Program-made: the position numbers and the translations under genes
Shown: positions 1-64,000 of the stretch, piece after piece
Position numbering within the stretch: the first letter of the stretch is position 1
Layout: each line of letters starts with the position of its first letter
The notes under the pieces: model-generated
The model's input: the letters and a program-made list of their open reading frames with translations, nothing else
Database searches by the model: none
What the model was told of the DNA's origin: nothing
NCBI RefSeq assembly: GCF_964355755.1
Contig: NC_092678.1
Coordinates: 8,696,422 to 8,760,421, forward strand
Direction of reading: 5' to 3'
Length of the DNA stretch: 64,000 bases
Origin: Antedon mediterranea
Lineage: Eukaryota; Animalia; Echinodermata

Positions 1-59
1 AAAATAAACAAAGATATTATATGTAAAAAAGCAATAATAAAAGCATTCAATGAACATGT

Positions 60-1010
60 ATGTTGCAATAAAGGTCGCTCAGTATCAGGTGGAGGCCTGA
101 ATAGTCGAGCGCCTTTCAAACGCCGAACATACATAATTCATAACTGGCTTGATGATATAGGGATCATTTGCACCTATAATAAATATAAATTTATCATTTT
201 GTGACATAATTTTGAAGTTTAGATTAAAATCTAGATCCGAGATCAATGCCGTTCTGATGGCATCATAAATGGGGCAATATAGCATTGAAATGGATCTCAT
301 CTTCAATATCGCCACCTTTACAAAGAGTAAACAATTTTTGTTTGCATCTGTTTTGGGAATTGTGTAGCAACCTCTCTCGATTTCAAGAGCATGCGCACTA
401 ACTCTTAGCTTGCTAAACTGACATCTTTTATTTCTTTTATATAAAAACGTATAATTCTCTATACAGAAGGACTTTTTATAATTATGTACAAAAGGATTGT
501 AATTTTGGTTGATGGTTTTGTATCATATTAAGCCATTGGTTATCATACCTTTTTTGTATTATCGATAAAATATTTAGGTTAAAATTAATGTTTACATTAC
601 AAGGCCTTTGCCAGATATGTGTTGCCTCGATAGATTCCAGAATACGTCGTATTCCAGAGGACCATGTAAAGCTTTTTTGGCATGCGTACTGTGAGTCTAA
701 TTTTCTATTCTCTAAAGGGCATCAAAAACCAGTGAATCGATCCCATTGTAACACATGTTATTTAATTTTAACCAGTATTTAATGGAAGAACATAGCAATG
801 AAATTAGAATTTGATATGAGCCTAATTCTCCTCTAATAGCATGGTTGGATGCTTTTTTGTTTACTCCAAGCATATCTTTGCATATTTTAATATTAATCGA
901 TTCTCCAGAATATTTATCACATTTATCGATAAAATTATTTTCATTTAAATTTCTTAATAAATAAGGAGCCCATACTTCATTTCCGTAACTCACAATAGGA
1001 TTAATTAAAC
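60..1010 (-). mobile_element. Decayed 3' part of a non-LTR retrotransposon (LINE) ORF2
   Basis: Minus-strand fragments SYGNEVW..LGVNKKASNHAIRGELG (712-993) and KLRVSAHALEIERGCY..LCK..IEDEIHF (~290-430) are typical of the LINE ORF2 C-terminus and zinc knuckle; frameshifted. Confidence 0.8.
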
Positions 1011-1276
1011 TTAATCATACAGTAGTGTATACTGTATATACCTATACGTCACACAAAATAGAGAGCGCACTGACATTTTTTCAATGGCATTATCGTTTTT
1101 CTGTGTACAATATTCTAACGTATGACGTTCACGTGGCGTTTGCGCTGCGGATAACCTAACTCGTCCGTAGTGACGAGTTCAAATCTAGTTTATATTATAA
1201 CTAACAGTACCAACACTCACAATGAGAAATTTGCGATTCAAATCAAATCAAAAATGGTTAATACATATTTACAGTA

Positions 1277-1538
1277 CTAGAGGGTGAGCTCGTTTCGCTC
1301 GCTTCCCCTCTAGGATGGTTCTCGGAATGCATGATAATGACTCGGGTAAAAAGATTTACGTTCTCCTTGTACGTTTTCTGTCGTTTACCATTATTGAAAA
1401 TGCTTGACATTCGTAAAACTAAACGTAATTTGTTTCACAGTGTCTTAGATGATTAATAACATTTTAAAGTATAGTTGTTATTGTTTGGTAGGGCCCTTAT
1501 TGGGCGGAGGTGGGGAGACGTAAATTTATATATATAGA
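1277..1538 (-). mobile_element. Short non-autonomous Helitron (262 bp)
   Basis: On the minus strand it starts A|TCTATATATATAAATTTACG and ends in a GCGAGCGAAACGAGC hairpin plus CTAG|T, with no TSD. The 3' half recurs at 15422-15630. Confidence 0.75.
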
Positions 1539-1715
1539 TGAGACATCATGTAAGAACGCGTCATTCACACAATCCACAATTACAATATTCAACAGTATAC
1601 CAAAAGAAGTGGGTGCTTGTCAGTTTGGTAACCATTTAAATGTACAGTAGGCCTACATACTTGCTAGACAACATTCATAAACAAAAACAATTATGTACAC
1701 AAAAAAAACAAACAT

Positions 1716-4700
1716 GTGTCGTCCACGACCGGTCACCTTGCGGGGAATAGGGAGGAATTTATAAGCGCGACCACGCTAAATGACATTAAAGCTGCAAAGG
1801 ATTTACTATGTGCGTGTGTCCCCGATAAGGAAAATAATGTGCACAAACCAAGACGAAAAGGTGATATTATAGTAACTGACATGCTCAGTTACCTGGTAAA
1901 TTGTGATGCATCGTCTTTGCCTACTTTCACAGCTGCAAATCTGTCTAAAATCCCATTTGTAGATGTGGAACACATTGATGCAACTTTGCTGCTCAGAGAG
2001 ATTCACAAACTGCGATCGGATTTTACCATGATGAAGGCAGATATCGCTTATGCAACTAATCAGAGATGCAAATTGGCTCAGCAAGTGAGAGAAGCTATGC
2101 AGACACAGCATTCTCCTGCACTGACTACCCGTAAACCTGAGAATTATCCAACAAAGCAAATAGTTATTCCTGACGAACCGCATTATAAACCACATGATTG
2201 TAAGAATTCTCAAATTCCGTCCGCTGAAGCAATTGTTGGTGAAATTTCCAAGAATATAGAAGGGAATCCTCGTAAGGGGAATCCCCATACCAAAGAAGCC
2301 GATGTTCCACCTGCATCATCAGCTTGTATTCCTGTTAATCCAATGAACACATTCGCGTCTGCTGTAAAGAACACAAAGGTGAGCTCAGGCTGGAGTGAAG
2401 ATGAGGATGGATTTCGCTTTCAAAGAAGAAAACAACGCCGTCAGTCCAAATTTAAACGAGGAACCGGTGATGAGGGTATTGAACTTAAGGCTAGGCCTCC
2501 ACCACCTTACAAACTATACCTGGGTAATATGGATAATGACACTAAAGCAGCAGATGTGCAATCATACCTGAAAAGAGCCAAGAACATTACTGTCACCGTC
2601 AATGCTCTTGAAAGTAAACGAACAGACTGTGCCTCTTTCATGATACAATGTGAATTAATGACAAAGATATTGTTAATGATACTAATATCTGGCCAAAGTA
2701 TGCTTTCATTAGGAGGTTTTATGAACCTAAATATAAGCAGGGTAATGAAAGACTCACATAAAATTAACAAACTTAGGGTAGTCTCCCTTAACTGTAATTC
2801 TTTTAAATCTGCTCAAAAAGAAATTTATGATCTCTGTGATGTTCATGACATTGTATGTTTACAAGAGATTTGGTTGACAAATGATGAGCTACCCATGCTT
2901 AAAAATTTTCACCCCGATTTTGATTGTTTTAGTGTTTCCCCCATGGATTCGGCCTCTTTACTTGTGATACAGCCATATGAGGGTGTAGCGACACTATTTA
3001 GGAAAACATTACACGATGTTGTTAAACTTGTTGATCTTAAAGATAATAGGCTTGTCGCTATTGAGGTTGGCAAGGGTAGGGATAAAACCTTATTTGTTAA
3101 CCTGTACTTACCCTATGAATGCGACGACAACTTTGGTGAATATTTACAATATTTAGGTAAAATCGAAAGTATTGTTGAAGAGTTTGACAATGACAAAGTA
3201 GTCCTTGTTGGTGATTTTAATTCTGATCCTAAGAAAAAATTCGGTAACGAATTGATTGATTTTTGCACTGAGTATAACTTGGTTATATCTGATTTGGAAT
3301 ACTTTGGTCATTACTCAGATACGTTTACTTATTTTAGTGATGCTCACAGTACCACAAGTTGGTTAGACCATGTTGTGAGCACTCATAGTTCACATTCTCT
3401 GCTGTGTAATTTTATAGTTAATTATGATTTTATGTGTTCTGATCACTTTCCTATTTCGTTTGACTATTTAGGCATTGATATTTGTGATGATTGTAATGAC
3501 AAGGGTGAAAATATGCATGAATCCTCAAAAATTATCAAAGTTAACTGGAATAATGTTAAGAGGGAGGATATAAACAATTTTAATGAGATAACTGAATCCT
3601 TACTTAGTAACCTTACTCTCAATTGCGATGGAATACTTTGTAATGATTCCTCATGTAAAGATGAATGCCATTGCAATGATATTAGTGATTTATATGACAA
3701 TATTATTGAGTGTCTGAAAGTCAGTTCTGAGTGGTGTTTTAAGTCGACTAAAAATCAAAAAGTCAATGTTGTCCCTGGGTGGAATAACCGAGTAGCTGGA
3801 TTTCATAAACATGCCCGGGAAGCATTTTTGAAGTGGCGTGGGTTGGGTAAACCTAGATATGGCCACATCTATGAACACATTAAAATCAATAGATCTAATT
3901 TCAAAAATGCCCTCAGAAAGTGTAAATCTAACGAAGAAATGCTAAGAGCGGACTCGATGGCCAAGTCTTTTGACGATAAGGACTATAATAGTTTCTGGGG
4001 TAAGGTTAAGAAATCCAGCTACGCCAATTTCCAGTCTAATATTATTGGTAGTGTTAAGGGGGAAAATGACATTTGTGACCTATGGCGTCAACATTTCTCC
4101 GATTTATTTAATAGTATTGACTCATCTGAGCATAAGACTGTTGTTAATGAAACTCTTGAAAACTGTATAGACGGTTAAATTGATGTTTCACCCCATAATA
4201 TTAAGCTATTAATTGATAAATTGCCCAATGCTAAAGCAGCGGGATATGATGGTCTATGCAATGAGCATTTCAAATTCGCTTCTGAGCGACTTAGTATTAT
4301 TTTAAGTGTATGTTTTAAGGTTATGTTTGTTCACGGGTTTGTTCCAAGTAATCTCACAAAAGTCACGCTTGTGCCGGTAATTAAATCTAAATCAGGGAAT
4401 ATCACTGATAAAGGGAATTATCGGCCAATAGCTTTGGCATGTGTAGCTTCTAAACTTCTAGAGTCTGTAATGATACAACATTGTGGTAATTCACTGGACT
4501 CCCATGACAACCAGTTTGCCTTCAAATCTGGTCACTCAACCGAATTGTGTATATTTGCTCTTAAACAGATTGTCGAGCATTACAACAATCATGGTAGCCC
4601 AGTTTATTGCTGTTTCTTGGACGCTAGCAAAGCCTTTGGTAAAGTGAACCACTGGACACTTTTCAAGACCCTAATTGACAGGGGTACCCCTTCACCTGTA

Positions 4701-5652
4701 GTTAAGATACTGGCTCCGTCAGTGACTGGCTAGACTTGCCCCAAGTCTGTATTGTTTTTTATTTTTATTTATTTGTTTTTATTTCGACCCCGATTTTTGT
4801 CTGAACAAACTCAAGTAATACACGTATGAAACGCCATATGTGCAAAAATATTTATATTTTTACTAATATTAAGAAAAAACTCCGTCTGGAGCCCAGACTA
4901 GTGACTGGCTTACAAAGCCTAATTGGACTCTTCGAAGGTTTTGCTAGTGACCATGATATTACTTTTAATGAAACCAAATCCAAATGCTTGCTATTTTGCC
5001 CGAAAGTCCGCAACCTCAAAGGTGTTCCACATATTACCTTAAATGGGGCACCTCTAATCGTTGATAATTCAATAACCTATCTTGGTCATGTGATCAGTAA
5101 TAACCTGAGTGATGAAAGTGACATCAAACGTCAATATCGATCTATTTGCATTAGGGCCAACTCTCTAAATAGAAAGTTTGGAAAAATGTTCCACTAAGAC
5201 TAAATGTTATCTATTTAAGAGTTACTGTGGCAGCATGTACTGTTCAACCTTATGGTGTAGATATAATAAGAGCACTCTGAGATCACTTAAAGTATGTTAT
5301 AACAATGCCTTACGTTTGCTGCTGAAGCAGCCTAGACATTGTAGTTCAAGCATGATGTTTGTCTTAAATGACGTCCCATCCTTTGATGAGTTCATTAGAA
5401 AATCTGTTTTTAGTTTTAAAAATCGTGTGAACGCAAGTAGTAATTCCTTGATCATGGCCATTAATCGCCACGTTCTTAATGTGTCAAGAATGCACATACA
5501 ATGGAATGCTTTGTTGCATTGACTTTATATATTTACATATCTTTGTTTTTGTTCTATGAGCTGTTAGATTAAGATTTTTTTTCTCTCTTTTGCTATGGAT
5601 ATAATATTATGTCACCATGATATTCCGAAATAAAAAGATAAATAAAAAAAAA
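1716..5652 (+). mobile_element. LINE retrotransposon (Proto2-like), ORF1 plus APE endonuclease/RT ORF2, inactivated
   Basis: ORF1 has LPTFTAANLSKIPFVDVEHID and an RRM-like end. APE motifs: SLNCNS, CLQEIWL, GDFN, LDH, SDHFPI. RT motifs: NYRPIAL, QFAFK, FLDASKAF. Stop at 4178, YADD region deleted, AATAAA/A-rich tail at ~5628-5652. Clade assignment is from recall. Confidence 0.85.
4731..4900. mobile_element. 170-bp non-autonomous DNA transposon with TAG..CTA termini and 9-bp TSD (AcademH-like)
   Basis: GTGACTGGC is duplicated at 4722-4730 and 4901-4909; ends are TAGACTTG.. and ..CCAGACTA; it interrupts LINE RT codons. Confidence 0.8.
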
Positions 5653-6115
5653 TGAAAATAATAACATCACTACCTTTTTCATATGACAATCTTTATGGAT
5701 CATATTATAACCATCAATATCAATGTGACAACATTACTTTTAGTGTTTTAATTTGAATTGATTTACAGCATTTTGGAATGTTATTTTTTTTAAATTTCTT
5801 TTTTACTTAAAATGTGAATTAGTTGTACAGTTGTGCATTTTGTGCTATTAGACGAAATTCATCAATCTTGTTTCTGATACTTCTGGCATTTAGGTTATAT
5901 TAAGTACTGTTAAGAAAGTTTGGAATATGGTTAGTGAAAAAAGAATATTGTTGAAATCACTGATTTGCTAAGCATTTGTTTTATATTGATTTGTATAGCC
6001 TAATATGATTTAAGAAAACTTTATTAAAACACACATTTTTTGTTCATACATCGCTAAAATAGATTTCATAGTTTGTGATTACGACATATAATGTTATAAT
6101 TTTTTATTATTAAAG

Positions 6116-8777
6116 GTGTGAATGGTTTAGCTGTTGACGGAGATGGAAAGAAACTTTATTGGACAAGTAGTTCAAGAGAGAGCATTGAAGTAATAAATAT
6201 GGATGGAACGAACAGATCAATTTTGTTTGTTACAGAATTATCCTGGCCAAGTGCAATCAAGTTAGACACAACTAACGGGTAAATTATGCCACTCTTTCTA
6301 TATTACAAAATAAATATCACTTGCTGCTCAAGGGAGATCATCTAGTCAACGTCATAATCGTCGATCAATAAGCAAAATAAATTGCAATAAATAAAATACA
6401 TAGGTAAAAATGATTTTTGACATTAGTTTTGCAAATTTAATTACTTTTACTTTCGTATAGTAATCTTTTGAATATAATTTCCTTTTGCTCTACTTTGTTT
6501 ATTTGATCTATCTTTTCCCAATGAATGAATGAACGAACGAACTAACGAACGAACTAACGAACGAACGAACGAACGAACGGACGGACGGACGGACGGATGG
6601 ACGGACGGATGGATGGATGGATCAAATAACGGACGGACGATTGCACGCATGGACGAACGAACAAATGCATGAATGAATGAATAAACACATTTATAAAATA
6701 CCAGTAGAGAATAGTCATAATAATAAAGTACACAGATTATAAGTGTACATACTTTGGATTAACATTGCTATCTAACTCGGTCCCTTGTTAAATAGAACAG
6801 TAAAATCACCATTCAACTCAATGTCACTATTTGAAGTAGTTTTAAACGTAGTAGTTATACTTATACCCCAGATACTTGTACTGGACAGATACGTCCACTT
6901 TTGATAGGATAGAACGAGTAAAGTTAAATGACTTGAGTACAAGAACCGCTATAGTAACAACTGGACTTTTACGACCACGTGGACTTGTGTTAGCAGTTCC
7001 AGGTAAGATATGAACTATGATTAGTTATTTGTTATGTTATCTATTTAAGTTGGTCTTACAGTATGATTTCGATGTTACTTTTCCTTAAGATTTCTATTGT
7101 TATTTAGTGATCTTATGATGCAAGTATTTTTACTTCACATTTGAATCCTAAAAAAAAGAAGTCTGTATTATTTACCTTTTATCGTTTCTGTGGTGATGAC
7201 TTTTTGAATAAATGTTTATGAATGTTGTTATTTATACAGTAATGGTAACTGGTAACTTTACCAAAATGTTCATTTAGATGTTTTTTTTATTTCCAGACTT
7301 ATAAAATGTGTAGTTTATAATTATTGTAATAGTTTTAATGAACTATAATTAAGACGAATTGATGACACTTCATAAAAACACATCAATTTCATTACATAGT
7401 GCCTGTAGTCAAATTCTCACTTTGTAGATAAATACAATCCGATGAGTTGCCAAGAATAACAGGGCTCTTGCGAGTAAAATACGTGTAGGGGACGCGCACC
7501 AGTCGAATCAATAAGGCAGATAACACTTGTTTTTCATGTATCGTGATATTTATATTTTCTATTATAATCTACCTATTAGGGGCATGTTGGTAATGCTAGA
7601 TGGCAAAGCTTTACATACAAACGTTATGTTTTATAATGCAATGTGTTGATTTCATTCACTATATTTTCAGACCATTCAACATTTTAGAGTTATTATTATT
7701 ATTGTTTGAAAACCGCTCACGTACAATTTTATTAAAGAGTAAGCAAGTTATAACTATTGCACCTAATCAAAATATTCGATTCTCATCATTATTGTCTTAA
7801 TTTGCTATTTTCAAGATGACAAGATGTATTGGTGTGATTCAAATAGTGGTAAAATTGAAGAGGCTAACCTTGATGGAATTAACAGAAGAACGATTTTAAC
7901 TGAAAGGGATCCTTTAAATATTGACATATATGGAAAGTATTTATACTGGACAGAAGAGTACGGTGGAATTTATAGAGTTGATAGACACACTGGAGTATCA
8001 TCATTGCAGAGTAGAGATAGTCGGCTTAAGAAGCCAAGAAACTTATATATTTTAAAAAGTAAATATTTGTTTACTTTGTTTTTTTTTTTTGCAATATTAA
8101 ATGTACTAAATAGCGTAGAATAAAAGTTGTCATTAAAGTAGACCTACTATGGTAAAGTATTATGTTTGTCACGATACGGTTTAACTTCAATGATTGCAAT
8201 CGTTGGATTGATTTTTAGCGTTGAGTTACCCCATTTCCTGTAAAACCGCAATTAAAAAACTGAACGTCGATTGAAAACACAGGGCAACTGTTCGCTAAAC
8301 TACACTGTTATGCAAATGTATATAATGTTGACGTCATTTGTTTAAGTTGAAGTTTACGTGCTCGTACGAAAACTCCCTAAATAAATGTACAAGACACCAC
8401 CACCGTTGAAAATGTGAGGATAATGAAAATATGTCGACTTATAAAAACCTTGATTTTCTTTGTTCTAGCACACAAACTATGGAATAATATTAATTCTACG
8501 TTTTTCTGTAGGTGTAGTATCAACGGTTATATTGAAAAACGTGTTTCTATTATGCCTACCTATTTTAGAATTAGGAATAATTCATATATAGATAATAATA
8601 ACTATATAGATAATAATAATTTCAGCTCCCAGATTGATGAATGCGAGCGCAACCGTAGAGGATTCAACAACCTACTATGGAATAGGAGACGAAGTGAAGA
8701 CGGACTTTTTGGTTAACACTACTGTATTGACATCCGAAACAGGCTTTAAAGTCACTCTTACAGCTGAACATATGGAG
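6116..8777 (+). CDS. LDL-receptor class B (YWTD) beta-propeller protein, internal exons (LRP-like), partial
   Basis: Phase-compatible GT-AG exons 6116-6278 (GLAVDGDGKKLYWTS), 6872-7002 (YLYWTD), 7816-8058 (KMYWCD, YLYWTE) and 8626-8777. Start and end of the gene are not resolved; a possible further exon lies at ~13498-13590. Confidence 0.85.
6520..6682. repeat. Compound tetranucleotide microsatellite (GAAT/GAAC/GGAC/GGAT)
   Basis: Tandem 4-mers seen directly in the intron. Confidence 0.9.
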
Positions 8778-8908
8778 GTATTAAACCACAAAATAATGTA
8801 TACATATATTAAAGTACTGCTGAAAAATTCAATTGTCAGTTATATATATTATTTTCTTTTCTATTTTCATTTATTCTCAAATGAAATTGGACTGAATATA
8901 ATGTTTTG

Positions 8909-9160
8909 CTATAGGCCTAAGGTAATTATTTGGCTGTAATTGTGTTGTTTATGTTGGAGGTATCCAGGCAGTAGCAGTAGTAATTCCCAGTGGTTTTCTT
9001 TGTTTTTGCGAGTTTTGTTGACATCGTGGTCTACTGCAATAACTCTGAAATTTGCAATCGAGTGACCAGCTGAATTACAATTTTCGGCTACAGGTTGATC
9101 ATGCTTTAATGTTTTGATAGCTGATTTGTGTTGTGTTATTCTCATACGGAGTCGAGTCGC
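8909..9160 (-). mobile_element. Penelope-like retroelement fragment (GIY-YIG endonuclease C-terminal part)
   Basis: RITQHKSAIK..QPVAENCNSAGHS..FRVIAVD..RKNKENHW resembles the Penelope GIY-YIG region. Confidence 0.7.
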
Positions 9161-9944
9161 CCCAACCGAGATTCGAACCCATTAGTACAAACTCGAACAT
9201 TTTCTATCTTTTTTCATTATTTTCTGTTTTTCCTCATTGATATCATAATTTTAAACTTTTAGTATCATACCATTAGTAAATTTTAGCATTCATTTAGTAT
9301 TTTTGTTTTCTGAATTACTAAACATTAATACAAAGTATTTACTTCTTAACATTCTTTTTTTTGTTAAATACTCTATAACAATAACAGTAACCAAATGTAT
9401 ATTAATAAAATACTTAACTACATACTTCAAATACATTTGCAGTTTCTTTCGTTCAGTTTAAAATGAACCATCCTAATAATACGGTACATATTTTTATTTT
9501 AAAAGATTTAGTGGTATTTCAATTTGTAAACATATTTTATTGAATGAACATTTACATTTTTATTTCGTTCGTGTTTTGTCTGTGTTAAGTGGTGTACACT
9601 TTTTTGGTTGTATGCAATAAATAAGTTTAGGCATATGCGTTTATAACGGAGTAAACATTGTATTTGTTTGCGATACTCATTTTATGTCAAGGCTTAGGGT
9701 TTGACGTTATAGTTCAAATTGTTCACATCTTTTATCATATTTATAAAATGTTGAATTCGACAAACATTAAACGGCAATAGTCGGATCACTATTAATACTA
9801 GATTTGTTTTTCCTATTGTTTTTAGTTTAGGCCAACTATTTGGATAAAAACAAATGCTAATTTACATAGATAATTGTTTAGCATATTCACGATACAACAT
9901 AGTCTTGGATCCAGACGGAGTTTTGTCTTAATATTATTAGAAAT

Positions 9945-12900
9945 ATACTGAGTCAACCTATTTTTTTATGTTTAGCTTATTTACATTGTAAAGATACTGA
10001 TAAACCATTAACATGCGAATTATATTGTGAACTTCTTTCAGAAGTACTTCCAATACAAAATGAAGATATTAGCCTAGGCCTAATGCAAACATTATTGTTT
10101 TAGGTGATTTTAATAGTAAAATTGAAAATAATACCAAACAATAGGAGATGATATAATTAAGTATAACGGTAATTAATGGTCTAATCAATTTTTGTGAGGA
10201 TAGTAACCTCACAATAATAAATACCTGTGGCAAATGTATTGGGAAATTTACATGGACCAAGGTTAATCATAATAGTATATAAGATTATGTACTTGTATCT
10301 CGAAATGTATATGATATTACTAAGGAACTTGTAATTGATGATCTATGTATTTATCATCTTGGTAGTAATCATAACATATTGTTATTAGAATTAATAAACA
10401 ATACATTAGAAACCAATAGTAATAAATATAACAACGAGGATACTAATAAAATCATTTGGAACAGAGATATCAACTGGATACCATTCCAGAATGGAATTAA
10501 AGACAAAATTGAAAATTGGGAACCATCCTCATTAAACATTAAAGGGGGGTTCCAGATTTAAAATGAATAGTAAAACATATAAAATATATTTGTCTCTTGA
10601 ACGGTAATAAATAGTTTCAATTTATATAAGCGCCCAGTAAAGCAGAACGAAGGCTGTGAAAAGAGGCCAGATTACAAGTGCAGCTACGGCAAAATCACAC
10701 TGTGGTTACAGAATAGGAAATTTGTGAAAGTGTCAATCTTCCGACGACTCGTTGTCATTAACCATATCAATTACTTTTGTAAAATTATACTTATCTGATG
10801 TAATTTTAGTCGGTCTTCCCATTTATAAAGTCATTTTTCTATGAAAATTCATCACAATTGTGTAAAATCATTTGGAGATTCAGTTTACGTTTGCAGATTT
10901 TCGCACTGACTTGGAGAAAATCCTTCAAAATCAATGAAGCGTAACGTACACTCTACATTCCTGAGGAGCGAGGTGACGATACACGTGCTCTTTACTGCCA
11001 TGCCTGGCATCGTCACGTGATAAGTAGATCAGTATACAGTCAACTCTCCCAATACCGGACACCCTTGGGCGGGCATAAATTTTCCGGTTTTTCGAAAGTC
11101 CGGTTTCCTGAAAACATATTTTTAAAGTCATCACGTTGTCACTGAAAATGCTTTGAATCACCGGTCCGAATGCTGCCCGGTACGGTCTAGCGTAGGGAAG
11201 GCCTAGGCTATGATTGTGTCAAGCTAGTTTTAATTAAATAAATACTGATAGGCCTACTTTATTAATATTAAGCTAATTCAATTTACCTTTTTTAAAAGTT
11301 ACATTATTTACTGTACCAATAAAACATGTTACAGTAGTAAATTATTGTTTCTCAATGTGTTTTTAGCGGCAAAAAGGCCTAGGCTAGGCCTACGTACGTA
11401 CGGTGAACATCATTTTGGTAGTTTATTGTTTATCGCGAGCTAGCAGCAGCATGGGTGATAAAAAAAAGCAGAGCGGGGCGCGCGGGGCTTTGATTGATGC
11501 GCATGTGCAGAGGTGTCATAATCAAATAAAAACACCCACACTTAGACCACATGTTTTTTAAGCTCCTTTATTTTGACGTAATTTGATAGCAATAAACGAG
11601 CCAAGCAATAATGACACAATAATTAATTGGTAACATTTCAAAGTTTATTAACACTAGTTAAGTCAAGTTCATTCCGTTTACGCTTTGCCATAATGATTTC
11701 CCTTCGGAAGTAATTCCCAGGGTGCTAATTTTAGTTGACTACATAAATCATCGTGTCTATTTATTCGTTTCTGTAAACGACAATGTATTATAGTCCTGCG
11801 GTACGTACATTTGATATCGCCAGTTTTGCTACGCTGAAATTACTGTGTATTCGAGAACCATCTGTGGGCACGACCTAGATGGTACGCGAGCGAAGCGAGC
11901 GTACCATCTAGTTTATATAAAGGGAGAGAATTAGGAATTAATATTTTTGACATAAATATTGGCAGGCTATTCTGGGCTGATTATATAATTCTGAATGGAG
12001 ACAGTGAGCAACATTTAGAATTACTTTTGGATGCAGCAAACGACTTTGCAACAAAATGGAGAATGGTGTTTAATTTTAATAAATCTAATGTTATTGTAGC
12101 TGGACCACGCCTTAATGAATACCGGTATAGAAAATCGCCAATTGGTAATAATTGTATTAATGAAACTAATAATTATAAATATTTGGGGATGTTTGTATCG
12201 AGGAAAATAAAAGATACCTACCATATTGATGAAGAGGGGAATAGAGTATCATATATAAAATCTATAATAAATGGGCAGGAAGACTTCAATAGAATATACT
12301 ATGGTGATATTCTTTGGAAATCAATTGGTATACCAACCATAAATTATGCAAGCAGTATATGGTTATGTGATAATAAGAACTGTATAGAAAAAAATTTAAA
12401 ATAAACAATACCAAATGGCCAGATATCTATTAAAGGCACCCAGATATGTCGCAAAGGAAGCTCTATATGGTGAACTTGGCTGGCAATCAGTTGAATCAAT
12501 ACAGTTGGATAGAATCTTAACATACTTTGATAGGCTAAAAAATATGGAAGAACAGCGCTGGTAATTACTATTTAGAGCTCTCTTTGTACTTAAAGATACA
12601 CTTAGTTGGAAATGGCTCCAAACGATTGAATCCATTTTAAACAAATTTTATTTGCAAATGTTTTTCAATATTGATTATTGTAATAAGTGGCTTAATGGTT
12701 TCAAAGAGAAAACTATTATAGAAGAAAACATAACATGGTTTAACAAGGCTCAAACTAAATCATCCTTAACAAATTACTTAAGATATAAAAATGAACCTAA
12801 AGTTGAAAAATACTTATTGGAAAAACGTAGCTACCATGCATCAAGTGTAAAATTCAAAGCTCGTTCTAACTCATTACCACTCGAAGGAAGAAATGAAGCT

Positions 12901-13314
12901 TGGTCACCACAAAAAATAAAGAAGATCTATATCACAATGATTTGCATAAAATATGGGCTCACCTGAACTTAAATATCACCTTTTTTTGACGACCTAGAAA
13001 TTCATGAAGAGTATTAGCAAGTTACATCTTTGACAAATATTGTAAATTATTTTTAACAACTGCATGGAAAGAACTCAACGAAATTTATAATATCCTTCCA
13101 TAACACAATCTTTTACTTTTCGCTCAAATGTATTGAATGTATTTTTATAACCTACAGTAATGTTTATATAATTTTTAATGTAATAATATTTATAAATGTT
13201 TTTATTTGATTGTGTATTAAGATAATAAGTCCATATCTATTTTATTTTGTTGCACATCTCTTGAGAATTGTGCCTTGTTATAAAAGAGAAACAATAAAGT
13301 TATTATTATTATTA
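9945..13314 (+). mobile_element. Decayed LINE (APE endonuclease and RT fragments, (TTA)n tail), interrupted by a Helitron
   Basis: IIVLGDFN/GKFTW/DYVL at ~10090-10300. RT remnants LFWAD, KWRMVFNFNKSNV, ALYGELGW and KARSNSLPLEGR at 11912-12960. AATAAA plus (TTA)n at 13293-13314. Confidence 0.8.
11703..11911 (+). mobile_element. Helitron 3' end (family B); 5' body probably extends to ~10600
   Basis: Matches the reverse complement of 22070-22257 and ends CTAGATGGTACGCGAGCGAAGCGAGCGTACCATCTAG|T. Confidence 0.75.
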
Positions 13315-13784
13315 CTGTATTAGTAAAGGAAAAATATTTTGGCACATATGACGTTTCATACCTATACTACTTGAGCTTGGATACTGTATTTTTAGACAAA
13401 AATCGAAATAAAACCAAATAAATAAAAAAAGACAATAAATATAGACTTGGAGCAAGTGTAGATATAATAATAGGATTATTATATGTTTCTTTTCAGATAA
13501 AGAAGTGTTTCAAACAAGGTTCAAACAAACACTGGGTCAACGGATCAATTAATATTCTAGGGTCGTTACACATCAATGTGGGGAAAAAAGGCAAGCGAAG
13601 CGTCTGTGATCCGCCGTAGTATAGAAAGTTATTCATCCTAGCAGTGGATAACCATCGTGTCAAGCGAGAGCCTCTACAAAATAGTTTTATAGTATAGTAA
13701 GGTTCATCCTCATCACAATTAACACATGTCAAATATTACCTTCTCCCACTCCCCGGCCACCTTCTTAAATCTTTAAAATAAGAT

Positions 13785-13918
13785 ACAGCTCACTATGTCG
13801 GTCGGTTGGTCGGTCGGTTGATCGGTCGGTCGGTCGGTTGGTTGGTTGGTCGGTTGGTTGGTCGATAAACACTAATTCAAATTTAAGCACGTGACTGCAG
13901 CCATGTATATGGCCTTGT
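13785..13918 (+). mobile_element. HINE/DINE-1-like element with (GGTC/GGTT)n microsatellite
   Basis: CACTATGTCGGTCGG.. microsatellite followed by CACGTGACT..GCCATGTATATGGCCTTGT; related copies at 26571-26756 and 45420-45516. Confidence 0.55.
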
Positions 13919-14184
13919 ACTGTATTTTATACTTCTTGATGTTAATTGTTTGTATGTTTTAGCCTATACTTAGGGCATATATTTTATTATACAAATTGCA
14001 CCCAACTAAATAAACGCCTCCCGTTTACGGATTTTAAAAAGGCACGTAAACTTTTTAGGGTTATGTCGATTTGTATTGATCTTGTCAATAAAATGAGTCT
14101 GCTTTGTTTCTTTTATATTTCTTGGTACCTGATTTCTAAGTTTACAATATTCAGTACGATATAATAAATTACGAGTTCTTTTGA

Positions 14185-15420
14185 AATTTTAAAGATAAAT
14201 ATCCCTAGCCTTAATAAGTTTGAGTATGTCAGGTGTCATCCACGGCTGAGAAGAGTGTCTAATTTGGACTTCTTTTACCGGAGCAACTTTATCCAAAACA
14301 TTTGTGAAATTTGCACAAAAGGCTTGCCACGAGCAATCAACGGTTTCTGCCTTGTGAACATTGTGTCCCAATCAGTCTCTTGAAGAAGACGTATAAACTT
14401 TTCTCTATTATAGTATTTAGTTGATCTAATCTTCACCTTTTTATGCGTGTGGTGTTTTTGTCGCTGTATGTGACGAGTGGCATATATAGGAAAGTGATCA
14501 CTGAAGCCTATATATAGCACTCCGAATTTGTTTAGTTTGTCCGAAGAGTTGGTAATAATATGATCAAGACAAGATTCGCAGGAATCACAGATACGTGTGG
14601 GTTCGCTCATAAATTTGAGACATTCCGCTGATGTGCAGAGTCTGTTAGAATTTGATATAGTTGCTATCCCCTTTCAAGCTACACATGTTTGTATCTCCGA
14701 AAATCTAGATCTCTGAGTTTCACGGTAGTTGTTGCATAATGTCATCCATTCCATCAATAAATTCACCATGACGTTGTTTTGGTGGCCGATAACAGACTCC
14801 AACGATAAAAGGCATTGTTCTTGGGAGATGTACTTCAGACCACAGTGCCTCAATGTTGGCATTGTCACAGTCAGATCGCATAGTAATGGCCAGGGTAGAC
14901 TTGAAATATAGACATACTCCACCACCTGCTCTGACACGGTCTCGACGATATAGTTGGAAGTCTGGGATATGTATTTCATTATCGGCAATGGAACTGTCAA
15001 GGTGCGTTTTAGTGACATCAATGACTGCGACTTTGGTTCCACCAACAAGTGTTCTACGTTCAGATATTTTGGGTAGTAGAGACCGCGCATTAACATGACG
15101 AAAATGCATGCCTTTCCTTTCAGTACCTCTGCAGGATCAATGATAGAGTCCGAATTACTGCTGGAATCATTGTTGATTCCACATACTAGTGGATCCAAGT
15201 TGAGCAATGCATTGTTTTCATTTGTACAGAGGAGATACTAAAGAATGAATAATTCAGTTTTGGGAGTGCACAAAGATGGCAGCACCATTCAGAGGACCTA
15301 TTTTTAAAGAATTTTCTAAACATGAGGATTAATGTAGACACAACTAGCATGGACATTCCTAGAACAATCAAAGTATTTAAGCTGTTGTCTGTTTTTGCAA
15401 TCTTTCTTTCAATTGAGTAT
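14185..15420 (-). mobile_element. CR1-like LINE fragment (PHD remnant plus APE endonuclease)
   Basis: WCCHLCALP, HVNARSLLPK, YRRDRVRAGGGVCLY, VGVCYRPP, LDHII, SDHFPIY, PWMTPDI; frameshifted. Confidence 0.85.
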
Positions 15421-15421
15421 A

Positions 15422-15635
15422 CTAGATGGTGAGCTCAGTTCGCTCGCTCCCCCCCTCTAGGAAGTGTAGACGATGGTTCTCGGAATGATAATGTTCTCCT
15501 TGTACGTTTTCTGTCGGTTACCATTATTGAAAATGCTTGACATTCGTAAAACTACACTACTCTGTTTCACAGTGTTTTAGATGATTAATAACATTTTAAA
15601 GTATTGTGTTTATTGTTTGGTAGGGCCCTTTGGGG
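15422..15635 (-). mobile_element. Helitron 3' portion (same family as 1277-1538)
   Basis: A|CTAG-hairpin terminus and ~200 bp colinear with 1277-1500. Confidence 0.7.
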
Positions 15636-17328
15636 AGGCGGAGTTCATTTGAGGGAGGTGCTTATTCGAGGGATATATGTTACATTTTTTAGCTGTAATA
15701 ATCTAATACTAATAGATATGAAAAGTGGTTAAAAAGAATAACAAATGCTTGGTAAATTGTAGATAACAGTATGAATTCTACTACAAATTGTAAAATTGTG
15801 TTATTATAAATGTGGATGGACGTTTATTAGATAGTTGGGTTTGGGGGGCGCGGGGATTATTATTTAAAGTGATGTTTTATTGGAGAGGCGTTTATTCAAA
15901 TAAATACCATCCTAATAATTATTAATACATTATTTAATTTAAACATCTTTTGAAACTTACTGTCGTGTCAGAGTGGGCCCAAGAAAGAAGACATTACGGC
16001 TTGCAACATGGGCAGACATCTCAGTCCTAACGGGACACAGATAGCCTACAGTTATTTCTGCCAGCTTACTCAATAAAACTCAGCTATCGGGATTTTACTC
16101 GATTTTAAACAAAATGTCCTACTATATCTGTTTTTGTTCTTCCGTCTTCCAAAGGGACACTGTATTGATTGATGGAAAGTGCCTGTTTCCAGTCACCTTT
16201 AGGGTCAAATCTATTATTTTGACTGCTCCCTTGTGTATAAAAAAGGGAAAATAGTTGAAACCAGGTTGTTGCAAGGTGAACTCATTGTGAACCCGGAAAT
16301 TACTTTTACCGCGAAGAATTGAAATGGAGTTGAAAATCTACTTTGGAAATAATTAATTTTGTTAAAAAACTCTTTATAGTATCTTCCTAAGATAGAAATA
16401 TCGAACAATAGCGTCGAACTGAAAACTAATGTTATAACATCTACGTTTCGCGGTACATCTAAGATAGATAAGGCCGAGATTTGTACCGAAGTTTTTGCAT
16501 TGTGCTCGCCCTATGTCAGAATTAACCATAATTTATATATAGATAATAAACCTCTAGGCATAGTTTCTTTATAAATTAAAGTCATTTTTACTTGTATTGT
16601 ATAGCATTTTAAATTAAACCAGGGATGTACGCGTCCAACTGTAAGAATATGACCGCGAATTACCGCTCTACCATTAAACCATCGTTTAATAGCACTTTTC
16701 CGTGTCCAAATAATAAGAAAATTTGTTTTTTTCACGCATGACGTTTCATACATATACAAAATCCTGTTTTGAAAAATCAAATTGCCGGGCCACTGGTGGC
16801 GCTACGTAAAAATAATAAGAATTATATCAATTAAGAATATTTATATTTGTAGCTAGATATTGTACATACCTAATATTTATTACTATTACTATTACAGTAC
16901 AGCTATTGTTATCTTACGTATAATGAAATTTAATAATAAGTATAATAAGTATTTTTAAATCCTAAAAGTGTATTTAAAATTGTTTTTGCATAATTGTTTT
17001 AATAAATTATAATTTGCTTAATATGTTTATCATTCAAATAAAATATGGTTATCAGTATAGCAGACCAAAGCACTTTTTATCTAAAACCCAAGATAATCTA
17101 CACGTTCCTACATAGTTTAAAGCACAATTCAGCGTATGGTTGAATTGAGTGAATACTTTAGTCTTACGTATTGTAATTATAAAGCATATCTTTGATCGAG
17201 CACATGTCAAACTCGGTGCTTTCTGAGTTGGCCGAAGCCTCTTATAGTGCAACTTGCCTGTTATTGAGTAGTGTCAACAACACATATGGACTATGTGAAT
17301 TATACTGTGAAATCTACAGGCCTATTAA

Positions 17329-17668
17329 AGATGTATTGGCCCCCAAAAACTTGAAAAATTAAGATTAATTAAATCAGACTTTGAATAGGCTTTTTGTAGT
17401 TTTAATAAAGTTAATCACTTCCGTAGAAAAAAAGAAGAAAACAAATTAATGTTTTCACTTATAAAATGACAAAATAAATGGTTAAATTCAACCAAAAATC
17501 CATTGTCTAGGCATTGACTATTTTTGGCTTAAAATTACAGTTTTTTAGGTAAATACATTTTTTTCGATCTAATTTTTGGTCGAAGTGGATAACTATTATG
17601 TGACATTAAAATGGTATATTCAACAAAAACATTTTTAATAATTATTTTTTCACGGGGACAATACATCT
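17329..17668. mobile_element. MITE with AGATGTATTGTCCCC TIR and TTAA TSD (Kolobok-like)
   Basis: TTAA|AGATGTATTGGCCCC ... GGGGACAATACATCT|TTAA; three copies in the window. Confidence 0.8.
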
Positions 17669-18139
17669 TTAAAGTGCACAGGCTTTATTTTAGTAATGTC
17701 ACTACAGTATAAGTTCTCATATTAGAAATATATTGAGGGTGGTCGCTTGTTCAGTGACCTAACGTGCTACGGCCTAGGTCATCTTCTTATCATTTATCTT
17801 ATTATTGCTAATTTTTAAATGGTGTAGAGAATTGAAGGAGATGATTATTGATTACGCACTGTATCTAGGTAACTTAAATTGTTTATTTCAACGGTATTTT
17901 AATTACAATGTACACGTAATTTAACGCTCAAATAAAGTTGTCGAAAAAATAGAAATTGTATTTTCATATTATGTACATATATAATATACATACATGCGCG
18001 TACATACTTTATTCTTTAACAACAAGACTGACATGGCTATAAAACAAGAAGCTGTAGATGTTTATGTAAGCTAACGCTATAAAACGTATTGCTTGGCAAA
18101 TGTAGAGAGAGCGACAGAGGGCGTCTTACTTATTATTTC

Positions 18140-18288
18140 CGCCCAACACTATCAAACTTTGTATGACAAATGATGTGCCCAAATGGACATGATGATCTCA
18201 TATCACTACTATATTTGGGCATATCACTACTACATTTGGGCACATCACAATTTGTTGTCAAACTAGTTTGATAGTGTTGACAGAGCAT
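18140..18288. mobile_element. Palindromic MITE
   Basis: CAACACTATCAAACT ... AGTTTGATAGTGTTG inverted repeats with an internal GCCCAAAT/ATTTGGGC palindrome; related copy at ~24665-24772. Confidence 0.6.
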
Positions 18289-18631
18289 AATTATAATAAG
18301 CTTTTATGACGTCAGCGATATATCGATTTTCCTGACAATCATTTTTCATGTTCTGTTTGTATATAAGTGCAATTCATATAATTTGACCAATGACTACGCG
18401 TTGATTTGAAATACCACCTCAGACCATTGATCTGGGTATCGACAATTGTTTTTCTCGAGTAAGTTTCCGAGTCGACACTAAGCAATCTCGAGACGCACGG
18501 TGGAGAAAGAAAGAGATAATGCTTGATATCATGGAATGAAGCTAAAGCAAAATCTAGAAAAATAACTGATTGAGGAGAACATCTTGTAGTCTTATGGGCG
18601 GGATAATCTGTCCAAAAAGGTTATATGTTAA

Positions 18632-18900
18632 AGATGTATTGTCCCCAAAAACCTGAAAAAAAAAAAGATTAATACAATCTTTGGATTGCCCATTTTACAG
18701 TTTTAATAAAGTTACACATCAGCAAAAATTATTATTTCACTTATAAAAAGACAAAAGAAACGTTTAATTTTTAATAATATTCAAGAAAATATGTATATCT
18801 TTTTCGATCCAGTTTTTGGTCAAAGTGAATAACTATTATGTGACATTAAAATGGCATATTCAACCAAAAAAAACAACAAAAAACAGAGGACAATACATCT
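18632..18900. mobile_element. Kolobok-like MITE, copy 2
   Basis: TTAA|AGATGTATTGTCCCC ... GGACAATACATCT|TTAA. Confidence 0.8.
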
Positions 18901-19680
18901 TTAAGTAAGGTTATTTCCGTGCAGTTTTGAGAAAAATACAAATTCACCTATTTCGTTATCATACACCATGAATTTGAAAGAATTATTGTGTAAAAGCGGG
19001 CAGGCCTAGTAGGGTTCTATAAAGCTTTCGTGTTTTCTAAATAACTTTTCTTAGAAACTACAAGAAATAAGTATGTTTTAGTAAAACTTGATCATCGTAT
19101 AGTTTATATAACTATAAAATACAAACTATTAAATATTATTATATTATTATAACTCTTGTCTTAATTCTATTGATTGTGATCTAGTAATTCTATTGTTTTT
19201 GATCTAGTAAAGCTAAAAAAATATGAAACACTTTTTGTACCAAAATATAAATGTGTTCTCTTAAAACGCAAGTCCGATATTAACGCCATTCGAGCTGTGG
19301 CACCTTTTACAATTCCCCTTTATGCATTAGTCTATATTAAACAGAAATTTTTTACAAAAAAAGGTGTTTTTAGACCAATTTCTTTGCAACTGCCGAACCC
19401 TGAGATCGGTAATTCTTGGCCGTTCCCAACATCGATCGAGCATGCAAAACACAATAACAATTAAAGAGAGACCATGCCCATACTGATTTATTTCGAACGT
19501 AAATCCCATCCCAGATAGACGGTAAGAATTCTCAGCTCATCTCCTCATGTTCGTACCCCAATACATCCATCCCTGCCTAACTAAACTATGAAATCCTAGC
19601 TCACAACACCATTTTCCAAATGCAATCAATTGCAAGCCTACTCTAAGGGGGCTATTTTTCTCGATCATTGCTACGAAAGG

Positions 19681-19750
19681 ATGACGTCACCTAGAAACGA
19701 CAACAACAGATTTCCAGGAAGTAGCAGTGGACCGGATCACTTGTAAACAA
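19681..19750 (+). promoter_or_regulatory. Candidate ROCO promoter: CRE, GAS(STAT)/ETS and FOX-like motifs
   Basis: TGACGTCA at 19682-19689, TTCCAGGAA at 19712-19720 overlapping CAGGAAGT, and GTAAACA at ~19743, all directly before GCCATGG (ATG 19761) and a GTGAGT donor. Confidence 0.4.
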
Positions 19751-19760
19751 GACATCAGCC

Positions 19761-22700
19761 ATGGCAAAAGCTAAAGAATGTGAGTAAATTCTTTACTGGA
19801 TTTGTCAAACAAAATGATATTTTGCTATTCAGAGACTGCGGCAATTAACAAACTCATAGAATAATAAATAAAGACGCATACAACATAAGTTCTGGCTTAA
19901 ATAGTTTAATTAGTAAATGAACATTCACCCATGTAAAACTGCACATAAAATTCATAAGCAAATATAAGTTATATAGCAATAATTTTCCAATTCTAAGTAA
20001 GCACAACAGGGATGCTCAGAGAAAAATAGCCCGCGGCAGGTGCCAAGCCAAGGCACCGCCAAGAGCAGCCCACATTATTACAGTTGACTAAGAATAGAAT
20101 GATTATTGTATAGCAAAATAAACTATGATTTTGTCCTGAGTGGCGAGTAAATATATTAATGAGACAACCATCTTTAAATAGAGATGTCATTTATTACATT
20201 AAATGACGAAGATAAATGTATGCTATACGTAAAAGTATGGGCCGTGCTACCGTTAGTGGACATGTTAGTCTCGTTTACTTTTTTTTGACATAGCAATACC
20301 ATCAAAGCAATATCTACGAGATTGACTTCGTGAAGGAGTGATCTAGAACTATTACAAATCAGAAAGAAAAATAAACTAATATTGGTAGTAATAATAATGT
20401 GTATTATTATAAAAGTAAAACAAGTCAAAAAATAAAGAAATAGTTGGTTGTCATTTGTCGCACTTTTATTTTGTCATTGTTGGTTCAATAATATACATTT
20501 TGTTTTTATAAGCCAAATGTAACATATTATACATTTATTTATTTAACTATAGCAAGGCATTTAATGAATAGGCAAACTGCCTTATAACTTAGGCGTCACG
20601 CTTTCCATATGATTGTTTGTTGCCTACGTTCCTTGTTGTTTTATCATGCTAATTACTCTCTTATTTACATACAACCTGTCATATTGGTATAAAAGTACTC
20701 TGGGCGTTGTTTTCTGTTCTTCTGATGATGAGAATAGTTTCTCGAAACTTGTCACATTTTTAAGGCAGTTTGCCTATTCATTAAATGCCTTACTATAGTT
20801 ATTTTAACTCGTAAGTTCGGTGGAATCATTCATGATTTATTTATTTAGGCCTATGTTCTTTTCTATCAATATTATTTAATACACCGTATTTTGTGTATTT
20901 CTTTATAATGTTATGGTGGAAATCATTTTTCATCGGTAGGTCCATGGATACACAAGAAGCCAGGAGGACAAGACGACAAACGTAACACACGATGTACCCC
21001 TCGGCGCATAATTTTATGTTTATCGATACCTAAAAACAAAAAACAAGTAACAATTCTAAATTAATACTGTTGATCCTGCAGCGATTTACAAATCATATGC
21101 GGCGGCAATATTGTTTTTTTTTTCTTTTCGTGGTAATCACCCTCCTTTATTGCAATTTCTTCTCATTTTCATTAACATGACTTAAGAGGTATTTATAAAC
21201 GTATTCATTTACAAACCAATGTATAATAGTATAAATAATTCTGTCATTCTTAAAACGATATAGATACATATTTGGCATAAATAGACTATACAGATGAAGC
21301 AATATTCTAGTACAAATTCAATCGTTTACTTGCATTCGCGCAAAAAAAGCGGTGCTCATCAGAACTGAAAAAAGGTCCAATTTGTAGAACGAGGTCTTTC
21401 CTGAAAAAGTATCATTGTCAGTAACCCAGGAAAGCACACAACAGGTGTTAGTTGGGGCGAGATTATTGCAGCCTCGATAGGTACTATTCGCAAAATCATT
21501 TTTTTAGTTTGTTCTGCTTCATGGTCTTCGATTGTAATTTTATTTGAATATATATATAAATTATTAATTTACTAACAGTATTGTAGGAATAATTGAAATA
21601 TTATTAATTTCATTCGTTGTGTATTTTTCTACTTCTTTCTTACCTGCTTCATTGGCCATTTGTGCAATTTTGTCTGTAGAGAAAATACAGAAAAATTACA
21701 GTATAATATTCTGCTTCCACTTCATTTAATCTGCATTATGCATCTGTCTAGAATTATGGCATTTTATAATTGAGAAAGATTCATACGCTAATGGTATAAA
21801 GCGGTGTGGCGTGTTCATAATCAACTTTCAAGTGTGTTTCTGATTTTTGTTTTCAAATAATAAACTCCTACACGCGTATTTCTTTGATATATAGTTTGTA
21901 TGGAGTTGGATAGCCGAGTGGTTAGGACACTTGACTGTCATACAAATACACCCGGGTTCAATTCCCGACAACTCCCTGATGAGTACCTACGTTGAAAATA
22001 CTAGGGAGAAAAAAGGCGGCGTGGAAAGGAACTGGTCACACTACCACATATTGCCGAGGCTTAGTACAACTAGATGGTACGCTCGCTTCGCTCGCGTACC
22101 ATCTAGGTCGTACCCACAGATGGTTCTCGAATACACAGTAATTTCAGCGTAACAAAACTGGCGATTTCAAATACATTGTCGTTTACAGAAACGAATAAAT
22201 AGACACGATGATTTATGTAGTAAACTAAAATTAACACCCTGGGAATTACTTCCGAAGGAGAAACTTATCACAAAATGAGTCCAAATTTTTGATTTGGACT
22301 TATTTAAAGAAACCCAATTTGTGTTTTGTATGTAACATTAGGGTTGAGGGATGGGAAAGCGGATAGGTACAAAGAAGAACAATTTTTAAATATATTCTTT
22401 ATCCACTCAGTAACGAAATATTTCTTTCATGTTTTATAGGCCTATAAATAATATAGGCCTACATCTAAATACAGTAAAACATTTGCGATTTAATACTTTG
22501 TTAAAACTGTCACTGTCATAATCGATTGAAATATTAAAGTACACGATACACCACTACGACGTTTATATTTTTGGTAATTATTAATTAATACAAACGTTGA
22601 GAAGGAACTGTCAGTATAAAGTTTATTTGTATATAATAATGTGTTTATATATCTAACAGTAGAGCCTATCCACAATCTCAGTAATAAAGTTTATTTGTAT

Positions 22701-25700
22701 ATATTTTTATATTACATCTAACAGTACGAACATTCACAGTAAGAAATGTTCGATTCAAATGAGGACCAACAATATATTTAATAGGTATTTACAGTATTGT
22801 CGAAGTATTGCAAGTATATTCTCAAAGGCCCATATATTTACCTACTTTTGTTAAACTCTGGCAGACTGAGAGATTGGGATGTTCCATTCATCTCAAATCA
22901 ATAAATTTGTAGAATCGTATATTAAATCTATCAAAATAGTATTTTTAAAGAAAATCGGCCTGTCTTCAACATTATGATGCTGTACTCTAGCTGTTCGACC
23001 GGTTTCCAGCCATTAAAAACAATTATCGTAGGAGGAGATAGGAAAATGCGAAGCCTCCTCGCATTTTTGTGGCGGGTATTTTTCAAGATGGACATCCATT
23101 AGACAGTGTATACTACGATCGGAAAACACCCCTATTTGGGGCAAATCGTTGAACCTAAATTCATTTTAATCGTCAATAAATAATTATCTAACTTAATTTA
23201 ATTAGTAAACAGGGTTACACCAGATGGTTAAAATCAATACCGAAAGTACGAACCAACTTTATATACCATCGAGTACAAATTCTAAAAGTAAGGCGCGATT
23301 TACCGAATTTTGCCCTTACGTAAATTTATATATAGATTGTCAATTAATCGGTAAATAGAACTATTTACTTATAAATATACTATTTACTAATAATTAAAAA
23401 ATAAGTTAATAATTCTAATAGAATTTTTTACAAACCCTATAATATATAATGCGTAATAAAAATGGAAATAAATAGCATTAACCAATGCAGAACTAGTTAG
23501 ACAATGTATGTACACATACTAATGCATATTAATCTTTTTTTACAGAGAACGCATAGAGTAAGTATAATCTTAAATTATATTTTTTTTTTATTAAAATGTG
23601 AAATTTAAAATACTACTGTACTATAATTATAATGAAATCTAAATTAAATGCACTTATTATGGTCATGACAAAGCATAACACAAGAACTGTGTATTAAATA
23701 ATTGCATTTACAGTATTATTAATAATAATTGTCTAAATTACAAAAAGAAAAAGAAAGTATATATAATAGATTTTTGTTAAAAAATAACATTTTCTAATGG
23801 TAGTAGGCGTGTAACCTTTCAAATCATAAGAAAATCAAGAATAAACTTATTATATTATAATAAATAATATAATTGCAGTGCGTTGCAGTCTGCAATTCAG
23901 ACATATTTATGCATTATTTATGTAAACATACTAATGAATTTAAACAATTTTTTACAGAGAATATAGAAAAAATCAAGAGTAAGTATGAACGAAAATTAAA
24001 AATTTGTTACGGTTGTTTTTAATTGGAAAGTAAAATGAAATGTTTACACAATAATGTATCTATTTGTGAAAAGGGCTGAATTTTGGCGAGTTATAGATGA
24101 ACTTTCAAGTGGAATCAATGTGAATGATCTGATGAGATGTTGAAGGTTGCCCTCTATGACATAATCGACAACAAAGAAGAATTAAAAGAAGCAACAGCTA
24201 ATAGTTTATTTAAACTATTACATTATGAGGGTTACGTTGTAATTGTTTGGAGTGTTCATTGTGATCTACTATTTGAAGTATTTGAGGCGACAACTCTCTC
24301 AAATACTATCCGAGAAGTATTATAGAGAGAACAAGGAACATTTAATCACTGGCTACAGACGAATGCTAGTTCAAATTGGAAAATCATTAAATGATGAACA
24401 AGTGGACATCCTTGCAAAGCTCTGTAATGTTGAAACAAACGTATCAGAAGATTCTTGGAATTTAATTAACAGATTGACTCAAGGCAAAATTGAAGACACT
24501 ATAGAATCTTTGACGAAATTCGTTGAAATTCTGAAAGACCAACAAGATTTGAAACATATCATTAAAATTGTAAGATCATTTGGTAAGTACCGATGTCTTT
24601 TTACAGCAGCATCGTTCGATTTAAATTGTAATCAGATGTGTTCTTCTAGGACAAGATTAAACCTCTTTCTTCATTATCAAACTAGACAAAAAAAGGTACG
24701 GTAGTGATATGTCCATATTTGGGCACATCACATGTTTTTGCCCAATAATGTTTGATAGTATAGACAGCGCTTTAGACACAACATTTTCTGTATTTTGTTT
24801 GTTGTGTTTTTTTCTTTATTTAAGCAGCTTTAATTGATTTTAAACAAATATAATAATAATAGTATTTACATGCATCAAGAAACCAAATGTACCACCTTGG
24901 CAAGTTTACAAGTTGTCATGCAGCCAGCATGGCGATAACCAGCAAAGATGGCACATTGTATTACGCTCGTCGCACTGTGTATATATTGAACCACATTGGA
25001 ATAATAATATGTGTACATTTTGTTTCAGTGCAACAGAAAAAACTGAATGAAGGTAAGTCAAAACGATAAAGAATAGTGGCCTAGCTGTAAACGTTTGTAT
25101 ATGATACCGTATGCGAGTATCTAATGGAAAATATTAAACTTAATGTGTAAATTTTTATACAATAATGTGTTTATTAGTTTATTTTGTATTACACATGTTT
25201 GCTTTTTATATTTGTTTTAATAAAAATGTTAATGTAAAAACCATTTAGGCAAATAATATTCCTTTCCCTTAAATGTTGAGTTAAGTTATGCTACTTACAT
25301 TTTTTAAATCGTTTATCTCTATGACAAATTAAGCAATTACTTATACACTATGTTCCTTGGCTGAATTGTATAAGCAGCTTCACTAAAAGACATATCATTA
25401 CAGCAAACTATTTATCTTCATTATACGGTATATCTCAAAATGTGAAATCACAAAAATCTTTTTTTTTATAAATCTCATTAAAAATGTCATTGAAAGTATT
25501 CTCACTTTTAGTATTATTTTGTGGTTTACCGTGGCCATGTAAGGATAAGTTGGAACTAAACGTTTTGTTAATTATGCTTTATTCGAATAATTTTTGATAT
25601 AAAAGAATAACTAAAAAAACGCATTCAATTTAACAAGACCCAATCCCATTTTATGCCCTAAGTATTAACCATTTGCCATTAGAGCACTAAGAGAGTGATG

Positions 25701-28700
25701 TTCCATGGTTTTTTTTACTTTTTTTGTATTGTCCTGTGGTCTCAGAGCAACATCAATGTCTTTTATGCAAATGATATAATACATGAAATTATGAATTATT
25801 TTTATTTGCATTATATGTGCCTTAAAGTTCCTATTGAGGTGTTGGCGAGAGGTCAAGAGGCTAAGAATGCATTTCTTGATGCCATAAAAGAAGGCAGCAA
25901 ACCTATATACCAAACACGTCTAATGCTTGTAGGACAAGAGCGTGTTGGTAAAACCAGTCTAACTAAAGCACTCACTGGTCAACAGTAAGTAGGCCAAATT
26001 GTTTGTGTTTTAGAGTTATTGTGCAACTATTAAAGCTGTGTTATAAATATTTTAAAAATTTCAAATAATAGTCACCTTAATAGTAATAGTATGCAAATTA
26101 CATAAGCACTGTTATGTAATTAACTAATATAAATATTCTGCTATCCTGTATTTATGTGAACTTAGATGTTAAACCTAGAAAAGATATTACTAAACAGTTT
26201 TTGAGTTCTGATTTTCTAGCATTTTCTTTAAGCTCCGAAATCGTGTGTTTACATTGACTCTGAATTAGTACGAGGTTTCAGAATCGTTTTGTAGCCATTC
26301 CTAAAATCCAAAAGGTTATCCGAAAAGATACAAATTCACATAATTATACTGAAAAAACTTTACGATAATGCGAAATGCAAAATCTTAGTAAACACAAAAT
26401 ATGTTAGAGTCATAGAAAATAAAGGAATCACTACATACATTGGAACAATCCTATACTAAACAAACAAGTTAAACATCTAAACTTAAAGCCAACAATTTGA
26501 ATACTTTACGTGAACTCACGCAGAAGCAAGGTCTTACATACTTTGATAAATACACTTTTTTTAAATGCGGTTTTTAGTCGCGTGGACGCGACTCTATAGT
26601 TCACTATGTCGGTCGGTCGGTCTGTCGGTCTGTCGGTCCGGTATCAGGTCGGTCCGGTTTTATCGCTTTTCTGTACTTTTTGAAATGTTTTGAACATTAC
26701 ATTACTTTTTGAAAGTTCATTTTTTTCACGCGACTTATGGCTGTTGGCCTTGTTTTTGTGAACTTACGTCTTTTAGTTTAAATTATTAAATACTTTAGTT
26801 CCAGTAATTTACATCGTAAGTTTGAGAAATGTATGTACTTTCTTTAAAAGTTGAATTAGACTATTAGACTTTACATAACTGCAAGACATTCGGGTTTTTT
26901 TTTCTATTTTTTACAGTTTTAGACATTGACCTTAAGTAATCAGTTCAAATATATTTGTTAGCAATTCAGATCATCATTAGTAACATGTTGCAATAACGTT
27001 TTTGATTTTAAAAACAATTCAGCTAATACTGCCCAAGTAACCTGTACATAAATTTTTTTTAACGCTTTGTTTTCTAACACTGTATTGTTTTAATGAATAT
27101 TTATATTGCCTGAAAGGTTGTGTCATAGAATGTGTTTCAGATATAATATACAATACATTACTTCTAATATTTATTTAGATTTGATGCTAATGAAAAAGTT
27201 ACTGATGGAATCGAAGCATCATTGTCATGCACAATTAATGTTAAGCATACTACTAACTGGACACCAAATCAGAGTAAAGGTATAAACTTAAACCTCTTTG
27301 AATGAGCGGCTACCACGAACATTATGTATTGACATTATTTCATTCTACAAATAGCAAGAAGCCTGTGTGCCAAATCTTTGTTTTCCTTTGATTCATTAGG
27401 CATGCGCTTACCTGACTTATTCAATCGCTGTCAATCATCCTTGCATGTGTATCCATTATTTGAAAGTTATGGAACTGATGCTTTTGTGTCCCCACAAAAT
27501 GAGTATTTACATGGTATTTCTGGCCATATCCAGCTAAAAAGATTCCAGCTAAGATTGTCATAAATTTAAAGTCTTAGGTAACTAGTGTTGTTTACTACTT
27601 CCAATAATTCCTTTCCCACCTAGATATTCAGAGATCCAAGAGCGTAAAGTAACTACAGTCCTTTAGCTATTATACAGTGTTGAATGGTGCCAGCATTATT
27701 ATTATTAGGCCTATTTGCAAACATTTAACATTGCATTAATTTTTACTATTCACAGAAATAAACAAAGCACGACAAGAATATATAAGAGCTCTTGCAGAAC
27801 AAATTGTAAAAGATATTTTGCAGGATAAAAAACAGAAACAAAAGGTTAGAACAATGTGATTAAGAATATCACAAATTAAATTTAAACAATCTGTTTGTAT
27901 CATAATGACTGTGTTTTAATTATATAATTAAAGTTATGTCATGATTTACAATATACAGAAATTAAGGGAAGACGACAAGAAAAAGCAAGAAAATAAAGAA
28001 GTCGGCAGTTTTGCTGATCCAGAGGAAGCAAATCCAATAACGTATTTAACTTCTTCACGTAAAGGTATGACATTTCTTTTTATAAAATATCATGTTTCAA
28101 AGTTCAAAGTTCTCTTTACAATATATATAAATGAAGAACAAACAACAAGTGTGAGTAATTTGCCTCACTACTGCCTCACACTTTATTTTTATAATTATAT
28201 AATTATTATATATTTGCAAATGTATTGTTTAAACTAGTTAATAATTAGTGCCCACATTAAACACATGCATAACATACATGTCTTTTTTTTCTGTTAGAGA
28301 AAAAAAGAAAGAAAGAAACATTGAAAGAAAGGGTGGCAAGAGCAGTTAGGGAAACATTTAGAATGTTTTTGACGATGGAAAGAAAAAAAGGAGAAAAACA
28401 ACAGGTTTGTTTCTACTCCGTTTATTGTATAGTTTTTAGTTTAAATTTATTAGGTTCTGGACAGAACAAATGCTATACAAAGGTAAACTTGGACCTAAAA
28501 TATTGTTTGAAACAGCGAAACAAACTTAATTATTTCAGAGTCCACAGCACGCTACATAATGTGGATGCAAACTTTATATAATGTATTATTTAATCAGGAC
28601 GTATAAAAATGTAAACATTTGATTTCATTTTCTAAGAGGTTACCTTGCTTATTTAATTCCTCCTTTGCTTTTTTACATGCACTGTATCCTACTGAGTTTT

Positions 28701-31700
28701 TTTTATTTTGGTTAATATTCAGAGAAGAGAAATTGCAAAAAATAAACAGGAATATGTAGAAGCTGGTAAGGTTTATTGAAATTATAATATCTTTTAATTA
28801 ATTAGTTACACTTACTGCTACTACCTAGTTGTGTGTATATAAATTATTTTATATATTACGAAAGACAATGCTATGAACATTGATCAATTATGCATTTGTG
28901 ACAGCAGTACTGGCAAGGTTATATCACTTCTTATAAACATTTTTTAAAAAGGAATGAGCATGAACAGAAAACATTGTTGGAAGAGAGTGAAGAGTTAAAT
29001 GAGACAATTGATGACAATTAATTTTCTGTATTAAATTAAATTTTGTAATGTTATACTGAAATATGGCTCCATAAGTGTTTTGCTTTTTGACATTTTCTTT
29101 ATCTTGATTTTGGTCAAAATAAAAAGATATATTTGAAATAAAATTAAAAGAAAGAAACAATGTATCCAATGCTACGTTAGTTGAACAGGAGACCACAGTC
29201 ATTCAGTTCTAAAACAAGGATTATGAATCACGCAGTAAACATAAGTTACAAGTCGACTTTCCATTTGTTTCTCACAATAACTTAACACATTAATCGAGCA
29301 AGCTGTCTGGTAATTCAACGTAGTCTAGTAGTTGACTTACAATTATACATATTAATACAATAAAGAACACAGGTAACTAAAAAACAACCGCAAAAAACGG
29401 ACTATATCCCGTTCACCTGTGCTATTGCTATTTCAATTAAGAGGATACAATACTAATTTAAGTTGGGTAACACCATCCGAATCATACAGAGATTCTTAGA
29501 AGGAGTATGAAGAAATCGCTGTAGCATGTACGTTAAACGTATTAAATGTGCAAAAACAGTTGAATGTAATATCTGTATGGAATGCATATAATGTATTAGT
29601 AAGATAATGTTAATGTCGGAAAGTAATGAGTAGCTTTGTGGTGGTGTACAGCTTATACAATAGTGAAAGACATGCAATGTTTAGCAATTCGATTACGTAT
29701 ATGTGTTTTTTGTTGTGTTTTTTAACAGCAGTTGATGCATCTTCACAAGTCGAGCTAGCTACACTAATGACACACGATACTCAAGAAGATGTTACTGAAC
29801 TGGTTGTAGACATGCTTGAAGAAAAGAGAAGATATGCAGATAAAAACTTGTTGGAAGAGAGTAAAGAGTTACAAGAGACAATTGATGATCTGACTCTCAG
29901 CATTTGGGATTTTTCTGGACAAGATCTTTATTACATTACACATCAGGTAGCCATAGACATTTTCAAAATGTTTTAAACTATTAGCCCTTGTTTATTTGTT
30001 CATATAATTTTAGATCCTGACCGGAGATGACATTTTTTTTTCAAAATTCAAAATTAGGACAAAGCCTTCAAAGCATGAAATTTTACCCAATAAATGTGTC
30101 GATCAAAAATGACTATACAACCTTTAGTCTATTGCTATTAATTACTTTATTTATTGTACCTAATGTTATTTAAAGCAGGACTAGGCTTCTATATCTTTAG
30201 AAAACTTATAGCTATTCAACACAAGAGTGTACTTTAAATAAACCAAATCTATAGAATGAATTGATTCATGTAGGCCTAAAGGTAAATAGACTAATTCAAT
30301 TAAAAATATTTGTTTTATTTGCTGTTTTTTTGTTTTGTTTATGTGATTATTTACATTTTAATATTAATAATCAAACTATAATGCTATCCTTAGATCATTT
30401 GTAATTCTTACCTAATTAGTATTTTATATTCAGTTGATTTATTTATTTTCTTTTGACAGATGTTCTTAGTATCCCGTGGTATTTACATTATCTGTTTTAA
30501 TCGCTGTCATGACCTCAATGCACCATCTAGAGTACAAGTATTTCATAGGGATTATGGGAAGGTGAGGTACAGATATTCCAAAAACAAGTTGAAATAGTAA
30601 TAGTTTGATTGTTTAATATGTATTTGAACTAAAACTATCATTGTATTCATTTGGACATAAAGTTATTTTACTTAGATTATAATGTTTAAGTTAATTTAAC
30701 TATTAGAGTAAGATTAAATTAATTAGTTTATGTAGTTTAACTTAACATGAATTAAAATGAATATTTAAGTTTAATAAGCATGACGTAAAAATATTCTAAA
30801 CTTACAGATACAGATACAGATACAGATAACTTTTATTGTCCAAATAAACTGGAAATTGCATTTGCTCACTTATCACATAAAAATATCGTATAAAAATATC
30901 GTATAAAAATAAAGTATAAAATGTAGAATAACAATATAAAAATACACAATGATTAAAAAAGTACATCATAAAATTACAGCTCAAAAATATTAAAGTTAAA
31001 AATACAGATCATAACAAACCGGTTTAAAAAGTGTCTTATATTTCATTATTAATTATTATATTATATTATTTATTATTGTTATCAAAATTATTGTAGTTAC
31101 CTCTTAAAGTCATCGTTAAATTTTTTAATCCCAGCTGGGAGAAACGAATTTGAGTATCGACCCGTCCGGGCCAACACCGGCCTCAGTCTACCACTTCTAC
31201 CAATGTGGCAGCGAAGAAGATCCGAATGAAGGGGGTGGCTTTCCTCCTCCATGACCGCCTGTAAACCATTTTTCAATCGTTCTCCGTAGTGACAATCGTA
31301 GACTGAGTCCGCTGTCAGCGCCGACGAGCCAATCACTCTTAATGCCCTTTCTAACACTTTACATATGCGGCCCTTATCTCCTTTGTTTATGTTCCCACCC
31401 CAGCCTAATAGGCAATAATCCCAGATTGAAAAAATAACAGATGAATAAAACATAGTAAGTATCTCTTCCCTTACCCTAAAAACGTTCATTTTCCTCAAAC
31501 AGTACAGTCTAGTATTTAATTTTTTAATTAGTTGATCTACATGCTCTCCCCATGATAAATTATTGTCATACGTTACCCCAAGATACTTATATGTTTTAAC
31601 GATTTCTACCTCATGTCCTTTAATCTGGACAGGCTCAATTTCCCTTCTTTTTTTACGGCGGAAATCTATTCGCATTTCTTTGGTTTTTGCTACATTAAGT

Positions 31701-34700
31701 TCCAGGAAATTTTCATCACAGTATTTCGTAAACCTAACTATTTCAGATTTGAAATTTGTATCGTCATCCTCTTTTATTAAACCTATCATAGCAGAATCAT
31801 CTGCAAATTTAATTACTGGACAGTCCGGGAACCTAGGTTGGAAATCCGACGTATACAATGTGAACAAAAACGGTGCAAGTACAGTACCTTGTGGTGCTCC
31901 CGTATTTGTCCGAATAATGTCCGATCTGACATTTTGATTTAGCCTAACAAACTGGAGACGTCCAACGAGGAAGTTAAAAACGAACGAAATTAGTAAATTG
32001 GGGATATTCATGCCGAACAACTTATTAATTAAAATGTGTGGTTGGATGGTATTGAAAGCTGAACTAAAGTCGAAGTACATAATCCTAACAGACGGGGATG
32101 TTCTCCAATTGTCAAGATGGGCATACATTTTTTCATTTTTGTATATTAATGCGTCTTCAGTGTTCCTGTTTCTCCGATAAGCGAACTGATGTGGGTCCAA
32201 AAAATCTGCAACTAATGGTTTCAGGCTTTTTAGAACAATCTTTTCACAGACTTTCATTGGGACGGATGTTAGCGCAACAGGTCTAAGATCGTTATAACAC
32301 TGTATATTTTGTCGTTTAGGGATTGGGATGATGCATGACGTTTTCCAGGATTCTGGCAAGGTTTGTGTTTCAAAAATCAAGTTAAAAATATATACAAAAA
32401 TATCTGCCAATTGGGTTGCGCATAATTTAAGAACTTTGGGTAGAATTTGGTCTGGTCCAGCTGATTTGGATGCTTTCAGACCTTTAAAGTGGCTGGTAAC
32501 TTCATCCGCATTTGTCTTAAGGTCAAAACCACTTTCATCTGGTAAGGCCAACCTACTTTTGATTAAGATCTGTTCATCAGAAAAATTATAGCGATCGAAC
32601 CTATTAAAAAAAGTATTTAATTCATTAGCATATTGTTTAGTCAAATTTGACACAATTCCACTTCCTTGTGGCGATTTTGCATATCCGCTCATTTGCCTCA
32701 TTCCCCTCCAAACCTTACTCATATCATTACCTACAAAATTTTCTTCTATTTCACGTTTGTACTTTAGTTTACTTTTACGTATTACTCGTTTAAGTTCCTT
32801 TTGGATTTTATTTAGCTCATTTACATCACCTTGATCGAAGGCCTGTCTCTTTTTCTTAATAACATCTGTCACCTCCCTATTTATCCATGGTTTACGGTTT
32901 CCGTAGATTTTAACTTTCCTTTTTGGTATTACATTTTCAGTACAAAAGTTAATATATGCACTGACCGCTTCCGTTACCTCGTCTGACCCGTTTGAATTTT
33001 CCGTAAAAACACTCCAGTCCGTAGTTTCAAATTCGCATTTCAGCTGTTCTATTGCATCTTGAGTCCACTTCTTTACAGTAATGACCCTGGGTTTCTGCCG
33101 TTGTACTAATGGACGATACTTGGGTTGTAGTATAATTAAATTATGGTCAGATTTACCAAGTTTCGGCAATTTTCTTGCTAAATATGCGTGTTTTACGTTT
33201 GAATAACATACGTCAAGGGTAACAGATTCCCGCGTGCTGCACTTCACATGTTGGTAATAGTAAACGCTACTCTTTTTTAGGGTACAATGATTAAAGTCTC
33301 CATTTATTACAATATATGCGTCAGGGGAAGCCGTTTCAATTTCCGCTATAACTACGGTTAGTTCTCTTTGTGCTTCCTTGGCCAGATTTTTGTTTGGTAT
33401 GTATACAACCACTAAAACAACATGTGAAAATTCCCTCGGTATGTAGAACGGACGTATTGAGAGTACCATTATTTCAACGTTAGGCGAGCAGCTGTTTTTC
33501 TTTAGATGCACATTATTTGGGTGACAATACCTTTCGCTTATATATGCCATAACACCGCCTCCTCTATTTTTTCCGGATTTAACCGTTGTACATTGCAAAA
33601 ACACAATTACTGAACACTGATATCTTTTATCAGGGGTTTTGTAATATTATACAAAACATTTAAAATTTCACCTAGGTACACTAGTTACATATTTTATGTA
33701 CTTAATATTTTATATGTTAAAATAATGCATACTAGACCCGATTCTGCTACCGTCAAGAGGTATATATCTATAAAACTATAGCCAGTTATACACGTTCCTG
33801 TCTTCAGAAATGCTGTAATTTTAACGTATAGAGGGCGCTATATATAGTAAATATCTTGTGTTTTATAGATAGATACCTCTTGACAGCTTCTATGATCAAA
33901 TTTAATTGTATTTGTCCACAGCATTTTTTACATTGGTCTCTATGAGCTGTTATTTTTTCTGAATGTACTTAAACTTCATTTACTGCATTTCAGATAAGTT
34001 AATGGGGAAGCTTAGTATGTTATTTATTTATACATGCAACTATTATTTAACATTGCATAGATTTTAGATGCTGATCACTACATGACCAACTTGGATCGTG
34101 TGCTTTTCTGGTCACATTCAATCTACTCACATACAAGTACAACAGACAATAAAATGTCAAACCTGAAACAACTTTCACCGCCTATATTTATTGTGGGCAC
34201 TCACGGAGAAAGTCTGCCAGGCAATGATGAAGATAAACAAGTTCTTGTGAGTATGATATGTAAGCTTATATCATTAGAACCCAGCACTGGAAAACTTTAT
34301 TTAAATCATTTTCATTAAACATTTTTTTCACTATTAAGGAAAGCTTTTAAGGGAAAACCATATGAAGGCCACGTTGTGTTCAAGTACTATGCCATTGATA
34401 ATAGCATCAGATCACCATTGGATGAGTTCATTGTTGAGCTTAGAGATCATATCACAGAGGTGGCTAAAAACGAACCCTATATGGGGGAGAAGATGCTATT
34501 AAAGTGGTTGAATTTCTTGCATGAAATTGAAAAGTTACGTGCACAGAATGAACATTCAATTACCTTCAAGCAGGCAAGTAAAAGTCTTTGTAAATGCATA
34601 CTATGTGTAAATGTATACCCCTAGTGGATGAATATATTATTCTGTAAACGTTTAAACAATAAATTGGTCAGTTTAGATTTTTTTAGATTTTTGAAAATGA

Positions 34701-37700
34701 ATAATAAGAACGGTGTATGATTATCCAGTTAGTAGTTAATATAATACGGTATAATAATCATCGTCTATTTTTAGTCAACAAATCACATTCACTTTTTTAT
34801 TGTACGTACCAATTATGTATTTCATTATGTTGTCTATTCATAATATTGAAATGTGTATTCAAATTCCAGGTAACTAAACTAGCTTCCCAGTGTCATATTA
34901 CAAGACAAGATCAATTGTTTGCTATGTTGCATTTTCATCACGACCTTGGAAACATTGTTTATTACGGAGAACGAGATACACCAGATAGCGCCCTCAATGA
35001 CATCATCATTATAATACCTCAATGGTTGATTTTCATTTTCAAGCTAGTTATCACAGTTAAAGATCCTTCAGATCAAGTATGAGATTTTGTTTCTTTAATT
35101 CTATTTTATTATAGTACTGTACTTGTGTTCAACATACATTTAACATGTGCTTAATTCATAGGTTCACCTAATATTGTTTGATGATAGTATCTATATATAA
35201 ATTTACGTAAGGGCAAAATTCGGTAAATCGCGCCTTACTTCTAGAATTTTTACTCGATGGTATATCAAGTTGGTTCATACTTTCGGTAATGATTTTAACC
35301 ACCTAATGTAACCATGTTTACTAATTAAATTAAGGTAGAGAGTTAGTTATTGCCAATTAAAACAAACTTAGGTTCAATGATTTCCCCAAAATAGGGGTGT
35401 TTTTCGATCGTCGTATACACTGTCTAATGAACCATCTTGAAAAATACCCGCACACAATAATACGAGGATGCTTCGCATTTTCCTATCTCCTTCTACGATA
35501 ACTGTTTTTAATAGCTGGAAACCGGTTGATCAGGTCGAGTACAGTATCATAATGTTGAAGATGATTTTCTTTAAAAAATACTATTTGAAATCGCCAGTTT
35601 TATATCGTGGAATTACTGTGTATTACTATGGACACGACCGAGTATTAGTAATTATCAGTCAACATTCAAAAAAAATAATTTCCAGCAGCCTAATAATACC
35701 ACATTGTTTTAATATTGTCTGCTTGCATAAGTTAATTGTATACTATTTAAACTCTATTTTACATTATTTGTAATCCTGTTTTTGTAGTGGGCTGAGTTTA
35801 GAAGCTCTTGGAAAAAAAACTTGATGAAGAGGGTCTCCTAGAAGTGAGACTACTTAGACGTATGTGGCAAGACTTTCTTGAAAAAGTTGAAGCATTGTTA
35901 GAGCTGATGCAGAAGTTTGACTTACTGTGTATCAGGACTCAAGCAATTAAGGTACAGTTGGAGTGGTAGTAGTGGAAAAAAGCTTCCAGCTTGATTTTGA
36001 ATCATCAGTTGTTTCACACAATTATGTAAATATATAACACTAAACCAGGAAGCAAATAATAAAAATGTTTAAAATAATTTTTAATAATGCATTGTAACAA
36101 CAATATTATTACATTAATACAACCCTTTATTGAGTCTTATTAGTAAATATTTGACTTTCAAAAAGACGATCGTCTCTTCTATGTGCCATCACTACTGAAG
36201 GAGAATGACGGCGATGAAATGGTGTTACTTGACAAACTGACAAAGTTAAAAACTGCTGCAGTTCTTTACGTTGACTTTGATGGTTTCCTACCTGAAGGAC
36301 TGTACTATCGACTCGTAGTAAGAATCGTGCTATGGTCACAACAGAGGAAGCTTGATGAGGGATATAATCCTAGGCTCTTTTACCAGCAGGTGAAAGTATA
36401 CATTGATCACAATCATGATGCCATTTTCAGGATCCTGCCTGAAAGAAGATCTTGTATCCAGGTAGGCTAGGAGTGCTTGCAACAAGTGTAGATGCATGTT
36501 TTTAAATTCGAAACACGACGTTTTTTAATAGGAGTTAACATTCAAATTTATTTTCTCTTTAATTTGAAACCCTATTTTATATAATTAACAATTAAACAAA
36601 TTTCATATTATGATTTTGTATATAATTTCTATTCGTTATCTATATTTCAATTATACTTTAAACCATTGTATAATTGCTTAGAATTTCCACAAGAAGAAAG
36701 AGTAATATTGCTATAGTGTACATGGTTAATAATAGCTTATGCAATTGAAAACAAATGTTTCTAAATGAACAAACACCTTTCTACTTTACAATCATTAAGT
36801 TAATAACTTTAATATTGAATGAAAGATTTGTGTCATATTTATTTCTGTATAGATTGTTGTTTACAGACTTAAAGTTGGTCATGAACAGCTTGAACCATCC
36901 CCAAGTGTTTGCAAAGAGGTGTGTGCTGGGTTACAGCTTTTTTATATTAAAATCCTGTTTGATTGAGAGTATAAATTGAAATTATAAAGTATTTTTTTAA
37001 AAGTAGACTGCATTTAAAGGCATTTCGTGTGTATGTTAGCTTAAACTTAAACCATCAATTAATCTATCTTGTATTTCTGATTAACAGGTACTTGAACTCA
37101 TTGCAACAAACCTACAGGACATTGGCCAAAAATGGATGAAACGTGTTGTTTTTACAACTGTGTTCTGTCCATGCAACGTTTGTTCCATTGAAAAAGTCCA
37201 CTTGCATAAACTTGAAGAATGCCTTGAATCAACTCCTCGATATGGGCCGGATGATGAAATGGATACTCGCAAAATCAGACGTTTGTTTGGAAAGAAGGAG
37301 GAAAATCCAGGTACAAAAGAAATAAATAAAAATAGTCTTGGAAAAGACAGAAAACCATCTTTAAAATAGCATTTATTGCAATACTAACACCTATTCTTCT
37401 CTCTTTCTAGATATAGTAAGTCAACATAATATGTACATACAAAATAATAAAAAAAAAAAAAAACTAATAAGTTAATAACTAATAAAAATATTCCAAATAA
37501 AAATATCTATATTATGACCATTTTGAGACCAAATATAAATCTCTACCTTCATTATTTACCGAGATATAAGACAATTTGGTGTTATAGGCGGCAATTTTAA
37601 GAAATGGCTGCCAAAAATTTTCCTCTAGGAGTTGAGTTGGAACTAATTGATAGATGTTAGTAGACATGTTTCTGAGATTTGAGAAAAATTTGCTAACAAG

Positions 37701-38466
37701 CCCTAACTAATTATGTTCATGAGTAATATAAACCCAATCGAGAAACTGGGAAAGATTACTATTCTATACTGTATTCAAATGCTACAGTGTCTCATACGTC
37801 TTTCAAATATGAAAACTACATCAAAAGTCATAAACCATGACCCATCCTTCCATGATACAGGCAACACGTGCGACACTGTACTAAATTTACCTAGAATACT
37901 GGACACATAATGCTATTTATGTGCAGATACAGTACGGTACTGATAGTTAAATAAAAAGTGCAATATTCAAAACGTCTTCCTCCTTGCATCTCTTTTAAAC
38001 TGTTCACCTTTTACATATAATATAAGTCAACAACAATTCCACTGAATGAAACAATAAGCATGGTAACCACTTTTCTAAGCAACCATGTATTTGTGTTATT
38101 TCAGCATGCGAAGACACTGCTCAAGATAATCTCAATGTTCCAGGATATCTGCGATATCTCATTGGAATCTATAAAGACATCCCGTCACCTATCTTGCCAT
38201 TTGATATAATGACAGAGGTCTGCGTTCTCTTGGACCCCAAAAACATAGCAGACTATAATGACTGGCGTGGTGTAGCGTGCAAGGTTGGCTACGATCGTTA
38301 TATAAATCACTTGGATACCACAATGAATAGCCCTACTATGTGTGTAATGTATGAATGGTGTGAGAAAGGTTTGTCATTGGAAGCTTTTAAGGCTTGTATG
38401 AATGACATGAATCGTAATGACGTTGTACGTTTGATTGATGAATATCTTACTAATAAAGAGGTCTGA
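19761..38466 (+). CDS. ROCO-family protein: tandem DED-like domains - Roc GTPase - COR - Death domain (multi-exon; possible recent pseudogene)
   Basis: Exons: 19761-19779 (tentative), 23546-23557, 23958-23978, 24074-24582, 25029-25052, 25828-25984 (GQERVGKTSL), 27179-27279 (TDGIE), 27756-27844, 27959-28064, 28298-28404, 28723-28765, 29729-29946 (IWDFSGQDLYYITHQ), 30460-30561, 34061-34246 (PIFIVGTH), ~34340-34573, 34870-35076 (FHHDLGNIVYY..PQWL), 35788-35951, ~36166-36461, 36853-36918, 37088-37310, 38105-38466. Most junctions are phase-compatible. Confidence 0.85.
20547..20798. mobile_element. MITE with ~37-bp TIR
   Basis: CTATAGCAAGGCATTTAATGAATAGGCAAACTGCCTTA ... TAAGGCAGTTTGCCTATTCATTAAATGCCTTACTATAG. 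Confidence 0.75.
21902..22069 (+). mobile_element. tRNA-derived SINE, cut by a Helitron
   Basis: A box TAGCCGAGTGG, B box GGTTCAATTCC, acceptor-like GGAGTTG/CAACTCC, poor anticodon stem, followed by a non-tRNA body. Confidence 0.6.
22070..23336 (-). mobile_element. Full-length non-autonomous Helitron (family B, ~1.27 kb)
   Basis: Minus strand A|TCTATATATAAATTTACGTAAGGGC ... hairpin-CTAG|T, no TSD, colinear with 53247-55129. Confidence 0.85.
24074..24582 (+). CDS. ROCO exon encoding two tandem death-effector-like (DED) domains, with two frameshifts
   Basis: EFWRVIDELSSGINVNDL / MLKVALYDII..LFKLLHYEGYV..DLLFEVFE and YRRMLVQIGKSLNDEQVDILAKLC..WNLINRLTQGKIEDT..FVEILKD resemble DED helices. The reading frame shifts near 24133 and ~24287. 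Confidence 0.6.
25828..25984 (+). CDS. ROCO exon: Roc P-loop (G1)
   Basis: VPIEVLARG..EG..TRLMLVGQERVGKTSLTKALTG, with AG and GTAAGT borders. Confidence 0.9.
26571..26756 (+). mobile_element. HINE/DINE-1-like element
   Basis: TTTTAGTCGCGTGGACGCGACT, then a (GGTC/TGTC)n tract, then the CACGCGACT subterminal inverted repeat and a GGCC hairpin, with T-rich flanks. Confidence 0.6.
29729..29946 (+). CDS. ROCO exon: Roc G3 / switch II
   Basis: LSIWDFSGQDLYYITHQ matches the Roc consensus WDFAGQxxYYxTHQ. Confidence 0.9.
30803..33590 (-). mobile_element. 5'-truncated Rex1/Babar-like LINE with uninterrupted 835-aa APE-RT ORF, inside a ROCO intron
   Basis: ORF 31097-33604: RPFYIPREF, GDFNH, GKSDH, LRPVALTS, HQFAYR, DFSSAFNTI, GAPQGTVLAP, KFADD, YKYLG; (TCTGTA)n tail at 30803-30827. 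Confidence 0.92.
33752..33884. mobile_element. Small MITE-like inverted repeat
   Basis: GTCAAGAGGTAT..TCTATAAAAC ... GTTTTATAGATAGATACCTCTTGAC. Confidence 0.55.
34870..35076 (+). CDS. ROCO exon: COR domain
   Basis: MLHFHHDLGNIVYYG..LNDIIIIIPQWLI..K.VIT is the COR-A signature. Confidence 0.9.
35190..35648 (+). mobile_element. Internally deleted Helitron (family B) in a ROCO intron
   Basis: A|TCTATATATAAATTTACGTAAGGGC start; jumps to the 3' segment TTTGAAATCGCCAGTTTT at ~35585; degenerate end. Confidence 0.75.
38105..38466 (+). CDS. ROCO terminal exon: Death domain
   Basis: LLDPK..NDWRGVACKVGY..SPT..YEW..SLEAFKACMNDMNRNDVVRLI is a MyD88/IRAK-like death fold, in frame from the acceptor at 38105 to TGA at 38466. 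Confidence 0.85.
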
Positions 38467-40187
38467 AGTGACATTCAATCCTTGGTATGATTTTCAATTT
38501 TTACAAAACATTTTTCGTACTGTGAATGTAGTGAATGAAAAGTAGAATTATGACCAAATGGGTGTGATTTATTTATTACTAAAATAAGTATAAGGCAAGG
38601 CCCTGGGATGCAAACATCAATTATAATGAAAAGTAGTATAGGGTGAGGACAGTTATAAGAGTAATAGTTATGATTTAGTGCAAGATTAGAGATTAGAGTC
38701 GTGCAGTGGTGTGGACACAATCGAAAATCATTATAACGCTAATAAATAATGTATATAACCATCTTTTACGTTAAAACAACCCAAGACTAATGTGTAAGTA
38801 GCTTTTTTGATTATGATCTTTTTTTCAACAAATTATCAACAAAATTCATTATCAATGAAAAAAATTAAAAAATTGATCCTTTTCAGTTTGTACCTAACTA
38901 ACACTGTAAAAAAGACCCAGCAGTAATATCACTGAAATATTCATTGATAAATAGATAGATAGACATATTATATACTGTAACCTTTACCATATTTTTTATC
39001 ATTGCAAACAAGTGGGTTGCCCCACAAAAGAAAGAAAAAAAAAAGACCCAGCAGCATAATACTAGTTACTTTATATTAAGTATGTATTATATTATTCAAT
39101 TTTCAAGAAAAAAATAATACAAGCGTTAGTAGTCGCATATATTTATTGTATATAGGCCTACATATATTAATGTATTTTTGTAAAAAGGATTTCATTATGT
39201 ATTAGGCTACTAATCGTATTAGTAAGTAACCTTTAAATTAGAACATAACAAATTATGTTTCACTGAATGTTTCTTAATCAATACTTTTCAATTCCTGGAC
39301 AATTGTACAATTAGTACTGCACTGTGATCAGTTGTACTGTTCCTTCATATGTGGTTTTTGTACCTCAGAATGTCATAACTTTTCATCCTATGTTCATAAG
39401 CAGTAGAGAAATTCCATATTTGTGGAGATGCCATACTTTACAGTTTTTGTTGTTCAATGTTAATATTTTGTGAAACTTTTGTAATTTAGTTACACCAATC
39501 ATTGTATGTCCATACTGTTTTCAAATTGATTTAACATCAATTTTAGAAAAAGCCCATTAAGTATTCATGAATTAAGATGTCCTTTATAAGTATCGTGTGC
39601 AACTCGGTATTTGAAAAAAAAAATAGTCATCAAGGTCATAGGTCAGGTCTGGTATTTGCTCCGAATGAGCTGAAACAGAATCATCAGGATAGGGTGAGTT
39701 TGTATCGATATTACAACTAGGCCTATGCGTAATTGTGGTACAAAGATCATACAATTCACTCAATGGGAGAAATGACCGTACAATATTTAATAGGTACACA
39801 TCGTATTAAAGTAAAGAGCAACACGTAAATATAACGTTTATAACCCTCATGGAAACTATTATCATTTTAATGGTATTCTTCTGATTGGATTGTGTTCTAT
39901 TGAACAGGTTGGTTTTGTGGAAGTTGCTTATAATTGTTAATTTCCTGGTGAAATTGTTTCTCTTTTTGTTTTGTGTATGATTTGTATATCCGAAATTCGA
40001 TGTACTATCCGAAATAGAGAAAATGAATGAATAACTGATTAGATAGATTGAATATCAACTACCGTAAAAGTCAAATAGCCATGCATAATATTGTTATTAT
40101 GATGTCCCGTAACTTAGGTTAACGAAATACAATGTATACACACTTTGAACATGTTGATCTCCTCATTCATACTTTAATAACAACTAA

Positions 40188-43100
40188 TAGTATCCCTAAA
40201 TTAAGTCTAAAAAGGGCCAATCTGGGAAAAAATTAGAAACAAATGTTTCTCGACTGATTTGTGTCATTTGGGGTCTATATATCCACCAAAAAAAAGTTCC
40301 AGCTCATCTGACCTGGGGAAAGTCGCCATTTTGGATTTTTAAAATGGCCACCATAAATTACAGATTTTTGTTCATAACTCAGCTTATACATCATGTATGG
40401 ACATGATTTTGGTGGTAAAGTATATGTTTTTAGGGTCAAGGAATCCAAATACAGCATTTTGAAGTTCACTCAATGGCCGCCATTTTGTTTTTCAAAATGG
40501 CCGCCATAAAATACAGATTTTCTCATATCTCAGCTTCTACAAAATAAATGGATGTGATTTTGGTGGCAAAATGTATGTTTTGAGGGTCAATGAATTCAAA
40601 TAAATTAGTTCACTCTATGGTCACCATTTTGTTTTTCAAAATGGCTGCCATAAAATTTACAGAATTTTGTTCATATCTCAGCTTTTATCATCATATATGC
40701 TTTTTGTGACAAAAGAGATCCTATTTAAAGCAGCGTCTTATGTGGTGAATGGATGGTTACCAAATACACCGGAGACCAGCACTGGTCATCCTAACTGGTC
40801 TGGATTTATGCACAAGTACTGGATCAGTAGAGAAGTCGACAATAGAGTTTCTGCCGATCATTCTAAATGACCCAAATGATAATTCGACAGTGTATACTAC
40901 ACTCTGTAAATGTATATCTTATAGCTCTTCACATAATCAACCACTGTGGGTTGAAACAATACAGTTAAGAAAAGGCATGCCTGCCAGTTGTTGTCAGGCT
41001 TGGATGATTCAATCTTCTCAAGAGCATCCTGGGTTGTATTGTACATATAATGACTGGTTCGGGTTTGGAAGATGTGCTTTGCTTACTTTATGAACCAAAT
41101 ACTGTCACTTACATTTTAAAGGGAGCTGCATATTCAAAAGCTCTCAGCAGATTTTTTTTTTTAGCAGATTCAGCTGTTTTATCATACAATGATGACACAT
41201 GATGAAGATGTTTCGACTCCAGATATAGACACAGTAAATAAAACAATCGGGAAGATCAAACAGGTATCAAGAACATCTAAGTTGTGGGCTTTATATCACT
41301 AGATGGTATCACTTATTAGGCAATACTGTACCTAGCCGCTCTATCTTCAGACAGTATCATCTATGTTTTACATATTTGCAGCAGCTGATCATGGACAATA
41401 TGCCAAGAGTGGAATGTTATATCTACAGAAAATGCTTGAGGTGAAACACAAATTTCCACATACATATGATATGTTCCATAAGAATGTATATCACACAACG
41501 TGTTATAGTGATGACAAGTTTTCAGACATGACAATAGAAGAACCCTAATGCGAAAAGACAAATAAAGTGGCGGTCTCACACGTGGCAGACTTCGTCATAC
41601 GAAATCAGTAAAAGTGTGGGTTTCTAGCTTATCGCACTTAACGCATCTGGAAATGATGATGGATGAAAGGGTCGGTTAAAGAGAGACAAACGAAGTAACA
41701 AAGATTTCGGGAAAGTACTACAGAAAGACCATTTATAGTGGTAAGCGATCCTCTTGTGATAGCTTCACTCTCAACTGGATTGAATATAACCGACACAAAC
41801 CAGTTGTGAACAAGCTTGGAACATTGGCCAAGACATCCAAGAAAGCTTGGACGATGCCACTCACCTATGAAAGTAAAACTACTAAGTTCTCTTGAAAAGC
41901 ATGTAATAGTTGGAACAAAGAAGATTTCTGTCAAAAAAACGGTTCTCTTCAACAGACTTATTGTTCTCTCTGAAAGAGACGGAGACATCGAAACGGCATT
42001 TGGATATGAACTGACACCTGTTCCAAAAGCTTTGTTTAAGATGGACAAATTTATGAGAAAGCCAGAAAAATCAAAATTTGGTCGAATGCTGAAGGAGAAT
42101 GTTACCAACACCACCACAATAGATGCCGTATCTGTTCACATTGTTGATGGTGGTTGGTTCTTACACCAAGTACCATGGAATAAAGTGGTTACTTTTCTGA
42201 TGTTTTGATGTCCTACATAGGCCTCTTCCAGAGGAAATTTAATGGTGGTGTATAGTTGTTTGGGATGGATATCCTAGCAAACCAAAGGCTACGAGCATCA
42301 TCGAAAAACATTCCAGAAGAAAACAAGCAGTAATGTGAACATTACTCTAGATACCAAGGTTTAATCAGAACGAGAGGAAGCATCTTTCATAACATTACTC
42401 TCTCAGGAAATGGAAAGATGTGGTATTAAAACCATCCAAGCTGATGAAGATGCAGACACGGTAATGGTTAAAGAAGCTATATCTCAAACCAATTGTTCTG
42501 ATACAAATGCGGTCGTAGTTGCAGAAGATACAGATGTGTTAGTTCTTTTATGCTACCATTGTCCAACCAAAGCTCTTTTTTCAAATAAGTAGCTGAATCT
42601 TTAACATATCGTCTATTACTGGTTTAATCGCTGACCTTGATGAATTTCTTTTTAATTATGCATGGTCTGTATGTGACACTGTATCATCTATATGTGGATA
42701 CACTAAACCAGCTACATTTACAAGAAGAAATTCCCTCCTACTGTTGTATCGATTTTCACCAACCCGCTATCAAGCATCAAAAATGTTAGTAAATATGGTA
42801 TTAAGGCTACGTTGATTACATGGTCTGAATCCAGATATCTTGTCCAAGGCAAGACATGACTAATTTGTGCGACAGGCAGCAAAGGGTAAACTAAATCCAG
42901 ACAGACTACCACCAAAAATTGTTCAACTATAAAGCACTCTCATCAGCAAGTTATTACATGGAAGCTCTTGAATACAAATGCTATAAACCCGATGAAAGAG
43001 GCTGGAGGATTTATGACAATTATCTCCAATCATGACAGACGATGATATTGCACCTCAATCTTTACTGAAATCAATATGCTGTAACTGCAAAGGAGGAAAC

Positions 43101-44244
43101 CTATGCAGCACAAACAAATGCAGCTGTAGAAAGTACTCTATAGCATGTGTTGATGCGTGTGGTTATTGCAGTGGTCACTGCTCTAATGGTAAAGGAACAT
43201 ACGAGGAAAGTGATGACGATTGCTCGATAGCTGTATGTTTATTGTGGCCATTTTATTGTAGATATTCAAATTACATGGATTTTAATGCTATATGTTATGA
43301 ATCCACGGACTACATGACCATTTCCATTTTTAAAGATAAAAAATAGCAATTGTGCAAAAAAACATTTCAGAATAGTGTATTTGTATTTCGAAACCCAAAA
43401 ACTATATACTGTGCAATACAATATGGCGGCCATTTTGAACTCTAATATGGCAAGGTATAAGATTTTGAAAATGTTTATTCTGTAACCATAGACTTAGGCC
43501 TAGTCAACCAAATCAGATATGATGATAGAAGTTGAGATGTGGAAAATTCTGTAAATGCTATGGCAGCCATGTTGAAAAACAAAATGGCGGTCATTTAGTG
43601 AACTTAAAAATGATTTATTTGCATTCCTTGACCCTCAAAACATACACTTTGCCACCAAAATCACATCCATATTTTTTATTTTATTTATTCAATTTCTGCC
43701 ATATACATAAATAAAGAAGACAAAACAATTATAAAAGGAGGCACGGAAAGACCAAACAGGTGCTAAACACCTATGCTAGTTGGTCAACCCAGAACAGAGA
43801 AAAATAAATAAATTACGTTCTACAATAAAAGCATCGACAAGAAAGCGACCAACTACACACATTTTCAATATCAAAATTATTTAAAAAATAAAATATAATT
43901 TGTAGAAGCTGAGATATGAGAAAATCTGTATTTTATGGCGGCCATTTTGAAAAACAAAATGGCGGCCATTGAGTAATCTTCAAAATGCTGTATTTGGATT
44001 CCTTGACCCTAAAAACATATACTTTACCACCAAAATCATGTCCATACATGATGTAGAAGCTGAGTTATGAGGAAAAATATGTAATTTATGGCGGCCATTT
44101 TAAAAATCCAAAATGGCGACTTTCCCCAGGCCAGATGAACTGGAACTTGTTTTTGGTGGATATATAGACCCCAAATGACACAAATCAGTTGAGAAACACT
44201 TGTTTCTAATTTTTTCCCAGAGAAAGTGTAAAATGGGGATACTA
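40188..44244 (+). mobile_element. Academ (AcademX-type) DNA transposon with a decayed transposase
   Basis: TAA|TAGTATCCC ... GGGATACTA|TAA (TAG..CTA termini, 3-bp TSD) and long TIRs rich in AAAATGGCGGCC repeats. Internal fragments: FAAADHGQYAK, YELTPVPKALF, XPG/PIN-like VDGGWFLH, DEDADT and AEDTDVLVLL, and a Cys-rich CNCK..C..CSC..C..C..C. Confidence 0.85.
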
Positions 44245-45256
44245 TAAGGCCTGTCGTAGCCTGCCTCAACAATGAACAACGACAGGCAAACGTGTACGCG
44301 TTGCTTTACTATTCACAATAAACGAGATGGCATAACAGCCAGGCACGAAGCCAGAAGAGGTTCGAGGATTCGGAAGAAAATTGATTTTTAAAGTATAGAT
44401 TCATCATTTTTTCAGTTTGATTTAGAACGATGGAAACCATCATGACCCGTGGAGGGGTATACATCATACCACTCTCCCACAAGAGCGTATTTGCTGGGAT
44501 GCAAGTGATATACTTTCATCAATACGTACATGATAGGTCTAACAAGTAATTTTCGAAACCGAGATGTCACATGATTCTAAAATGTTACCAACTTAGCGTC
44601 AGGTCAAAGTTTTACTTTGGATTTGGCTTAAACATCAGCCACGGTAGGTCTATTGATATTGTTAGTGTAAAATGTACAATTTTCAGACTGATATGTTAAA
44701 TAGAAATTACTTTAACTAAAACGTATGTACAGTACATAGATAATGTATGCAGTATGGATCATAAAAAGAAAAGCGTGGATCATATGCAGTACTTTCTGTG
44801 TTACTAGATATACAATAAAATCAATACGAATAATTGAATTCAGTTTAATTTAAAATATACTATGTATGTTGTATGGCGTCATTTATTAATTTATTCTGAT
44901 TGTACTATAGTGCAATCTTTGTACTATGATATTTACTCTTTGTTTATTTAATTTCCGGATATAGATACTTACAGTATTTCTTAATTAAATTTCAGGATAT
45001 CAATCAACACACATTTATCGTCTTATATTAACTAATTTAAATTAATCCTGGTACTACACGTGACATATATATTAATTAACTCTCTTTAATATCTAACCGA
45101 CTCAGTACCTCATTTTTCTTTCAACCCTTTTGTTTACACATCTAACACCATTACTTTCAATATTGTGATTAAACACATTTGTTACATCTAAAACAATTCG
45201 CTGGCCAAGTGACTCTGTCGATTGTAGTACTCGATTAAAACATTTATCTGAAGAAC

Positions 45257-48200
45257 ATGTTTAGCAAAGGATGGATTCTGAGGTTACTAATTCTAGTTCT
45301 GGTTCAGTGCCTCGTCTGCTCATCTAAAAACGGTACGGTAGGTCTGATGGCTAATCTGATAATAGGTATTAGGCACCTTGTTACAACCTTTATAGAAAAA
45401 TGACCAACAGTAACATTGACTATACAGCTTACTATGTCGGTCGGTCGGTTGGTCGGTCAGTCGGTCAGTAGACACTAACTTGAGCACGCGACTGCAGCCA
45501 TGTATATGGCCTTGTTAAAATTATTTAGGTCTATTTGAATTTGAATTTGTATGCTATGTTCAGACCCGAACTAGTGGTCGTTCCTTGAAACCTGGAGACA
45601 AACCTAGAACATACTCTGACTTAGTTTCTGACTAAATAAATAAGCCTAGGAAATAGTAGCCCTAGCTATCGCAGATAATAAATTAAGTCTATTTGTCTGT
45701 TTTATATTATGGATCAAACCGTAACACACCTACAACTGTTCTAAATTCTTAATATCTGGCATATTTATTTGAATATCGAATGTCAAGCCAAGCCATGTGA
45801 AAAGTCGGCAAATTGGCACAGCAGGGTTGCACTTTCTTATGTTTTTATAGTTTATCTCAATCCAGGTAATTGGTTTGACTTTTTATTCTTTGATAATGTC
45901 CAAACAATACATAACTGAATATTGTTCTGAAAGGTATGAGCTAATAATAGGAACTTGCTTCTTCGTTCTTGCTTTTTCCACGGACTACAGTTATAAACGG
46001 CAGATTGTTTTTTGAAGGCTTGGGCTATTTATATGATATTTTATGCGTGGTATAGTATACATTCGTTCTGAAATGAAAAGTATGAATTTGCACTTTATTG
46101 CGTGATGCTCTTTCAATCAAACAATAGCGCCTAATTTACTGTTTCAACTACCATAATTTCAACATTTTTTTTATATTGTGTGCCAGCAAATGCAATACCT
46201 TAAACAAACCCAAGCGCCACATTAAACATAGGTTTTGTATTCGTTAAATGGGGAGAAAAGTTTTATTCTTTGAAAGCATGACAGTCAATCTTTCAACTAA
46301 TACAAATATTATTTTCATTCAACTCATACATATTGACTATTGTTTGTGTTTCCTCTACAGTTTCTCCAAATGTAACATGTCCGAATAATATTATTGCATA
46401 TTCTCGTTACACAAAACCTGTAACATGGGATCCACCAACAGTAACTGATGATGTTGATACTGATCTGGTTGCAACTTGTACGCCACCTTCTGGTTCATCG
46501 TTTAATTCTGGTTCTAGTCGTACTATAACATGTACTGCAACTGACAGTAGTGGTAATACTGATGAATGCACATTTACTGTAAGAATGGCAACATGTAGGT
46601 CTATTTGTTTAGAGTTTGTATGTTTGCAAATATTATTTACGTTATTTTATGTTTTTACGTTATTTTATTGTGACTTACAATATTATAAAAGAAAAAAAAG
46701 AAATACAGTTTAATCTTATTTGATATGAAGAAGCATTTCCACTCATACCATAGGCGGATCCAAATGGGAAAAAGAAGCATTTTTCAAATCCAATACAAAA
46801 TGCTGTAAGCGTATGTTGTATGTTACGGTTATAACGAATAAAGATACCTTACAGCCCTCTATGTCTATGTATGTGGCACTTCATTAAAAAGTATAGATAC
46901 AACTAAAATAATGTATTAATGATAGTAAATTACCACTATGTGAGTTGTTATTTAGTTTCTGAAAGCCCTGCTAATTTTTCGGCTGTTTTTAAAATTTTCG
47001 GTTTACTTTTATTTTGTTTCTCTATTGAGATCAAGCCACTGATACCCACAGCATTGCCATTTTTCAGTAATTTTCCGTTGGATTTAAATCTAATAATAAA
47101 TATTCTATTATCTATAAAATATTATCATCATAATACACTGTGTGTAATGTCGAACAGGCTATTATTATATTTCTAGATATAGGGATCGATGTACAACTCG
47201 ATCCATTCCTTGATTCATGTTTATTTTATTATACAGCTGAAGTTACAGTAGCATCTATAGCGAAACCGGCTTACCAGTCGACAACCTATACTTACAGTGG
47301 TGTAACATATGACGCTAATTTAGCTCTTGACGGTTCTATTAATACATGCTCACGTACTATTGGTAAGTGATGACACCTAAAATAGCAGATAAGTGATATT
47401 ACTACAAATAATCATAAATACAAATAATATACTTTTTCTTATAACTAGTTAGACTCTACACTGTTCAAAATCCAGATGCTGTTATACCAATTTTAGCCTA
47501 TTAAGACCATCTAGTATTTCCACACAAAAATGAAATTTATTATAATCATATTATTTAGTTTACAAATTGCTTACCAATGTTGTAGAATGGGCCTACACCC
47601 CTTGGGGTGTTGATTAAGAAAACAGTTACTAAAAGTAATATTATTTAAATTGATTTTCCTTGGTGTTGCCTAATGGAATTATTGTTTTGATTTTGTTTCT
47701 TACAGTTGAAAGCAACCCTTACTGGTATGTTGATTTAGGACTTATATACAGTGTTAACTATGTGGTTATACATCCTGCAGTCGGATATGAAGGTATACTG
47801 TATAGTCATTGTTCGTTTTATAAATATAAAATCTGGTATTTAGTTTAATTTATTGGTTGTATTCTTAAAATGTGATTGGTTAATTACCCATCAGGTTTCA
47901 TTCGGCATTACCTTTACCTAACGGAAAAGTGTAATGGTGAAAATCAACACGTTCTAATAATAAAAATATAAAAAATAATAAACATGGCTGCTAAGATAAG
48001 ATGAGTTGTATGTTTGTCAAATTTATAATTATCATTTTACTGTGTGCCAAATAACTTTTTTGATCCTATACTGATCATCATCAAAATCAGATAGTTATTA
48101 TTCTCTTTGGCAACCTCCCACAATTTATTCAAATTCGGAAAACTTTGCATAAATGAATAAATGTTCCTGAAAACTTGATCTGTGCACTGATGTCTAGAAA

Positions 48201-51200
48201 ACACAAGTAGTAAAAGTAGGTCTACAAAATTCAGATGTACAGTATCTGAAATTAGAGTTTTCTACACATCCTATGGATGAATATAATACTTTGTATTGAG
48301 CGATACTAAAATTATCTTCTTTTACCTGAAACATTTCAGAAACTCTTGTTGACACTGATGTCCATGCTTCTACTTCAACCAGTTCACTCTTTGATGGTAA
48401 TAACCTATGTGGATCTGCTTCTTTAGCACAGCTCTCTTCAAAGGGATATTACACAGTAGACTGCATTAATACATTGATTAATGGGCAATATGTATCTATA
48501 TCTAAAATGGGAAATAACGATATAATGTTGTGTAATGTGCAAGTTTACGTAGGTAAATATTATTCACTTGTTAGTCCTCATGATTAAGAACATCAGGTCG
48601 TCATTGACTGTTCAGTTTACATATGCAAAAATATATATGTGCTTCATAGTTTATTTAGTTATTTTCATTTTTAATATTAAAAAAAAAATGTAAACCTGTA
48701 ACCCAACATCCCTTATTGGGTACACTCCTAGGGCCAGGAGGATCCTGAACCATGGGTCGCTTATGTCCCTGATCGGATCACTGCACCTAATGTACAACAT
48801 CCGATTATTATTCAGAGTATGTATTGGTCTTGGATAATCCGATATGCTGTAGGCGGTCGCAAAAATCTAGAAACTAAAACACAGTTTTGTGAGGAGAGAA
48901 GTATTAGCACGTCCAATATTCCCCACATGCGCACAAATCGAAAACCTTCTGTTAACATGCAAGAACTCAGCTATGCAACTATGCAATACAGTAAACGTAA
49001 CCACGTGAATAAAGATGCGGTGCGGTTGTAGAAAATCTCAGGTTTGGCCTACTGGTGGCTGCAACTTACGTGGTTATTGATTGTTAATAATCACGTCTTT
49101 CCAAGATTCGTTTTGATAATGATTCTTTTTCCTCTTATAATTTTATTTGTTAATATTATTATATGTATTTATTGTTAGATATAACGAGATGTCGTAGTGA
49201 CCCATGCCAAAATGGAGGAACATGTATTGATTTTGTGAATCGATTTGAATGTAACTGTACATCAGGATGGGATGGAGAAACATGTGGCATTGGTTAGTGA
49301 GCATGTCTCTCAATTTCCATCAGTCATTTTCACCTTAATACTTAACCCTCCTTTCTTGTATTGCATTTCTGTTCATGTTATGGCAGATAGATCAGAATGG
49401 GATGGAGACGTACGTACAAATATGGCATTATTCTAAATTTCACTCTTTTATGCCAATAAATAACAATTGCACTTCTCCAATATCTTTTTAGTGAAACATT
49501 ATACTATGGCTGTGTGACGTGTACATTGTTTATATAAACATTAGACTATAAGAGAATTCCATGTATAGTAGCTTACAGTAAATAGAGGTATATTTTGGTT
49601 ATAAATTACACTGAACATTATACTAACACTTTGTTAAACCATGCGTTCCGTTCGACATTTATACTCTACCATTAGGGATTTAGAAAAAAACAGGTATGGA
49701 ATAAAAACAGGTATCTAGTCATTTATAATTCTCCATTCACTGTTATAAATATTAGACGCTGCAATATGTGGTAGTAACCCGTGCATGAATGCAGGTTCTT
49801 GTAGCAGTCAGCAGGATGAGTTCAATTGTACTTGCCTCTCTGGATTCTCTGGATCCTTTTGTGAAATAAGTAAGTACATTTTAAAGTAACACTAGTATTA
49901 TCATCTTATATCCGATAAATGAATGAATGATGCTTGATGAACAATTGACGAGAACCAACGAAAGAAAGAAGGAAAATAGACAAAACAAACAGTACATCTT
50001 TCATTTACACAGTAACATATAACTTGCTTATTACCTCTTTTTTATTTAAATACATTTAGATATTGATGAATGTGCAAGTAATCCATGTTATAATAATGGT
50101 ACCTGCATTGATGATGTCTATGATTATATATGTCAATGTTCAGGTGGCTGGACAGGTGTTAACTGTGACCAAGGTACCATACCATTATCATGTACTTATG
50201 TCTACAAGCTTAGATTAGATTCAATTTTGCCTAAAGTTTCTATCCTTTTAAAAGAACCGTTATACGTGGACTGTGTAGGTGATTCAAACAGAAACTAGAT
50301 GCTAAAAAAACATGTTAATAACATAACTTGATAATATTCAAAAACCCAATAGAGCGTAGATTTTATGAGATGACCCTCTAGCTAGTAGAATACTGTAATA
50401 CCAATCTAATACTTTTCTGAAGATTCTGAGAATCCAAATGTGATATGTCCTAGTGATATTGAACAAAGTTCAGATGTAGACCTGACAACAGTGACCTGGA
50501 GTGAACCCTCTGTCACTGACAATGTTGATACCGACCTGTCAGCCACTTGTAATCCACCTTCTGGTTCTCTGTTTGATATTGGTTCAACTGATGTATTTTG
50601 TTCTTCTATGGATACAGATGGTAATACCGGGATCTGTGCATTTACACTTACAATCAGTGGTAATGTTCTTTTTATTTAAATGGACTTGAACAAAAGATAA
50701 TACAGATTTGGTTCTTGTCAATAAATGTGTTGTTTAACGGTAGATGAGTTTTGGATGCATCCTAAGATGAGAAGGTTGTCAGCTTGTTACTGTTATTGTT
50801 TTACTAATCTGTGTGGTAGACGGTAGACCTACATTTAAACGAATTTCATAATTCCACGCCTTCCAATGGTATAATAAGATAATGTACGATTTAGTAAAAA
50901 AAAAACACCTTATATTAATGTCTTTCCATTAAAACCCGTCATTTAATTTTTAAGGTTCATCTGTACCCGGTTACAAGATTGTCGTAATAATGGTTATTGT
51001 CATCATTTTGGTGATGTTTGCTGCTTTTGTTATTTATCGGTATTGATTTTGTAATTTTTCTATACTAATATTACTAATAACCATTGTATGGCACTATTTG
51101 CAAAGAGCAAAGTGCTTAAATTTGCTGTTGTCATTTTAAATTAGACAATAGCTCATTAAACAACGATTTAAACACAACGCAAACTTTCCTCTACAAATGA

Positions 51201-52540
51201 GAAGTTGTCAACGATTAAGAAATACAGGCCTACACTTTACTGTTGTTGTTTTCTTACACTTTATTAAATTGTTATGCAAACTAAATGCTGCAAAATATAG
51301 TCTGATTAAAATATTTTTCTTTCTGAATAAATAAATAAATGTTGGCCTAGTACATTTCAGAACATACTACTTTATTTTACAGGCTACGTTCTCCTCCAAA
51401 GAGCAAAATGAAGGATAGTACCAAAGTGGTAAATGCCGTTGATAGAGACTATGAAATTCGCCTGCCAACCTCTGACTTTGCTGATGTTGCAGGGCACGCC
51501 GTGTCTGTTGCGGGGTCTATAGTACCTACAAGACCTACTGTGACAAAGCAAACATATTCTACAATTGAGCCTGAGTACATTGAGTTGATCATGTAATTAT
51601 TTATGCCATTCTGTATGATTAAATATCTTGTCAGGGGTTTTTTTTTCAAATGTATAATGTTCATGATGAGTAATATTGAAACACACTGGAAGAGCGCTGT
51701 GCTAATTTTTCATACAATGTAGACCGTAGAATTGTGGCTTTTTTAATTTGATTCATTTTGTAGTTCCCGCTTGTAACTATCATAGTGAGTCAAATGGCCG
51801 AACGGTTAATGCAGGGGCGCCGTTACCGTACCTAAAGAGCAAACAATACTCGACTCGCTCCTAGTTCTGATCTACAGTAAGGTGGAAAAAGTCTCCATGG
51901 ATAAAAACAATAAACCGTGGGTCAAGTGTACACAGTTATAACCCGTGTGCACTTCAAAGAACACCGTTTATCATTCGAGACAAGTAGAGGGTTCACAAAA
52001 TATCCTCTATCTGATAGGACTCCGCTGTGCACTTGTATTTTTCAAATGAGAAGATTAGTATTAGTGTAGTTTCAAAGATTACACTGTGTACTAATTGATT
52101 TATATACTGTACATTTAATAAATATGCAAAATTATGGTTTTACTGACATTGCTAAAAACAAGATTCGCTGCGTAGTTTAAAAATTGATGTAATTACAGAA
52201 TTTAATAATTCGATCATCTTTCAGGGCAAATTCCTCTCCAAAGAGCACAAAGAAAGATGGTACAAATGTGGTGAATACGGTTGATAGAGAATATGAAATC
52301 CATCTGCCAACCTCTGGTTATGTTACAGAACCCACTATGCTAGAAGGGCCCATTGTGCCAGCAGGGCCAAGTGTTGCAGCAGAGCATATTGTACCGACAA
52401 GGCAAAGTATGGCAGCAGATTATATTGTGTATGCAAGATCAGGTGTGGCAGGAGGGCCTAATGTGCTTGCAAGGCCCAATGTAAGCGACCACATCTATTC
52501 AACAATTGAGCAGCCAGAGTACATTGACGTTATCATGTAG
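45257..52540 (+). CDS. Type I membrane receptor: signal peptide - HYR - F-type lectin (FTP/F5-8C) - 3 EGF - HYR - TM - Tyr-motif tail
   Basis: Phase-consistent exons: 45257-45332 ([23 protein letters not shown]), 45851-45865, 46361-46594 (HYR), 47237-47362 + 47706-47792 + 48340-48552 ([31 protein letters not shown]), 49179-49292, 49756-49869, 50060-50173 (EGF), 50423-50659 (HYR), 50955-51039 (TM), then 51383-51596 or 52225-52540. Confidence 0.9.
45420..45516 (+). mobile_element. HINE-like microsatellite-bearing element
   Basis: ACTATGTCGGTCGG..CACGCGACTGCAGCCATGTATATGGCCTTGT; same family as 13785-13918. Confidence 0.55.
51383..51596 (+). CDS. Cytoplasmic tail exon A
   Basis: Phase-2 acceptor joins the TM exon; ends [13 protein letters not shown]. 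Confidence 0.8.
51787..52010 (+). mobile_element. tRNA-derived SINE with MetaSINE-like core
   Basis: A-box-like TGGCCGAACGGTTAA; core GTCTCCATGGATAAAAACAATAAACCGTGGGTC..GCACTTCAAAGAACAC resembles the Meta domain as recalled. Confidence 0.45.
52225..52540 (+). CDS. Cytoplasmic tail exon B (paralogous alternative terminal exon)
   Basis: Phase-2 acceptor, intact ORF homologous to exon A; ends [14 protein letters not shown]. Confidence 0.75.
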
Positions 52541-53474
52541 ATATTTCTGGCTCTCGACAACATTAGAGTGTACTGTCTATTGTCGTTATATATATTATCT
52601 GCATGTATGTTTTTTATATCTGGCATGTTGATGGTTGATAATACGCGGAAACAAGAACGCTATGCTTAGTTCCTCCTTTTGTAGTTGTATATTGTTGTTG
52701 TTCATCCACAATTTTGTTCATCCACAATTTAATTTATGATTCCTTTGCAGATTACTTTCCTCAGCAACACTCTACTAACTAAGAAAAATGAGCTTTATAT
52801 AACTCAATTAAGTCTATCAAGCGTTAATCTGCATTTTGTTCATTGACTTTACTTTATCGTTTTGATTTAGCTTTTCGTAATCAGATTTGAACATACCAAA
52901 ACGTCATCGGCAAAATATAGGCCTATGCATATACATATACACGGTTATTATAGGCTTACATCTGATAGTAAACTAAACCAATAACCAAGTCTGTATGTGA
53001 ACATTTAAATTCAAGCAGACAGTGCTTAACACACTCTTTCTTGTAGTTAATTGTTAATTTAAATATCAATGTCATCATTTACGTTAAACATTTTCATAAC
53101 GTAATTATTTCTTTATAAAGGGTTCGGTTTTTTTCCAAGTGTATTGAAACGATAAAGGTATAATAATCATGTTTCAACAAACTGGTATAGTTGCATTACC
53201 ATAGATAGTCTATATCATTTTATTTTGGCAATTGACTACTGAGGTATCTATATATAAATTTACGTAAGGGCAAAATTCGGTAAATTGCGCGTTATTTCTA
53301 GAATGTTTATTCGATGGTAAAAAAAGTTGGTTCTTACTTTCGCTACTGATTTTAACCACCTGATGTAACCCTGTTTACTAGTTAAATAGTTAGAGTTAGA
53401 TAATTAGTTATTGACAATTAACACAAATTTAGCTTCAACGATTTGCCCCAAATAGGAGTGTTTTCCGATCGTGG

Positions 53475-54135
53475 TGTCGCGGTTCGATTTTGTCCGCTAT
53501 ATTAGAATCGGTTGGTGGCGTGCGATGGAATGTAAACTTAATTTGCATACCATGAGTCTCTTCCGTTATAAGGCCTTTTGCGTTGTCGTGAGAAGACATT
53601 TTATTTTCAAAAAGTTATTATGTATTAAGTATAAGAAGTATTAAGTTATATATATCGATGTTACGATGATTCTTTGAACGTGTTATGCCATTATAATCGT
53701 CGATTATAATGGTTGGAAGGTGCTTAATGATGTACATGTACAAGTTAACATAGTTATTCGATTCAGGTATATTTAACGTTGATTTTAGTGTTAACTGTTA
53801 ATAATATTGTGTAATGAGATTGTGGTTTACCATAGTGTTGGTTAGTGTTAAGGTTCATCACAAGTATCAAATAACTATACGTTATAGCAATGTTCTAATA
53901 TTTATTAATTATACTTCCAGGGTTTTTTGTTCTTGTAAAAATAACGTGTATATATGCACATACGGAAGGAGATCAATACAGTTTTCTGTATTGTATTGTA
54001 TTGTATTGATCAACACAGTGTTTCTGAATAGTTTCTGCGCCAGTTATCCCTTCATAAAGGCGGGCCTCACACGATCAAATCTGCTTGGTTGAAGCTAGCC
54101 TCAATAGCGGATCATCCTCAAATCGAATCACGACG
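53475..54135. mobile_element. Solo LTR-like insertion (661 bp, 4-bp TSD)
   Basis: GTGG|TGTCGCGGTTCGATTT ... AAATCGAATCACGACG|GTGG; absent from the other Helitron copies. Confidence 0.6.
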
Positions 54136-54778
54136 GTGGTATACCGTACACTGTCTAATGTCTGTCTAATGTATGTCTATCTTGAAAAATACCCGCACAC
54201 AATAATACGAGGGTGCTTCGCATTTACGTATTTCCTTCTACGATAATGGTGTTTGATAGCTGAAAACCGATTAAACAGCTCAAGTACTGAAGAAGACAGA
54301 CCAATTTTCTTTTAAAAACAAACTATATTGATACGGTAGATTTAATATACGTTTATAAAAATAAATTGATTTGCGGTGAAGGGAACTTTCCAATCCTCGG
54401 TCTCAGTATAATTATTTGGTTTAACACAAGTAGGTAAATCTATGGGTCCTTAGAGATAAACTTAAAACTTTTAGACATTATACTGACAGTTGCTTCTCAA
54501 CGTTTGTATAATTAATAATTACAAAAAATATAAATGTCATAGTGGTTCGACTATGACCGTGACAGTTTTAACAAAGTATTAAATCGCAAATGTTTTACTG
54601 TATTTAGTGGTATATTAGGCCTATTTATAGGCCTATAAAACACATTTCGTTACGGAGTGGATAAATAATATATTTTAAAATTGTTCCTCTTTGTACCCAC
54701 CCTCTTCCCCATCCTCAATCATAATGTTTATACAAACACAAATTGGGACTCATTTTGTCACATGTTAATCCTTCGTAA

Positions 54779-54957
54779 TGCTTGGTTCCCACAATAACGT
54801 AACGCAAGGACGTAAACGCAACGCAAGCGTTTTAACCAACGACAAGCGAAGTTATAGACAGTTAGCAATCACAAACGCATAAGCCATCGCTTGTGATTGA
54901 TCAATTCACTTGCGTTGCGTTATGTCCTTGCGTTGCGTCGCTAGTGAGAACCACGCT
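54779..54957. mobile_element. PIF/Harbinger-like MITE
   Basis: TAA|TGCTTGGTTCCCAC ... GTGAGAACCACGCT|TTA with internal inverted ACGCA/TGCGT repeats. Confidence 0.65.
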
Positions 54958-55638
54958 TTAGTCATTCCCAGGGTGCTGAATCTAAATCTATTTATTTGTT
55001 TCTGTAAACGACAATGTATTATATAGTCCTGCGGTACCATACGTACATTAAAAAAAAAAGTTTTTTACGCTGACATTTTTGTATAGTCCAGAACCATTAT
55101 GTAGGCACGACCTAGATGGTACCATCTAGTGGTTTATGAATACACTAAGAATACATTCTTGCAGAACGTCATTAGTTAGTACCGATTTTCTTTTTTACAG
55201 CAAAATATACATAATAATAATAATATCTTACTATTTTATTTATGTATTAAATAAAATCATTAAGCTCAAAAAGAAGTTTTAAAATTTAATTCTATCTTTT
55301 GCATGGTATTTGTCAGATTCACCCGATTATTATTACTGCATCTAGAATTCTCTGGTATTTTAGGGAATTTCCATAATACATCATCATATTATCGCCTATT
55401 GTCACCATCGTCATTACAGGAACCAGTGTGCTTCAATTGAGATGCTGTATTACCAAATATTCCTACATTGAATGCTAAACCGATAAACAAACAAATGCCT
55501 CTTCCGTCTATTATGAGTTACGAATATACTTTTCCAGTTCATTTTGTGTGCCAAAGTTCACGAGACCGTTGTGTTTGTTACCTATTCTCTTCCACGTCAA
55601 ACGTCATACACAACTAATTAATTAACATTTATCCTGAA

Positions 55639-58600
55639 ATGTTTACTAAAGGAGTTTCGCTGAGTTTATTACTTCTATTTCTACTTCTGTGCCACATTTG
55701 TTCATCTCAAAACGGTAGGTTTGATTCCGAGTTTTGGTGGAAAGAGCGCGCTTTGTGATTTTTGGCGCTAGTTGTTACAACGTAGAAATATTCGTATTAT
55801 GTGTATATAGTACTACCATCTAAATTTGATAGATGATTGAACCCTAAATGTTGCTCAATAAAAGAGCTGTTTAAGTGGTCGTTTTTTACAAAAGCGAGCA
55901 AAATATGACATCGTTTACATGGTTTTTATCTGAAGGTCTAAACAGTGGCGTATATTTTCACACTCAAAAATCACATTCATTTAGACTAGACAAAAAGTAG
56001 TGAGCCCTCTAGCGGTCATTTGTGATTTCTGAGATTCATCGAAGCGCGACAACATCACCCGGAAATGAGAGCGGGGTTGGTGAAATCTGTCCATAATAGG
56101 TTACTTTTCTGTCCATAATAGGTTACTTTCTGTCCATAATAGGGACTAGAGGGCGCTGTTGTTTGTCCATAATAGGTGACTTTCATAATTGGCTGTCCAA
56201 AATAGGTGACTTTTTGTCCACAATAGGCGAGTTTATTGGAGTAGTGCGCCATCCATTGTGTTGTCCATAATAGGTGATTTTTTTGGCGTACTCGTACGTA
56301 CGTAGTTTATTTCGCGAGTAGAAGTAATACTAATTTGCTTTCTGTTCAGACTTCGAGGCTACCTAGGCCTAATTAGTATAAATATTTAAGTCTTTCTAGC
56401 CTAGGCTAGTCCTGTTAGTTAGGCTACCTCTATATAGGCCTACTAGCCTAGGCCTAGTCCATTTGTTATTGTCCACTAATAATAATGAAATGTGAAATTT
56501 ATTCAGCAACAAATAATTTAATTTGAACTTCATTTTAGGTTTGATAGTATGGACAGACATTACGCAACTTACCATACTATTGCAAGTTTAAATAAATCAC
56601 CAAACGAACCCACACGTTCTTTTACAAAAAATAAAAAATACCCCATAATACTCTAATATTAATAATAATATTGATAAAGTTTTATTTTTTTAAGATAATG
56701 AAATGTAAACTGTTATTTTTATAAATGCATTGGTGTTTCAATGTATTGTTTCTTTGGACTTATTTTGTTTTGTTAACAGTAATAATAAAAATCAATTTAA
56801 TATTGAAAAAGACATCACAGTTCAGCACTTCATTTCGTCATTTTAGGTCCTCCCCTATTTCAAAATTCTGGATCCACATAGCTCAATGACAAACCATCCC
56901 AGTCTAAAGTGGATCAACAGCAGCACATCTCATCCATTTATTATATTGTTTAATTAAATGAATCAATTTTAATGTTTAATACTAATAAGAAATACGACAA
57001 ATCAAGTTTACATACACGCTGTGTACAATCAACACCTTTGTTCTGTATTCAGAACAGTTTATTCAAAATCTAAATCACATTTAAAAAATACTGAATTATA
57101 TTATTTTTAAAAGTGTAAAAACATGGTTAAACTACAATTTAAAAAATAGCAAGGATAAATAAAATGCACCATAATGATTATGTTTATTACTATAATTATT
57201 GATCGATGATTATGATCAAAAATAATATGTTGAAGTGATGTACTTTTTCATTTCAGCAGCATACTGTATATGAGCAGAATATCAAACATCTGTATGCCTA
57301 TAATAAAAAAAAGGTATTGTATAATGCAAGAAACTTCAATCTTAGTAATGCTGAGACAAATTTTCATGTTGTATGGTGGGAAACAGTTATGTTTAAATAT
57401 TTTATTGCATTTAAAAAAAAGATATGTAGGATTGTTTTACTAAATTTAAGTTTATACCAGTTGTTAGAGTCAATTATTACCATACTCACTATATGAAAAC
57501 TGATATTAAATGTTTTAAAGACAAATGCTTTATTGAATGAATGCTTTAATAATATAACATTCAATTAAATTTTGAAATATTGTCTGCATGAATTTGTTAG
57601 TGGATTTATCTATTCTTTGTACTGTGATTGTAATGTTTATAATGAATGGAAATAAAAAAAAAATATCTACTTTTAATTTCTTAGCAATTCAAATGAATAG
57701 AATATTTCAAATCAGAATGTTAAAAATTAATTTTCATGTATTGTCAGTTTTTCTACTACGGTACTGATAAAATTCAGTTTGTCTCTCTGAAAATGTTTGA
57801 CTAAATTGTATCCTTCTTTTCCGAAGATTACTTTTGCAAACAAATACTTTTTCTAAATAGGCTTCTTCTTGGGATTTTACAGTATCTTGGTCATATTGAA
57901 AAATGTCCTAAAAGATGTAGGCCTAGTGGGTTGTATGTAAAGTATTTTTCTTCAATTGTAGGTTGGGCCTATCTGTTACTTACCCTAGTTAATAGAAATG
58001 TCCATGCTACTGTACTATAACATTGATCAGAAGATACACTGTACACAATCTTTGATACATGCAAAAAATATGGGAAAAATTGAGATTTAAATAGATGACA
58101 TAATTAATAACATACAGTAACAATAGCTCTGGCTCTACTATACTGCCAACCTACTAACTGTCCGAACTGTCTGGATAAGACTCATTCATTCAAAAAATAA
58201 TTTAAAAAAACAAAAAGGTCAATCTAGCAATCTAGATGTCTGTGATTTGAAGACAAACTACCAATAGGTCTAGTAGACTAGGCTAGTAGTAGCTGATTTC
58301 AGTCTTTAAAGTATAGTAGTGGGCGGTGGTGGCAGTGGTATTAGTAAAAGACTGTATAGTGACTAGTCCGCCAGACCTGACCTGCAGTTAGGCAGTATAG
58401 TTACGAGATGAGTCTGTATATTCATATTAAAATAATAAAAAAACAGATAATGAGGATAGGCCTAGTTGTTTGTAGTAGGAAACCTATCTACCTAATATGA
58501 GCCCATGTCATTTTTATTCCTACTGTAGCAGGGAGGTACCCCCTGCTGTAAGGTAGGCCTAGAAAAAAAAAGCTCACATTTCATTAGTAATAGTGGACAA

Positions 58601-61600
58601 TAACAAATGGACTCCAGCTAGGCCTATAAGCTAGTAGTAGTACTATCTATGCCTGACTGAGGTAGCCTAACTCTAAAACAGGACTAGCCTAGGCCCTAGC
58701 GGCTAGAGAGACTTAAATAATTATACTAATTAGGCCTCCTACTAGCTAGGCCTACAGTAGGTAGCCTCGAAGTTTGAAGAGAAAGCAAATTAGTATTAAC
58801 TAATAATACTACTTCTACTCGCGAAATAAACTACGTACGTACGATCGAGTACGCCAACAAAATCACCTATTATGGACAACACAATGAATGGCGCACTACT
58901 CCAATAAACTCGCCTATTGTGGACAAAAAGTCGCCTATTTTGGACAGCCAATTATGAAAGTTACCTATTATGGACAAACAACAGCGCCCTCTAGTCCCTA
59001 TTATGGACAGAAAGTCCCCTATTATGGACAGAAAAGTAACCTATTATGGACAGATTTCACCAACCCTATTGGAGAATGATGTGAATTTAAAATTTTAATA
59101 GGGTTAAACTCTTTTAACCAATTGAAAGCCTTAAATTATAGTTCCTTATGAATAATTCATGAGAATAATTAAAGCAAGGGTTGAAGAAGCACGTGACTTG
59201 GTTTTTGGAACAGGATAGCAGTTATGATCGTGTCAGGTAATCATTGAATTTGCCCTTCTTTTTGTTAGATTTTATACGGTTTTTATCAATAATAATATTG
59301 TACATTTTTTCGAGACCATAAAAAAATTCCTCAATTTTTGAGTAAACGAGTGACTAAATAAAAAGTTACTATGTAATGTAAATATTCGTTTGACAAAAAA
59401 TGGGCATGTTGATATTTTCAGGTATTTTTTAAATGGCGATTGAAATAGGTAAACAAATCACATGTATAACGGTGGTTTGTGGGAAGCTGGGCCTAGCCTT
59501 GATGGTCCAACGCGTACTGCGTGTTAATCAATGCGTATAAGATACACACGTAGTCATTTAGGCCAATTTTTTTACATGTTTATTTATTAATATTAGGCCC
59601 CATTCTCATTTATTTTAATTAATGTACTGAATGTACCACACTTTACAACTCTATATAAATTAGATTTTGTACTTGTATTAAATTCAAACGTTTTATGGGA
59701 TTTAAAACATTAAGCTAGGCCTTGTAGTAGGCCTAGGACCACATGCTAGGTTTTTCAGCCTAATTTATCATGCAGTATACCTCTAGCCCATCTTTCAAAT
59801 ACATATTTAAATTAACATACTTTTTATATTTCTATATTTTTTATAGGATCTGACTCCAGAAAACATTTGCATCACTTGAAAGCGGCTATTTATGGACAGC
59901 ATGTTGACATTCAAAAAAATTTGACCAGCTCTTATTAATTAAATGTCTTTTAAATTAAAGGTTTTCATTATAATGAAATGTACGGTGACAGAAATTTAAA
60001 TGATTCTCATAATTGAGGTTTCTCATAGATTTAATATTGAAGGTAAATAAATAAAGCTGTTTGTTATTCTTGCCTTTAGAAATAAACTTGTTGTTAGTAC
60101 TATATTATTAGGCCTAGGCCATTATACAAATTAAAACTAAAAAATACAGTAATCATATTTAAGGCCTACACAGCAGTACCTTGCTTGATTTGATTTTTTT
60201 CAAATATTTAATTGATGAAATAAATGAGTTTGACTTTTCAATTAGTTGCCATTTTATTAGTTTCTGTGTGTTTTTATTTATATTCTTAAAATAATTGTAT
60301 TGTATACAACAACTTTAAAGTATTGCGCAGAAGTGATCAAATTATAGTAGGCCTATTTTTATGTTATTTTCGCTTAAAATTATGCAGTTAAAGTATTGAT
60401 TTTAGGGTGACAGAAACGGTTAGGCAAGAAAAGAAATAAATTTGGGAATTTTGTTATGCGGTAAAAACAATTAAACATAATTTACCCCTAATGCATGTAA
60501 ATGTAGAAAACATTGCTTATGTTAGCGCGACCGAAACTCGCTACTGGGAATAGAGCCTGCAAAAGCGACGCGTACACACCTACTCGGGCACCGGCGGAGC
60601 GCGATCGATAGTAAATATACCCGATTTCAAATGATCATAAAATTCTTTTAAAAAATATCAACATTTTGATTTTTTGAGGATTAAAAGTAAAGATATTGAA
60701 ATTTAACATAATATTTACAAATATGTATTTAAAAATTCGGAAACAATTTTAGCGTGATATTAAAACAAACTTTTTAGAGTTCCGCGATTTTCTACGCAGG
60801 ATTTGTTTGTTTTCATTGTTAATGGGCGAATGTTACCTAAACTAGAATCGTTATAAATCTTTTAAATTTGTATTATAAGTAATTTCTTTAGTATTCTTAG
60901 TAACATCGAATGTCTCTAATTAACTAGCAGTTATTTATACTAACTATTGTTCAATAATAAGCGTGTATGAAGTGAAAATCTATAGTAATAATGTTCTTAG
61001 TCAGTTCGTCTCGCTCGCGTGAAGTCTTCGGGTTTCTCAATACAATTCTCAGCGGTAAAGATAGGCTCGCGCTAATGTTTAAATCAAAAGCGCTCTCAAA
61101 ACACTTTTTGTCCAAAATTCGCAATATGACGTGAGTGTGAAATGCACGTGCGTACATTTCGGAATGGATATTGTAGAATACTGTATGCGACGTGACCGTT
61201 TTAAAAGGATAGTTAAGTTATTCTATAAAAGTTGCACTGCCGCGGCAGTGAATGAATGTTTTGAATATATCAACTTTGTCAGAATGTAATTGTTTATCCT
61301 ATTTTACCTATAATGGGTATACATATATTATGGTATATTTTCTTCACTTGTTACATAGCAGTTAGTTAACTAGATCTCTTTCCTTTTTTAATGACTTCCC
61401 TTTTACCATGTATTGTTTCCGTCCATGAAGAAACCAACGTTGTTATCGTACTTTGATCTAAAGTTATACTTAAGTTAAAAAGCTTTATTTGTTTTTCATT
61501 GAAATCATTTAACTGTATGCCGTTGGTTTAGCTACTAAAAAAACAAATACAGTACATAAAAGTAAAACTTGTAACAATACATTTAACAGACAATTTTGGT

Positions 61601-63146
61601 TTATTGGTCCACTCTAATAATAGAATAACAATGTTGACTTATATACATTTGAGTCTCAATGCGCTTAAAATGGAAATGCCAGAAATACAAAATGCTAATA
61701 ATATAGCAATAATGGTGGATTACACCTGAATTGAACCAATTTGGTAATGTATCTAAATTTTAAACGGAAGCTACAGGCATGTTACAGCGGCCAGTACAAA
61801 TTTCTAAGGCCAACACCTATTTGTAGCCTATACCTTGCCATTTATTTGGTTGAATTGTTTCTTCTAGTTTATGGCACGGGGGTCAATTTGAGAATTTGTG
61901 TAGGCTAATGAATATTAATGATGCGCGATTGAACTGTTATCGTTATAATAATAATAATAAATGTTTTGAATACTGTTTTGAATGGGAAGAATAATTATTT
62001 CATTCGTTGAAATCCAGTCAATCTTTTAACTCGTGAAAAATATTATCCTCATTCAACTCATATAACTTGACTATTAATTTGTATAAAATTTGTGTTTCCT
62101 CTACAGTTTCTCCAAATGTAACATGTCCGAATAATATTATGGCATATTCTCGTTACACAAAACCTGTAACATGGGATCCACCAACAGTAACTGATGATGT
62201 TGATACTGATCTGGTTGCAACTTGTACGCCACCTTCTGGTTCATCGTTTAATTCTGGTTCTAGTCGTACTATAACATGTACTGCAACTGACAGTATGGGT
62301 AATACTGATGAATGCAACTTTAATGTAAGAATCTTAAGAGGTAGGCCTAAATGTTCTTTGTAGTCACAGCCCTATGTTTGTGTGTCCAATACTTTAAATA
62401 TTCGGAAGTTTAATTGGTTTGAAGCAAAATTTAGATCATTGCTTCTAACGCTGTCTTCAAATCTGCGTAGCATTTTCTTTGCGATATCTACGCCTGTATT
62501 TGGGTTTCCTGTTTTTTACCAGTAAAATGTTAGCTCTCTAAAATAGAGAGCCAATATCCAAATTAATAGCAAAAAATAGCTTCAAATGTACAAACTGTAC
62601 AGCGTATAAATAACGAAATATTCTTTGACTTGAATGGTGTACTCCTTTAGTACAATATTATTTACAACTTCTTTTTGTACTTTATCGAACTCAAACGTTG
62701 TTCGAAATTGGAAAACATATAAAGTTGAAAGTCCGATGAACAGAGGCAAAGAAAAATAATCTAAGAACATGCCCTAATGTTATCCAAATTATCAAACCAA
62801 GGTTTACCCCTATTGGTCAATTGTTGTTACTAGGCAAAACGCAATAAAGGGGATACATTGACCGCTTGGTCAATTTCCAAATTTAAGACCTCCCAATTTA
62901 TTAGATAAACAGAACAAAGAAAATTCTTAAAAGGATTAATTAACAAAATATTATTAAAGCATATGCAGTTCTAAGCAAAATGAATATACTGCAAACACCT
63001 TGAATTCTATTATTTTACAGCGGGAGTTACTAGAGCGTCTTTAAACAAGCCTGCTTTCCAGTCTACAACCTATAGTTTTGATGGTGTAGAATATGAGGCT
63101 AGTTTAGCTGTTAATTATGCAACTAGTACGTGCTCCCGTACCATTG
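55639..63146 (+). CDS. Tandem paralog of the HYR/F-type-lectin receptor, 5' part (continues beyond the window)
   Basis: Signal-peptide exon 55639-55714 (MFTKGVSLSLLLLFLLLCHICSSQN), HYR exon 62107-62340 and F-lectin exon 63021-63146 (KPAFQSTTY..CSRT); exon sizes are identical to the first gene (76/234/126). Confidence 0.85.
56074..59066. mobile_element. ~3-kb foldback-type non-autonomous DNA transposon with long TIRs (MULE/FB-like)
   Basis: GGGTTGGTGAAATCTGTCCATAATAGG ... CCTATTATGGACAGATTTCACCAACCC; TIRs over 400 bp containing tandem TGTCCATAATAGG repeats; no coding interior and no TSD seen. Confidence 0.75.
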
Positions 63147-63351
63147 GTAAGAGAATCTAAAAAGGTTACAACTGGTAATTCTAGTTTCTAAAAAATGGCG
63201 ACAGTTTTTGGATTGGTTTATGTTTTGAGCTCCTTTGGCGTTGTTTTTTTTTCTAATAAATGTTTATTGTGGCTAGTTACATTTTTAAAGGTTCAGAGGT
63301 TAAAGAGCGGCATATTAGTCTAGGACCTGAATAAGATTTATATGCATTTAA

Positions 63352-63613
63352 AGATGTATTGTCCCCCTGAAAAAAGTCCGATTGAAAAAAAGAATGTATT
63401 TACATGAATTTAAAGCAAACAAAAGGGTCAAATTGGCTGCCAGTGTTTTTAGTTAAATTTAACCATTTATTTTGTCATTTTATAAGTGAAAACATTATTT
63501 TTTCAATTTTTTTTTTACAGAAGTGGTTAACTTTCTCTAAACTACAAAATAACATATTCATAGTCTGATTTAATTAATCTTAATTTTTCATGTTTTTGAG
63601 GGACAATACATCT
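63352..63613. mobile_element. Kolobok-like MITE, copy 3 (inverted)
   Basis: TTAA|AGATGTATTGTCCCC ... GGGACAATACATCT|TTAA. Confidence 0.8.
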
Positions 63614-64000
63614 TTAATTTAGGAGAGAATATATATAATAATAGGATAATTTGACCGCAAGGAACAACATAGGATGTGTGCCAAAATCTCTATCCGGAAG
63701 GGAAATTGTTCAAAATATTATACATATTTATATTTGGTCTAACACAACTTTTAGCGAATCATTATCGGAAATGCTTTTTTGGCCTTTGATCAAAACACAA
63801 ATGTTAATAGTTTCTTAGTTAAATTAATTATATTTTTATCAATTTTTTTTAGTAGGGTCTGCAAAATCTTGTGGTCACTGTTTTCGAGATTCGCGAAAAT
63901 ATAGATCACCCCACCCTATACTGGCAGAACAAGAAGAAGTAAAAAGTGATTTCGATAAATATCTGTTTTTAATAAGATTTCTAAAAAAAAATAGAGACCT

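Follow-up and report, generated by a model that had tools for sequence, protein, structure and literature searches.

The window, a stretch of 64,000 nucleotides from Antedon mediterranea (contig NC_092678.1), holds a frameshifted and likely non-functional copy of a crinoid gene that joins a DED-like pair to Roc, COR and Death domains. The architecture is real, and the copy in the window is broken. A single gene of this order spans 20 modelled exons on the plus strand, positions 23546-38466 (Table 1). An AG acceptor precedes every one of the 20 exons, the 19 internal donors comprise 18 GT and one GC, and exon phases chain from 23546 to 35951. Its identity to A. mediterranea paralogs, of which three are full length, is 69-78%, and the cluster of those paralogs lies on another contig. 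The RefSeq model at the locus (P0001, 511 aa, 100% identical) is confined to the COR-Death half.

Table 1. Exons and other features of the DED-like pair-Roc-COR-Death locus, in window coordinates.
Feature	Position	Strand	Remarks
Candidate first exon of the first-pass annotation	19761..19779	+	ATG, strong donor; link to reading frame unsupported
Candidate 12-base micro-exon, phase 2-2	23546..23557	+	AG/GT sites, open in phase 2
Candidate 21-base micro-exon, phase 2-2	23958..23978	+	AG/GT sites, open in phase 2
Exon of two divergent DED-like domains, broken	24074..24582	+	2 bases inserted near 24132, 11 bases deleted near 24291
24-base linker micro-exon, phase 1-1	25029..25052	+	Matching spliced junction in one paralog contig, run X7
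Roc, first part, two exons	25828..27279	+	25828-25984, P-loop; 27179-27279, switch I region
Charged insert between G2 and G3, four small exons	27756..28765	+	27756-27844, 27959-28064, 28298-28404, 28723-28765; phase-consistent, open
Roc G3 exon and next exon	29729..30561	+	29729-29946, G3; 30460-30561, next exon
LINE-type retrotransposon in intron	31097..33646	- (antisense)	849 aa open frame; RVT_1 E 2e-27
Roc G4 exon	34061..34246	+	GTHGE; paralogs GTHRE
End of Roc and start of COR	34319..34573	+	Original acceptor and about four codons gone; GC donor
COR exons	34870-35076, 35788-35951, 36166-36461, 36853-36918, 37088-37310	+	
Last exon, UNC5-type Death domain and stop	38105..38466	+	Pfam Death E 5.5e-4

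The first-pass annotation started the gene at the ATG of 19761. The donor of this exon is in phase 1, and joining it to each of the three downstream acceptors tried produces a stop, which leaves the start coordinate without support. Ninety plus-strand open frames of at least 42 aa, from 9.2-24.0 kb and 38.5-46.2 kb, gave no Pfam match at E<=0.001 and contained no LRR, ankyrin, kinase or caspase domain. The paralogs have no LRR, ankyrin or kinase domain either, and the original remark that the gene lacks all three holds for these proteins and for flanking frames of that length. The LINE-type element has a (TACAGA)n tail at 30803-30828, and contigs of several times single-copy depth terminate in it at 33587.

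The GTPase core bears out what was first read from it. G1 appears as GQERVGKT in the P-loop exon and G3 as WDFSG in exon 29729-29946, both intact in the paralogs as GQER[VA]GKT and WDFAG; the P-loop pattern GxxxxGK[ST] and the G3 pattern DxxG are present, and Roc is followed directly by COR, as in ROCO proteins. The motif at the G4 position is THGE in the window, THRE in the paralogs and THRN or THKN in relatives. The G4 consensus for guanine specificity ends in Asp, a position occupied by Glu in the paralogs; the G4-G5 part of Roc is known to vary. Compared with paralog P0003, the P-loop exon is 92% identical and the switch I exon 75%, with a Roc match at E 0.0035. COR was likewise correctly recognized, with COR-A matches at E 8e-8 (exon 34870-35076) and 0.005 and a COR-B match at E 0.07. 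Four paralogs (P0002, P0003, P0004 and P0009) exceed the Pfam cut-offs for both Roc (55-58 bits) and COR-A (53-59 bits), and the window exons match both models. The best matches of the core among solved structures are bacterial and archaeal Roco proteins and LRRK2. Between G2 and G3 the paralogs carry an insert of 154-175 aa with a mean identity of 48%, vs 84-88% for the Roc core.

The last exon encodes a Death domain, scoring 20.5 bits against a Pfam cut-off of 22.6. The first-pass annotation saw a Death domain here, rightly, but assigned it to the MyD88/IRAK type; its nearest solved relative is the death domain of UNC5B (E 9e-6), IRAK3 is at E 0.42, and MyD88 is not among the five solved-structure matches at E<=10. 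Death is the best conserved of the end modules in the paralogs, at 77% identity vs 67-69% for the DEDs.

Profile comparisons and a fold model suggest that the N-terminal exon encodes two divergent DED-like units, as first proposed. Direct Pfam DED scores are 14.3 bits for the window, 10-18 bits for four of five paralogs and no match for P0004, all below the curated cut-off of 35.9. The best Atlas matches of the region are tandem-DED clusters (0.88, 189 of 256 features), and a v-FLIP-like cluster ranks third. A DED-pair profile built from 15 stretches of 13 other ROCOs, which were chosen with an in-house profile and are not fully independent, scores 77 bits on P0003 and 38.6 and 21.6 bits on the two frames of the window, with shuffled sequences at 5.9 or less. 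Folding the N-terminus, a check proposed at first pass, succeeded for DED2 (pLDDT 74), but DED1 gave no usable model and the fold evidence is that of DED2. The DED2 model lies closest to a caspase-8 DED (Z 9.2, rmsd 2.4, 75 aligned residues) and rows 1-19 of the search are all death folds; vFLIP and MC159 are among the matches, at Z 8.1-8.2; pyrin domains, at 8.3, are tied with the DEDs to within 1 Z, and values below about 13 are common for helical bundles. Sequence links to DED-scoring stretches of other ROCOs, together with Atlas, favour a DED over a pyrin assignment.

Foldseek with the DED2 model found no match at E<=0.001, phmmer of DED2 against solved structures found no death fold, phmmer of P0054 did not reach the DEDs of that protein, and hhalign of DED1 against DED2, with shallow profiles, detected no repeat (probability 0.9%, E 0.058). 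A fold of P0006 from five close sequences reached pLDDT 43 and was set aside, its Foldseek rows being meaningless. Word-based searches with the DED pair retrieved Antedon proteins only (4 of 1818 and 1 of 291 candidates). FL and RxDL, the usual motifs of signalling DEDs, are absent by eye from both units of the Antedon pair in the alignment; the single DED of Anneissia P0010 has YL and RLDL.

The order DED-DED-Roc-COR-Death, as initially proposed, is found in the full-length models P0003, P0004 and P0009 (1075-1081 aa), which are RefSeq predictions with a single junction seen in a contig. Two of these three pass the Pfam cut-off for Death, and a family profile recovers the third. The first-pass annotation had asked for RNA-seq junctions leading from the DED exon to the Death exon; one X7 contig, from a run guessed to be RNA, splices a paralog DED exon through the micro-exon into the Roc exon, but no transcript of the window allele was seen. 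The gene is one of a large clade of invertebrate ROCOs that keep the Roc-COR core and exchange their end modules, immune modules among them. Among 72 scanned relatives, 41 have a Pfam death fold, two a kinase and one LRRs; TIR, caspase, Bcl-2, HEPN, Macro, GT4 and NACHT modules also occur, as does ZU5 in two. In a quick, midpoint-rooted tree of 56 labelled rows out of 144 passing a coverage filter, drawn up from sequences other than LRRK, DAPK1 and MFHAS1, the window gene groups with the DED-pair genes of Antedon (SH-aLRT 99), and the neighbouring Anneissia genes have N-termini of the DED, Death or Ras-Macro kind. Many ROCOs of the Antedon group carry the same DED pair alone at the C-terminal output position. 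The exact order occurs in Antedon only among the proteins compared.

FADD, a small adaptor, consists of a single DED and a single Death domain; in caspase-8 and cFLIP, tandem DEDs either end the chain or precede a caspase or pseudo-caspase domain. The crinoid gene shares the DED fold with all three, the joining of DED and Death in one chain with FADD, and tandem DEDs with caspase-8 and cFLIP. It differs from them in having two DEDs plus Roc-COR in about 1080 aa, with some 800 GTPase residues between the folds, in its degenerate motifs and 13-15% identity in fold matches, and in the absence of a caspase domain from the paralogs and nearby frames. The first-pass description of a FADD-type adaptor is weakened because the DEDs are divergent and without the usual FL and RxDL. 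The UNC5-type Death domain also counts against the first-pass reading in its original wording. NLR/STAND receptors combine a STAND ATPase with a repeat sensor; here the NTPase is a Ras-like Roc, and there are no repeats.

The first-pass comparison took in four vertebrate ROCOs only and overlooked published invertebrate ROCOs with death folds. DAPK1 (kinase-ANK-Roc-COR-Death) likewise has Roc-COR, then Death, and no LRR in the account given in PMC6337361; the crinoid paralogs and the 90 flanking frames have no kinase or ankyrin, and the gene has an N-terminal DED pair. The Figure 4 source data of Kaur et al. 2021 (PMC8195603) list Amphimedon XP_019861208.1 as DED+TRADD-N+Ankyrin+AP-GTPase+COR+Death and an Acropora protein as TRADD-N+Death+AP-GTPase+COR+Death+Death, and the authors take such proteins to act against invaders or in apoptosis. 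Likened by domain order alone, both set Roc-COR between death folds without kinase or LRR, and the Amphimedon protein has its DED at the N-terminus and Death at the C-terminus; the crinoid gene differs in having two DEDs and no TRADD-N or ankyrin. In Trichoplax, at least 17 ROCO genes (Civiero et al. 2014, PMC4104024) form a comparable lineage-specific Roc-COR expansion in which CARD and death domains occur and no kinase is mentioned; the paper proposes Roc-COR as a nucleotide-dependent dimerisation device, and its text does not contain the word DED. The nearest non-echinoderm relatives of the core, by searches and tree, are NHR-Roc-COR-Death-TIR proteins of Aplysia and Branchiostoma (P0011), the former described in PMC9334734 as MyD88-like ROCOs and proposed GTPase adaptors in innate signalling. 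Where the crinoid gene has its DED pair these carry a Neuralized repeat; they also have an extra TIR, and their Death domain is a poor match to the crinoid one. The expanded ROCO immune receptors of brown algae resemble the crinoid family in being clustered, fast-evolving and rich in pseudogenes, but use shuffled LRRs as sensor (PMC11378527), whereas the crinoid gene has no repeat sensor. The design is close to forms already listed in sponges, corals and placozoans; the exact order was not found in the literature searched.

From their domains, the intact paralogs are likely adaptors with death folds and a nucleotide switch, working in cell-death or immune signalling, and a broken copy of such an adaptor gene is the explanation we consider on balance probable. 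By analogy with bacterial Roco proteins, the Roc-COR core would be monomeric with GTP and dimeric with GDP, cycling between the two states, and two DED pairs and two Death domains would be brought together in the dimer. The first-pass annotation had proposed a nucleotide-dependent dimerisation switch and a GTP-gated signalosome; the Roco model of PMC6337361 has the monomer in the GTP state and the dimer in the GDP state, which counts against that wording. Most tentatively of all, the Death domain might bind a partner upstream that also has a death domain, and the DED pair might recruit or nucleate a DED-bearing caspase or regulator.

That last step could also run the other way. The intact paralogs may be switchable decoys or inhibitors of the kind known from viral FLIP and short cFLIP, with a DED pair that caps caspase-8-type assemblies instead of nucleating them; the absence of a catalytic domain after the pair, the degenerate filament motifs, and the v-FLIP-like Atlas and fold matches are consistent with this. 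We consider it unlikely: sister architectures carry caspase, TIR and HEPN effectors at the same ends, which suggests output modules, and FLIP and caspase-8 are not told apart by the scores. Slightly less likely is that the Death domain is the sole output, acting with UNC5/DAPK-type or ZU5-Death partners, with the DED pair and variable Roc insert as an autoinhibitory cap or pathogen bait. The kinship to UNC5B over other solved death domains, the conservation of Death over DEDs and insert, its retention in Anneissia while the N-terminus is swapped, and ZU5 in two relatives point that way; the DED pair standing alone at the C-terminal output position of so many Antedon-group ROCOs argues against it.

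If the adaptor reading describes the intact paralogs, it does not extend to the product of the window allele. Splicing and translating the exons, as the first-pass annotation advised, reveals a frame broken by five lesions that it had missed, and this allele cannot make the full protein. Following the 2-base insertion, four in-frame stops (24141, 24162, 24183 and 24240) precede the 11-base deletion in the DED exon. The other three lesions are seen in the assembly sequence only. Downstream of 34246, where an acceptor is lost, the only in-phase AG with polypyrimidine backing is 34350-34351, the use of which would cost about 13 residues; an eight-A run near 35812 shifts the frame into a stop at 35839; and the phase of the 35951 donor does not fit that of the acceptor at 36165. 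With these stops and two faulty junctions, the locus has no open reading frame from DED to Death.

It is very unlikely that the locus still yields a useful shorter protein, either the COR-Death half or a product of the in-frame ATG at 24363 in DED2. RefSeq does predict 511 aa, most splice sites are preserved and there is no excess of substitutions; however, the RefSeq model skirts the lesions through junctions absent from every paralog, a product from 24363 still runs into the COR lesions, and the allele has no transcript among those seen. An intact gene with breaks introduced by the assembly is a barely credible alternative: one lesion lies in an A run and three rest on the assembly, but the X3 contig carries both DED-exon indels letter for letter, which largely refutes it.

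The read check bears on the DED-exon indels. The contig, from public run X3, covers 24081-24326 with 0 differences and 0 gaps and bridges the two indels by 51 and 35 letters; it may derive from the assembly's own sample, and so speaks to assembly error and not to spread in the species. Its depth is 132 vs 229-257 in the flanks, about half, and one depth-2 contig of another individual is without the 2-base insertion. Contigs of X5 and X6, from organism B, a second species, have neither indel; over 24074-24499, and among the 40 of 50 difference rows listed, 19 exon substitutions fall in 17 codons (5 silent, 12 not) and create no stop. An intact copy in organism B is not established, several substitutions falling on residues kept in the paralogs.

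Of 311 conserved core positions, 14 carry private changes in the window copy; four paralogs have 7-18. Long-standing decay was rejected on this count, and because core substitutions are not in excess the copy was probably inactivated not long ago, in keeping with the birth-and-death turnover of immune gene families. With the X3 depth halved and one other individual without the insertion, the locus may not be dead throughout the species, and a less damaged allele of the gene may persist.

We also entertain, as a doubtful proposal, that these proteins form a second, NLR-parallel class of immune switch in marine invertebrates. Roc-COR would replace the STAND ATPase; DED, Death, CARD, TIR, caspase, Bcl-2, Macro and HEPN modules would be swapped; and a hypervariable GTPase insert of 150-175 aa would replace LRRs as sensor or tripwire. 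The crinoid form would be a minimal death-signalling version in which caspase-8-type DEDs are linked to a death domain of the UNC5 type, and null alleles like the window copy would segregate in populations.

ROCO biology is dominated by LRRK2, a GTPase controlling a kinase. A ROCO free of kinase and LRRs, with death folds as its sole outputs, would put the question directly: does nucleotide state control the clustering of attached domains? An answer would provide the first functional test of the many immune-like ROCOs of invertebrates, which until now have been catalogued and nothing more. For such a study the gene of choice is an intact paralog, P0003, P0004 or P0009, and not the window copy, which adds to the crinoid ROCO family a case of recent gene death, or of a null allele.

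Exons on the plus strand from 23546 to 38466, in a window with the composition of AT-rich animal DNA, match a family of ROCO proteins (Roc-COR GTPases) of the feather star Antedon mediterranea; a single COR exon used as a query returns nine crinoid proteins. The RefSeq model at the locus, P0001 (511 aa), is identical to the COR-Death exons. In our 20-exon model, all 20 acceptors are AG and 18 of the 19 internal donors are GT; the other, a GC donor at 34573-34575 (CAG/GCAAGT), is used by P0001 as well. Exon phases are continuous from the first micro-exon (23546) to 35951. Read in homologous frames, the gene yields about 1,050 residues, 69-78% identical to the Antedon paralogs P0002, P0003, P0004 and P0009, and its domains run from a DED-like pair through Roc, which holds a long charged insert, and through COR-A and COR-B to Death. 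The continuity of phases, together with RefSeq models of three paralogs at full length, supports the first-pass annotation in assigning the DED, Roc-COR and Death exons to one gene. A contig from X7, a public sequencing run whose RNA nature is a guess, exits the DED exon exactly at the donor and continues through a micro-exon into the Roc exon; because 16 of its 118 letters differ from the window, it represents a paralog transcript. Among run contigs, no splice junction of the window allele, or toward the Death exon, was seen. The start first proposed, at 19761, is unsupported, as its exon has a phase 1 end and runs into a stop when joined to each of three downstream acceptors. A possible alternative first coding exon, spotted by eye and with a weak donor, occurs at 20940-20981 on the plus strand (ATG at 20944); its phase 2 end would suit the micro-exons. 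Part of the Roc G3 exon recurs as a duplicate in an intron, at 28926-29014, where 70 of 88 bases are identical to 29799-29888. Flanking plus-strand open frames of at least 42 aa (9.2-24.0 kb and 38.5-46.2 kb) gave matches to Pfam families in 0 of 90 cases at E<=0.001.

The architecture as first described is real, but the locus is a broken copy; the lesions that the assembled sequence shows are listed in the table. Four in-frame stops, the first at 24141, lie between the two DED-exon indels. A contig from run X3, possibly the assembly's own sample, covers 24081-24326 with 0 differences and 0 gaps, and both indels are therefore real DNA. Its depth of 132 is about half the 229-257 of its neighbours, which suggests that the other chromosome differs there. 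The +2 insertion is absent from one depth-2 contig of another individual, and contigs of a second species, from two runs, are without both indels and match at about 94% over intron and exon. Conserved core positions are changed at 14 of 311 in the window copy, and four paralogs range from 7 of 304 to 18 of 315; given this lack of excess, the damage is likely recent. The window copy is on a contig of 26 Mb; P0002, P0003, P0004, P0009 and a further Antedon relative, P0006, are each listed on one of 40.9 Mb. We regard the window allele as very probably non-functional; that a working allele is still present in the species is possible but rather doubtful. Numerous ROCO pseudogenes are reported from brown algae in the available portion of PMC11378527.

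Lesions of the ROCO copy and neighbouring elements, in window positions
Feature	Position	Strand	Basis or detail
Lesion 1, +2 bases	near 24132	+	in the DED exon
Lesion 2, -11 bases	near 24291	+	in the DED exon
Lesion 3	exon after 34246	+	acceptor and about four codons missing
Lesion 4	eight-A run near 35812	+	frame shifted
Lesion 5	junction 35951/36166	+	phases mismatched
LINE-like frame	1668-5522	+	endonuclease match
LINE-like frame	11838-12966	+	by eye
LINE-like frame	14275-15237	-	by eye
Extracellular-protein genes (LDL-receptor class B, EGF, HYR exons)	7767-9181, 46282-52540, 62037-62363	+	Pfam matches

A LINE in an intron (30803-33646, minus strand) has an 849-aa open frame, a reverse transcriptase match (E 2e-27) and a (TACAGA)n tail. 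Its contigs are near-identical and multi-copy in both organisms, and the family was likely active recently. The flanking extracellular-protein genes have no relation to the ROCO gene; they include HYR exons, at 46.3 kb and 62.0 kb, that are nearly identical to each other, and a pair of similar last exons at 51.4 and 52.2 kb.

The N-terminal units, first annotated as two DED-like repeats, are probably DEDs, though divergent: profiles and the fold model of the second unit favour this assignment, while Pfam scores and motifs fall short of it. Direct Pfam DED scores are 10-18 bits against a cut-off of 35.9, and the FL and RxDL motifs of DEDs are absent from both units in the alignment. Residues 1-185 of P0003, searched in Atlas, a resource of protein clusters, have tandem-DED-sized clusters as their best three matches, at 0.86-0.88, where values below 0.9 serve only as a lead. 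A DED-pair profile detects paired stretches at either terminus of other ROCOs; their 13 source proteins have Pfam DED matches at E<=0.001 in 11 cases and above cut-off in two. Against a profile of 15 such stretches from 13 other ROCOs, P0003 scores 77 bits and the window's broken frames 38.6 and 21.6, compared with 5.9 or less for 200 shuffles, a test that is partly circular because the stretches were picked by likeness. Modelled with AlphaFold at pLDDT 74, the second unit of the window copy matches the solved caspase-8 DED with Z 9.2 (rmsd 2.4, 75 aligned) and the PEA-15 DED with Z 9.1. Rows 1-19 of that search are all death folds, with pyrin domains tied at Z 8.3; the available part of PMC2575513 describes pyrin as vertebrate-specific. 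Other Antedon ROCOs (P0054, P0056, P0094, P0151) carry the divergent pair at one terminus, N or C, at both, or as four tandem copies.

The nearest solved relative of the C-terminal Death domain is UNC5B, rather than the MyD88/IRAK group named initially. In the window, phase-1 introns connect the core to its N-terminal module on one side and to the Death exon on the other, an arrangement that would fit exon shuffling. In scores from different profiles, and so only roughly comparable, the crinoid Death domain (38105-38466) is closer to vertebrate UNC5B than to sister-ROCO Death domains, and it may have been grafted from an UNC5/ZU5-type gene.

A profile search finds 428 representatives at E<=1e-30, and named family members come from crinoids, a brittle star, sea urchins, a sea star, amphioxus, a brachiopod and an annelid. 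In a quick tree of 56 cores, the window gene is neighbour to P0003. The Antedon group that holds both has an SH-aLRT of 99; it is nested in a crinoid group (where named, 99) and this in an echinoderm group (where named, 97), which NHR-Roc-COR-Death-TIR proteins adjoin. Domains were scanned in 72 of 146 new representatives, and module counts are biased because these were selected by rank, length or DED-profile match: a death fold in at least 41, kinase in at least two and LRRs in at least one, with TIR, caspase, Bcl-2, HEPN, Macro, GT4, NACHT, ZU5, ankyrin and Neuralized modules also present. Among the matches listed, DED and Death occur together in only one of the 72, P0010 from Anneissia (DED-Macro-Macro-Roc-COR-Death), whose neighbours P0007 and P0008 have Death or Ras at the place of its N-terminal module. 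P0072 (Lingula) and P0081 (Owenia) are Bcl-2-Roc-COR-caspase fusions, and the Bcl-2 match is strong for P0081 and weak for P0072; judged by sequence, each is arguably an entire apoptosis switch on one chain. No part varies more among the paralogs than the Roc insert, at 48% identity compared with 84-88% for the Roc core; Roco proteins are described in the literature as varying in length at the switch I region.

In the Roco cycle described in PMC6337361, the protein is a monomer when GTP is bound and, with GDP, a dimer that COR holds together. In an intact ROCO of this kind, GTP hydrolysis would by analogy bring together two DED tandems along with two Death domains, which might then seed a signalling complex. 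The paralogs have an intact P-loop and G3, with Glu at the G4 aspartate position. The first-pass reading of a nucleotide-gated death-fold adaptor holds for the domain order, which exists, and every step past domain content is conjectural. The main rivals to this switch are that the ROCO with its DED pair acts as a decoy, or that the Death domain is the only output.

Related forms are on record in the available portions of several sources: at least 17 ROCOs in Trichoplax, with CARD and death domains (Civiero 2014, PMC4104024); ROCO-Death-TIR adaptors in the Aplysia immunome (PMC9334734); and, in a survey that views AP-GTPases as immune switches, a sponge DED+TRADD-N+Ankyrin+AP-GTPase+COR+Death protein and Death-bracketed coral forms (Kaur 2021, PMC8195603). 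Searches of the open-access literature found no paper that describes DED-DED-Roc-COR-Death, or ROCOs of crinoids. DED-DED-Roc-COR-Death is a real crinoid variant of a catalogued kind, and apparently a previously undescribed one.
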